Assembly (NCBI GenBank): GCA_028023455.1
Contig: JAQFVV010000005.1
Coordinates: 18,910,001 to 18,974,000 of the forward strand
DNA length: 64,000 bases
From: Epiperipatus broadwayi
Taxonomy: Eukaryota > Animalia > Onychophora
Direction of reading: 5' to 3'
Shown here: positions 1 to 64,000 of the stretch, in pieces
Position numbering within the stretch: the first letter of the stretch is position 1
Layout of the letters: each line of letters begins with the position of its first letter
Position numbers and translations under genes: made by a program
Notes under the pieces: generated by a model
What the model saw: the letters and a program-made list of their open reading frames with translations, nothing else
Told to the model about the DNA's origin: nothing
Databases searched by the model: none

Positions 1-105
1 AGTAATCAATGGATGCCAGAAGGCTTGTGCATAAAATCCATATCTAGTGCCTACTCATCCAATATCCCCAGACAGGTTTCTGGCTTGTGATCATGTGATG
101 TTAAC
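1..105. repeat. Dispersed repeat 'family A' fragment with a decayed hammerhead-like motif on the - strand
   Basis: 1-64 matches the reverse complement of 57790-57853, and TAATCAATGGATGCCAGA is shared with ~718-735. The - strand reads GAAA-CCTG-TC, but the CUGANGA box is degenerate. Confidence 0.45.
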
Positions 106-1189
106 AATCTTTCAACTAGGAAATAAAATTTAAAATAAAAAAAGATTATAAGTTATTTTGAGAAATTCTGTATATATCTGAAATTCATATTAAGATAATA
201 TATACATATTCTAGAATCTTCTCTCATTTTATTTTTCTTAAATTATGATATAAGAAATTCTTATAAAACATTCTTTGTATTTTCATGACTAATAAAAATT
301 ATTAATATAGATACCTACTTGTTCATATAAGATCCAGTCTAATTTTATTTATTTTCATATTTAAAAAATTATGCTAATTCTATTATCCATAAGAGATACA
401 ATAATTTCATCTAGTTTAAAGACTTATCCAATATCAAAATTTGAAATTATTGCACTATGACTTGCAAAGAATATATATATAAAATCGTTTATTATGGTAT
501 TGAAAAAACTATTTCCCTTTTTGTTTCAAATGGCTCTTCTTGTTAAATATTTACTTTAGCACAAATTAATTTTAGATTGATTAAATATTAGTTTTTCATT
601 TTTTAAAACTTTTACTATAAATAATTGAAATATTAACAACAATATTACATGACTTTCTCATAAGCATTCAAGAGCAATTATCTTTATCCTATTCTAGGGC
701 CATTTATGTAAGCCTGAATAATCAATGGATGCCAGATGATAAAGTTCTATAATATCCCCTACCATAGACTAGTTTCTGACTTTTGCCTTGATTAGGATTC
801 AAAGCTAAAACTAATGCCTTTGTGGCATCTAGAAACTTTTTCCTCTTTTATAAGTTTTTAAAAGGCTTTTGTTTAACTTACAATCTGTGTGTTTGTTTGT
901 TTGTTTCATAGATATAATTTAAATAAAATACACATGAGGACAGTGTAGAGATTTTTTTGGTTCAATTAAAAGCTTTTAAAATTGAGCTTAATACCTTTTA
1001 AGTAATGTGCAGGATTTTTAAAAATAAAACAAAGTTACTTTACAATATAGTTTTGTTAGGCTTTATATATATAAAGCTGGTCTTAGAATTTCAATACTAA
1101 CTAATGCAGGCAATTTTTTTAATATAATAATGGACACATACTAAATAGGATATAATTGCAAGGAAATCAAGTCATATATCATGTAGGTT

Positions 1190-1480
1190 AATTTAATAAG
1201 CTTGTATTACAAATGTTATATAATGAGCATGCCAATGGCTCTCAACAAGTTTTTCAGAATATCCCTATCCTCATCGCTGGATTTGAAGACATAAGGATGT
1301 CTGAAATTTTCAGATTTTTTTATTTAATAATTAAACCATTAGATAAAGTGCTAGGCAACTTGTATTTTAAATCTAATGCTTGAATATCCTAGTGCCTCAC
1401 TGACGAAAGCGAGAGCTAGAAACTGGTCTGAGGATAAGGATATTCTGAAAAGCTTGTTAAGAGCTATTAGCACACTCATT
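1190..1480 (+). mobile_element. Non-coding hammerhead-bearing repeat ('family D', PLE pLTR-like or retrozyme-like) with an upstream inverted partial copy
   Basis: Internal sequence is homologous to 48800-49000 (GAAGACATA.GGATGTCTGA...TTAGATAAAGTGCT...AATCTAATGCT). 1239-1273 is the inverted copy of 1429-1464. Confidence 0.7.
1383..1444 (+). ncRNA. Type I hammerhead ribozyme (canonical core)
   Basis: Stem I CCTCA/TGAGG, extended across an internal loop by AATATCCT/AGGATATT. CTGACGA at 1400-1406; stem II AGC-GAGA-GCT; GAAA at 1419-1422; C-TG-G; GTC cleavage triplet at 1426-1428. Confidence 0.85.
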
Positions 1481-1631
1481 ATATAAATAGGATATATACA
1501 TAAGGTGTATACATATTAACTTATTGCAGAAATATCTAATGATACATATATAAACTATTAGTGTCAAGTTCCATATAAGTACAATATAGTTGAACATTTT
1601 TATTTACAGTGCCAATACTAAAAACTTAAAA

Positions 1632-1918
1632 ATAAATAGAGATAAAAAAATATTTTATAGTAAATGTTTTTATTTGTCAAACATTAAAAACTGAAAATAT
1701 AATTGTTTCTTCAACCACAATTGGATTTTTTAGATTGAAATTTGAAATAAAAGCTTGGAATGGGGGGGGGTTTACATTCCTATGTGAACCACTACATTTT
1801 TATTTCAGGTTTATTCTAAAAACCCAATTGTGTTTAAAGAAATAATTGTTTTTTTGATTTTTAATGTATAACAAATAAAAGCATTTACTATAAAATATTT
1901 TTTATCTCTATTTATTTA
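1632..1918. mobile_element. MITE-like foldback (~115 bp imperfect inverted arms)
   Basis: AAATAAATAGAGATAAAAAAATATTTTATAGTAAATG...GAAATAAAA is mirrored by TTTTATTTCA...CATTTACTATAAAATATTTTTTATCTCTATTTATTT. No ORF. Confidence 0.6.
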
Positions 1919-4900
1919 TTACTATTACTTTCAAGCTATAAACTAAAATAGTACACAAAGGGGTAAAAAGTGCCTGCTGGATGCTGCATTTGTTTCAGTT
2001 TTGAATCCAATTTTTACTGATGAAATCAAAAGCTGAAAACCAATCTGAGAATATTATAGCATCATATAGGGCATCTGGTATTCAACAATTCTTCAAATTT
2101 AAAGAGAACTGCTTTTGCAAAAATAGCTGATATTTTAAACATGAAATCTGTACACATGCTTACATTTAAAACTGCCATTGAATATTTTTTCTTCTTATTT
2201 TTTTACTAATCAGATAAAATAAAATGTAGTGATATAAGGTTATGCTGTTAAATAAAAAAAGAAAAGAAAATCAGTGTCATTAAACATTGTTTGTTAATAT
2301 TTTTTAATGTAAAATAATAATGACAATATGGGAAAAAATTATAATACTATCGACTTGCATTCCATATAGACATAAACTGAATATAAACGTGCATAATAAT
2401 CTATAGAAAAGTGTTTCTTTCATTACTACTACATTATAAATTCAATGTACAAGTATATCATACAAAACAAAGTTCACAATTGTTTTAATCTCTAAGTATT
2501 AAATGATATGGGAAAATCTCTTATAGTAACAGTATATAAAAAAAAATTAGCAGAATGTTTTCAAGACTAAAAGCAGATAAGATGTGATATGTTATCACAT
2601 CTTATAATATACCATCATTACAAACCTTCAGACAAATAAATAGAAGCAGATAAAATCCATAAAATGTTAATTGACTATTATTTGGCTTCTTTCTTCAATA
2701 ACTTTTATTCCCAAATAAATCTGGTGTAATAATAAGACAGAATTTTTTTTTTTACTAAATAAAAAAAATTAATATAAATAAAAACAGATTCTTTTTCTAT
2801 GTGTTGTCTAAATATAAACAACCATTTTCTTTTTGTCAGAAATCTGTAGAAATAAAGTGATAATCATTCAGGGTGAAATTTTAAACTCAAACCAGATCTA
2901 ATCAAAATATTATTAATTTCAGCTTATAAGTAATAAACACAGATAAGAACCATTATATCTCATTTAATAACCATATGATTGATCAAAACAAGTCAATTAA
3001 TTGTAAATATTTAATAAACTTTGCACATAATGTATGTACATATATATAATGTAAACAGAAACAGACTTCTGTATCCTATCATTAAAAAAGTAAATATCAT
3101 TTCAGAAAATCTACAAAAATAAAGCAGCTATATAATAACCCTTACTGCTCCAAGAATAATAAAGTTTAATTTTCTATTTCCATTTAGTTTGATATATACA
3201 TTTAATAATGTATTTATTAAATATTTATAATTAACTGACTTGCATCGATTGATCATAAGGTAATTAAAATGAAATACAAGGGTGGCTCTTACTTGCATCA
3301 TTGTTATCTATGAGTTCAAATTAATAACAATATTTTTATAACTAGTTTGAGTATGAATTTCACTCTGAATTTCATCATAAGTCAAAAAATTAAGTCTTGT
3401 TAGTTTGGAGCAATAAGAATAAATGGCTGCTTTATTCTTACAGATTATTTGATAAAGTGTGTGTTTATATTTATATCATTAGCATATAAAAAAGATCTGC
3501 TTCCATTTATATTACATATATATATTTAATGACGCGTTTATTAAATATTTAAACTTAAATTTAGTATACTTTAGTAACTTTGAAAAAATTATATATCTAT
3601 TTATAAATATTCCAATATTGCAATTTTTTGTCAACGTTACTTTTGTTTCCTGAATTCCTATAAAAGTAAAATGACAACAAACTATAGACTTAATGAATAT
3701 AACAAAAACAAAATTTTAAAAGAAATATATATTTTAAAACCCAAAAGTATAAAATTATGATTAACAAAGCATAATGCATATGCTGCTTTTACTTACAAAT
3801 TTTATATACATGCTATTCAACAATGTAAGGAGATCTAAAATAAAAACACATCAAAGAATATATTTTTAACAAAATACTCCTCTTATATTCACTGTCAATT
3901 AGATCTAAGTTTTGTGTGAATTCTTGGAACCATGGACAATGATGAACTCTGTATAATGTACACAATTAACATATATACATATATTTGATTCAGTTTAATT
4001 TTAAAATTATGATAGTCAACAAAAATAGAATAATGTAATTATAAAAAATACAGAAGACCAATAAATTCAGTGATTACATTCATATATGTAATGATTTGTT
4101 CTTATTGAACATCTGGTCGATTTCATCATAATTTTTTATCCTTTCACTGTTAAATTAATTTGTTTCATTTTATCAAGTTAAAAAAAAAGCTTCTCTTATG
4201 CTTGATAGAATTGCTATCATCATTAGTTTTGCATTTTGAAGACCACTTCAAATAAAATTTTATTCAATAATTCATAGCGATACTTAGCAACCATAAGAAT
4301 GATTGCTATGCAGGGAGAGTAAGATGAAAAAATAATTGACTAAAAAATAATTCACAATTTTGCTTACATAAGTTGAAATCCATCAAAATTTATAACTTTC
4401 TAGTTTATTTTTCTTCAACATGAATGTTATTGAAACCATAAATTATGAGCTTTAAATGTAGAAAATAAAAAATACAGACCACAAAATTTATTATTTCAGC
4501 AAAGAAATTCTGACAGATGAAAGTATATACAGTTATGTACTTAATTATTTTAATGTTTCAAAAAAAAAAACCTATCCTAAGAAAAAAGAATCCCATCAAT
4601 TGAATTCTCCTTCATGGATGTCCTCTAATTTAATACCAGAGAACGAATTCTCAAAATAATTTGGTTTGTAATAAAATGGATTCTTGCAAATTTTGGTTTT
4701 GATAAATGCTCAATTTTCTACTTTTGTTTATTGCAAATAAGATTTTAACTAAAATTTATTCATTTTGTTCTTTATAGATTTGCAGGAATTCTTTTCTATG
4801 TGATGACATTTTGGTAATATTTTTGATCCAAATATTGTTTAAAATCATAATATTAACTTCTTCCTCTTAACAATTCCATATTTCAAGCATACTAATAGTA

Positions 4901-5899
4901 ATCCCAAGCAGAGCATAAATGTTCATCATCTGGAAGAGTCCAATGCAAGATATTACCATAAATATTTTCCAAAACAATTCCTTTTTCTATAGATCCATTC
5001 TTCATATTATTGAAGCAACAATGCTTCTTTGTGATCAGCACAGTATCAGATTTGGCACTTCAGAAAAAATATATAAAATTTAACTTATCATCTTATAATT
5101 CTCTTGGTTACTGGCAAAACAACTCTTCCAATTTTGAAATCTATGTCCACTAATACTTACTTAGTGTTACCTAAAAACTGGGAATGTCTATAATAAATGT
5201 TTTAGGATAAAGCAAGTTTTGAATTGTTAAGAAGGCACCATCTCTAGTGCATTATTTTGCCAATGACTTTCTTCAAAAAGTAAAAATAATTTCTGAGTTC
5301 TGCCATGTGCAACATAATTTCCTCATTATGGCACATATAATGGACTTTCTTACTGTCAATTGATAAATGGACACAACACAATTGTAATGAATTAAAATGT
5401 TTTTAGGTAACTCCAAAAAGATCATTTTGTTTCATTTTATAGCAATTTCAGTTTGTTTTTCAGTATGAGAAGAGAGCTCTTCAAATTCAATGATTTATAT
5501 ATTTTGATGTCAATTTCATTATTTGTGATCATTTGGCTTATACATAAAATATGTGAAATGTTATCAGGCACCAATACAAATATGATTTTTGGGAATCTTT
5601 TCTTTCAAATATACTACAATAATCTACTATATGATAAAATGTAACTGATTTACTTAATAATATTAAATTAAAATAAATGAATAGCTGCATTTTTCAAAGG
5701 GTCATAAAAAGTGTAACATTAGAAATGCCAGAAGGAATTAATACAAAAATCTTAGACTGCAGATTTATGATATTCTATACTGCACCAAACCATGCAAGGT
5801 TTGTCATTTTAATGACAGCTCATTTGCTATAACTACTCCATTGAGCATTTCTATACAATAAAATTTTGTATCTTCTTTAAAACATTTATTACTTTTTCC

Positions 5900-6360
5900 A
5901 AATTCTTAATGGAGTTGAATTAACTATGAACTATTCTGGCCACATAGATATTGCACTTAATTTATTATTCATATTTCCTGAGATGTAAGTTATGATTGAT
6001 TAATATACTTTCTTCATAGGAATGAAGCTTCATCTTTTTTTATCAGTTGTATATTTATGTTTGGCAAAAAGTCAATTATAGCTCATATAAGTGATATACT
6101 GGAGTAATTCTATTATTTTTAGTAATAGTTTCAGCATTTTTAGGATATATTCTACTTAGATAACAAATATCTTTTTGAGATACAATCACAATTACTACCT
6201 CACAATAATTCTCTGCTTTGTTTTCCAATGATCATGAGAAATGTTTGTCATTAGCAATGCAACAATACCATGATTTTTTTTCTGTTCATTTTCTTTTATC
6301 ATTTATTACTTCTGCTTTTTATTCATTGTTTGTTTCTCTGCCACACAAATCATATATAAA
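5900..6360 (+). pseudogene. cytb: NUMT: decayed mitochondrial cytochrome b fragment
   Basis: In the invertebrate mitochondrial code (TGA=W, ATA=M) it reads IHISWDVSYDWLM..LHSNEASSFF, WYTGVILLFLVMVSAFLGYILL.*QMSFW and QWSW..F.ISNAT..WFFSVHFLL. These match conserved cytb segments, with stops and frameshifts. Confidence 0.85.
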
Positions 6361-6993
6361 CATTTTTTTTATCTGTGAAAATATTAACTATATTTCTATA
6401 AATTAGTTAATGATTAACATTAACAACTGTAACATATTTAACAAACATCTATATTCAGACAAGAAATAAATTTATGTATCAGGAGTTTATCTCCCTTTTA
6501 TTTCTTTTCTTACTGTGATGAAACCTATTGACATAATCAGAAACAAATGTTGCCTGTAAAAAGAAATCTGCCTACAACTACTTTTTTTTTAATTAATTTT
6601 TTCCAAATTAAGATATTGATCTGCCATATTTCTGAAAACAATTAATGTTATTGATATGTTAAAACTGAAAGCAGAAAGCAGCTGCAAACAACCACTGATA
6701 ACAATCATGCACTTTCTTTTGTACATTGCTGCAATTCTTCAGAGTCAATAATCAAATTTTATTGAAAAATCCCTTAATATTCATACAAAAATGTGGCAAA
6801 AAGTACTATCAAACCACAAATGGTTAAAAAATGAACATTTTCAATTGTCTGATTATAACTCCTAGAAGACACTCTAAAGTCTGTTTTCCAGCAAGTCACT
6901 CAACATAAGTCATTTTGTAAGAAATGAATAGACAAAAGTATTCTGATTTAAATACATTTCAACAAACTTAGAATCATGCACAATAATAATAAT

Positions 6994-8274
6994 ATTTACC
7001 CACCACCATGAACACTTTTTAGCAAAAACCTTTTGTTGTACTTATATGCAGACACAATCTTATGTTTCAACTGTTCTACAGTCTTCTTCAGAGCTATGAT
7101 ATAATGAACAACATAAAATAAAATACATAACATATAAAAATAATATCATAAAATTGTAAGCAATAAAATTAATAAAATAATAATAATAGTAATAATAAAA
7201 ACCAATAAAAAAACAACATCAAATATAACAAAACATAATAAAACTGAAATAAATATCAAACCCAAATAAAATATACAATATAAATATAAAATAAATCTAA
7301 ATTATACATGTGTATTCCTGACTGAATACATACATATTCATGAACAACTATTAATTTAAATATATTGTTTATTTTTCTTATTTTTTTTAATAATCTCCTA
7401 ATTATCTCTATTCCTTATAAACTAAACTTTAATTTTATTAGCTCCACCTTAATAAAATACTTAATAGTTTTATTTGTATATAATTCTCTTTTCAACCTTA
7501 ATTCATTTATTAATACTCTTTTTAATTTTTAAATCATATATCTATTATTTTTTTATTCATTCTTCTGTTATTAATAATATTATACATATATATTTTTTAA
7601 ATATCTAAAAACTATAAATATTGTAATATTTTAACTTACCTATTTTATTTTAATTTTTTTAAAAGTAAAAAAACCTTTTTTTTTTTTTTAAAGATTACAA
7701 TATTTATAGTTTTTAGATATTTAAAAAATATATAGAAAATATTATTAATAACAGAATGAATAAGAAAATAATAGATATATGGTTTAAAAATTAAAAAGAA
7801 TATTAATAAATAAATTATGGATGAACTGAAAATTATATACAAATAAAATTATTAAGTATTTTATTAAGGTAGAGCTAATAAAAATAAAGTTTAAGTTTGA
7901 TTATTTAAAAAAAATTAAAAATTAATAATATATTTAAATTAATAGTTGTTCATGAATATGCATGTATTCAGTCAGGAATACAAATGTATAATTTGGATTT
8001 ATTTTATATTTATATAGTATATTTTATTTTATATTAACTGGATTATCCTATTTGGGTTTGATATTTATTTCAGTTTTATTGTTTTATATTTTATGTTGTT
8101 TTATTATTATTATTTTATTATGGTATTATTTATATATGTTATGTATTTTATTTTATATTATTCATTATATCATAGCTCTGAAGAAGACCCAGGACAGTCC
8201 AAACCTAAGATTGTGTATGCATATAGGTACAATAAAAGGCTTTTGCTAAAAAGTGTTCAAAGTGGTGGATAAAT
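6994..8274. mobile_element. ~1.3 kb head-to-head inverted repeat with a decayed PLE-type hammerhead in each arm
   Basis: Arms ~6994-7627 and ~7694-8274. CATAGCT-CTGAAGA-A-GAC...GTC/GTT-(G/C)AAAC occurs at 8171-8215 (+) and 7053-7098 (-). Confidence 0.7.
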
Positions 8275-9625
8275 GACATTTATATAAGATATTACAACAA
8301 AATAAAGAAAGTGGTGAAGTTGGTAATAGTAATATTAATAATAATAAAGAATATTAAACACACAAAGTTAATTAATTTACAATATCTGAAATACATAAAT
8401 AGTTCAAACATATTATTATATCAAATAAAATAAAAATAGTTAAAAACAACAATATAGCAAATAAATACAATGTTAATTTAACAATGGGGAAATAAAAGTT
8501 AATACTATACAGTGAAGGTGAGATAATAAAATCAGATCTGTCTAAAATCTTATGTATTCTTTAAATAAATAAAAAATTAGTTCCCACAATTTTTAGAAGC
8601 ATTGTTATACCAGCTTCTGGGCTAAGCACTTAATATACATTCAATATTAAATATATTAGTTAAATTTTAATACAAAACTAGCAGGTATATATTTATTTAT
8701 GTGTGTGCATATATGGGCAATTTAAATAATATGGAGTACTGAAGTAATGTGAATAAGAATAAGTTCTGGAATAATTTTGTCAAATTATTTAAATTTACAT
8801 ATGTAAAGACAATTAAAAAAAAAGATGAAGTACATACATGAAGTCTAAGAAATTAGATAATAGACATTTTGTGTAACTTAAAAATATCAAATGAAAGATT
8901 GACTTATAGTACAAAAATATTCTTACTGTGATTGTATTTGTTTGTACATATATATATATATCATTAAAAACCAGTCAACCCTTAAGATAATCCCAATATC
9001 AATAACAATCAACAATTTCAATCTGTTTTCAAGGTAAACCGGTGGAATATATATATATAATAATGATATCCATTCTAAGCTTAAAGGTTATGAATGAAAA
9101 TATATATACTATATACCAAAACTAAACCTTAAGCCTTCTTAAGTTTATATATCGATCTACATTTGAAAATGATGAATTCTATACATTAGCCAACTATTCA
9201 AAATCAGAAATCTATTTGCATTACCACCTTGTAGCCATTTAAACTTGCATAATTGGTTAGAGTTGTAACAGAAAGATCACCAGTAACTAAAGGGAAAGGT
9301 TAATATATTGTAAAAACAGTATGCAATTATACTGTCAAAATAGTATGCCAATTATAAAGAACAATGAATCTTTCTATTCTTTCTAAACTTCTTAAATATT
9401 TATCTGTTATTATTATTATTGAACAATGTATGAATGGCTGGAAATTTACAATTGCAAATTACATAAAAGATTTGAATTATAATTTGTATAATTTTGTTAC
9501 TAATCATTCAGAATGTAAGTGATATAATCTATCAATTAAAAAATTAAATGAAATTATTACTTAATGCAAATCTTAATAAATTATTTAAAATTAAAACCTA
9601 TGGAACATGGCTTGAGATATTATTA

Positions 9626-9843
9626 ATAATCAATTCAACTCAATTGAAATAAATATCTAATATTAAATAATTATTTTATTCTAACTAGTTTTCATCCAAT
9701 ATTAGGATTAGGTCCTAATTTTGGATGAAAATCAGAATAAAATAATTATTTAATATTAGTTGTTTATTTTTGGACAAAAACTGGTTAGAATAAAATAATT
9801 ATTTAATATTAGTTATTTATTTCAATTGAATTGAATTGATTAT
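9626..9843. repeat. Small foldback with an internal duplication of the right arm
   Basis: ATAATCAATTC...TTCATCCAATATTAGGA / TCCTAATTTTGGATGAAA...GAATTGATTAT around a ~5 nt loop. AGAATAAAATAATTATTTAATATTAG occurs twice on the right side. Confidence 0.6.
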
Positions 9844-10174
9844 GAATAAAATCAATATAATATTTCTTATATTTGACCATTGTTAAGGGTTGAGATATTG
9901 TAAAATGGACATTTTTTTTTTTTTACAAAATTTGTTTATTTACAATTATATACATTTAGTTTGCTTTTGGTTTACTTTAGTTATTTGTTTGAATTTTTTT
10001 TCTTACCACATCTGAGATACAGTAAATTTAATTTAATACTAACAGCAATATCGGATGACCCCTTATATGCTTTCTAATATCATTCTAGAGTAGGATGAAA
10101 ATATAGTAACATCGTTTGATGTCTATATTATTTTAGTTATTAATTTAGGAAATACATTAAACAGCTATCAAAAT

Positions 10175-13100
10175 TATAGTGTTTATACACTGAATAAGTA
10201 ATGAAATTTCAATAACAGCAAAATACTCCAGAAAACTAAAGTAAAATGGTTTAGAAAATTGATTGATAACAGAGATATAAAAAAAACATTTGTGGAAAGA
10301 AAAATATTAAAAATGTAGAGTACTTTAGTAATTATAAAGTTTTGTTACAGACACACTGAAAGGTATGGAAGAGCAAGATGAAGAACTGATTAGAGAAAAG
10401 ATAAAACAACCTAAAATAGAATATCCAGAAAATGATACTAATTAAATTCACGGCAAAGGAATTTAATCAAGTAGGAGAAACAAATATGGGGGAAATGGAG
10501 ACTATATAAACTCAGATATTGCAGGAGTTAAATGCTTTTTTACTGCTCAGCGGTTGTAAATTTGGAGTCTAGTATCTGGTCTCATCTGTAGCAAGTTGTC
10601 ATGTACCAGCGAGGTAGAAAACTCAGAGACTTAGATCTGAATGTTCAGAAATCTGACTAATTTTAAAACAGATCATCCTGATCTTTTTTGTTTTGCATCA
10701 GGATTTAATATCAGGAAACTTGGTAAAATATTTAGCAGAAGTTGAAAGAGCTATGTCAGAACAAAGAACTGTGATTAGGGAAGTACATTTAAGAGTGATT
10801 TTTAAATTATTTAGAACTTTGGGGGGTACATGTGTAAGTGCAAATAATCAAATGTTGATATATTTGAAGAGATCAATAAATATCATTTTTCTAAGATAGT
10901 CTCATATATTTTTTGAGAGTGTTTCTTAGTCAAGTTGTAGGGAAATACATCACAATAAAATGGCAGTCAGAAATTCAACCCGAGTGATAAGGAAAATAAT
11001 ATTAAAGTGGAAAAGTAAGAATAGTGCAGTCAAGTTTTGATTTTGTAAGCAATTGTAACATCTCATACTGCAATCGAAGGTTAAAATGACTATAAATCAA
11101 GCAAATATCTAAATATTCGATATTGATAATGCATGGGAATGACCTTTATATATAACACAGCTTGAATATTTTTTCACGCTTAATATCATAAGCAAAAATA
11201 GTATGAAGGTAACTGCTATGCTGTGTTTGGCAGGGAGGAAAGTAATAGAAATTATTAAGTTATTTGATGGATTATAACTGTGACAGTGATATATGAGAAG
11301 GTACTGAAAAATTTAACAAAACATTTTAGCCCATGGCTGTCTAAACATATTTCCAGATTGGCACTACTAAATACAAAACAGGCAAAAGGAGATAAAATTA
11401 AGGATTTCGAAATAGTGTTATGTCAGCTAGCAAAACATTGTCAATATAGTAAACAGGTATTGTTGGATCAGTTGTTATGGAGAATGACAGACAAAAGATT
11501 AAGGTAGACTTTATTGACTGAAACAGAGTTGTCATATGAATCAGCAATTAAAAAAAGGATGGCATATGAATTAATAATTGAGCAAGCCATCACATTTAAA
11601 AGTAAATCAGAAGATGTCAGAACATTAGTTTTATAAAATTGATAAAAATATGCTGCCGAGAAATTATAAATCAAATAGTGAAACAAAACCAACAAGGAAA
11701 TGTTTTTGTTGCAGTAAAACGGGATATTTCATGAAGAATTGCAAAGGGCGATGAGAAAGCTGCTTTAATTGCGAAAATAGAGGTCATTTGGCAACAATTT
11801 GCAAATAAAACCAAGACAAAGGAGAAGCAAGATAAAAGAGCCAAAACCAAACAGAGGGAAAAAAGCAATAAGAAGTGAATATAATATGACATTACATGGA
11901 CAAAAGCAATATATGCTAATAACTAAAATATTTAGCACAAAACTTGAAATGGAGATTGAGAACAGTTTGGATATTTCACTGATATCCAAAAGCTAATGGG
12001 AGGAAATAGTAGAAAATTATAAAGAGGTTAAAATGAAAATGGCTGATATCAAAGTTAAAGATGTAAGCAATAACTCATTAATTGTAGTTGGAATGGTAAA
12101 TGTTCCAGTTGCATACAGAGGCCAAGTACACTATTTTTCAATTTATATTGCAAAAAGACAACTAAGTCCCATAATCGGTAGAGATTGATTTAAGAAGTTA
12201 GGGATTAAGGTTTCCATTGTTAAAAACACTTCCATCCAACAGGAAATGTTAAACATGTATCCAGAGTTATTCATGAAAGAGTTAGAATTAATAAAAGCAA
12301 ACACGGTAGAAGTAGAATTAAGTGAAAAAATAAACAGCCAATGGTTTGTAAGCCATGGAAAGTTTCATTGGCTCACTCACAAGAATGTTGAAGAGAAGTT
12401 AAAGACATTGGTGTATAGAGATGTGTTAACCCCAGTACAAGATGCACAATGGCCAAGCCTATAGTGGTGATAAGTAAATTTAATGGTAAAATCAGAATGT
12501 GCCAAGATTACTGAGTGACAGTATAAAGGTGCTTATCTGGTACCTAACATTAGAGGTTTTAGTGAGTTTCATCAAATTAAAGTAACAGAGAAATCATCAA
12601 AAATCTTAATGTTAATCATACCATTTGGTCTGTTCAAATGTAATTACCTACCATTTGGTGTTACTACAGTGCCCACTATTTTTCAGGCAAAGTTAAACTT
12701 ATTGTTACAAGGGTTTAAAGGAGTAACACCATACTACAGTGGTATTTTGATAACAGCAACATCAACAGATTTGTTAAGATCGAGAATTTTTGAAATTTTG
12801 CGAGAAAGAAAGTAGGGCAGAGGTTAGGGTAAACCTTGAAAAATGTGTATGGGAAACTCAAGAGTTAAAATTTCTGGGACATAGCATTTCAGATAAAAGA
12901 AAATATCCTTTAAGTGGCAAAGTCAGAGCTGTGAGAAATACTGAAAGGCCAAAGAATGTCAAGCAGCTTCTGCCATTTAGGGCTATTAAATTTTTTCAAA
13001 CCATTTTTAAAGAACAAGACTAGGATTGCAAAACTGTTATATGAATTACTGCGCAAAGGGTTAAAGATGGGCTAAAGAGTTTTTATTATCAGATATGCTG

Positions 13101-16100
13101 GTGATGAATTTTGATAGTGGGAGGAAGGTTAGGATTACTATAGATGTATTAGAGTAGGAAATAGGGGTGGTGTTAGCTCACCCTATTGATAATAGTCAGC
13201 ATCTGCTGGTATATGCTTCTAGAACATTGTAAAAAGCAGAGTGGAACTACAATCAAATTGATGGGGAAGTACTGGCAATTTCTCATAGTTAAGAATTATT
13301 GTCAGTTTTTGTTTGGGCATGGTTTTAAAATTATTACAGATCCTAAGCCTCTGCTGGGAATTTTAGGTAATGACCAGGCAGCGCCTGAGCATTTAAGTCT
13401 GCGAATGTTATAATGGCAGGAATTTGTTAGTCATACAATTACACATTAAAATATAAATGAGGTAAAGAACATATCACATGCAGACATGTTGTCAAGATTT
13501 CCATACAATCAAAAGCTAGACAATAGGGATGTTTAGGTTAATTATTGTTGTATCCGCCAGTCTGACTGTGCCAATGTTATATCTGCAAGTATGTCTGTGC
13601 GATCAGCAAATAACTATGTTCAATTCCCACGATGTTCTCTTGCAACGAATGCTCTGCTGTGGATGCTCTCCAACGAATGGTCTGCAATGAATGCTCTGAA
13701 TACACTCTGTATTCTCTGCAACAGATGCTCTCCAACGAATGGTCTGCACCGAATGCTCTGCAAACGGGCGCTCTCCAACAAAGGGTCTGCAATGAATGCT
13801 CTCCAATGAATGGTCTGCAAATGGATGCTCTCCAACGAATGGTCTGCAACAAGACTATTTCTACAGATCGCTAAAATTCAATTCCCATGATGTTCTTTCA
13901 GGCTGGCTGATACAAAAATGGTTCACAATGGGCATACCTTAGCCCCAGTCCAGTTTAGCTGTACACGAACTCTACTCTTCGTAGTAAGCACTGTGACTGA
14001 TCTTAAGCTCCTCACAGCTTCTGTCTCTGCAACAGTCTACTTCACTTGAAAAACGCTGGAAACTCAACTCTTTATTCAACTGCTATCCAGACGGTTTCCT
14101 CAGGCTGTGGTCTCCTTCAGCTATACCCATGAACTACATTTCCACTGGGCGCTGGACATTAACCGCAAGCACTGACGCTAGATATCTCCTACTGAAATTG
14201 AACAGTAACTCTACTGTAGATGCACTCAATACTGTCTGCTACTCCAATACTGCATAGTTCTTACCTAGTCTTCTTATCGCGCTCTGATAACTGAGGAATT
14301 TAATTAAGGCATTGACGTAATGGCGATCGACAATTCCAAGAAATATTTGCTGATTGCAAATATTTCTGGATAAGAGACCATACCTTATTGGACAATGAAT
14401 TGATTGTTGCTATTATCAGAAAGCGATAAGAAGACTGGGTAAGAACTACGCAGTATTGGAGTAGCGGACAGTATTGAGTGCATCTACAGTAGAGTTACTG
14501 TTCAATTCCAGTAGGAGATATCTAGCGTCAGTGCTTGCGGTTAATGTCCAGCGCCCAGCAGAAATGTAGTTCATGGGTATAGCTGAAGGAGACCACATCC
14601 TGAGGAAACCATCTGGATAGCAGCTGAATAAAGAGTTGAGTTTCCAGCGGTTTTAGTGAAGTAGACTGTTGCAGAGACAGAAGCTGTAAGGAGCTTAAGG
14701 TCAGTCACAGTGCATACTATGAAGAGTTTGTGTACAGCTAAACTGGACTGGGGCTAAGATATGCCCATTGTGAACCATTTTTGTAGCAGCCAGCCTGAAA
14801 GAACATCATGGAAATTGAATTTTAGCAAACTGTAGAAAGACTCGTTGCCGAGCATTCGTTGGAGAGCATCCGTTTGCAGAGCATTTGTTGGAGAGCATTC
14901 GTTGCAGACCATTCGTTGGAGAGCATTTGTGGCAGAGCATTCGTTGGAGAGCATCCGTTGCAGAGCATTCGGTGCAGACCATTCTTGGAGAGCATCAGTG
15001 GCAGAGCATTCGTTAGAGAGCATCCGTTGCAGAGAATACAGAGTGGATTGATAGCATAACTCACAAATTTGTAAACAGACCAAGTGTGGATAGGAAAAAA
15101 AAGTATGAGGTTTTGATGAACTGGATTAAGAAGAGCTGCTTAAAACTAGACCTAGCTAGGTGGCAGTGGGATTTTGGTCAAATAAAGAGCAGTTAGGGGA
15201 TGCATAGAAATGGAAAATAGAGTTCTTATACCGCCTGCAGGGAGGGAGAAAGTTTTAAAACTTTTACATGAAGACATGAAGGGCATCCAAGCATAGTGGG
15301 TGAGAAAGCTTTGGCACATAGCTATATCTGGTGGCTGCAAATTAATGAAGATATTGAAAACTATGTTAAATATTGCTCAGAAATGAATTACCAGTGAATG
15401 TTTTGCATCCTGGCCAAAGGCAACAAAAGCATGGGAGAATGTGCATATTTATCATACTAATTCTATTAATGGAAAAATTTTATTGATAATAATTGGCACT
15501 TTTTCCAGATGGATTAAATGCCACATAGTGAAAAATACTAGTGCCCAAAAACAATTAATGTTTGAAGATGGTTTGTTCTATAAATGGTTTTCTGGAAGTT
15601 ATAATGTCTGATAACAAGACAAGTTTTACCTGGGAGGAATTACTCCAGTTTTAAATACTTATTGGATACATCATATGTGAATACCCTATATATCAACTGG
15701 AATCAAATGGATTAGTTGAGAAGGGGTACAGCAAATAAAGTGAAGTTTAAAATAACTTAGAAATGTATGATGCTTTACAAACATTTATGCTATACCAACA
15801 TTCAATGCCATCTGCAGTGACCAATTGTCAATGTTGCATCCCAACACACAAAGAGTGTTCCAAATAAGAAGTCGTGAAAGACATTTGGAATTAGTGAGCT
15901 TGTATGGGTGAAGGATATAATACAAAAGAAAATGGATCAGTGGAATAATAGACAAAATATTCTCAAATCAAATACATGTGGTTAGTGGGCTAAATGGTTT
16001 ACAATACAGACATCATGTGAATCATATGAGAAAAAAGAGCTAGAGGAATTACGCTTGGAAATATTACAGGTTGCAGGAACTCAGAGTTATGAAAGAAGCA

Positions 16101-17136
16101 CTATGGGAGGAAAAATAGAGAAAACCTAGTTGAGGAAAAAAGTGATGAATTTTCAGAGGTAATTCAAAGGAAAGTTAAGAAAAATAAATCACCCAGGCTT
16201 TGCGCCCTAAATGAAAACCAAGAAAATGGTACGATTATGTGTAGAAGGAATAATACTAACTTCTGGAGTGAGAGGAGGAAATATAGTATTTATATATTGA
16301 ATAAGTAATTAAATTTAAATAATGGCAAAATACTCCAGCAGCATAAGTTAACAAAAAATAGAGAAATGTATTAATTTATAATTTAAAGAAAACTAAAGTA
16401 AAAGGATTTAGGAAATTGATTGACATCAGAGATAAATAAAAACATTTGTGGAATGAGAAATATTAAGAATGTACATAGAGTAGTTTCGTAATTAGAAAGT
16501 TTTGTTATAGACTTCTTGAAAAGTATGAAAGAGCAAGATGGAGAACTGATTACAGAAAAGATACAGCAACCTAAAATAGAATATCCAGAAAGTGATACTA
16601 ATTAAATTTAAAGCAAAGGAATTTAATCAAGTAGGATAATCATATAAGGGAATAAATGCAGACTATATAAGCTCAGATATTACAGGAATTAAGTGTTTTT
16701 TTACTTCTCGGTTGTTGTGGATTTGGTGTCTAATACCTGGTCTTATCTGTAGCAAGTTGTCATGCACCAGCAAGAGAGAAAACCCAGATACTTGGATCTG
16801 AATGTACTGAAACCTGACTAGTTTTAAAACAGATCAACCTGACCTTTTTATTATTTTGTAAGCCTAAAGGGCTATCAGGATTCAACAATATGAAACATGG
16901 TAAAGTATTTAGTGGAGATTGAAAGAGCTATGTTAGAATGAAGAACTGTCATTATGGGAAATAAATTTAAGAGTGACTTTTAAATTATTTAGAACTATGG
17001 GGAGTATATGTTGTGTAAATGTAAATAATCAAATGTTGATATATTTGAAAAGGACAATAAACATCATTTTTCTTAAGATATTTTCATATATTTTTTGAGT
17101 GTGTTTCTTACTCAAGTTGTTGGGAAATATGCCACA
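10175..17136 (+). mobile_element. Old, degenerate Ty3/Gypsy LTR retrotransposon related to the 17292-22740 element
   Basis: Diverged LTRs at ~10175-10954 and ~16282-17136; AAAAT on both flanks (probable TSD); PPT GGAGTGAGAGGAGGA. Disrupted gag/PR/RT/RH/IN peptides (QLAKHC, LLDQLLW, PFGVTTVPTIFQAKLN, LEKCVWETQELKFLGH) align with the intact element. Confidence 0.85.
13548..15046. mobile_element. ~1.5 kb non-coding foldback element with modular ~14-15 bp subterminal tandem repeats, nested in the old Gypsy pol
   Basis: Arms ~13703-14290 and 14413-15045 are reverse complements. Units GAATGCTCTCCAAC and GAATGGTCTGCAAC. The element interrupts pol between ..DV*VNY and IDSITHKFVN. ATTG at 13544-13547 and 15047-15050 is a possible TSD. 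Confidence 0.8.
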
Positions 17137-17291
17137 AAAATATTTCTCTAATTGTCAATCAGGTTTTTGGGTACACTATCAAAAATGAAATAAATGGACC
17201 AGAAATTTTTTATACAGATCTGAAAACTTTATACTTTTAAATAAATGTAAAAATTTTCTCTATTTTTGTACAGTATGAACAGATAGACTCC

Positions 17292-18024
17292 TGTTATATC
17301 TGTAAATAGTTGCCGAAAAAATTACTTTAGAAGTAAAATCGTGGTAAAATAAAAGTTATTATCCTAGGCATAGAAAAGTATGTGCGCACATAAAGAAATA
17401 GAAAGAATTGAAATGTATATAATAGTTATCTAAAAACGAGTGTTAAATCATGGCAGAAGAAAATATATTAAAATGAAGTGAGAAGGAAAAGACTAAAATT
17501 GTGTAAACTGTAATTAAAGATTATGAATTCCTGAGGGGTTGAAGCAAATTATAGAAGCAAAATCCAAGATGGAAGTAAGGACTAATTAAAGATTATGAAT
17601 TCCTGAGGGGATAAGAAAAACCTAGATTAATTAAAATAACTTTTAATTAATAGACAATGGAATGCGTGAGACTAAAACGCAGTTTAGAAGGAGATAGTGA
17701 TTCATTCTTTTCCTGAGAGCCGGAGTGAGTGCAAGGACTTTGTGAACTTATATTCACTCAGGAATATAGGACGCCACCCAGCCAACTCGGGGCTGAAGGT
17801 TAAAAGTACCGACTAGGGTAATGTACAGCCCACCACAGGTTTAATATTATTTTGTAAGCCTACGGGTTTTTGTAATAAGATAATTGTGGAAAATCCATAA
17901 TATATGTATTATTTAATAGACTAATTATAGATCTGTAAACTATACTAAAATTTATGACAAATATATCTAACATTTATTTTAAGTATTATTTGTAGTGTTT
18001 TTATTATTTTGTAAAGACATAACA
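17292..18024 (+). repeat. 5' LTR
   Basis: TG...CA termini; direct repeat of 22005-22740 with roughly a dozen substitutions plus one altered ~30 bp patch. Confidence 0.95.
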
Positions 18025-18028
18025 AAAT

Positions 18029-18039
18029 TGGCGCAGTCG
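18029..18039 (+). promoter_or_regulatory. Primer binding site, tRNA-Ser type
   Basis: TGGCGCAGTCG lies 4 nt after the 5' LTR and is complementary to the ...CGACTGCGCCA 3' end of a metazoan tRNA-Ser (recalled sequence, not searched). Confidence 0.75.
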
Positions 18040-18121
18040 TGTTCGAACTTTGTGGGTAGATTTAAAAATAGTCGGTAATAAAGTTTTTTTTTTCTTCAAG
18101 TTGAGAAAAAGGAAAAAAAAA

Positions 18122-21100
18122 ATGTCGATAGGGCTAGCTAGCATCGCAGAATTCGACATAGGTAGTCTGCATGAATGGCCGTATTATGTAATGCAGTTGC
18201 AAAATTTTTTCAAATTGAATTTAATTTGTGAAAATGAAAAGAAAGTAGCCGCATTTTTCTGTCTATCAGGGAGAAAGGTTATTGAAATAGCAAATAAACT
18301 TTTTCAGGGACAAATAACAGATCTAATTAGTTACGACGAGTTAGTTAATAAGTTAACAGAATATTTCAGCCCTAAGCCATCATTATATGTAGCCAGATTA
18401 AACCTTCGGAAACGAAAACAGGAAAGAAACGAATCCATTAAAGAGTATGATATCGCTCTACATCAACTAGCTAAAAATTGCGATTATGGCAATTTTGTAG
18501 ACCAGATCTTAATAGATCAACTACTTTGGGGAATTTGTGATGAGAGATTAAGACAGTCTTTATTGTCAGAAGTAAAATTAATGTACGATAGTGCAATCCA
18601 AAAAGGGATTGTATACGAATCCGTAATAGACCAAGTAAGAAAATTTTCTAAAAAAGAAGAAACTAGTAGAATAGAGATTTATAAAATTAACAAATATGAA
18701 AAAAAAGATTTTAAAACTGATAATAAGTTTCTAGTTGAATGTTTTGCTTGCGGTAAAAAAGGCCATTTGGCAAAAGAATGTAGATTTAGAAAGGAACAAT
18801 GCTATAATTGCAGTGGGAAGGGCCACATAGCAAATGTATATAAAAAAACGCAGAGAAAAATGAGTAGTAGAAAAGATTTTAAAATTAAGAAAAATAGTAT
18901 TAAAAATAATAATGGAAAGAATAACCAAGATCAGTTGTTTTTGCAAATTTTAATGTTTCAGAAGAAAATTAAAATGGAAATAGATAGTGGGTCCGGGATT
19001 TCGTTAATTTCTAAAAAGTTGTGGAATAAAATAGTTATAGATAATCCCGGGATAGAATTACAAAAAGTATCATTAAAAATTAAAGACGTAAATGGAAATC
19101 CCATTAAAATAGTAGGGAAAGTTAATGCAAAAATAACTCATAGCAAAAGGAATTACGAACTTCCAGTATATGTAGTACAAAAAGATATTACTCCGTTAAT
19201 AGGTCGTGATTGGTTTGATAAGTTGGGGATAAAATTTTCAATAGTTAAAAAGATTTCAGTCGAGAATGAAATGTTAGAAAAATACCCAAAATTATTCACA
19301 GAGGAATTGGGGTTGATGGATACAAAACCGATTGAATTAAATCTAAGTGATAATGCAAAACCTTGTATTTGTAGACCCAGAAAAATACCATTCGCACAAC
19401 GTAAAATGGCTGAGGAAAAAATTAATAAGTTAGTGGAAACGGGGGTTTTGTCACCTATAGAAGAGTCGGAATGGGCTACACCAGTGGTAATATTAAACAA
19501 ACCAGACGGTAGAATTAGAATATGCGGAGATTATAGAACAATGGTGAATAAGTATTTAAAGAAGGGTTCATATCCCATTCCCAATATTAGAAAAATATTA
19601 AGTAGCTTATCGAGTGCAAAATATTTTGCAAAGTTAGATTTGAATGCAGCCTATCACCAAATTAGAGTTACTGAAAATACAGCTCGTGTATTAACGTTGA
19701 CAACTCAGTTTGGGCTTTTTAAATGTAACCGTTTACCATTCGGAATAACATCGGCTCCGAATATTTTCCAAGCAAAATTAAACGGTATATTAAATGGTAT
19801 TGAAAGTGTGCACCCATATTACGATGACATTTTAATTGCAGAATCAATGGCTGGTAGGTTAGCTGAAAAAATTAAAGTTGTCTGTAAAAAGCTATGTAAT
19901 GCAGGGGTTAAACTTAACTTGAAAAAATGTGTATGGGAAACGCAAGAAATAAAGTTTCTTGGGCATTTAATTACTAACAGAGGTAAAAAACCTTTACCTG
20001 AAAAAATAAGTGCAGTTAAAAATATAGACTCACCTAAGAGTGTTAAACAGCTGCAAGCTTTTTTAGGACTCATAAATTTTTTTGAACCTTTTTTAAAAAA
20101 TAAAGCCATGATAGCAGCACCACTGTACAAGTTGTTGAGGAAAGGTCAAAAGTGGACATGGAACGAAAGGCACGAACAAGCATTTAAGGCAGTTAAACAA
20201 TTATTAACATCAGATTCTTTTTTAGTGCATTTTGATCTAAATAAAGAAGTAGTATTAACAACCGATGGATCTCATTTCGGAATAGGAGCAGTATTAGCTC
20301 ATAAAACTAATGGTTTAGAGAGACCCATAGCATACGCATCAAGAACGTTGTCAAATGCTGAACGTAATTATAGCCAGCTAGATAAAGAAGTGCTAGCAAT
20401 AATGTGGGCCATTAAAAAATTTCACCAATATATTTATGGAAGAGATTTTACAATAATAACGGATCACAAGCCATTAATAAGCATTATAGGGAAAGATTGC
20501 CCAATACCGGAACATTTAAGCCCGAGAATGATCAGATGGGTAAATATATTAAATAGTTATGATTTCAGTTTGGAATTCAGAAAAGGCAAATGTATAGCAT
20601 ATGCAGATGCTCTATCCAGAGTACCGGAAAATAACAAGGAGAGTGAAATAGAAGTTGAAGTGAACTTCATAGATACTTTAAATTCTAAAATGATAAATAG
20701 TAAAAACATTAAGGATTGGACTGAAAAGGAAGAAAGTTATAGAATATTATGTAAGTGGATTAAACATGGATGGCCAGAAAAGAAACCCGGAACAGTTATC
20801 AACCGCATTCTGGATGAACAGAGACAAACTATCAATCTGTAAAGGGTGTATAGTGATGGGAGATCGAATAGTGGTCCCTCCTGAAGGTAGATGGAGAGTC
20901 TTGAAAATAATTCACCAAGGACACCCAGGGATAGTGAGAGCAAAGGCTCTAGCCAGAAGTTATGTGTGGTGGCCAAAAATTAATGTGGATATTGAGAACT
21001 TTATAAATAAATGAGAGATATGCCAAGCAGAAAGGACTTTACCAGTAAAACAATATGTGTCGGCGGCCAAAGCCATCGAATCCGTGGCAACGTATACATA

Positions 21101-21991
21101 TTGACCATTTTGGACCTATAGAGGGAAAAACATATTTTATATTAATAGATGCAACTTCTAGATGGATAGAATGCCATCAAGCAAAATCTACAAGTAGTGA
21201 GGAAACAATAAAAATACTAAAGGAAATATTTTTAACACACGGTTTCCCGGAGGCGATTGTATCAGATAATGGACCAAGTTTTGTGAGTAATGAATTTAAA
21301 CAGGGCATGGACTCATGGAATATAAATCATATATTGACACCGCCGTATCACCCCGAGTCGAATGGGTTAGCCGCGAGAGCAGTGCGTCAAGCAAAGCAAT
21401 TTATTAAAAAGAGTACTAGTAGGGATACACAGAAGATTGTAAAAGAATTCATGTGGCATCAAAACATTACACCGTCAACAACGACAAGAAAATCTGCTGC
21501 GGAAATATTATTTGGAAGAAAAATAAGAACTGGACTTGATTTCTTAAAACCAAAGAAATTCGAACAATGGGAACCAGAAGAAACAATAGAAAAATTTGGT
21601 ATTGGAGACAACGTAATGTGCAGACATGTTAAGGAAAAAATGGATAAATGGTAGGATAGAAAAAAAATTGTCAAAGCAAATTTACATAATTAAAGGTGAA
21701 GATAACCAAATCTATAGACGTCATAAAAATCATATTAGAAGACGGTATGAAAGTGAACAAAATACGTACGATGGGCAACAACAAATAGAGATAGCAGACG
21801 AACCTAAAGATATAAAACAGAATGAGAGAAATACGAATATTAAAGCACACGAGGAAATCGTTATAGAAGAGACAACGGAAATCGATAACAGTTTTCCTCA
21901 AGAGGAAAAAAAATCACCGAGACCAGTGCGTTTTAAAAGAAAACCAGCGAATTTGGAAGATTTTGTAACATCGGAAAAACAAAACTTCTAA
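18122..21991 (+). pseudogene. gag-pol polyprotein: open through gag, PR, RT and RH; integrase broken by frameshifts (~20788, ~21063, ~21640) and a TGA at 21012-21014
   Basis: CCHC knuckle CFACGKKGHLAKEC; protease IDSG; RT RICGDYR, LPFG, YYDD; RNase H TTDGS, DHKPL; IN HQGHPG..C..C, RIHIDH, IVSDNG, SNGLA. Confidence 0.92.
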
Positions 21992-22004
21992 AGTGGGGGA
22001 GGAG
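21991..22004 (+). promoter_or_regulatory. Polypurine tract
   Basis: AAGTGGGGGAGGAG directly abuts the 3' LTR. Confidence 0.9.
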
Positions 22005-22740
22005 TGTTATATCTGTAAATAGTTGCCGATAAAATTACTTTAGAAGTAAAATCGTGGTAAAATAAAAGTTATTATTCTAGGCATAGAAAAGTATGTGTGC
22101 ACATAAAGAAATAGAAAGAATTGAAATGTATATAATAGTTATCTAAAAACGAGTGTTAAATTATGGCAGAAGAAAATATATTAAAATGAAGTGAGAAGGA
22201 AAAGACTAAAATTGTGTAAACTGTAAAAAAAATTTTGAATTAAAAAAAATATTTTTGAAGCAAATTATAGAAGCAAAATCCAAGATGGAAGTAAGGACTA
22301 ATTAAAGATTATGAATTCCTGAGGGGATAAGAAAAACCTAGATTAATTAAAATAACTTTTAATTAATAGACAATAGAATGCGCGAGACTAAAACGCAGTT
22401 TAGAAGGAGATAGTGATTCATTCTTTTCCTGAGAGCCGGAGTGAGTGCAAGAACTTTGTGAACTTATATTCACTCAGGAATATAGGACGCCACCCAGCCA
22501 ACTCGGGGCTGAAGGTTAAAAGTACCGACTAGGGTAATGTACAGCCCACCACGGGTTTAATATTATTTTGTAAGCCTACGGGTTTTTGTAATAAGATAAT
22601 TGTGGGAAATCCGTAATATATGTATTATTTAATAGACTAATTATAGATTCGTAAACTATACTAAAATTTATGATAAATATATCTAACATTTATTTTAAGT
22701 ATTATTTGTAGTGTTTTTATTATTTTGTAAAGACATAACA
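22005..22740 (+). repeat. 3' LTR
   Basis: Direct repeat of 17292-18024, followed by TSD ACTCC. Confidence 0.95.
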
Positions 22741-22748
22741 ACTCCAAT

Positions 22749-22885
22749 TGTATTTATATATTGGACTATTTCCATCATCTAATATATGTATTGGATGTCT
22801 AGAAAAATTTAACTTTGATGAAAATAGTCCAATATATAAATACAATAAAAATACCATCATCACAAACCTTCAGGAAAACAGATAG
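22749..22885. repeat. 'Family E' short inverted-repeat element (related to 2578-2640 and 31398-31830)
   Basis: TGTATTTATATATTGGACTATTT is mirrored by AAATAGTCCAATATATAAATACA, followed by the shared tail ACCATCAT.ACAAACCTTCAG. Confidence 0.55.
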
Positions 22886-25505
22886 ATTCTAGATTTAATC
22901 TTTTACTAACATAAGTTTTTATTTGAATAATTCCATTCAATTGGGAGAATGTAACTTTCAAATGAAGTTGGGTCACTTGGATATTTTGAGAATTCTTAAT
23001 TCTCTTAACTATGAATAGACCTGCCAAGCATTTCTTTTCACATTTGTTTTCTTAAATCTATCTATTTAATATTGTTGTTAAAAAATGATGTTTAATTCAT
23101 CTTATAAATATGTGTAAGCTGTGATTAAATTGTAAAAACAAGAATGTTACTGATTTGCAATTTTGATACAACTGAGTTTAGGCCATTTTGATTAATTAGA
23201 AGTTATGATGTTGATACAAATAAATAAATGTGAAATTTTCTAAATGTATCTAGTTGACTTTGTTAATTATTACAATAAGTTGAGTTAGGTTCATAATAAC
23301 CAATATTCCTATTGTTATTGTGTTAAAAACTTTAGTATGGATAATTTGATATTGGTATAAATGCCTTAATTTTTTTTTTTAATTAATATTTTAATTGAAT
23401 GTAAAATAAATCATAATTTTTAACATATTTACTGTTATATCTAAAAAGATTCTAGATGTGGTTTGATAAGAGGATAGAAAGTTTCTATCAGTTGCTAGTT
23501 ATTAGATTGTTGATTTAGCACTTGTTATTTATAATTCATATAGTATATTCACAAAAAGACTGAAGATTATTAATTTTTTGAAATATTATTATAACATCAT
23601 CTATAAAAGCTATGGATAAAATAAACATTCCCTAAATATTATGGATGAAAATACTTGTAGATTTTCTTCTGATTTCTTAATGATTGTATTGAAGAAAATA
23701 GCTAAAAATAGTCATTGGAGAAGGGGCAGATAAAATATTAAAAAAGTCATAGATCACTATGAATGAATGACGGTTACACCGATTAAGAAAATATTTATAG
23801 AAAAGTAGTATTGGTAAGTATACATTTACAAGATCAAATGCAGGCCTCAGAACTGAAAAAAAAAGTAACCATGAAAATATATATATATGCATTAAAAATT
23901 ATTAACAATAATATTTTAGTAAGATTTTTTAAAATAAAATTATAGGATTCATATAATTATAAAACTTTTATACTTTTTCAAAAAAACTAATACTGTAGTA
24001 ATTTTATAAAAATAAAGGTATACCAAAATAAATAAATAAAAATATTTTTTTTCTTTCTAATAATTCATTACATTTGACATTACTCAGTTTGACCCTCCTC
24101 CTCCTTTTTAATTGAATTTAAAAAATGAGATTCCTTTTTTTTTTAATTTGTTAATCACCAAATAAAAAATAAAAATTAGTTTAAATAAAATATTCCATTT
24201 TCTTTATTGGAAAAAAATAAATAAATAGCATTACTTTAAACAAAAATAATTTTGCAAACCCAGACATATAAATGAATAAATTTAATGCAATCTTTTATTT
24301 AAACATTTGATTTTAGATTTTTATTTTGAAAATATATAAATTTAATGATAAATTCATTATTAAATCAATCTTTGTAGCAGTGATAGAGCTAAAAAAAATA
24401 TTTATAATAATATTATTTTTCAATTAAAATTTAAATTAAAAACTTCTCATGGTACTGGTCCACTTAAAAATATTCTCATATAAAAAGGATCATAAGATAA
24501 AAAGTACAATAAAATAAAATTTAAAATATTAGCTTTAAGTTGGGTAAATTCTAGATTTATATTGCTATTTTATATTTGTATAAGATTTAAAAAAAAAAAA
24601 ATAGAAGCATGTAACCATTATATTTTCAAAAATTATTTTAAAAATATCATTAAATAAATAAAATACATTTATTTTTAATATTTATATCATAAATGAGTCA
24701 TACAAAGAATACTGAAAAAATTGTCACTTATACATATAATCACAATAATACAATGTAAAGTAAACCAAACATAAATTATATTTTAATATTTTTTCTATAT
24801 ACATATATATATATATTAAAAAACAAAAATTCAGAAAATTTTTAGATTCACTAAGTATAGAGAACATTATCCCACAAGTGGAAAGATAAATTTCAATGTA
24901 TTTTGATTTGACAGGTAATTTGGTTGGAAAATTCAACAACTAACCTTATATTAATTTTTATCCACAAATTAATCTTATATGTGAAAGAATATGTTATATA
25001 TTTTATTCTATGCTAAAAAATAATATAATTACATCCAGGCAAAACAAGGATTAAATTTCTACCTGTAACATGTTTAAATAAAATTTCTTATATTAAGATC
25101 TTATTTCTAAAATTATATTCAAATACATAAAAATCAAAAATAATAATAAAATTGATAAGGAATCTAGACAGTAAAGAATTGTAGGTAGTAATGTTTAATA
25201 AACATGATTGAAATTAGTGAAATAATTCTGTGAACATAACAAAAAGGGCAACAACTTTAAATCAAAATAAACACATTATACAAGTCTACAACTCCTATTG
25301 TATTTCTGGCTAGTTTTCAAAACTTACTTCTAAACAGTATGACATTTCAAATGAAAACTATATTGCAGGAAAAGTGATTGAAAAATAAACTGGCAAGAAT
25401 CTTTTAATCTCTGAAATGTAACAACTATATACTCTGCTTAATCCTATATTTGCAAAGAAACCCTCTTAAGGCACTTCAATGAACTATTAGCAACTTTAAC
25501 TGGTC

Positions 25506-25745
25506 TCATAAAAGTTCATTGAGAGGGAGGGCTGGCAATATGGAATCCACACAATTCACCCAAAAATTGGCACAAGATGCATGATACTGGCGTCCACCAT
25601 ATGTTAATTTGTTATTGTCTTGTTCACGGTCAAATGCTTTACTCCGAGAATCAACATTCAGCAAACAAACTCCACATGCTTTATGAGCAATATCAGGATC
25701 AGATTTGAGCACTCCTGCTGAGTAATCCAGAGAACCTGTTTCAGG
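25506..25745 (-). CDS. SYNRG: Synergin gamma, last coding exon
   Basis: PETGSLDYSAGVL...KACGVCLLNVDSRS...KLTYGGRQYHASCANFWVNCV...LL* matches the conserved SYNRG C-terminus as I recall it. Preceded by a TTGCAG acceptor, phase 0. Confidence 0.92.
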   Translation of the reverse strand, partial: PETGSLDYSAGVLKSDPDIAHKACGVCLLNVDSRSKAFDREQDNNKLTYGGRQYHASCANFWVNCVDSILPALPLNELL

Positions 25746-26089
25746 CTGCAATATCAAAAAATCAACAAGTCAATAATGATAATATTCTATTGTTAATAAC
25801 TAATAAATTAAAACAATTTCATTAAAAAACTGAAATGATGTATAAAATATTAATATCTGTTTTATTTTTGTTTTTCTGCATTTGATTTTATTTATTTATT
25901 TTCCAAATTTATTATTTATTTGTTATCTTTGAAAGATTGTAAAATATATTTTACAAAAGTTTTTTACAATACTCATGGATATATTACAATAACAGATTAT
26001 ATATATAAATTACATGAAAACAGCCAAAACCTATCCAAACTATGTAGCTATCAAATAATAAAATGTATATACATATATACAATATATAA

Positions 26090-27330
26090 AAGACATATTT
26101 TGCGGGTTCATCTGTGTTAAAAAATTTAAATATTGATATAACGACATTTCGACTTGATCACACAAGTCATCCACTGGGTGATAAAATGTAGAAAGATGGT
26201 TGTAGAGGCACTACAATCACTGATTCAAAAAAAATGTTAAAGTTCCACCAATAGCAAAAATGTTAAATTAAGAATGTTTTTTAAAAAAATATTTCCAAAT
26301 AGGAGGAAGTTTGCATGTATCATATCGCTTATTGATACAATCTGGCCTTTTAAGTATCTCAATGGCTTCTCTAATTTTGCACTAGTAGAGATTATCACAT
26401 CTGGATATGATCCTGGTACTAGAAAAATCAATTTTATGACCTGAATCTATAGTATGGAGGGAGAGTGCTGATAATGATGAGTGTTGTTTAACTGCATTAG
26501 CAAACTCATCTCTCCTAACACTGATGCAACAATTTTCACATGAGATTTGATAAACACCATGAGATCCAAGAGGGATTGAATCCTTAGGCTTGGTTATTAT
26601 ATTGCTGATCTTTTGATGAGTAGAAAACGCTGTATTTATATTATAGCATTTTAATATACATCCAATACTGTCTGTAGTTCCTTTTACATATGGAACACAA
26701 ATCATAATAGCTGATTTATCATCTTTTTGTTTCCTATTTTGTCCATTTTGGGCTTGAAATAAGGCATTTTTAATAAATTTATAACTATAATTATTTGCTA
26801 ATAAAACACTAATAATATGATTTATTTCTTCTTTCAGATTGATTTATCTGAAAGGTTAATTGCTCTATTTAAAAGAGTTTTGGCTACGGAACCTATCTGA
26901 GTTGGTATGATGATGAGAATGGAAATGTAAATATCTCTCCGTGTGTGTATTCTTTCTGTAAATCGAAAAAGATAAACTATTTGGTGTTCTGGTGACTAGA
27001 ACATCAAGAAAAGGGAGGTTTCCATCAGACTCTGTCTCCATTATAAATTTAATATGAGGATGCATATTATTTAAATATAGAAAAAAATCATCTAATTTAT
27101 TTTTTCCATGTTGCCATATGACAAAAGTGTCATCTATGTATCTGAGCCAAATGAGAGGTTTTAAAGATGATGATTCTAAAGCATGAGTTTCTATATTTTC
27201 CATGAATAAATAAGCTATTTACTCCTGAGATAGGTGAGCCCATAGGAGTACCAAAAACTTGTCTATAATGCTGTCCATTGTATACAAAATGTATTCAAGA
27301 GATAATGTTTAATCAAAGCAATAATGTGGT
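26090..27330 (-). mobile_element. 5'-truncated, degenerate Penelope-like element (RT C-terminal half, GIY-YIG, 3' end with decayed hammerhead-like motif)
   Basis: GTPMGSPISG, WLRYIDDTF, LPFLDVLV, YRKNTHTERYLHFHSHH, PYVKG, GVYQISCENC. GACTTG/CAAGTC hairpin followed by GAAA at 26138-26180. Confidence 0.9.
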
Positions 27331-27364
27331 TTGGTAAATTGCAGCATTGTGAAATTACATTTCA

Positions 27365-28152
27365 CAATATATGTAAATAATAATATTTTTATAAAGCGCA
27401 GTCGATATTGAAATAAATGAGAGTGCAAATCTCTCAAGCGCTTATAACTACAACCAGTCAATCAAATCTTAAGCACTGGGACAGAGAATTTTAATAAGAA
27501 AAGAGCGGTTCCACTCTCTTCTTTACTTGTCTTAATATATATCCAAGCCAGTCCAAAGTACTTATATTTGAAAGCGTGAATCTTAAATATCATCACACTT
27601 AATTAACTGAAATCAAATTATAAACATACAGCGTGAAATCTTTCGATTTACTACGCAGTATCTTTTTCGATGTTATAAATTTGCAGCAATATATGTAAAT
27701 AATATTTTTATAAAGCGCAGTCGATATTGAAATAAATGAGAGAGTGCAAATCTCTCAAGCGCTTATGACTACAACCAGCCAATCAAATCTTAAGCACTGG
27801 GACAGAGAATTTTAATAAGAAAAGAGCGGTTCCACTCTCTTCTTTACTTGTCTTAATATATATCCAAGCCAGTCCAAAGTACTTATATTTGAAAGCGTGA
27901 ATCTTAAATATCATCACACTTAATTAACTGAAATCAAATTATAAACATACAGCGTGAAATCTTTCGATTTACTACACAGTATCTTTTTCGATGTTATAAA
28001 TTTGCAGCAATATATGTAAATAATAATATTTTTATAAAGCACAGTCGATATTGAAATAAATGAGAAAGTGCAAATCTAACCAGCCAATCAAATCTTAAGC
28101 ACTGGTTGTAGTCATAAGCGCTTGAGAGATTTGCACTCTCTAATTTATTTCA
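27365..28152. repeat. ~321 bp tandem repeat (2 full units plus a partial one) ending in an inverted fragment of itself
   Basis: Units start at 27365, 27687 and 28008. 28104-28152 is the reverse complement of TGAAATAAAT..GAGAGTGCAAATCTCTCAAGCGCTTATGACTACAACC. Confidence 0.9.
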
Positions 28153-29068
28153 TTATATGTAAGTACAGAGATCAGAAATTTTGTGGCTATCAAATTGATT
28201 GGCAAATGTAAGATCTTTGATATGATAAATTTAAATTTGTTGCTGGTAAACTAGAATTTCAGATTACTAACTTGATTTTAAAGATTTTTTTTGTCATGAT
28301 ATCAGTAATAACCTTACATTTTCTAATTAGTATAATATTATACATAAACTTCATATTTCAGAAACTAGAGAATAGGCTCTAGAACTATATACCTTGTTTC
28401 TGATTATCTTGAGAGCATATTTAAAATCATTATAGCAAATTCTCCAACACTGTGAAATCAGAAAAGATATAATAAAAAGACTGCAATTCTGCCATAAAAA
28501 AATGATTTTAGAGTACAGCTAGGGTTTCATTTTAAAAGAACTATATAAGTAATAAATCTTATCTTCCCTTTTTAGAATGGTGCTAGGGTTTTACTTTAAA
28601 AGAATCACATGGTCCTCAAAGTTAACAAAAAAGAAACATAAATTGATTATATATATTTATTGTTTCATCAGCATTCTTACAAAGATTCCAAATCCTATTA
28701 AATGACCAGAATCTCTGATCATCAAGAAAAATATCCACAGAAAAGCATTCATAAATGATTTAATTCAGGAATTTATGTGATAATTCAGATAGCATATATT
28801 CCACTCTGTTGCTAAATTGACTTCCGGTCTATCAGTCTATGTTTATACAGTGAGTTAAATATATACATTAAGCCATTCATGTTCTTGATGATCTACATAT
28901 TAAAGAGGTGCCAGATGACAATGCAGAATTCTTAGGATTTTAAATGATTAAGAGCTTAATAACATTCCTTTCTAGGAAAGGTTGCTACTAAGTTTCCTTT
29001 GTTTATGTGATCCATGATGTATAATTAAGCATAATTGCATCATAATTTTTACTTTTGCAAAATATAGC

Positions 29069-29844
29069 TGATATGTATGTGTGTGCTATAAATTTTTAAT
29101 GGAAATAAATAAGTTATAAACGAATTTTGGAATTTCAAAAGACTGATCTTTTTAAAGTAAAAAATTAAAGTTATTTATAACTTTGTAAGATTAGAAAAAA
29201 GATTATTTTTTAAAAGTAAAAGCAGTTAAATTAATGAGAGTAGAATGCAGTATTATAATGGGATAGTGAACAATTAAAGGAATTTGAATTTAAATTTCCT
29301 TCATGATTATAAACTGTAAGCAAAAAAAATAACTCATTAATTAAAGTCAGATATATAATGGTTTAAATTCTTATATCCAGCATATGAGCAGTGAAAGGAA
29401 GAATCACCTAAGCAGATGGGTGGGAATATGATCCAATCAATTTTAAGGAATGAAAAACTCAGTGGAAATTGGATCAAGAAAAGAACACTTAATTCTTAGA
29501 GCTTCACCTGTGCACATAGACTTATAAGTGAGTGCAGAACATTGCTCGAATGCACAGGAACTTCAAATGCAGAGAGCTGGCCTCCGAATGTGTGAACAGC
29601 CAGATGGTACTCATACAGATCTTATTGAGCTTGATTATTACTTTTGTATGCATATGAGCATGGATATATGTAATGTATTTAATGTTTAATTAGCAATTCC
29701 TAAAATTTATTATTATTAAATTGCATTTAATCTCAACCTAATAGTGTCGAATCATTACTGGAGGATTACTATTGTTAAATTAGTCTGGAGATGCTTAAGT
29801 TCACAGACAAGGTTTCTGGCAGTGCAATAAGCCAGGATATATCA
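29069..29844 (+). mobile_element. Solo LTR of the 32648-36273 family
   Basis: Homologous to 32648-33463; TGATATG...ATATCA termini; flanks ATAGC/ATAGT (near-TSD). Confidence 0.85.
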
Positions 29845-31544
29845 ATAGTTAAGATTTTATTTGAAAGAATCACACAATTCTTAAGTTAATAAAACAAAAA
29901 CATAATCATCTATGGTTTGGATGAATTTTAAAAAAGTGATTATATTTGTAGTTTCATTGGTCATGGTAGCCTAACTTCTGTAAAAGAGATGTATATTAGA
30001 ATACTCAGGAATTTCTTATGAAAATATTAAAAGATTGAGAAAACACATTTCCCAGATGATAGTTGTCATACTTGTTGAGAGACATAAGGAAGTTAAACTC
30101 TTGAGAACTTTTTAATTGTTGTTTTGTTTTAAAGAAATAAATCTATAATACTTTTTGATGATAAGAATAATGTATAAAAGGACCTATATAGTCTTTCTCA
30201 CTGAAAAAATGCTAACTTCTGGGAAAATTGCCACAGTATCAGATAAAATTTTGACTACTGATAAGGTTCTTTGATAATGAATTATATATATATATATATT
30301 AAACTATGAATTATCTGAGTATTACCTTGACAACAGATTGCTGACATTCTATTGGTTAATTTTAAATACTGAATGTAATGATATTATTTATACATATATA
30401 TAATTGATTTCTGCATAAGCTGGGCTTTCAAGAAGAATCAAGACTGATTGACTAGAGTTTGAAGTTTTATATTATCAAATGTTCATAAGAAAATCTTACT
30501 GCGTGGCAATTAGATTAGATAACTGTCTTCTCATGTAGTGCAAGAATGTGCATGCAACAACTTTGCAATGTTTATTAATAAGACACTGAATAGATAATCT
30601 TTTCATCCAAAAATCATTATAAATTTCATTATTCTCAATAATTTATGAATTACCACTATTAATACTATCATCAATATTCCATGCAATAAATTGTACTTTC
30701 TCGAAAACTTAGAACAGGAAGCCTCAATATTTTCTGAGAAAAAGATGACATCAAAAATTTTGTAATAAATAGCAGATCAGAAAAGTCGAATTTGAAAAAA
30801 AAAATCTATTTTGAATAATACTAGATTATATACAATTTGTAGTAATTCTTTATAAAAAATAAATGAAACAATTCACATGAGAGATATTTATTTTCATTAC
30901 TAACAAGATAGTTCTTTTTTTTAAAAAAAAAAATCTTATTTAAAAACAACAACAATATAGCATCACACAAAACAAATTGTTTTGAATTGCTGTTATTAAT
31001 ATTTAATATTAGTATTTTAAAAAATTTCATAAATGCACTAAATCATGTGTAATTGAATTTTAATTTGATATGTTTGATTAGATTAAATTTGTTTACATAG
31101 TTATAAACTAGCAAAAGAGTTGATGTTAGTTTTGGAAATTCTCATTTTACAATGTAAAGTAATATTTAAATTTTAGAAATAAAAAAAATAAATAAAACAA
31201 GAGCATCTCTTTATTCTACTGCCATCTACAGTGAGCTTGAGTAATCAGTGATTATTCAATAGTATTGCATTTCAATTCCCCTCTCCAGATCAATTTTGGC
31301 TTGCTGAAGCTTGTTATTAATAAAAAATTACACTGATAACTGATATGCTTATTAAACCGTATTTAATTGTATATGAGCTATTTCAAAATATATAATAATA
31401 TTGTGAGATGTGATATGTTGGACTATTTCCATCATTTATGAGTGAATGTTGAATGTAAAGAAAATTTTAAATCTTATTTAAACTTTCCAAATACAAACAA
31501 CTTGTTAGTAATAACACACAAATAAACACTACAGGTTAGTAATT

Positions 31545-31589
31545 ACACAACGTTTCGAGTAGTATTATTCTCCTCTCGTCTTCAGGTGT
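31545..31589 (-). ncRNA. Minimal PLE-type hammerhead ribozyme
   Basis: On the - strand: ACAC-CTGAAGA-C-GAG...CTC-GAAA-CG-TT-GTGT. 4 bp stem I and palindromic AACGTT stem III. Confidence 0.65.
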
Positions 31590-31609
31590 TGCTGGCCTAT
31601 ATGCACAGT

Positions 31610-31700
31610 GACAATATTCACTTAGAAGTTGAACTCGCACCTTTAGATTCTTGAATACTGAATTTTAAGGCAAACGCTGTACCAACTGAGCTATTCTGTC
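31610..31700 (-). other. tRNA-derived (SINE-head-like) sequence, not a functional tRNA
   Basis: A-box TAGCTCAGTTGG; B-box-like GAGTTCAACT; GACAGAA/TATTGTC acceptor-like pairing; anticodon and T arms disrupted. Confidence 0.6.
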
Positions 31701-32647
31701 AAAGGCATCATATAGTAGAAATAAGGACTCAGGTGGATTTGAACTGACCCTCATATATAAATATATAAATGATGGAAATAGTCCAACATATCACATCTTA
31801 TAATATACCAACCATCATTACAAACCTTCAGACAAATATAATATTGTAATTTCAATATAGATTTTGTGTATATGTGTACAAATATAGTCTCATAAAAGAA
31901 ATGAATATCAACAGAACTGATAAAATCTGTAAAATCAGATATAGGCCATAGCAATATTAACGAAAACATTTCTGCCTTTCATTTCCATCTCTATCTATCT
32001 ATCTAAAGTAAACCATCTAAGCTATCTAACAATCTACATTCTTTCAATTTACACCTTTCTTCTTCAAAATATTCCCACAAATAGTGTCTTTTATTTTAAT
32101 TTTATAGCTCTAAAAAAAAACTACTATTCAATTAAAACAGGCAAAAAATTCAATTACAATTTTAAATAATATAAAATGTCTTTTTAAATGAAGTCAGAAA
32201 TTCTTGTGCACAATCTACATGTCCAGAAACTTTAATTGTTAAGATAAACATTTCCTCCCTTAAAACTTTTATATAACTCTTTAGTACTCAATTATTTTTC
32301 CATCCCTGATTCATCTGATTTTTAATCCCTATATTGCTTTCATAAAAGCTTTATTGTTAGTCCAACTACCCTATCCTCTTATTATTCAATTTCATTACAA
32401 AAAATTTAATAAAAAAGAAACAAGTCAAAAATCTTCACCTGTCTTTTTTTTTTTAACTTTAAATATGCCCTATTCTCCATACTCTTTTGACACACTATAC
32501 TCCAAAAATAAGTATTAAAATACTTTTTCATTTCCATAAAAACTATATCAATAATCAAAATCCTTAATCTATTTTTGCCTTCTTTTCTGTTGTTCTGCAT
32601 CAAATAATAAACTACCTTCTATGTTATCATATTTATTCCTATATAAC

Positions 32648-35600
32648 TGATATGTATGCGGATGCTCAAGTGCACATACATATAAAGATATAATTTATAG
32701 TGAAATAAATAATTAGTTATAAAAAAATTATAGAATTTTAAAAGCCTGATCTTTTAAAATAAGAAATAAAAGTTATTTATAACTTTGTAAGATGAGAAAA
32801 AAGATTATTTTCTAAAAGTAAAAGCAGTTAAATTAATGAGAGAAGAATGCAGTATTAAAATGAGATATTGAACAATTAAAGGGATTCGAGTTTGGATTTC
32901 CTTCATGATAATAAGTTGTAAGCTAAAAATAACTCATTAAAGTTGGATATATAATGGTTTAAATTCTTATATCCAGCATGTAGGCAGTGAAAGGAATAAT
33001 CACTTGAATGGCTGGGAATATGAGCCAATCAGTTTTAAGAAATGAAACAATGAAAGGACTCAGCGCAAATTTGATCAAAAAAAGGACACTTGATTCTTGG
33101 AGCTTCACCTGTGCACATGGACTTATAAGCAGGTGCAGAACATTGCCCGAATGCTCAGGGACTTTAAATGTGGAGAGTTGGCCTCTGAACATGTGAACAT
33201 CCAGCTAGGACTCATACAGCTCATATTGATCTTAATAATTATTTTTGTACACCTACAGGTATGTATATAAGTAATGTATATAGATGTATATATAATTTGT
33301 AATGTTTAGTAGCAATTACAAAGATTTTTTATTATTAAATTGCATTTAATCTCAATCTAATAGTGTCGAGTCATTACTGGGGAATTATTATTGTTAAATT
33401 AGTCTGGGAATGTTTAAGCTTACAGACAAGATGTCCGGCAGTATAATAGTGTGGAACATATCAATTGGCACAGTCGCATCATCTTAATACAAACATCATC
33501 AATCTGTACTCATAACAATGGCACAGCTTGCAGTTCAAATAGGGAAAGTTAAACAAAACCCAGTCAGCATATTATAAAGGCAGTTCAAAGTTTGAAACTG
33601 TAAGAGGATTTACAGTAATTTCAAACTCCTCATATTTGCATTCAGATCAAAGTGCGCACTCAGTTACTTGATTCAAATTAGGAATCAAAAGTAAAAGGTT
33701 AGATTTACGCATAAAGATTGGTTTAAAATGCAGTCAGTTATAAGTGAGTTCAACATCACTAATGTGAGTAATTAGCCCTTATATGTCTAACATATAGAGA
33801 AAGATCTCTTCGTAAATAAAATTGAAGATTATAAATTACAAAAATGCACAAATTTTATATTTTTCTGGGAATGGGGTAATTGAAATTGTGAATAGGCTTG
33901 GTGCACCCTTCTGTCCAGAAGAAAGCTCATGTAATCAATTTAAAAAACATTTGTTTAATTATTTTAACCCCTCCCCTCTAAATATGTTGCCAGGTTAATT
34001 TCCACGACTGCTATCAGGGTAGGGAGGAAAGCATTAAAAATATCGATTGGTCACTTGGGAATTTAGCAAAGAATTGTGTATATGATTCATTTTTAGATGA
34101 GACCTTCCTGGAACAGTTCTTTAGAGAAATAAAGAGTTTTAACTTATGTCAACAATTACTGTTGGTCACAAATTTAGATCACAGTGAGGTCATAAAGCAT
34201 AGTATAACTTATGAACTCATCCTGGAGCAATCAAAAAAAATATGCAGAGTTCAATTGGAGTGGAAAAAGCAAACAGAAGTTTGTAAAACAATTAATCCAA
34301 TTGAAAACAAAGTCACTAACAGTAAAAAGAGAAAAATTGATAACAGCAAACATTTATTTACATGCTTTTGCTGCGGGAAAAATGGCCATAAGGCCAGTAA
34401 CTGTTATTATAGATATGAATGCTGCAACAAAAGAGGGCACAGGGAAAATATGTGCAAAAAAAGAGAATAGTGTAGCCAGAAATGATATTAATAGTAGTAA
34501 CCATATAATAGAGGGTCAGGGGAAAGCACTTTATTAAGGTTAAAAATAGAGCAACAACAGATAATAAAATAATGATCAAAATTAAAATATTCGATCAGCC
34601 TATTGGCATGAAGGTTGACGGTGGAAGCAGTGTATTACTGATACCACTCTGCTATTGGTATACTGTTACTTCCAAATGTAAGAGAATACCCATTATATAA
34701 AAAACTTACCTTAAGGCAATAGACATGAGCGGTAATGCCATCAGAATAAAGAAGACATAGTCAAAGTGCCGATATGTGGAAGTAAATGCAAAATTATAGT
34801 TCTACTACTTTATATAGTACATGCTCTAATCAACACCATATTAGGATGAGAGTGGTTCAGTGAAATTGGAGTAAAAATAATAATTACTAAAAAAATTAAT
34901 AGCCCCAAGAGAAAATTTTTTTACAGGGGGATCAAGATGAATTCAGGTAAAGTAGAGATACCCATACAGAAAAAACAATTCCAGTCCCCCAGTACTCAAC
35001 AAAAGTATATCAGAGAAGGTTCATGGTGACTAGAAACATAATAAAACTATGCATAAAGATGTACTGAAATCAATATGATAAAATCATAACTCATTCGAAA
35101 GAGGAGGGCGACAGTTACCATTGGAATATTAAACAGATTAAAGAAGGTTGGCCGAAGCAACACCCCAGTTTCCTCTACAAAGAATTATGAAATGCTCATA
35201 AGCAGCTGTTGGTTAGTCAAAGGCACCTTATGAGAGGTGATTGTATGCTGATACCAGTCAAGGACAGACAGCATATAGTAAAGTGGCTGCATGATAGTCA
35301 GCAGGACATCAGAAGAACAAAATCTCTCACCCTTAGTGGTGTCTGATGGCCAGACATTAATGAAGACATGAGAGAAAAAAAGAATGATTAATTTACAAAC
35401 AAGTACAGAGAATGGAGTTGGAACCTAATTCTTAACAGCATGCTAAAAGGAAGATAAACCCTCCCAGGTATCTTAATGACTTGGGGGGAGTAATGATATG
35501 TATGTGGAGGCTCAAATGCCCATACATATAAAGATATAATTAAATTTATAAATGAAATAAATAATAAGTTATAAAGAAATTATAGAATTTTAAAAGTCTG

Positions 35601-36273
35601 GTCCTTTTAAAATAAGAAATAAAAGTTATTTATAACTTTATAAAATTAGAAGAAAGATTATTTTCTAAAGTAAAAGCAATTAAATTAATGAGAGAAGAAT
35701 GCAGTATTAAAATGGGATATTAAACAATTAAAGAAATTCGAGTTTAGATTTTTTTCATGATAATAAAGTATAAGCTAAAAATAACTCATTAATTAAAGTC
35801 AGATATATAATGGTTTAAATTCTCGTATCCAGCATGTGAGCAGTGAAGGGAAGAATCACTTGAATGGATGGGAATACAAGCCAATCAGTTTTAAACAAAG
35901 AAAGGATTCAGTGCAAATTGGATCAAGAAAAGGACACTTTGATTCTTGGAGCTTCACCTGTGCACATGGACTTATAAGCAGGTGAGAATATTACCCGAAT
36001 GCACAAGGACTTCAAGTGCGAAAAGCTGGCCACCAAACGTGTGAACAGCCAGCTAGAATTCATATAGGTCATATTGATCTTGGATTATTATTTTTGTATG
36101 GGTATGTATATATGTAGTGTATATATATATAATTTGTTATTTATTAGCAATTACTAAGATTTACTATTATTAAATTGCATTTAATCTCAGCCTAATAGTG
36201 TCGAGTCATTACTGGGGAGTCTGGGAACAGTTAAGCTCATATTGTCCGGCAGTATAGCAGTGTGGACATGTCA
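32648..36273 (+). mobile_element. Internally deleted Ty3/Gypsy element
   Basis: LTRs 32648-33463 and 35494-36273 (TGATATG...CAT(A/G)TCA); TSD ATAAC; PBS TGGCACAGTCG at 33466-33476; PPT GGGGGGAG. Remnants of the CCHC knuckle (CFCCGKNGHKASNC), protease (KVDGG) and IN N-terminus; RT/RH largely missing. Confidence 0.9.
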
Positions 36274-37993
36274 ATAACCCAAACTATTTTTTATATTTGC
36301 TTTCCATACATAACTTTCCTATTCTCTTTTCCCCTCATAATAATGTATCTGTATTACATTGTCTACATATTTATCTCACTTGTATAAATATATGAAAATA
36401 AATTGTTAATTTATGAATGGATATTGTTAAACCTTTTTTTATCCCATGTATTTATTATCCTTTCCACATAATCCAATTAAACACTATTTTTATAAATCTA
36501 TTTTCTTTTATATATTTGTAGGATTCCAAAATCATTTAAAAAAACTTTATTTGCTGTCCATAATTTATTATCCAGTGCAATTCCTGCCAATATAAAGGAC
36601 ATCATTTTCAAATGTAAAAGTAGGCACTATCACTTCTTTTAAAATAATTCTACATACATTTATATAATAATCATACCAAATTTTTAATCAATCCCATTAT
36701 AATTTTTGTCTTTTCCACCCATAATTCACAATTATCTGTAGAATTCTTTTTCCATTTAACAAAGTATTTAAATATCACTGTTTTTTCAGGACAAATATCT
36801 CTCATTTACCATCCTTCCTTTTTATCTTTTCCAATAAATATTAGGATCTTAGATTTTCCTTTTCCATTTACTTTTCATACTTCTTCCTGCCTTTCCACAT
36901 TTTTCTAATAACAACACTCAATATCTTTCTATATTTTTAGAAAAAAATATCTTATGATCAGCATATCAAGCATTGCAATACAGCACTTCTGGTTTAAAAA
37001 AGTCCCATAATAAATCAATCATAAGTGTCTTGTATTGTCATCTGGTATTCAATGCTTACTTGAATGGTAATAGAATGGTAAAAGATAGATGAGCATTATC
37101 TGAAAAACTCTAAATGATTAAAGACAAAAAAAAAAGATAATTTTAAAAAAGCATGCAGCTATGCGAATTTGAGGGATGATAGAAAAACTCAGAGCAACCT
37201 GGAGTAAGTAATGAATCTTGTCTTTGGACACATGATTATTGACAATGGTGAAATTATTAATTATTCCATAAAATAAATAAATAATCAAATGGTTTAGTGC
37301 TTGAGAATTCATAAGAAAATACCAAAACTGAAATCAATTCAAGTACCTTACATTACAAAATCTAACATTTTACAAGTGCACTAAACCATGTAGAGCAATT
37401 CGAATCAATTCAAACGAAAGCTGAAAAATGGTTTTCATTCTATTTAAAATATTCTAATTTTGTAAATATTACAACTTAGTGAAAATGTACAAACTATAAT
37501 GAAGGATTTACTATATATATATAAATATTCACTAGAATAAAAACTACAAAATTTTAAAAAATGCTTATATAAAATTAAAGATACAAATTCTTTGCTATAG
37601 CTAGCTTCGGCGTATTCCGCCATCTTAAGTAGCAATATGTTAATATTTAAATATTATATATATATATTCTATTAATGTTAACAACCCTGTAATAAATATT
37701 TGCTTCTACATTATGAAACAATGAAAATATAATGCTATTTGTCAAATAATAAATTTGACGTGCACATATAAGACTTTTTCAATTAAACTTTAGAAGACAT
37801 TTTAATACACTTGCAAATAAATCCTCTTGTATTCATTTTTCATCTGGTTGGGTTAACTCAACATGGTGTTATTAAAATTTCTACTTGTTAAGGATTCTTA
37901 CAGTTCATGTACAAAAAAGTTATTATTTCAGAAATATTATTAATAATATATATTTTTTACAATTAGAAACAAATAAAACAAAAATACTCTTAC

Positions 37994-38085
37994 CATAAGA
38001 GAGCTTCCAGCAATAAAAGCTGTCAAATTATTCCAAACAAGTACTATATCTTTCAAAATCTTATGTAACTTATCATTCTCTATGG
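37994..38085 (-). CDS. SYNRG: Synergin gamma, penultimate coding exon
   Basis: TTTTCTAG acceptor and GTAAGA donor. Encodes IENDKLHKILKDIVLVWNNLTAFIAGSSLM (compare vertebrate EKLQQLLKDIDKVWNNLIGF) and joins the last exon in frame. Confidence 0.88.
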
Positions 38086-38481
38086 CTAGAAAATAAATAT
38101 ATAATTTATACATATATATGTAGATTCCAATTTTAACAATAGATTGCTGTTAAACTATCTTTTACCACCATGTCCTTGTTAGATTACCAAAGAAATACAA
38201 AATGACAATATACATTTAGAAGTTTTACATATATAGAGAGCACAAGTGCGAAATCTATTACATATCAAATATAAATATAGCTTTTGTTTTAAATACTTGC
38301 TACATTTTCTCCCTCTATATACATCAGGTAACAAATGTAAATGGTCATTTTATATTGCTTGGCAGTCTTTCAAAACAGGGATGATGAAAAATGATTTAAC
38401 AGTGATCTGACAGTTTGTCAAAACCAGAAATTCTATATATGCTGGAAAATGCTGTGCTATATTAGTATTATATATATATAT

Positions 38482-41400
38482 TGTAACACTAATGAGATAT
38501 ATGTGTAAAACACACATATATCTGCATTACATGTGTAGAAATAAATTAATAAATCACAGAAAAGAAGAAAAATATGAGAGATAAACAAGAAATATATTTA
38601 AAAGTAGATTTTAAAATATAATTTTAGAAAGAAAAAAAAAGATTGTGCCATTTTTTAAGAAATCTGTTTTTAGCAAGAATAGGGGGGGGGGGAGATTAAA
38701 AAACCCTCTCTCTTCTTTTTATAAACTAAAAAGAAAAAACAAAAAGAATAAATGTTTACAAACAAATAAATGTAAAAGATTAAAATAAAATTACTTAATA
38801 ATTTGTAAACTATCTCATCAGCAGGGATACAATTAATTTTGAAAGATTCCTGGACGATAGAATGTTAGATGAATCTAATAAGATTAGATAAATAAAATAT
38901 AAAAATTATGTAAACCAGATTAAAGTTATGATAAAAAAATATGAATGGGAATTAGTATAAAAAGGGCAGTTTGTCTATTGTTAGTAGTTGTCCAAGTTTT
39001 ACAAAAATTTTCCAAAATTTGCAGTTCAGTGTTTCAAGTTTCTAGTTCATTGATTCCATTCGTCACTGAGAGCATAGTTAACATGACCCTCAGTGAGGCA
39101 GTCCTTACTTCCACAGAGAATATAAATGAAGAAGCCACCAAAATAGTAACATGTGTTGCTAGAAAATATTTGGAGTGTTCAACTGAGCTTCATGGGTGGA
39201 ATCCTTAGCTCCATCAACTGTTCGTGCCTGGAACCAATGCCAAAACTGTGATATAGAAACTGCCGCATAATCTCTCTCTCTTATTGATCATCTGAAGAAG
39301 AGAAGGAAAGCCATGAAGCTATTGATGGGGACCAAAAGGCCAATCTATTAGTAACCAAAACCAATGGAAACTTGTCATCTCAACATAATAAAACCTAGGT
39401 AAATATATTTTTTGAACTATAAATTGTCTAGACAAATATATTTCTTTAAGGAAATGAACTATGACGAATATTCAAAATAGTAAAATTATTAACAAGTAAT
39501 GTATATTCATTTATTTATGTTCTGAGTTAACATTTATTATATCTATTTAAATATGTGTTTGTATGAATAAAGGTTGTTTGCTTAAATGTTAATTGGTCTA
39601 TACTCTCTCTCTTTTAACTGCATCACCACTACTTATAAAATTTTAAAATATTGTCATATGTTAAGTAATATTGCACTGGGTTCTCCTGATCAAGAGTGTG
39701 AGTTAGACTGGGTATATTTCAAATGCTGGGTTCATGTGCCTCTTGTCTGCACATGCCGGCTATATATATTATATGTATGGCTGGCTGGTGCCTGAGACAA
39801 GTTCTCAAATCAAATAAAGTGCTTTGGCTGGCAGATTTTTGACCCAGCAGTATGAAGAGATGCTGTAGCCAGGAAACAAGGTCATTGTTGTGCTTTTGTA
39901 TAGTCCCGATCTAGCTATAGGTATCATTGATGGTTAATCTATCAATCGTATTCTACCCCTCTGCTTGAGGATACTATCCAATGCAGTAAGTGTTAAAGAA
40001 AAGGTAATCACATAAAATAAAATATAATAAAGAATAGATATTAATAAATAACCAATATGTCCCAAATAATATAATGCTTTAGAGCTGCAGGAAATGTTGC
40101 AGGAGTTATCAGATGAATGTAGGAAAGTAGGACTAAAGATAAATGTTAAAAAGACTAAAGTAATGTTTAATGGATTTTCTCAAAATATGAAAATAAAGAT
40201 TGATTACGATGAATTAGAAGAAGTTAACAGTTACAAATACCTTGGTCAGGTTATTAATACAGATGGAAACATAATGGATGAAATTAATCATAGAATTAAA
40301 CTTGGTTGGAGTGCTTTTGGTAAAAGTAACTTGATACTAAAAGGAAATATGCCTATGTGTTTGAAAAGGAAGTTTTTTAATAAATGTGTTTTACCAGTTC
40401 TTACTTATGAATCTGAGACTTGGACACTTAATAGAAGAGCAATACAGAGACTTCAGACCACTCAAAGAAGTATGGAGAGATGCATATTGGGAGTAACAAG
40501 AAGAGATCAAAAACACAATATATGGGTAAGAGAACAAACAGGTATTACTGACCTCACTGAAAAAATTAAAAGACTGAAGTGGAGTTGGGCTGGACATATT
40601 GCTAGAAGAGATGATAATAGATGGACAATTGAAATCTTAAACTAAATTCACAGAGATTGTAAAAGACCCAGAAAGAGAGCACATATGAGATGGATAGATG
40701 AAATAAGAAAGTGTGCAGGGGTAATGTGGAGAAGAGAAGCTAATGCTCAGAGAAGATGGATTGAACTTGGAGAGACCTTCATCCTGCAGTGGATTGATAA
40801 TGGTTGATGATGATATAACAATATCGATAAAATAAAGTGTTTAGAAGGTGGATCACAGATTCCAGTACAAATGCCATCCAACTTGGGTGCCAATTCACCA
40901 TAAATGTCCCAGAATAATTAAAATTAAAAAATTAATATGTTGGAAACTAAAATTTCAAATAAATGCCAAATTGCATAGTAATGAAAGATTAAATCGGTGA
41001 GCAGTATGAGAAGAGAAATAGACCAAGGCAAGCAGAAATATATATATATAGGTATGAAATATAAATAAAAAGGAAAGAGAAGAAAAAAGCAGCCAGAGAG
41101 ATAAAAAAATTTGTATTGGGGGTTGTTGGTAGTCAGATAGGAATAAGAGAGAACAGGGATTTTTTGGAGATTAGTAGAATACTTCATTTGATTTAAATTA
41201 TTTAAAAATAAGTAAAATAAGTAAATAATATTATAAAAGAAATAATAAAGTAATAAAAATTAAAAAACTAATGCGTACTAGAGCCAAAACAAAAATGGAG
41301 GTTCAAAATAAATAAGTAGACATACTCAGCGAAAAATAGGAAATCACTGATAATATAGAAAAAAGTAACATAGAAATAAATGAAATCATCAGTTTGTCTG

Positions 41401-44400
41401 AGGAAAAATTGAAGAGACAGGAAGAAATGTTCAAAAAAGAAATAGATAAGTGGATACAGGGAATGATGATAGCACAATAAAAAAATAGGAAAATAATAGA
41501 AAATATAAGTAAGTTAACAGATAAAATAAACAAAACTGAAAAAAGCAGGGAAGAGGGAATGGAAATAATATGAGAAGAGAATGAGAAGGTAATAGAAAAA
41601 ATAAATATAAGTAAGTTAGCAGAAAAAATAGAGGTAGTACAGTTAAAAGATGAGGAAGATAAAGGTAAATTAGAAACCAAGAACATAAATGTTAATAATA
41701 GGGAAGAGAAAAGCCCAAGTATGTACCCGCATTTAAATAGCTCACATACAGTAAATCCATTTTTAAAAATAAAAATATTTTTGTGGCATGCAGCAGGGGA
41801 GGCTCTGACTGAACCCCTTGGCAGTCTAGAATGCCACTTTGCATTGAACCAGCTAGGCAAAGAGGCAATGGCCACTATCACTTGTAATCATCTTCAAGGA
41901 GATGCGCAGTTTTGGTGGAATCCTTATTTACAAAAATAGCTATGTTCTGAGAGTATAAGCAATCATTATTGGCAAGCTATTGGAGTGAAGAACACCAAGA
42001 AAACATTAAACATCAGGTGTTGCAGGATAAATGGTGACCTGGTGTCCTTTTCACTATATTTTTCCTCCGTCAAGTGGCGAAGTTAAAATTGCTAATGACT
42101 AACCCGCTATCAGAACAGCAAATCTTTCGAATAGTAAGGCACAATTTCCCACATAATGTGAAACAAATGTTAATTGGCACTGAAAGAAAAACAGGAGAGC
42201 AGATAGCTGAGTTACTTAATGCATTTGACAGCACAAGGCCAAGTTATGAAAATAGGGAAAGGGATTCATACCCCTAGAGAGAAAAATATGAATGTTATAA
42301 ATTTCAGCTCATATAAAAATGATTGGGATGAAAAGACTAGATAGAAAGAATTGGATAGTCCTAAAAGAAAGGGGGGGATCAATACACCAGCCATGATCCA
42401 GGAACCAATCACCCAGAACAATAGGACAGACCTACAAACAGGTCACAATTTCCTGATCTGAGTGATATGTAAGAAACTTAAAAGAAATGTCTGACAAAAG
42501 TTAAATAGGTCTATAGTAATTGAACAGACTTTTAGGTAATTAAAAAAAAATTATTTGTGCATGGATTCTGAGAATCAAAATAAAATAAAAGTAAAATAAA
42601 AAATTTTTAGAGTCAATATATGTGATCGAAATAAATAAAATAAAATTTGGTAAAATATATTAAAAATAAATAAAGGTAATCTTTCATGATGCCTAAAAAT
42701 AAACAAAATGATCTTATGTAAGCGACGGTGTTGATTTAGTTATGGGGTGTGTGTATATGAGTAAGAAAGGAGTGGTGATTGTAGGCCATCACTTTGTGAA
42801 CTTATGACCTGTAACAGGTATCAAGGGGGATAAAATCCCATAATTCTAAGATGAGAACCCAATAGGGAAAGTCCTGAGCCCAACCAATATACTGGTAGAG
42901 GTATTCCCAGGCATTATATAAAAAGTGTGCATTAGAAAAATAATTCTGGCATATGCCGCAAATCAGTTCGCTGGAAGAAAAAATTCCCAGTATAGTTATA
43001 ATAAATCTTGTTTTAGCATAAATCAACTGGTCTGTGGATGTAACCTGCAATTCACAGTGTTCACTTATCTTGGAGGGTGAGGACCCAGTGGAGAAAATCC
43101 TGAGTCCAGCAATTTGCTGGTAGAGAAAACCCCAGCATGTCCATTGTAATTAAAGTGTTTTTTTTTTGCATAAGTCAAGTGATCAGTAGATAATCCCTGC
43201 CATTGCAACAGCCAACTCACCGTACATATCCACAAGGATGTATATTGTCCATCGTGTGTCTTGCAATTGATATAATTGTTGTATTCAATGCAGATTATGG
43301 CATGGTAAGCAGGTCAATATAAAAAAGGCAACCTCTGTAACTTGTCAGTCTCTAGCCATTCGAAACTTCTTTTATAGAAAAATAATAAATAAATAAATAA
43401 ATAAAAAACCAAATAGAAAAGGGAAATCAAATGTCAAACTAAAATGGGTCAAATTGACGCATTTTACCTCTCAAGGGCGGGGAGGGTGATATAATGCTAG
43501 TGAGATATATGTATAACACACATATATATCTGCATTACATGTGTTGAAATAAATTAATGTCACAGAAAAGAAGAATAATATGAGAAAAAAACAAGAAATA
43601 TATTTAAAAGTAGATTTTAAAATATAATTTGATAAACAAAAAAATAAAAGATTGCGTCATTTTTTAAAAAAACTGTTTTTAGTAAGAATAGGGTCGGGAA
43701 AGATTTAAAACCCGCTCTCTCTTCTTTTTATAAACTAAAAAGAAAAAAAAAGAATAATTGTTTAAAAACAAATAAATGTAAGAGATTAAAATAAAATTAA
43801 TTAGTAATTTGTAAACTATCTCATTGGCAGGAATGCAATTAATTTTGAAAGATTCCTGGCCAATAAAATGTTAGATGAATCTAATGAGATTAGATAAAAA
43901 TGTAAAAATTAATTAAACCAGATTAAAGTTATAATAAAAAAGTAAACAATGGAAGAGTTAGTATAAAAAAGGCAGTGTGTCTATTGTTAGTAGTTGTCCA
44001 GAATTTTGCAAAAAGTTTTCAAAAGTTGCAGTTAGTTCACTGATCAATTCATCACTGAAGACATAGATGTGACCCCCAGTGAGCGAGTCCTAACTGCTGC
44101 AAAAAATATAAATGAAGAAGTTGCAGAAATAGCAACATGCATTGCTAAAAAACCTTTGGAGTGTCCATGCCCTGAGTCCTCGGATCCATCAACTGTTCGT
44201 GTCTGAAATCAATGCCAAAACTATGATGCAGATGCTGTTGCATGCATTCTCTCTCTCCCATTGTCCATCCAAAGAAGGGAAGGAAAGCCATGAAGCCATC
44301 GATGGAAATCAAAAGGCCAACTGGTTGAAAAACAAAACCAATGGGAATGTGTCACCTCAACATAATAAAACCTCAGTAAATATACTTTTTGAACTGTAAA

Positions 44401-45085
44401 TGTGTCTAGACAAATATATTTCTTTAATGAAATGAATGATGGACATTCAAAATAGTGAATTACTAACAAGTTATGTGTATTAACATTTATTATATCTATT
44501 TAAATATGTGTTTGTGTGAATAAAGATTGTTTACTTAAATGTTACTTGGTCTATACTGTCTCTCTTTTAACTGTGTCACCAGTGCTTTAAAAAATATTTT
44601 CATGTATTAAATAATACTGTGCTGGGTTCTCCTGATCAAGAGTGTGAACTAGCCTGGGTATATTTCAAGTGCTGGGTTCATGTGCCTGTCATTTGGGCAT
44701 GGCTTATGTCTGAGATGGGTTCTCAAATCAAATAAAGTGCTTTGGGTGGCAGGATATTGGCCCAGCAGTATGGAGGGATGCTATAGGCAAGAAATAGGGT
44801 CATGGTTGTGCTTTTCTATAGCCCCAAGATCTGGCTGTAGGTATCATTGATGATTAATCTATCAATAGTATTCTACCCCACTGCTTGAGTGTACTATCCA
44901 TTGCTGCAGGTGTTAAAGAAGAAAAGGTAATCACATAAAGTAAAATATAATAATGCATAGATGTTAATAAATAACTAATATGTCCCAAATAATAATATTG
45001 ATAAAATGTATAATATAATATAAAATATATAACAATATTGATAAAATATAAAGTGTTTAGGTGATGGACCATGGATTCTGGTACA
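38482..45085 (+). mobile_element. Degenerate LTR element with ~1.6 kb LTRs and gag remnants only (no pol detected)
   Basis: LTRs 38482-40869 (interrupted by the RTE) and ~43490-45085, ending GTACA; PPT AAGGGCGGGGAGGG; ATAT flanks within (TA)n. Retrotransposon-gag-like LQGDAQFWW...YWS and SEQQIFRIVRHNFP. Confidence 0.8.
40073..40814 (+). mobile_element. 5'-truncated RTE-clade LINE inserted in the 5' LTR
   Basis: GLKINVKKTKVM, YKYLGQ, EINHRIKLGWSAF, LPVLTY..ETW, W.WAGHIARR..RW; (GAT)n tail; absent from the partner LTR. Confidence 0.9.
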
Positions 45086-46299
45086 ATATATATATATATA
45101 CACGCACGTGTGTGTATATACTCACACACACCAATAAAATTCGAGAAATTGTTCATCCAATTATTAAGTTTAATAAGTTTAAAAAGATGTAAATTAAATG
45201 GATAAATTATAAAGCAAAATAATGCTTCCATTCAATCTTAATTCCAAAAAATTTTCTGAGCTATTAGTTGAAATTTCACAATAAAAATTAAATGATCACA
45301 ATTTGATTTTCTTAAGCAAGATCTGTAATGTAACTCCAGTATGAAAGTCAATCTAAATGCTAACCAAAAACAATAATAAATTATTAGGCAATCAATAAAG
45401 TAACATAATTATAATAAATATACTATTGTACACAAAACTATATCTTAAAACAGGCAAAAAAAAACATTTCAAACACATTGTACACATTTCAATATTGTTG
45501 GGTGTTCATCATTGATTGGCATTAACGAATAATTTAAAATATATTACCAACAATCATAATTATTTTATTCTTTTATTAAAGGCTTTTCGCAGAGGCAAAA
45601 TTTAACAATAATATAAGCATAGAAAAAAAAAAGTTTGAAGTTTCATTCTGTAAATTACTGTACTAAAAAGACTATATTTAGTTATGTTTTTAGACATTTT
45701 AAATGTACATTAAATGTAAATTTCATCAAACTAGTCAGTAAAAATAATATTTTGACTCACATGATATAATTTAACTATAATGTTAACCATTAAACCAGTA
45801 AATATTTATCACACATCCTATAAAGCAAATCAACATTCTTTCTTCTATATCAAATGCAATGTTTTAATATTTCCCCCCCATAATGTACAATTCATTACCA
45901 TATAGTAAACACACATTTTATTAATAAATATTTCAACTGTAATTTCATTTTTTTTTTTACATTTTTTTTTTTTACGAACAGCAATAAATAATACATGATT
46001 TTTATATGGTTTGGCTAAGCAGTTTATAAAGTCACTTCTAATTCAAACAAGTTTATTTATCACAGGAATTTTGATTTTAACATTATTAAAAAATAATAAT
46101 AAAAGTGAATAAATAATTATAAAAAAATATTATACTTAATAAGATAAAAATGATTTCTTTATCCTAATCATTATAGAATCAAATTATATAAGTATAAGTA
46201 ATCCAAAGATAATGAATGACAATATACCAAATTTGTAACAGCTTTTATTAAAATAGAAATTTAAAAAAATTAATCAGAATTGGAAAAAATTATATCATA

Positions 46300-48000
46300 A
46301 GAAGTAAAAAAAAAAAAAAGTAGAGAAATTTATAGGTGTGGAGGAAATTTTTAACTTGACTAACAGGATTTCTGGTCATATAGCTTATGCATAGAAACCC
46401 TCTTTGTTTAAAGAGTAATCATTTCACATTATATCCCATCACTACTGAAAATGGGAAATGTTTATACTGGAAAGGTAAATATGAATGAGACATTATATTA
46501 AAGAATGTATGAAGACTTAGAAAAAATAAAGTGTTTGAAAGAGAGTAAAAAAGATGCAGTGATTATAATTTTATGATATTAGAATTATGGGCATCTGGAG
46601 AATGGATGGAAAATAAGTAATGAGTTTAAACCAAATAAATTTAATAATATTTAGGAAAGAATTATGAAAGATAATGAAAATAAATTTTAAGAACTATATA
46701 AATATGATTAAAAAATGTTTCCAAATATTTATTTAGAACAAATATGATTAATCAGAAAAAAATGGAATAAAAATATGTTTATAAAATGTAAAAGAAAGAA
46801 AAAAGACATGTAACGAGTATAAAGAGACCATCAAGAAACAAATGAAAGAAGAGGTAACAGTTAGATAAGGTATTAATTTAAGAAAAAAATAAAATTAAAA
46901 TTAAGATAGAAAAGGAATTGACTTAATAATAAAAATTAAAGGAATAAATTAACAATGCAAAAAAACGTTTTGTGAAAAAATTTGATGAGGAAGAAAAATA
47001 AAAATAAAAGAGTGTTTTATATTGTTAAATGCAGAGGGAAGAAAATATAAGGGCAGGGAAGAACTTGTAAAAATAGTCACTGATTATGTAACACAATCTT
47101 TAGATGAAACATAATAGATGAATATAATTCATTAGAGTGCGTAATTTATGAAATTATAGATAGAATGTTGGAGGAAGAATAAATAGATTGAAAAAAGATA
47201 CAGCAAGAGGACTAGGTTAACCAACTATACATCACAATCAATAACTTCTATAATTTATAAAATATTTAAAGGTAATTAAATCTTGAAAAAAATTCATAAT
47301 GGATTTTGTCAAGGAAATAAATAACAGATATTTATTCATTGATATTTAGTTAACTGGAAAGTCTTATAAGGAAAATGAATCAGTATTTACTATATTTTTA
47401 AATATTGAAAAGATTTATAAATGGTTGAATAGGAATAGATTAGCAAAGAAAATTTGAAAATATAGAAATTGACTTAGGTTGCTAAAAACGATTAAATCTT
47501 TACAAAGATATTTTTATAAATATCAACTAGTGAATAATATAGAATCAATAAATGTTAAATGTAAAATTGGATTGAAATAGGGATGTCTATTGTTACTATT
47601 ACTATTTTATTTACAAGAAAATTGGAGATTGTAATAGAAAGATTAAAGATAGTAGTTCTTATTTTTTGTTTTGCAAAAGCATTTTTTGCAAGCAAAGTAA
47701 AAAAAAAAGTAGGGCATCATTAAAAGAGAAGTGTGAAAAGAAAAATTAAATTCAATAAAGAGAAATCTAAAATATTAGTATTTAATGAAAAATGCAAAGT
47801 TGAATGGATGGAAAATTAAAGATATTGTCTTGAAGAAGAAAAATATAGATATTTAGAAATTGTGTGAAAGGAAAAAATGAATTAAATTACATAAATATTT
47901 GAGAATTACATTTGAAAAATAAAATAAAAAAACAGAACGAGATTGATTAAACATCTGATATGATTCTAATATGAAATATGTAGAATAATTTGGAAAGAGG
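46300..48000 (+). mobile_element. Highly decayed non-LTR retrotransposon RT region
   Basis: Remnants DIEKIY..LNR, LLKTIKSL and GLK*GCLL..LLF resemble LINE RT motifs. Boundaries are approximate. Confidence 0.5.
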
Positions 48001-48600
48001 TAATGGACATCTATTTTATCATTAGGAAATGAGATATTTTAATGTTGATTAGAAAACTTATGAGACAGAATACAAAAGTAAGTATATATTTTGTAATGGT
48101 CTGCATATTCTAATTTAATTGCATCATGGTCATGACTTGGTTATGAGCAGGGTCAATAGAAGGCTGTAAGCAAGGCATGAGAGTGCTGATACAAAAGGGT
48201 GTGAAAACAGTGCAGAATTAAGAATACATTTTTGTTGTTACGAATATTAATTAATGCGATTTGATTCATTATTACTCCAGAATAGGGAAATATAAGCATA
48301 TTAAAATAAACAATCATTTCTTGAAATGCAATTTGTCAATTATAATTTCATATGATTTGTTTTTCGCTTATGATACCCTCAGTTATGTCTTCTTATGCTG
48401 GGTTTATATGATCCATATTTCACATCACATTGTTATGTGATGTGAAAATGGAACAGTCTGTTTTACCATTACTATACATTCCATTTATATATATATTGTG
48501 ATGGTGATTTGGTACATAATAATAAACATAACTTCAAATTTTGTATTGGCTTATTATAAAAATAATAAAATGATAAAAATCAAGTCAGATGTCACATGAC

Positions 48601-49015
48601 TTAATTTAATAAAGCTTGTATTTACAAATGTTATATATAGAGTTTGCAAAATAAGCTCTTAACAAGCTTTGAGAATATCTTCAACCCCAGATCGGTTTCT
48701 GCTTCTGGCATCGTCAGTGAGGTGCTAAAGCTATTAATATATGGTGTATCTGAATTTAGTTCAGTCCCATATGGCTATTTGAGTTAGATAGCTAGATTGG
48801 AAGACATACGGATGTCTGACAATTTCAGATTTTCTACTCAATAATTATACCTTAGATAAAGTGCTGGGCTTATCCTAGTATTTTTAATCTAATGCTGAAT
48901 ATCCTGGCACCTCATTGATGACACCAGAAGCAGAAACCGGTCTGAGGTTGAGGATATTCTCAAAGGTTGTTAAGAGCTTATTTTGCAAGCTCTATATATA
49001 ACATTTATAAAAATA
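48601..49015. mobile_element. 'Family D' element with head-to-head arms, each carrying a hammerhead motif
   Basis: Arms ~48611-48727 and ~48906-49015. - strand CCTCA-CTGACGA-TGC-CAGAA-GCA-GAAA-CCGA-TC (48685-48722); + strand CCTCA-TTGATGA-...-GAAA-CCGG-TC-TGAGG (48897-48958). Confidence 0.8.
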
Positions 49016-50504
49016 ATATCTTAAATTTACCATTTCAAGCAAAATTTTTAAAAAAATCCAAGCCTCAGTGTTTTTGCAACATTTGAAATTCTTGTAGCAA
49101 TTTTGGAAAATTTGCAGTTTTCTATTAAGTTTTAAAAACAGCACAAAGATAATTTTAAGAAGAAAAAGGGGGTAATACTATTGTATACATGTGAATAAAT
49201 TAGTTAAAATAGGATCAGTAAAGCAATATTAATATTAGTATACACATAATGATAAAACTATTTACAGTAATAACAAAAACTTCTAATGCAATAATTAAAT
49301 CTGAATGTGCATGTATATTAAATATAAAGCAATACTATTTTAAAATATTCAAATAAAGTTATTTTAAATTTGAAATAAAATCTCAATTATTGTAAGAATA
49401 GTAAATAAAATAAAAATCATTTATCGTAATACCTATAATATAAATATTTGTTCTAACATTGTGATTTGTATATTTAATTTTATTAAAGTATAATATTTTA
49501 TTTAAATATGTTTTAAAATGTTATGTGCATGTCTTTCAACTGCCCTAATGAAGAAATAAAACATCTGAAAAATATTCATCATGGTAAAATGCATAAAAAA
49601 AATTTTTTTAATGTTTTTGAAATAGAAAATTATAAGCCATTTTGCCAATACCAATATGTCAATTGTCATCTGCTGCTGTAGTTTATAGCCAATATCTATA
49701 AAATTGGTACACACCTGCATTTTGAATATTTATTTATTTTAACCCAGTTTAAAAAATTAATGGAATTACTCTTTGTAAACAATTTTCTTATAAATGCTAA
49801 AATTAGGGAATTACTAATTATTCACTCCACACATATACAAATGAAGAAAAATAACTTATTGTGATTTTCTTAAAGTTTACCACATAAAATGGATTGAGTC
49901 AAAAGATAAAATTTTGTCGTCATTTATTGTTCTACCAGATATAATTCTTTTCCATCCTCTGAGATGTTATAATTATAGTGCCAAAGGTTTTCAATCATTT
50001 TTTTAAAAAAACATTCTAAAAGATTTCAGAAATAAAAATAATTGGAACTCTTAAATATTTTAAGTGGATTTTAGGTTATAGATTTTTTTTTTACTTATTA
50101 TTATATATATATTGCTTTATAAAGTTCCCATAGGAGGAAAGCTCAAAAAACAAAAAAAACAAGAGGTTTTATATATTATTATAATTTCAATATCATGACT
50201 TAATACATGTGCATTTTGTTTTGACAAGATTATTAATATTAATTATTATTTAACCATAATTTAAATATAGTAGTTAATGTTTCATATGACTTATTCGTCA
50301 TTAAAGATGTCTATGGTGTTACTATTACAGCTCATAAGATATCTAAAGAATAACAGTAAATGATTATATAATTTAAAATATTTTATAAGAATTACCCCTT
50401 TTTTATCAATATAGGTATATTAAAGACTGTATAAAGATTTATATAATTAATTACTTTTGTGGCAATAAGATTGACATATAAATAATATTGTTGTTCAGTA
50501 GAGG

Positions 50505-50925
50505 AAAGCTTCTAGCAACATGCATTTTTTATTGATAAATGTTAGCGTACAAGTGAATTATTTCAATTCAAAACTACTTGATGTTCTAACTTATATTTAT
50601 GAAAATGATTTGACCATTTTGTTCCCAAATTTGAGCATATTATTAAGAATATTAATAACTTCTCCTACATGTGTGCCTAGTGAAGACAGATTGTTATCAA
50701 AATTAAAAATTATAAAAAAAAAAGCTGGTAAATTTGTCAGTGATGATGATATTGTATATAAATTTAGGTCTATAAAAGCTCGGAAAGTAAATTTATAATT
50801 ATGTAATAATAATTTTTTCCATTATTATCATGTAGAATTTGTTTTATTTTATTTTATTTTTTTGAGAGAGGGCACCAATTATTGTTTTGCATAAGGTCGC
50901 TGACAACCCTTCCTCCAGCCTTAGT
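50505..50925 (+). mobile_element. hAT DNA transposon 3' fragment (dimerisation domain plus subterminal region)
   Basis: IYENDLTILFPNLSILLRILITSP...EDRLLSKLKIIK resembles the hAT C-terminal FPN...T.AS.ERSFSKLK motif. Confidence 0.7.
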
Positions 50926-51180
50926 TATGATCAATGGTGGATCCAAGTATTATTTGGTAGTTGGTGGCTTCTCCTTTTTCTTAGCCAGCTATAATGACAG
51001 TAAGATATGGAATGAAGCATGAATAAGAACAAGAATCAAGAAGAATCATTTCAAAAAAAAATATCTTGGTTATATATATATAAATAACTACAACCATTAA
51101 ATGTCTGTATTTTTAAATTATATAATAATAATTCAAACAAATATATTTAACACAGTATTCAAAATTAAATAATCTATTCT

Positions 51181-51231
51181 TTACCAGAAGTACTTTCAAT
51201 TGTTTCACTGACAATCTTTATCAACTGTTAA
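51181..51231 (-). ncRNA. Same variant hammerhead, 3' pLTR of the - array
   Basis: Reverse complement of 54881-54931. Confidence 0.7.
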
Positions 51232-51280
51232 TACAAACGTACAAAAAATAAAAACTTGCATTACCCATCATTCAATCTAT

Positions 51281-53644
51281 TCAAATTTCCCACAATTCTG
51301 TTGTCTTTATATTAGCCGATTGTTTATTCATCAAACCACCTCTATTCCTAGATATCATCATTGCCTCTTTAATTTTACGTTTTTCACTACACCTTTCAAT
51401 TTGAATAATTTTTATATCTCTATTATTAAATTTAAAACCATAATTACATGTTTTATTATGATCAAATATAATTGATGGAGTATTCATATTTACTGAAGAT
51501 ATATTTTCTTTCTGTACACGTTTATATAATGTCTTATGATCATTATATCGTTTTTGTAATGTACATTTGGATTCCCCTATATATTTTATTCCACAACCAC
51601 ATTCCAACATATATATAACAGAACTTAATTCAAACTTAGAAATCTTGGCTTTGGAGTTATTTATCATATCATTTATATTATTTGAAGAGAAAAAAGAAAT
51701 TCTACACAAACCACTAAAAAGTTTATAAATTAATTTAGCTTGTTGATTAGATATAAAAGGAATAGAAATCCATTTATCACTTTTTAATTTACTTAATATT
51801 TTCTTATTATTACTCTTATTTTGATTATATTTTGTAATTGTATTATAAATAATATTCCTTCCATAACCAACATTCAACATATCAGTAATATATACATTAA
51901 TATTTTCAATTTTATCACTAATAAATTTGCACAAATAATCATTTCTAAATAAAAATGACTTCAAACCAGCTAATTTATGACTCATATGAACTTTAGAATT
52001 ATATGGAATATAACCCCTAATTTCCACAGGCTTTAAAATCATATTATAATCAAACACATTATTATTTCTTTTAATAAATATATCTAAAAACTTTATAGAA
52101 TCTTCCTTCTCTTCATTTAACACCCATTTTACATTATTAATCATATTTAACTCATTAAACAAATTAACTATTATTTCATTATGTGCACATATAAATACAT
52201 CATCAACATATCTACAATATACTTTAATTCCTTTATATTTTATCTGAGACAATATCTTAACCTCATAATTAGAAATAAAAAAATTACAAAGCTGTGATAC
52301 CACCGGAAGACCCATTGGCCAACCAAAATTCATTTTATAAAAGCAATCATTAAACCTAACATATATATTATCATTCACAAATCTTAATATTTTAACAATA
52401 AAATTCCTAATATTATTATCTATAGATTTTAAAAACAAAGCTCTTTCAATAATCTCTATTGATTCAATACGATTAATTGAACCATACATTTCAGATATGT
52501 CAAGTGTACACATAACATCATTATTATCAATTTTTATATTTTTAATCCTATTAATAAAATCAAATGATGATGAAATCGTATAATCTCCAAATCCAAGCAC
52601 ATCTTGCATTATTTTTTCAATATATCTACAAGCATTATAATAAAAAACACCACCAAAATCAACAATTACTCTTAATGGATAACAATTTTTATGCAATTTT
52701 ATATTTGCAAAGATTCTTGGAAACACTGCAGACGACGGATATAAACTGTAATATGTCTTTGCATCAATAACTTTTTTCTTTTTAGCAGTCATTAAAATGT
52801 CATTAATAAATTTCATTCTATATGTATCAATATTATTTAATTCACTTTTTTCAAAACAAAGCTTCTTCATTTGATCCATAATTTTCATATTATATTCATC
52901 CTGTTTCATTAGGCACATCCGTAAACCCTTGTCCTCCTTCAAACAAATTAATTTATTACTTTTTAAAAAATTTTTAAATTCATAAATTTGTTTTAACCAA
53001 ACATTATCATTTTGCTTATCAAATGTTTTATTTTTTATTTCATTAATTATTTTATTCCTATCATTTAAATCACAATTTATAACACCAAACGAATATTCAA
53101 TCGCAGCATTTAATTCAATACTAGAATCTTTCCAACCTCCACCGACGTATTTAGATCCAAAATTTAAAATATAACGCTGATTAAAATTCAAATCAACTCC
53201 AGAGATATTCACATAGTTTTGATCACTAAAATTTCTTGGAAACTTTTTATTATACAAATGTTCAATTTTCCTATTAAATTTATCCATCATTTTTGAATGC
53301 AAATTATTAAAACGTATTTGACAAATCTGTTTATATTCATATAAATAATCAATATTATTAACGTAAATAAAATGATTTAATGTTCTTAAATACTTTCTAT
53401 TATAAAACAGCAAATACTTACATTGGTCAATTATATTACGAAGTATTATATTTTTTAGATCATCCATAGATCTCACACTCAATTTACATAACTTATTTAT
53501 TTTAATACAACAACAGTTAGGAAACACTTTAAAAATCCGACAGGAATACAAAAACTTTATTCTGCACTTTAACGTAATAACTTTAACCGTTACTTTCCGC
53601 CATTCCTTTAAAAGCCAAATTCCATTTAATTGCTTTAAATCCAT
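51281..53644 (-). CDS. PLE reverse transcriptase + C-terminal GIY-YIG endonuclease, 787 aa
   Basis: KEDKG, IKLHK..PLRVIV, LDISEMY, GWPMGLP, RYVDD, IKFLDI, VIYMLECGCGIKYIGES, RYNDH, RKIKEAMMI. Confidence 0.93.
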   Translation of the reverse strand: MDLKQLNGIWLLKEWRKVTVKVITLKCRIKFLYSCRIFKVFPNCCCIKINKLCKLSVRSMDDLKNIILRNIIDQCKYLLFYNRKYLRTLNHFIYVNNIDYLYEYKQICQIRFNNLHSKMMDKFNRKIEHLYNKKFPRNFSDQNYVNISGVDLNFNQRYILNFGSKYVGGGWKDSSIELNAAIEYSFGVINCDLNDRNKIINEIKNKTFDKQNDNVWLKQIYEFKNFLKSNKLICLKEDKGLRMCLMKQDEYNMKIMDQMKKLCFEKSELNNIDTYRMKFINDILMTAKKKKVIDAKTYYSLYPSSAVFPRIFANIKLHKNCYPLRVIVDFGGVFYYNACRYIEKIMQDVLGFGDYTISSSFDFINRIKNIKIDNNDVMCTLDISEMYGSINRIESIEIIERALFLKSIDNNIRNFIVKILRFVNDNIYVRFNDCFYKMNFGWPMGLPVVSQLCNFFISNYEVKILSQIKYKGIKVYCRYVDDVFICAHNEIIVNLFNELNMINNVKWVLNEEKEDSIKFLDIFIKRNNNVFDYNMILKPVEIRGYIPYNSKVHMSHKLAGLKSFLFRNDYLCKFISDKIENINVYITDMLNVGYGRNIIYNTITKYNQNKSNNKKILSKLKSDKWISIPFISNQQAKLIYKLFSGLCRISFFSSNNINDMINNSKAKISKFELSSVIYMLECGCGIKYIGESKCTLQKRYNDHKTLYKRVQKENISSVNMNTPSIIFDHNKTCNYGFKFNNRDIKIIQIERCSEKRKIKEAMMISRNRGGLMNKQSANIKTTELWEI

Positions 53645-54115
53645 TTCATATATAAATAACTACAACCATTAAATGTCTGTATTTTTAAATTATATAATAA
53701 TAATTCAAACAAATATATTTAACACAGTATTCAAAATTAAATAATATATTCTTTACCAGAAGTACTTTCAATTGTTTCACTGACAATCTTTATCAACTGT
53801 TAATACAAACGTACAAAAAATAAAAACTTGCATTACCCATCATTCAATCTATTCAAATTTCCCACAATTCTGTTGTCTTTATATTAGCCGATTGTTTATT
53901 CATCAAACCACCTCTATTCCTAGATATCATCATTGCCTCTTTAATTTTACGTTTTTCACTACACCTTTCAATTTGAATAATTTTTATATCTCTATTATTA
54001 AATTTAAAACCATAATTACATGTTTTATTATGATCAAATATAATTGATGAGTATTCATATTTACTGAAGATATATTTTCTTTCTTACACTTTATATAATT
54101 CTTATGATCATTATA
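53645..54115 (-). repeat. 5' pseudo-LTR of the - array (shorter ORF 3' end plus UTR)
   Basis: Copy of ~51073-51545 at offset 2572. Confidence 0.9.
53753..53803 (-). ncRNA. Same variant hammerhead, 5' pLTR of the - array
   Basis: Reverse complement of 54881-54931. Confidence 0.7.
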
Positions 54116-54116
54116 T

Positions 54117-55039
54117 AATCTAAAGTTCATATGAGTCATAAATTAGCGGTGAAGCATTTTTATTTAGAAATGATTATTTGTGCAAATTTATTAGTGATAA
54201 AATTGAAAATATTAATGTATATATTACTGATATGTTGAATGTTGGTTATGGAAGGAATATTATTTATAATACAATTACAAAATATAATCAAAATAAGAGT
54301 AATAATAAGAAAATATTAAGTAAATTAAAAAGTGATAAATGGATTTCTATTCCTTTTATATCTAATCAACAAGCTAAATTAATTTATAAACTTTTTAGTG
54401 GTTTGTGTAGAATTTCTTTTTTCTCTTCAAATAATATAAATGATATGATAAATAACTCCAAAGCCAAGATTTCTAAGTTTGAATTAAGTTCTGTTATATA
54501 TATGTTGGAATGTGGTTGTGGAATAAAATATATAGGGGAATCCAAATGTACATTACAAAAACGATATAATGATCATAAGACATTATATAAACGTGTACAG
54601 AAAGAAAATATATCTTCAGTAAATATGAATACTCCATCAATTATATTTGATCATAATAAAACATGTAATTATGGTTTTAAATTTAATAATAGAGATATAA
54701 AAATTATTCAAATTGAAAGGTGTAGTGAAAAACGTAAAATTAAAGAGGCAATGATGATATCTAGGAATAGAGGTGGTTTGATGAATAAACAATCGGCTAA
54801 TATAAAGACAACAGAATTGTGGGAAATTTGAATAGATTGAATGATGGGTAATGCAAGTTTTTATTTTTTGTACGTTTGTATTAACAGTTGATAAAGATTG
54901 TCAGTGAAACAATTGAAAGTACTTCTGGTAAAGAATATATTATTTAATTTTGAATACTGTGTTAAATATATTTGTTTGAATTATTATTATATAATTTAAA
55001 AATACAGACATTTAATGGTTGTAGTTATTTATATATGAA
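54117..55039 (+). repeat. 5' pseudo-LTR of the + array (duplicated ORF 3' end plus UTR)
   Basis: Copy of ~56690-57570; contains the 217-aa partial ORF 54178-54831. Confidence 0.9.
54881..54931 (+). ncRNA. Putative variant hammerhead ribozyme (U3-A8 core) in the PLE pLTR
   Basis: TTAACAG-TTGATAA-A-GATTGT-cagtgaa-ACAATT-GAAA-GTAC-TT-CTGGTAA. Stem I 6 of 7 pairs, stem II 6 bp, palindromic AAGTACTT stem III. Confidence 0.7.
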
Positions 55040-57403
55040 ATGGATTTAAAGCAATTAAATGGAATTTGGCTTTTAAAGGAATGGCGGAAAGTAACGGTTA
55101 AAGTTATTACGTTAAAGTGCAGAATAAAGTTTTTGTATTCCTGTCGGATTTTTAAAGTGTTTCCTAACTGTTGTTGTATTAAAATAAATAAGTTATGTAA
55201 ATTGAGTGTGAGATCTATGGATGATCTAAAAAATATAATACTTCGTAATATAATTGACCAATGTAAGTATTTGCTGTTTTATAATAGAAAGTATTTAAGA
55301 ACATTAAATCATTTTATTTACGTTAATAATATTGATTATTTATATGAATATAAACAGATTTGTCAAATACGTTTTAATAATTTGCATTCAAAAATGATGG
55401 ATAAATTTAATAGGAAAATTGAACATTTGTATAATAAAAAGTTTCCAAGAAATTTTAGTGATCAAAACTATGTGAATATCTCTGGAGTTGATTTGAATTT
55501 TAATCAGCGTTATATTTTAAATTTTGGATCTAAATACGTCGGTGGAGGTTGGAAAGATTCTAGTATTGAATTAAATGCTGCGATTGAATATTCGTTTGGT
55601 GTTATAAATTGTGATTTAAATGATAGGAATAAAATAATTAATGAAATAAAAAATAAAACATTTGATAAGCAAAATGATAATGTTTGGTTAAAACAAATTT
55701 ATGAATTTAAAAATTTTTTAAAAAGTAATAAATTAATTTGTTTGAAGGAGGACAAGGGTTTACGGATGTGCCTAATGAAACAGGATGAATATAATATGAA
55801 AATTATGGATCAAATGAAGAAGCTTTGTTTTGAAAAAAGTGAATTAAATAATATTGATACATATAGAATGAAATTTATTAATGACATTTTAATGACTGCT
55901 AAAAAGAAAAAAGTTATTGATGCAAAGACATATTACAGTTTATATCCGTCGTCTGCAGTGTTTCCAAGAATCTTTGCAAATATAAAATTGCATAAAAATT
56001 GTTATCCATTAAGAGTAATTGTTGATTTTGGTGGTGTTTTTTATTATAATGCTTGTAGATATATTGAAAAAATAATGCAAGATGTGCTTGGATTTGGAGA
56101 TTATACGATTTCATCATCATTTGATTTTATTAATAGGATTAAAAATATAAAAATTGATAATAATGATGTTATGTGTACACTTGACATATCTGAAATGTAT
56201 GGTTCAATTAATCGTATTGAATCAATAGAGATTATTGAAAGAGCTTTGTTTTTAAAATCTATAGATAATAATATTAGGAATTTTATTGTTAAAATATTAA
56301 GATTTGTGAATGATAATATATATGTTAGGTTTAATGATTGCTTTTATAAAATGAATTTTGGTTGGCCAATGGGTCTTCCGGTGGTATCACAGCTTTGTAA
56401 TTTTTTTATTTCTAATTATGAGGTTAAGATATTGTCTCAGATAAAATATAAAGGAATTAAAGTATATTGTAGATATGTTGATGATGTATTTATATGTGCA
56501 CATAATGAAATAATAGTTAATTTGTTTAATGAGTTAAATATGATTAATAATGTAAAATGGGTGTTAAATGAAGAGAAGGAAGATTCTATAAAGTTTTTAG
56601 ATATATTTATTAAAAGAAATAATAATGTGTTTGATTATAATATGATTTTAAAGCCTGTGGAAATTAGGGGTTATATTCCATATAATTCTAAAGTTCATAT
56701 GAGTCATAAATTAGCTGGTTTGAAGTCATTTTTATTTAGAAATGATTATTTGTGCAAATTTATTAGTGATAAAATTGAAAATATTAATGTATATATTACT
56801 GATATGTTGAATGTTGGTTATGGAAGGAATATTATTTATAATACAATTACAAAATATAATCAAAATAAGAGTAATAATAAGAAAATATTAAGTAAATTAA
56901 AAAGTGATAAATGGATTTCTATTCCTTTTATATCTAATCAACAAGCTAAATTAATTTATAAACTTTTTAGTGGTTTGTGTAGAATTTCTTTTTTCTCTTC
57001 AAATAATATAAATGATATGATAAATAACTCCAAAGCCAAGATTTCTAAGTTTGAATTAAGTTCTGTTATATATATGTTGGAATGTGGTTGTGGAATAAAA
57101 TATATAGGGGAATCCAAATGTACATTACAAAAACGATATAATGATCATAAGACATTATATAAACGTGTACAGAAAGAAAATATATCTTCAGTAAATATGA
57201 ATACTCCATCAATTATATTTGATCATAATAAAACATGTAATTATGGTTTTAAATTTAATAATAGAGATATAAAAATTATTCAAATTGAAAGGTGTAGTGA
57301 AAAACGTAAAATTAAAGAGGCAATGATGATATCTAGGAATAGAGGTGGTTTGATGAATAAACAATCGGCTAATATAAAGACAACAGAATTGTGGGAAATT
57401 TGA
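55040..57403 (+). CDS. PLE reverse transcriptase + GIY-YIG endonuclease, 787 aa (identical protein to 51281-53644)
   Basis: Same motifs; identical translation in the ORF track. Confidence 0.93.
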   Translation: MDLKQLNGIWLLKEWRKVTVKVITLKCRIKFLYSCRIFKVFPNCCCIKINKLCKLSVRSMDDLKNIILRNIIDQCKYLLFYNRKYLRTLNHFIYVNNIDYLYEYKQICQIRFNNLHSKMMDKFNRKIEHLYNKKFPRNFSDQNYVNISGVDLNFNQRYILNFGSKYVGGGWKDSSIELNAAIEYSFGVINCDLNDRNKIINEIKNKTFDKQNDNVWLKQIYEFKNFLKSNKLICLKEDKGLRMCLMKQDEYNMKIMDQMKKLCFEKSELNNIDTYRMKFINDILMTAKKKKVIDAKTYYSLYPSSAVFPRIFANIKLHKNCYPLRVIVDFGGVFYYNACRYIEKIMQDVLGFGDYTISSSFDFINRIKNIKIDNNDVMCTLDISEMYGSINRIESIEIIERALFLKSIDNNIRNFIVKILRFVNDNIYVRFNDCFYKMNFGWPMGLPVVSQLCNFFISNYEVKILSQIKYKGIKVYCRYVDDVFICAHNEIIVNLFNELNMINNVKWVLNEEKEDSIKFLDIFIKRNNNVFDYNMILKPVEIRGYIPYNSKVHMSHKLAGLKSFLFRNDYLCKFISDKIENINVYITDMLNVGYGRNIIYNTITKYNQNKSNNKKILSKLKSDKWISIPFISNQQAKLIYKLFSGLCRISFFSSNNINDMINNSKAKISKFELSSVIYMLECGCGIKYIGESKCTLQKRYNDHKTLYKRVQKENISSVNMNTPSIIFDHNKTCNYGFKFNNRDIKIIQIERCSEKRKIKEAMMISRNRGGLMNKQSANIKTTELWEI

Positions 57404-57452
57404 ATAGATTGAATGATGGGTAATGCAAGTTTTTATTTTTTGTACGTTTGTA

Positions 57453-57503
57453 TTAACAGTTGATAAAGATTGTCAGTGAAACAATTGAAAGTACTTCTGG
57501 TAA
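57453..57503 (+). ncRNA. Same variant hammerhead, 3' pLTR of the + array
   Basis: Identical sequence to 54881-54931. Confidence 0.7.
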
Positions 57504-58334
57504 AGAATATATTATTTAATTTTGAATACTGTGTTAAATATATTTGTTTGAATTATTAATATATATATACTACTGACCTCTTGTTTTTCAATACCTTGAT
57601 GATCTCTTTATTTTACTTAACCTAGGTGACCTCAGTTTATTTTAATTACATTTAATTTTCAAAATACCATAATTATTTAACTGATTGAATTTTTATCTTG
57701 TTTTCAAATTTCTTAGCTCCAAACACAAAACCAGTCTGCTTTTTAATTATCCTATTTTTCATTCTTTTATTACATGAAAACCACTCTTTATATTGGATAA
57801 GTAGGTACTAGATAGGTGTTTTATGCACAAACCTTCCTGCACCCATTGATTACTCTGGCTTGCATGAGTGGTGCTATTTTATGAAGTTTTGCCTCTGTTT
57901 CTTTATTTTATTTACCAAATGTAATTTTTTTAAAATTAAACTTTTAATATCTATTTTCATTAATATTAGTGTAACTAATAGTTGTTTTTGTAATAAACAA
58001 CTTATAAGAACATGGATTAGAACATATTCTTTTAAATAGATTTTTCTAATTCTAAGTTTTAGTCTTTGATAAGAAAAACTGGCTATACTGTTTTAACCTA
58101 CTTTATTATATAGTTTCTTCTAAATTTAATCACTTATAATAAAGTCTATTTATTAAAATAATATTTTTAAATAATAATTCTTTATGAAATTTCAACTTTA
58201 CTTTATAATAAAACCTATTACATTATTTAAACTTATTTTAAAATATTACTTTTAATAAACCCTTATAAAATATCAACTTTATTTCCTAATTTTAAAAATT
58301 TATTCAAAGTTATTTTTATTATATATATATATAT

Positions 58335-58466
58335 TGTGACAGTCAGTCTTAAAGACTGGCACAAAGATGGCTGCAAGCATAGTTGCAGTCTGAATAAACA
58401 TATATATATAAAAGAAATAATAAAAGGTTGGTCTGTGTACGTATACTTTCTCTTCGTTTGCTCACA
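58335..58466 (+). repeat. Possible 132 bp mini solo LTR
   Basis: TGTGA...TCACA termini, internal AATAAA, inserted after (TA)n. No partner copy and no clean TSD. Confidence 0.3.
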
Positions 58467-59048
58467 AAATAGATTTTAAATTAAAAAAAAGATAAATGGT
58501 GACGATACATTTTAAATGTACAATCATATACATTTAAAGTGAAATGCATATTTTTTTTCTGTTTTAATAAATGTATCATTTTGATATGGTGGAAGGGATA
58601 TAAAATTGTACTGGGAAAGTTAAATGTAAATAACCCAGCAACTAAATATGTTTTCTTTTTAAATTATCAAATTTCGATGTATATTTTTATTTTTGGATTA
58701 TGTGTTGAAAATAAATTTATGTACAAAGTTTTTAAAATAATGTTAACCTTGTTACAAGACGTAATCTTTATAAAATTTTTGTTTTCTTGGTTAATTATGG
58801 TTTTAATGACCGCAGGCAAGCCAGTGATTTCTCTCTTTTGTTATAGTATTTTTAGAGAAATTGTAAAAGCATATGAATAGTCATTTGGCTTGACACCTGC
58901 AGATTAAAAATTAATTAAAACATGGGATAGGAATGTAAATTGCTAATGGTCTAAAAAAAAATTCCTAAACAGATTTAAAAAGAAAAAATGTAGTTTAATT
59001 AAACTAATTAAAAAAATCGAAAACAGCAATAGGTTGTAGAGGGGACCC

Positions 59049-60181
59049 TGTAATGAGGGAGATATATGTGCTGATCAGGTGATATAGGGGATTATGATTG
59101 TAAATTGATTCATTTAGTCAGTTCGACATATTGAATTCAGTTGAGTTGAAGACAGGCAGTTCAATATGTGAAGTTAAAAGCAAGTGACTTATTTTTGTTG
59201 ATGATCGGTGCAAGCATTCATTTATGCAGAGAATGTTCTTTTTGTGACTTCATTTGAATTTACTGAGACGTTTGATTTTGCTTTATAATTAGCAGCAAAG
59301 AGTATATAATTGACAGTAAAAATTTCAAAGTCATTGCAAGCTGTAATCTCGTCTAATCTGAAGAAATAAAGAACTGCAAATAGAAATCTATAAAGGAATC
59401 AGGAATGTAACCAGAAAAGTTTGCTGAAAGAAACAGATTTGAGGGAATCATTAAAAAAATATCGCCAGTTATTTAAAGAATTAATAAAATAATTTCAACG
59501 AGAAACCATCATAACGGGGAGTAATTTGAAATAGAAGTTGAAGACGTCTAACCACAGCCAGAAGACGCAGTTAAAAATCACTTAAAACCGAAGTTCAGCA
59601 CAAAAATGGAAAAAATAAAATCAAGACTGAATAGTATGGCCCCAGTGAACATGGAGTAGAGAACCCGCTTCGGTGCATTCGCACTGCTCAAGACCTATGT
59701 AACCACCAAGTTATGTGACTCTGTCCATTCGAAAAATGTAGCTGCCTACGAACTATTTTGCCTGCCATCCATAGAAGAGACCCCTTCAGTTGCCTGCTCA
59801 GGATGTATATATCTCCTTCAGAAGCCCTCAGCCCAGAAGAAAACGAAATCTACGGGAAGTAAAACCCTTTATAATTCTAAACATAATTATTTTGTGTGTG
59901 TGTGTGTGATTTAAATATTTTTACGAATGATTTGTTTTCATCTTTATTGTTGTAGCTATAATTAGATAGTGAAAATTTACGTAACCTTTTATATGTATTT
60001 GACCAATGATTTTATTATTATTTCTATATGTGATTCAATAGATTTTATAACCAAGATCAATTTTAGTATAGTATGAATGTTTTAGATTAATGATTTAAGG
60101 GAGGTAAATTACTCGTAAAGTTAGATACACACAAGTGGGAGGCATTAGCCTGTTTGCCCATTTTAGTTTTATTTTATTACA
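59049..60181 (+). mobile_element. Probable LTR (~1.13 kb) followed by a PBS-like motif and a leader region
   Basis: TGTAAT...ATTACA inverted termini; purine tract before and tRNA-complementary motif 5 nt after; more CpG-rich than the flanks. No second copy in the window. Confidence 0.5.
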
Positions 60182-61540
60182 TAAATATCCGCTACGGGCA
60201 GGATAAATGTACAGTCAATAACTGGTCTTTCTTTAAGAATGTATCATACAAAGAAATGGGTCATTAAATCTACCTTCTCATACAGTTGAAAGACTATGGA
60301 ATGCGTGCGTTCATTTATAAATAACTCTATCTTTTTAATCCGCCACGTGCAGAATTCAATACGTTATAATCTACCGCAAATTCATTTCGATTAGTATAAA
60401 TTTATTCCATCCGCTACGTGCAGGATAATAATGATAGTAATAGTAAAAAAAATAAGGGAATAAATAAGTCTATTAGTTCCTTGTTTGATCCGCTACGGGC
60501 AGGACATTGAGGAACTCTCTTATTCAAATATAAATTGCGGTTAAATAATAACACCAGATAATAAATTTTTATTAAATTAAGAAAAAAGACAGAGGGTTTT
60601 TAATGAAACACGTATCTACCATGGATCGTATATATATTGAAATCACGTATAAAATATATCCTATCAAATGCTGTAGTGTGTGCAAACAAAGATGAAACTT
60701 AGACCATCCTATCCCATGGGGTAAATATTTAATGATTTTAAATTGGGGTTTTTGATTAAAATTTCATAGTGTGTTTTGTATTTAAATATTTCTGTTGTTA
60801 TTTATTTGTAATATTATAAAATTAAGGGCTAAATAAATGCGGAGATAAAATATTAAACTTTTAACGTTGTGCTGTGTAATTAGTTAAGATTTTATCGTTT
60901 ATCCTCCTTTATTAGCTAAGCAACAAACCAATTTCCCGAGATAAAGAGTAGATGAGCTAGCCTGGGATTAATCTCTATCGGGACATAGAGTAATTCCTTA
61001 GAAGATCCATCTTTCTAGTGATGTATTAAGTAAAGCATCTATATTATTGATTTTATTAAGTCAAAAAGGGACTAACCCTTATCTAAATTATGCAGTCATA
61101 TCCCTCTGGGGAGGGAGCAATCTTTTCTCAGAGGTGGCGCGTAAAGGTCTTGGTGAACCAGATCTTTCAAAGGTATGAGTGTAGTAATTTACTTTTATGA
61201 TGCAATTCTAGAAAATAATAAATGATGGTGTCTAACTGAATACCTACAATCGTTGCTCTGTTACATAACACGCATTCCATGCTCAATGTGTGTAGATATA
61301 CGTAAGAGGCGTAAACGGACCGGTACAATATATTTTTATAATGCTATTCTCACAATTATTTCAGCTCACTACCATGTGTAAGATCATATGGCTGACAATG
61401 AAATAGACAAGACTATCCATTCCAATATGCATTAGATAATAAATTGTGGAGTTAAATAAATGTATTAAAGAAAAAATGAGCAGACTTCTTTTTTAATGAC
61501 AGAAATTAAAAGCAAATTAAATATTTTTGGAAGCTTATAA

Positions 61541-61680
61541 TCATCATCAACCATTATCAATCCACTGCAGGATGAAGGTCTCTCCAAGTTTAATCCATCT
61601 TTTCCGATCTTTAGCTTCTCTTCTCCACATCACCCCTGCAAACTTTCTTATTTCATCCATCCATCCATCTCACATGTGGT
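61541..61680 (-). mobile_element. 3' end fragment of the same RTE LINE family
   Basis: Reverse complement matches ~40680-40814, including the (GAT)n tail. Confidence 0.85.
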
Positions 61681-63360
61681 GTCATAACAAGCATGTTGAA
61701 CAACAAAGGTATTACAACTGCAAAGTTAATTAACTTATTTCTATGGATTTATATAAGAAATGTGTAGAAAATGTATGCATGATCAGTACATAATTATAAA
61801 AGTGGAAAAGAGGATAGATAAATTAGTTAGAAAAAAAAGTAGAGTTATGGAAAATGAATATAATTAAAAATAATAATTTGAAATTATATAATATACATAT
61901 ATTTACATACACACACATACTATATAATGTGAAAGGATTTATAATAATAGGAGAGGAAACTTATTATTTGATATAATGACAAGAACTTAAGACACTATAA
62001 AAATAAGGTAAACTGAAATAAAGACTTGGACAGCATATATAATTTGTACAAAAATTAAAGCAAAAATATTGAATATTTATTTCAGTATATTAGAATGTTA
62101 AAAAAATCACAATAAATTGGAGAAGAAATTTAAAGAAGATATTTTATAATCTTTTGGTTAGGTCTTTATAATAAAATAAGATATCTGAAAACAGGATAAT
62201 AGAACTAATAAAATTGTTATTAAAATGGGATTGGATAAGAAAAAGTAAGAAATGAATGAATTTATTGTGGTATATAATAGTTTTAGAAAGAGGATTTCTG
62301 AATATATAATCTATGCATAGACATTTCTCAGTTCATTTAAGAAGTCATTTACAACATATTACATTATCATGCTTAGCTGCACAATTGAGTGTCCTCCCAA
62401 ATTCTTTATTTCCTAAATATGCTTTTCTATTGTAGATGATCAATTTTGAGCTAATTAAGTTTCTTTGGTAACAGCTTTTAATTTTCACTGAACCCATCTA
62501 ATAATTACATTTTCTCTTATTCAAACTAATTTCAAATAATCTAAGCAAACTTGCTTGTATTGCTTATTTATGTTGGTCACAAGGCCAAAAATTAATTAAT
62601 TAATTAAGATGTTTTCCTGTGTCATTTAGCAACGATCGATACAATAGTTAGATATATCTCAATTGATTCAACTAGGTTAAATGAGAAGAACTGTCAAATT
62701 CAACACATTATTTTGATATTCAAGTAAAACATTATCTTCTGTATTACTCACCATACAATATATTATTTTTTATAAAGATGTATAAATTGTATTAAAAGAG
62801 TGACAAAGATTAAATTTCTATTTACTAAATCAGTAAATGAGACACACACACCTCCAAGCTCTACTTCCACTCACATGTTATGGAAATATTTATTATTATA
62901 ACTTAATAGTATATTTGTTTCAGTAGTCTGTCCTTATATAAAACAATTTATTGTAATATTAAATAATGCAAACTATATATAAAGTTACACATTACATAGC
63001 ATTACATAAAGAATATTATTTATTTACTGATGTAAAGAATCAAGCCACTGATTTGCCAATTACTCATACAATTAGATCAAATGCACATGGATTGCTAAAA
63101 AGAGGTTAAACAGTCTTTTTAATAAATAGCCCTCTGAAGACAATGATCTCTTCAAGAGCTCTTCATATAGAAACAGTGAAAGAAAATGCTTTGTACTCCA
63201 CCAAGTTTGCCAATTGCAAAGTGGTAGGATATGAACAGTTTTCAATCCTTCTAGCTAAGAATATAAAGATATTTAATTACTGACCAATGCTGTACAATTA
63301 ATGGGTTGGCTATTGACCAGTTATTTAATAAAAAATCCTAAGCCTCTTGGCAAAAATTTC

Positions 63361-63432
63361 ATTTGTCCCAGATTCGAACCTTTAAGTCAGAGGTATAAGG
63401 GGAAAATGTGCTACCTCTGCACCATTTAGACT
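63361..63432 (-). other. tRNA-derived SINE head
   Basis: A-box TGGTGCAGAGGTAG and B-box GGTTCGAATC at tRNA-like spacing; no valid cloverleaf. Confidence 0.6.
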
Positions 63433-63539
63433 GTTACACATTAATAAAACATTTACAAATTATTCACAAATTCCATGATGAATAATTCATTATTTTCGAA
63501 TAAACATCAATTGTGACATGAAGCAACTGTCTTTGTTGT

Positions 63540-63745
63540 TGATATGTATATGTATGCTTAAATGCACATACATAATATAGGTGTAAACTTAATGAGAAAA
63601 AGTTATAAGTTTAAATAAATTAAAGAATTTTGAAAAACTAATTCTTTTTAAAATAGTAAGTAAAAGATTTATAACTTTAAGATTAGAAAAAGATTATTTT
63701 CTAAAATGAATACCAATCTAATTAATGAGAGTAGAATACTTCGTT
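63540..63745 (+). repeat. Partial LTR of the 32648-36273 family
   Basis: Starts TGATATGTAT and shares AGATTAGAAAAAGATTATTTTCTAAA..TTAATGAGAGTAGAAT. Confidence 0.7.
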
Positions 63746-64000
63746 AATGAAATATAAAAAAAACAAAAAAAAAGGAAAATAAATAGGGCACACTGATGCT
63801 CTATCATGTATGCCTGATCAGACTGAAAGATATAAAAAAGAAATTAATTATATCGATGCCTTGAAGAGTCAAACCCTCAACAGCACAATAGTGACTGCAT
63901 GGTCATCCGAAGACAATGGCTAACAATGGATGGTAAAGCAGATCAGCAAAGGATGGCCGAATCAACGACCTAGTTTTCTTCATAAAGAATTATGGAATGC

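Follow-up and report, generated by a model that had tools for sequence, protein, structure and literature searches.

Insertions of Penelope-like elements (PLEs) are partial tandems that form pseudo-LTRs. Many of them also have, at the 5' end, a 5'-truncated copy in inverted orientation, as well as a tail of 30-40 bp confined to one end, and (TA)n is often targeted (Craig et al. 2021, PMC8557442). Among inverted PLE arrangements, head-to-head is the one most frequently observed, palindromes occur at the inverted junctions, and long tandem or inverted arrays have been reported (Arkhipova et al. 2013, PMC3846280). In vitro, a purified PLE protein, predicted to be a homodimer, cuts both target strands and extends them, and reverse transcription begins at two neighboring internal sites that correspond to the tail (Frangieh et al. 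2024, PMC11167929). The Hydra clade, which belongs to the C-terminal endonuclease-positive (EN+) PLEs, is described as carrying DKT in place of DKG, with GxKF/Y not conserved, CCHH absent, and a CxCX5C linker (Craig et al. 2021, PMC8557442).

Here, we analyzed a 64,000-nt stretch of contig JAQFVV010000005.1 from Epiperipatus broadwayi (hereafter, the window), which contains a large palindrome composed of two such arrays. The locus resembles canonical EN+ PLEs (Penelope/Poseidon-type; Arkhipova 2006, Craig et al. 2021, Frangieh et al. 2024) in its partial tandem with pseudo-LTRs, the head-to-head inverted copy at the 5' end, the optional tail, some tens of bases long and found at one end, the AT-rich or (TA)n target, and the microhomology or palindrome at the inverted junction. 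It differs from them in that their inverted partner is a short 5'-truncated stub, whereas here it is a second array of more than one unit with an intact ORF. Further differences lie in the tail (43 nt in the window element, compared with the 30-40 reported), the lack of a canonical hammerhead by Rfam, the second CCHH histidine, which is not conserved in the window protein, and the low identity of that protein to library relatives (only 22-32% for the 150 best listed). The original prediction presented the locus as a departure from the usual short inverted pLTR; this was overstated, since head-to-head is the most frequent inverted PLE layout and long arrays have been reported (PMC3846280, PMC8557442). 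Every feature that it stressed is already described for PLEs, the only unusual point being that the inverted partner exceeds one unit and is coding. Although very complete and young, the locus is an ordinary case of a known PLE insertion architecture, and it represents no new kind of element or mechanism.

Results

Architecture of the inverted repeat

Positions 51076-57558 of the window form a near-perfect inverted repeat of 6.5 kb, whose 2572-bp unit consists of a 2364-nt ORF and a 208-nt spacer (Table 1). The repeat search returned inverted arms at 51119-54049 and 54635-57565, each of 2931 nt and reported as 100% complementary, together with direct repeats of period 2572 inside each arm. Both arms thus have the partial-tandem organization that gives pseudo-LTRs, extending over approximately 1.18 units on the left and 1.33 units on the right. 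A perfect inverted match of 2.9 kb cannot have arisen by chance. Read on its sense strand, the left arm begins with 264 bp of ORF 3' end and continues through the spacer and a full ORF to 198 nt of 3' sequence; the right arm has the same order, with 719 bp of ORF 3' end at its start and 155 nt of 3' sequence at its finish. The ORFs diverge from the center, so that the 5' ends meet in the middle and the outer ends are both 3' ends of the element. Both 787-aa ORFs, 53644..51281 (-) and 55040..57403 (+), are intact and have the same translation. The predicted 6.5-kb palindrome with two full-length, head-to-head PLE ORFs is borne out by the 2931-nt arms and the identical translations, and the measurements given for it were right to within a few bases. 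The copies had also been called identical, which holds for the ORF translations; the arms differ by one SNP at 51174 and by nine lost bases at 54048-54154.

Table 1. Features of the palindromic PLE pair, in window coordinates
Feature	Position	Strand	Remarks
Left (TA)6, microsatellite target remnant	51071..51082	.	51076-51082 could equally start the next unit
43-nt 3' extension ("tail"), left outer end only	51083..51125	-	Matches the internal unit junction up to ...GTTGTAGTTATT
Left-arm outer pseudo-LTR segment (3' UTR)	51126..51280	-	Holds the sole inter-arm substitution, 51174
Left 787-aa ORF, predicted RT and C-terminal GIY-YIG endonuclease	51281..53644	-	Intact
Left-arm 208-nt spacer between tandem units (inner pseudo-LTR core)	53645..53852	-	
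Left-arm 5'-truncated partial copy (ORF 3' end)	53853..54116	-	264 bp
Central junction, palindrome ATTATATAAT	54110..54119	.	4-bp ATAT overlap of the two 5'-truncated copies
Right-arm 5'-truncated partial copy (ORF 3' end)	54113..54831	+	719 bp
Right-arm 208-nt spacer (inner pseudo-LTR core)	54832..55039	+	
Right 787-aa ORF	55040..57403	+	Same as left
Right-arm outer pseudo-LTR segment	57404..57558	+	Tail-less terminus ...GAATTATTA
Right (TA)n target remnant	57559..57569	.	

Encoded protein and its relatives

Pfam returned no significant family for the window's own protein, and a word-based homologue search with it yielded no relatives; these were found only by an exhaustive phmmer search, which recovered 8220 relatives of the window ORF at E<=1e-3, with lengths of about 800 aa. 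The 150 best of them, with the identities of 22-32% mentioned above, were mostly 500-870 aa long. In an alignment of the window ORF with 13 relatives (A1, 14 sequences), Pfam detected RVT_1 in 10 sequences and GIY-YIG in 6. The N-terminal PLE motifs are present, with NFGSKY and EDKG of the window ORF aligned to conserved LGxKF and ADKG columns and the DKG located at residues 238-240. PLR and the reverse transcriptase motifs A to C (YVDD), with the motif A aspartate, were also aligned in A1, as was GWPMG. The C terminus carries a GIY...YIG motif with conserved R, H, and E residues, and the endonuclease residues Y678, C682, C684, Y688, G690, R699, H703, H729, and E760 are invariant across A1. 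Searched against the PDB, the A1 profile matched telomerase reverse transcriptase and other reverse transcriptases, and the nearest Atlas clusters were animal RVT_1/GIY-YIG/HTH_animal/DUF8422 proteins. Judged from its sequence, the window protein combines a divergent reverse transcriptase with a GIY-YIG endonuclease at its C terminus, and the element is an endonuclease-positive PLE. The identification as a PLE made at the outset is supported by the A1 motifs, the RVT_1 and GIY-YIG matches, and the partial-tandem layout.

The element shares with the Hydra clade a unit of less than 3 kb, a single ORF with a C-terminal GIY-YIG, and insertion into (TA)n. Membership in that clade was nevertheless rejected on the DKG and GxKY motifs: the window ORF has DKG (238-240) and GSKY, in contrast to the DKT and the lack of a conserved GxKF/Y that set the clade apart in its description. 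The window ORF also has C682, C684, and H729, whereas CCHH is absent from the clade, and no CxCX5C linker of the Hydra type was seen in it in alignment A1. Regarding the hammerhead of pseudo-LTRs, Rfam detected no hammerhead family at E<=1 over 50500-58200, and the folding of 54860-54945 was no better than that of shuffles. Some PLE clades are without canonical hammerheads, and the hammerhead is not a strictly defining feature.

Outer ends and flanks

The left arm reaches the complete unit end (...GTTGTAGTTATT, base 51083), whereas the right arm ends 43 nt short of the left arm's end (...GAATTATTA, base 57558). A tail is therefore present at one end only, as 43 extra nucleotides at the left, in line with the difference of approximately 50 bp that had been claimed between the outer ends. 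The (TA)n target adjoins both of them (51071-82 and 57559-69); beyond it, the left flank ends in ...TCTTGGT and the right flank begins with CTACTGACC... The tail-less terminus recurs elsewhere, as a contig from another organism's run ends there and continues into (TA)n and a different flank (loose end at 57569 in run X7). The right flank at 57680-57838 was recovered at 100% identity and a depth of approximately 33 in runs X1 and X2. From about 57790 onward, it is a very high-copy repeat and hence only partly unique. Of the unique (TA)n flanks predicted for the insertion, the (TA)n was confirmed at both ends, while the uniqueness did not hold for the right flank from about 57790. The repeat at 57790-57999 had a summed word depth of 4x10^5 to 1x10^6 in X1 and X2 and is 86% similar to window positions 1-65 in inverted orientation.

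Central junction and lost bases

The center is asymmetric, with 264 bp of ORF 3' end on the left and 719 bp on the right, and the breakpoints of the two arms are 451 nt apart in unit coordinates. Where the left and right partial copies overlap, they share ATAT (54113-54116), which is part of a 10-bp palindrome, ATTATATAAT (54110-54119). Both the asymmetry (approximately 260 versus 715 bp) and the ATAT microhomology had been read correctly in the original prediction. Compared with the full copies, the sequence between 54048 and 54154 lacks nine bases, removed by eight deletion events, and shows not a single substitution. On the left side of the center, four G are lost on the plus strand (after 54048, 54084, 54089, and 54099); on the right side, five T are lost (at 54118/9, after 54147, two after 54149, and after 54154). 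When each copy is read in its sense direction, all lost bases are pyrimidines, and the C content of the left deletion zone is only 13%. The deletions are confined to 66 nt on the left and 45 nt on the right of the palindrome center, and approximately 6 kb of sequence around this zone of about 107 bp is perfect, the sole inter-arm substitution lying at 51174 in the left arm.

Natural decay produces mostly substitutions, and it was rejected as the origin of a center that shows deletions only. Deletions without substitutions point instead to a sequencing or consensus defect or to a highly atypical error of synthesis. Most likely, the nine missing bases reflect consensus errors that the assembly made at the palindrome center and not biology; the approximately 105 central bases look like poor-quality assembly sequence with a weak long-read consensus, and the clustered one-base losses show that the center has weaker support than the arms. 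When real inverted repeats are sequenced by nanopore, bases are missed just past the inverted junction (Spealman et al. 2020, PMC7229812), an effect that would be expected to yield the strand-symmetric deletion pattern seen at the center. A chimeric read, or a gap filled from raw long reads, would likewise account for this pattern. The palindrome center is a probable weak spot of the assembly, and its central 105 bases are best treated as unreliable. It is very doubtful that the pyrimidine-only losses are real; they would then be the footprint of error-prone, base-skipping synthesis in the last 40-70 nt of converging cDNAs before pairing, and the locus would provide a natural snapshot of the completion of PLE integration, a step not reconstituted in vitro.

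Junctions and copies in read data

The runs X1 to X4 represent one sample, and their contigs are short. They contain approximately 0.8 of the index words of 53400-54900 and one of the eight index words of 54040-54165. The other seven words were in none of the listed runs; each of them carries a deletion, so their absence says nothing about a junction without deletions. Among the contigs listed for four runs, two of them from the sample that contains the right flank, none bridges 54049-54155 or runs from flank to flank, and a look-up of the exact peptide across the center found none on record. Head-to-head junction contigs of the PLE family were numerous in X1 and X2 (13 listed and 117 more), several of them nearly symmetric; both termini and head-to-head junctions recur in the raw data of the same organism. 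Most family contigs matching a stretch of the window are only 90-95% like the window copy. The family is extremely abundant, above all in its 3' part, the summed word depth being approximately 5x10^3 to 3x10^5 for most of the 200-bp bins within the arms versus about 33 for the unique flank. It is apparently both active and highly abundant in this AT-rich animal genome. In another junction contig (52817 to 54563; also 55867/57135, on opposite strands), the breakpoint lies within one base of the 5' end of the left copy. Unit position 57135/57136, the breakpoint that the two junctions have in common, may be a preferred stop or switch point.

Discussion

Our data are probably explained by a single recent event in which an active family of Penelope-like retrotransposons inserted into a (TA)n microsatellite, through target-primed reverse transcription that used both strands of the cleaved target. 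The anatomy, the protein family, and the recurrence of the termini and head-to-head junctions come from the present analysis, and the order of insertion events, which we infer from published in vitro work, would be as follows. The GIY-YIG endonuclease of the element would cut both target strands, and each target 3' end would prime cDNA synthesis on a multimeric RNA, the transcript of a tandem array. Initiation at the distal start site on one side would leave the 43-nt tail, and use of the proximal site on the other side would leave none. The two cDNAs would extend toward each other over 1.18 and 1.33 unit lengths, and their 3' ends could pair via the self-complementary ATAT before fill-in. This would leave two intact ORFs pointing away from each other, each preceded by a pseudo-LTR of its own. 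The identity of the arms over 2.9 kb, compared with the 90-95% likeness of most family contigs, suggests that both came from one source at one time. If the locus is real, it would offer a clean and very recent natural case in agreement with the in vitro findings of both-strand priming and of two alternative start sites, with a tail end and a tail-less end within a single insertion.

A single insertion by template switching or twin priming had been suggested for this locus; the single insertion, primed from both sides, is supported by our data, and classical twin priming is not. In the twin priming of L1, associated with the names of Ostertag and Kazazian (2001), the second primer reportedly anneals internally on the same RNA, and one outer end is said to be the 3' end of the element. 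That process resembles the present case in using both target strands as primers and in a microhomology join that leads to an inversion. In contrast to it, the window arms overlap in content and both outer ends are canonical 3' termini of the element, which rules out an L1-type product and argues for two templates or two start events from normal start sites and not for internal priming of one RNA.

A rather unlikely alternative is that the palindrome is absent from the genome and that the assembly joined two separate (TA)n insertions via a chimeric inverted read or a gap fill with raw long reads. The loss of nine bases without substitutions within 107 bp, next to 6 kb of perfect sequence, is typical of a few error-prone reads and would fit such a misjoin, although nanopore sequencing of real inverted repeats is also documented to miss bases beyond the inverted junction (PMC7229812). 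Similarly, the junction-specific index words were absent from runs that hold the flank at 100% identity, but each missing word of the center overlaps a deletion and is uninformative on a junction without deletions. Repeat-induced misjoins are plausible in view of the extreme abundance of the family, and PLE structures are known to upset assemblies (Craig et al. 2021, PMC8557442). On the other hand, the layout is exactly that of real PLE insertions, including a tail at one end and no tail at the other, and many other head-to-head junctions of the family are found in raw-read contigs. The simplest form of artefact, a fold-back read, was rejected because it would give mirror-image flanks and a symmetric center, whereas the flanks here are unlike and the breakpoints are offset by 451 nt.

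It is improbable that the two arms were inserted successively, with a first partial-tandem copy entering (TA)n and a later copy from the same master entering at its 5' edge in the opposite orientation. PLE endonucleases reportedly favor AT-rich DNA as well as the pseudo-LTRs of their own elements, some (TA)n is left next to any first insertion, and the sole SNP (51174) is in the left arm only, all of which would suit two events. However, the arms are identical over 2931 nt in a family most of whose contigs are only 90-95% like the window copy, an ATAT overlap takes the place of any (TA)n or filler between the 5' ends, and both ORFs would need to have stayed intact through two events. The arm identity and the lack of a target remnant between the 5' ends make two successive insertions less likely than a single insertion. 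Self-priming (snap-back), by which one cDNA or template primes itself and is then copied in the backward direction, has been proposed for inverted PLE junctions with palindromes (PMC3846280) and would suit the 10-bp palindrome and the several family junction contigs that are nearly symmetric fold-backs (e.g., 53735 to 54953, offset by 4 nt in unit coordinates), but it is highly improbable here, where the offset is 451 nt in place of the symmetric hairpin expected and the differing outer termini (tail versus none) point to two separate initiation events.

Genomic neighborhood

The PLE pair lies in a transposon-rich neighborhood. Host exons were sought on both sides of the insertion to link the flanks, and no usable gene was found among what are mostly transposon remnants. 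Stop-free stretches at 12189-13410, 20697-21651, and 33982-34467 resemble remnants of LTR-retrotransposon pol, integrase, and gag (CCHC). Two other palindromes of approximately 1.2-1.3 kb, with arms that are 71-95% complementary, occur in the window at 13711-14926 and 6983-8285, the former within a GC-richer (0.45) block of repeated short units. An 87-codon stop-free stretch at 25509-25769 (-), with a GC content of 0.40 and ending in ...GRQYHASCANFWVNCVDSILPALPLNELL, could be a host exon.

Follow-up and report, generated by a model that had tools for sequence, protein, structure and literature searches.

The locus analysed here raises the question of whether the terminal repeat (pLTR) of a Penelope-like retrotransposon of Epiperipatus broadwayi contains a genuine hammerhead ribozyme motif whose core carries a U3-A8 pair in place of C3-G8, and whether such a motif could release a unit-length RNA. 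The DNA analysed is a contig stretch of 64,000 nt, hereafter called the window.

In the survey of Cervera and de la Peña (2014; PMC4209133) minimal hammerheads (min-hammerheads, or min-HHRs) were found in the repeats of every Penelope-like element surveyed there. The class was described as having a conserved extra nucleotide that separates position 9 from 10.1, a palindromic 15.2-16.2 and action as a dimer, and its G10.1-C11.1 pair was called highly conserved. The activity of the min-HHRs in vitro was low, and self-processing of the element RNA, possibly with circularisation, was proposed. U3-A8 covariation was reported in the same work for the Cercyon Penelope-like elements of Schistosoma mansoni. 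The dimer model of hammerhead cleavage is also summarised in a 2019 review.

The host Penelope-like element

The motif is carried by an element that consists of two inverted arms of approximately 1.2-1.3 units each, which are 100% identical over 2931 nt. Its main features are as follows:

54155-57565, plus strand: plus arm, ~1.33 tandem units of 2572 nt
51076-54116, minus strand: minus arm, a partial tandem of the 2572-nt unit, head-to-head with the plus arm
55040-57403, plus strand: intact Penelope-type ORF of 787 aa (RT/GIY-YIG)
51281-53644, minus strand: identical 787-aa ORF of the opposite arm
54178-54831, plus strand: C-terminal part of the ORF (217 codons), contributed by the partial unit upstream, within the pLTR
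54881-54931, plus strand: min-hammerhead motif in the upstream pLTR of the plus arm, predicted cut after 54924
57453-57503, plus strand: identical motif in the downstream pLTR of the plus arm, ORF stop 50 nt upstream, predicted cut after 57496
53753-53803, minus strand: identical motif in the upstream pLTR of the minus arm
51181-51231, minus strand: identical motif in the downstream pLTR of the minus arm

The 787-aa ORF is uninterrupted, and the description of the element as intact in an earlier note on this DNA holds. A phmmer search with the ORF against a library of 1.84 billion proteins revealed 8220 relatives, the best of them with 26-28% identity. RVT_1 was present in all eight of the top relatives that were scanned and GIY-YIG in two of these eight; an RT followed by GIY-YIG is also the architecture of the nearest atlas clusters. 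When the ORF was aligned with nine relatives, it was found to retain every family-invariant residue, including the RT residues (D382 and Y479-V-D-D482, the YVDD motif) and the GIY-YIG/CxC block (Y678, C682, C684, Y688, G690, R699, H703, E760 and N773). A Pfam scan of the same ORF revealed no domain, and the RVT_1 and GIY-YIG models both fail despite the presence of all catalytic residues. Domain scans alone would overlook the Penelope-like element of this window. The protein is strongly N/K/I-rich and AT-biased, deviates in composition and forms a very long branch in the protein tree.

Neither a word-based protein search with the ORF nor an exact query of public assemblies for it gave a match, and blastn of the 2572-nt unit against the window found no diverged copies of the element family. 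Since the arms are identical and the ORF is uninterrupted with its invariant residues retained, the element is young and was inserted recently. Judged by its sequence, it is an intact, very young Penelope-like element with the usual head-to-head partial-tandem footprint.

It should be mentioned that the window also contains a pol/gag region of an LTR retrotransposon at 18050-21991 (+), where a 930-aa ORF (gag, zinc knuckle, RVT_1, RNase H) is followed by an ORF with an integrase core. ARAGORN detected no intact tRNA in the window.

Anatomy of the motif and its chance level

The motif at 54881-54931 (+) has a length of 51 bases and can be divided into the following segments, all on the plus strand:

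54881-54887/54925-54931: stem I, UUAACAG/CUGGUAA, 6 pairs (three, then an A.G mismatch, then three)
54888-54894: core UUGAUAA (U3 U4 G5 A6 U7 A8 A9)
54895: bulged A, unpaired, between A9 and 10.1
54896-54901/54909-54914: stem II, GAUUGU/ACAAUU, 6 bp, giving type I topology with stem I
54902-54908: loop CAGUGAA of 7 nt, closing stem II
54915-54918: GAAA (G12 A13 A14 A15.1)
54918-54923: palindrome AGUACU, which contains A15.1-U16.1 and pairs with a second copy as a 6-bp helix III, with no self-fold
54924: U17, an H as expected at this position

The type I hammerhead layout claimed earlier for the four pLTR copies is confirmed by the sequence, with three further exact copies located besides the one described above. 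All four are in the window, where none would be expected by chance, and within each arm they are spaced by 2572 nt, exactly as had been stated for the tandem copies. In the sense orientation the hammerhead follows the ORF stop by 50 nt and precedes the next ORF start by 109 nt. The four copies amount to one independent sequence and are silent on conservation, because both the copies and the arms are 100% identical.

The conserved core nucleotides U4, G5, A6, A9, G12, A13, A14, A15.1-U16.1 and H17 (=U) are all canonical, and only positions 3 and 8 are swapped, forming a Watson-Crick U3-A8 pair that replaces C3-G8. The stems agree with the earlier description in part. Stem I is present, but with one A.G mismatch and therefore six pairs; the 6-bp stem II followed by GAAA was found as described, and it is closed by a G10.1.U11.1 wobble (54896/54914) rather than by the G10.1-C11.1 pair. 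This wobble is a tolerated variation and no disqualifier, since L006, a relative with a canonical core, has the same G10.1.U11.1. Stem III is indeed palindromic, but the 8-nt palindrome AAGUACUU proposed for it includes A14 and U17. As these two nucleotides must remain unpaired in an active core, the functional helix III comprises 6 bp.

We searched both strands of the window with a strict descriptor, namely the published min-hammerhead widened to U3-A8 (C3-G8 or U3-A8, a bulge of 0-1 nt, NUH, palindromic helix III, stem II of at least 4 bp and stem I of at least 3 bp). The four pLTR sites were the only matches, and the background was 0.01 matches per dinucleotide-shuffled window of 64 kb. An accidental resemblance within non-coding, AT-rich DNA, for which the low G+C content of the window (23-38%) could speak, is therefore hard to reconcile with the strict descriptor; moreover, the motif is located exactly at the usual hammerhead site of Penelope-like elements, and the relatives described below agree with this placement. 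On sequence grounds, the hammerhead motif at 54881-54931 is genuine: it is small, of the dimer type, and situated in the terminal repeat of an intact and young Penelope-like retrotransposon.

When any Watson-Crick 3-8 pair and a longer loop were allowed, one extra motif was detected in the window, at 31545-31589 (-). It has the canonical core CUGAAGA (ACAC CUGAAGA C GAG..CUC GAAA CGUU GUGU) and sits in an unrelated SINE-like element at 31398-31830 with flanking inverted repeats.

An Rfam scan of the window motif, both at the gathering threshold and at E<=10, revealed no hammerhead. Canonical searches thus do miss the motif, as the earlier note had predicted, but the core swap is not the cause: at E values up to 10, canonical C3-G8 min-HHRs were also left unmatched, both those in the relatives and the one in the SINE-like element, so the Rfam models miss the whole min-hammerhead class. 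Weak Rfam matches to the sR11 C/D-box RNA inside the ORF tail (E 0.49) were taken as chance.

The 3-8 pair in distant relatives

To see how the 3-8 pair behaves outside the window, we turned to the contigs of nine distant protein relatives (L001-L009). A sense-strand min-hammerhead was present in six of them (L002, L004, L006, L007, L008 and L009), whose proteins share 20-24% amino-acid identity with the 787-aa ORF. The motifs were placed across the ORF stop, 68-285 nt behind the stop or 117-137 nt before the start. No sense-strand motif was found in L001, L003 and L005, whose contigs extend only 181, 67 and 135 nt, respectively, behind the ORF. A metagenome scan for the motif gave no match.

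The cores carry C3-G8 in L006, L007, L008 and L009. In L004 (2715-2752, +) the core is UUGAUAA, with the same U3-A8 pair as in the window motif. In L002, a relative of the Penelope-like type taken from a metagenome assembly in ENA, the core is GUGAACA and the pair is G3-C8; this motif (2585-2627, +) overlaps the ORF stop and is well formed with its natural G3-C8. Every motif of the relatives combines a stem I of 3-4 bp with a palindromic helix III, and in each a single nucleotide is bulged behind A9. Together with the window motif, eight motifs were compared via the structural parse of the descriptor, which partly forces the stem pairing. The extra nucleotide between A9 and 10.1 is present in all eight. 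U17 occurs in five of the eight, and the predicted cleavage triplet CUU is consequently not atypical for this class, contrary to what had been suggested.

For the relatives a looser descriptor was used that left positions 3 and 8 unconstrained. It gave nine matches in total, compared with 0.92 expected per shuffled set (both strands). Watson-Crick complementarity at 3-8 was found in 7/7 sense-strand motifs of the relatives, versus 22 of 92 (24%) matches in the shuffled sequences; the pair was C-G in five motifs from four loci, U-A in one and G-C in one. Only this 3-8 result counts as a test, because the stems came from a descriptor that requires pairing. For related Penelope-like elements, the covariance check proposed in the earlier note came out in its favour, and its reading of a type I, dimer-type hammerhead with a compensatory U3-A8 core in an intact element is supported by the anatomy, by the shuffle control, by the intact ORF and by homologous motifs at the equivalent place in distant relatives, among them the independent UUGAUAA of L004. 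The two antisense matches (in L003 and L004) agree with the chance expectation. Such chance-like hits could be cited in favour of a chance resemblance; with the shuffle controls and the positions of the relatives' motifs taken together, that explanation is effectively refuted for the window motif, and we regard it as extremely improbable.

In the protein tree L004 (U-A) is sister to L006 (C-G) with support 100/100, and the window ORF is on a long, unplaced branch. Since L004 groups with a C-G relative, the U3-A8 swap probably arose more than once, and the sisterhood of the two suggests a recent switch from C-G to U-A.

Three side observations may be added. The two U3-A8 motifs, 54881-54931 and L004:2707-2760, both have a stem I broken by one purine-purine mismatch (A.G and A.A, respectively) that is followed by three A-U pairs. 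The L006 motifs at 708-744 and 3280-3316 (+) are 2572 nt apart, which equals the unit length in the window and is probably a coincidence. The G3-C8 orientation of L002 is the pair that was engineered in the study of PAc, the Poseidon element of Anolis carolinensis (Mob DNA 2024; PMC11167929), where the single change C3G or G8C abolishes cleavage and the double change restores it partly.

Proposed dimer cleavage and the alternatives

We consider it likely that the window motif is a minimal dimer-type, type I hammerhead (min-HHR) of a Penelope-like element, belonging to a lineage with U3-A8 for C3-G8 and serving unit release through a double hammerhead. Its anatomy, its sense-strand position, the intact RT/GIY-YIG ORF and the equivalents in distant relatives are the observations from which we start; cleavage and its role we infer from the published model.

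According to this model, a transcript across both repeats would hold two motifs, 2572 nt apart. The AGUACU palindromes of the two copies would pair into a 6-bp helix III and the stems I would form in trans, giving a double hammerhead in which each site would be cut after U17 (at 54924 and 57496). The released unit RNA would be 2572 nt long (54925-57496), with the whole ORF inside and with 5'-OH and 2',3'-cyclic phosphate ends. In the core, the U-A pair would assume the structural role of C3-G8. Residue 8 of the hammerhead reportedly acts through its 2'-OH and not through its base, so that the U3-A8 swap should be tolerated. Cleavage would probably be slow, with help from host factors or from the protein that the element encodes.

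Similar arrangements are known. The window motif resembles that of S. mansoni Cercyon (PMC4209133) in its pLTR site, the U3-A8 pair, the unpaired nucleotide after A9, the palindromic 15.2-16.2 and the proposed action as a dimer, as well as in its short, ill-defined helix I and long helix II (6 bp in the window motif, 7-8 in Cercyon). It differs in that (i) the window element belongs to a different family in a much more AT-rich genome, (ii) the 10.1-11.1 pair is G.U instead of G-C, and (iii) a palindromic insert of 2 nt is present in helix III (AGUACU). PAc shares with it a hammerhead of a Penelope-like element within the pLTR, but the PAc motif has a C3-G8 core, overlaps the ORF start and was studied by experiment (PMC11167929). 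As in other dimer-acting hammerheads of Penelope-like elements, stem III is too short for stability as a monomer, and cleavage would occur as a dimer. An unstable helix III, a palindromic loop and a two-copy active form also characterise the double-hammerhead systems of the newt satellite and viroids (Forster et al. 1988, as cited in PMC4209133 and in the 2019 review). Those systems, which have canonical cores and contacts between loops, consist of short tandem satellites or of RNA replicons, whereas the copies in the window are 2.6 kb apart in a coding retroelement.

Structure prediction did not favour the hammerhead. For the monomer, ViennaRNA gave -3.1 kcal/mol for the hammerhead fold and -5.2 kcal/mol for the minimum-energy fold; for the double hammerhead the values were -7.4 and -18.0 kcal/mol. 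In all seven comparison motifs, including those with canonical cores, the hammerhead was not the minimum-energy fold either, and the ratio of double-hammerhead to minimum-energy values ranged from 0.09 to 0.79 across the motifs (0.41 for the window motif). These predictions are compatible with the weak, assisted activity described in the literature and do not set the U3-A8 motif apart.

The fold preference, together with the wobble at 10.1-11.1 and the A.G mismatch in stem I, counts against the interpretation preferred here. The same departures from the consensus, and the failure of the hammerhead to be the predicted minimum-energy fold, would fit its main rival, that the motif is hammerhead-derived but does not cleave, or is kept for something else than cleavage. 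It might then be a structured RNA in the repeat, for instance a site for binding or positioning the RT/EN protein, or it might simply persist through the youth of the element. In PAc cleavage requires the element's protein, target-primed insertion in vitro can dispense with cleavage, and RNA-seq revealed no ends at the cut site (PMC11167929). Insertion without cleavage and the missing ends both speak for such a non-cleaving motif, as does the weak in vitro activity of min-HHRs (PMC4209133). What this explanation accommodates poorly is that 3-8 complementarity is present in every sense-strand motif, including two independent non-C-G cases, and that the remaining core nucleotides are all intact; the retained complementarity is hard to explain without selection on the geometry of the catalytic core. 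We therefore judge a non-cleaving motif to be rather unlikely, and a dimer-type hammerhead that cleaves remains the better explanation.

The element family is present in sequencing runs of four organisms, some of them flagged as probable RNA, and the assembled contigs contain many diverged copies. In the probable-RNA runs the unit's last ~500 nt (54499-55036, repeat and ORF tail) have a contig depth exceeding that over the ORF body by a factor of 10-50, and loose contig ends occur at 54641 and 55015-55036 in several organisms (55036 in one run). This depth pattern hints at abundant solo repeats or at a short non-autonomous derivative with the 3' part of the element. Contig breaks at 54916/54919 were considered as RNA ends and rejected, because a DNA run shows the same breaks.

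Cervera and de la Peña (2014) already cover covariation to U3-A8 as well as the models of dimer action and of unit-length processing (PMC4209133), and with mechanism, dimer model and covariation published, the window motif raises no new question. It is a clean new example of the phenomenon described in 2014, with a full-length ORF and identical arms, and it extends the U3-A8 swap beyond the elements of Schistosoma. The small comparison made here (C-G, U-A, G-C) supports the view that 3-8 pairing, rather than the identity of the pair, is kept by selection. It can tentatively be suggested that a U3-A8 hammerhead with G.U at 10.1-11.1 may be in active use in this young and apparently autonomous element, and that Penelope-like lineages may switch repeatedly between C-G, U-A and G-C at positions 3 and 8. 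If this is true, Penelope-like elements would constitute a natural mutational series for the hammerhead core.
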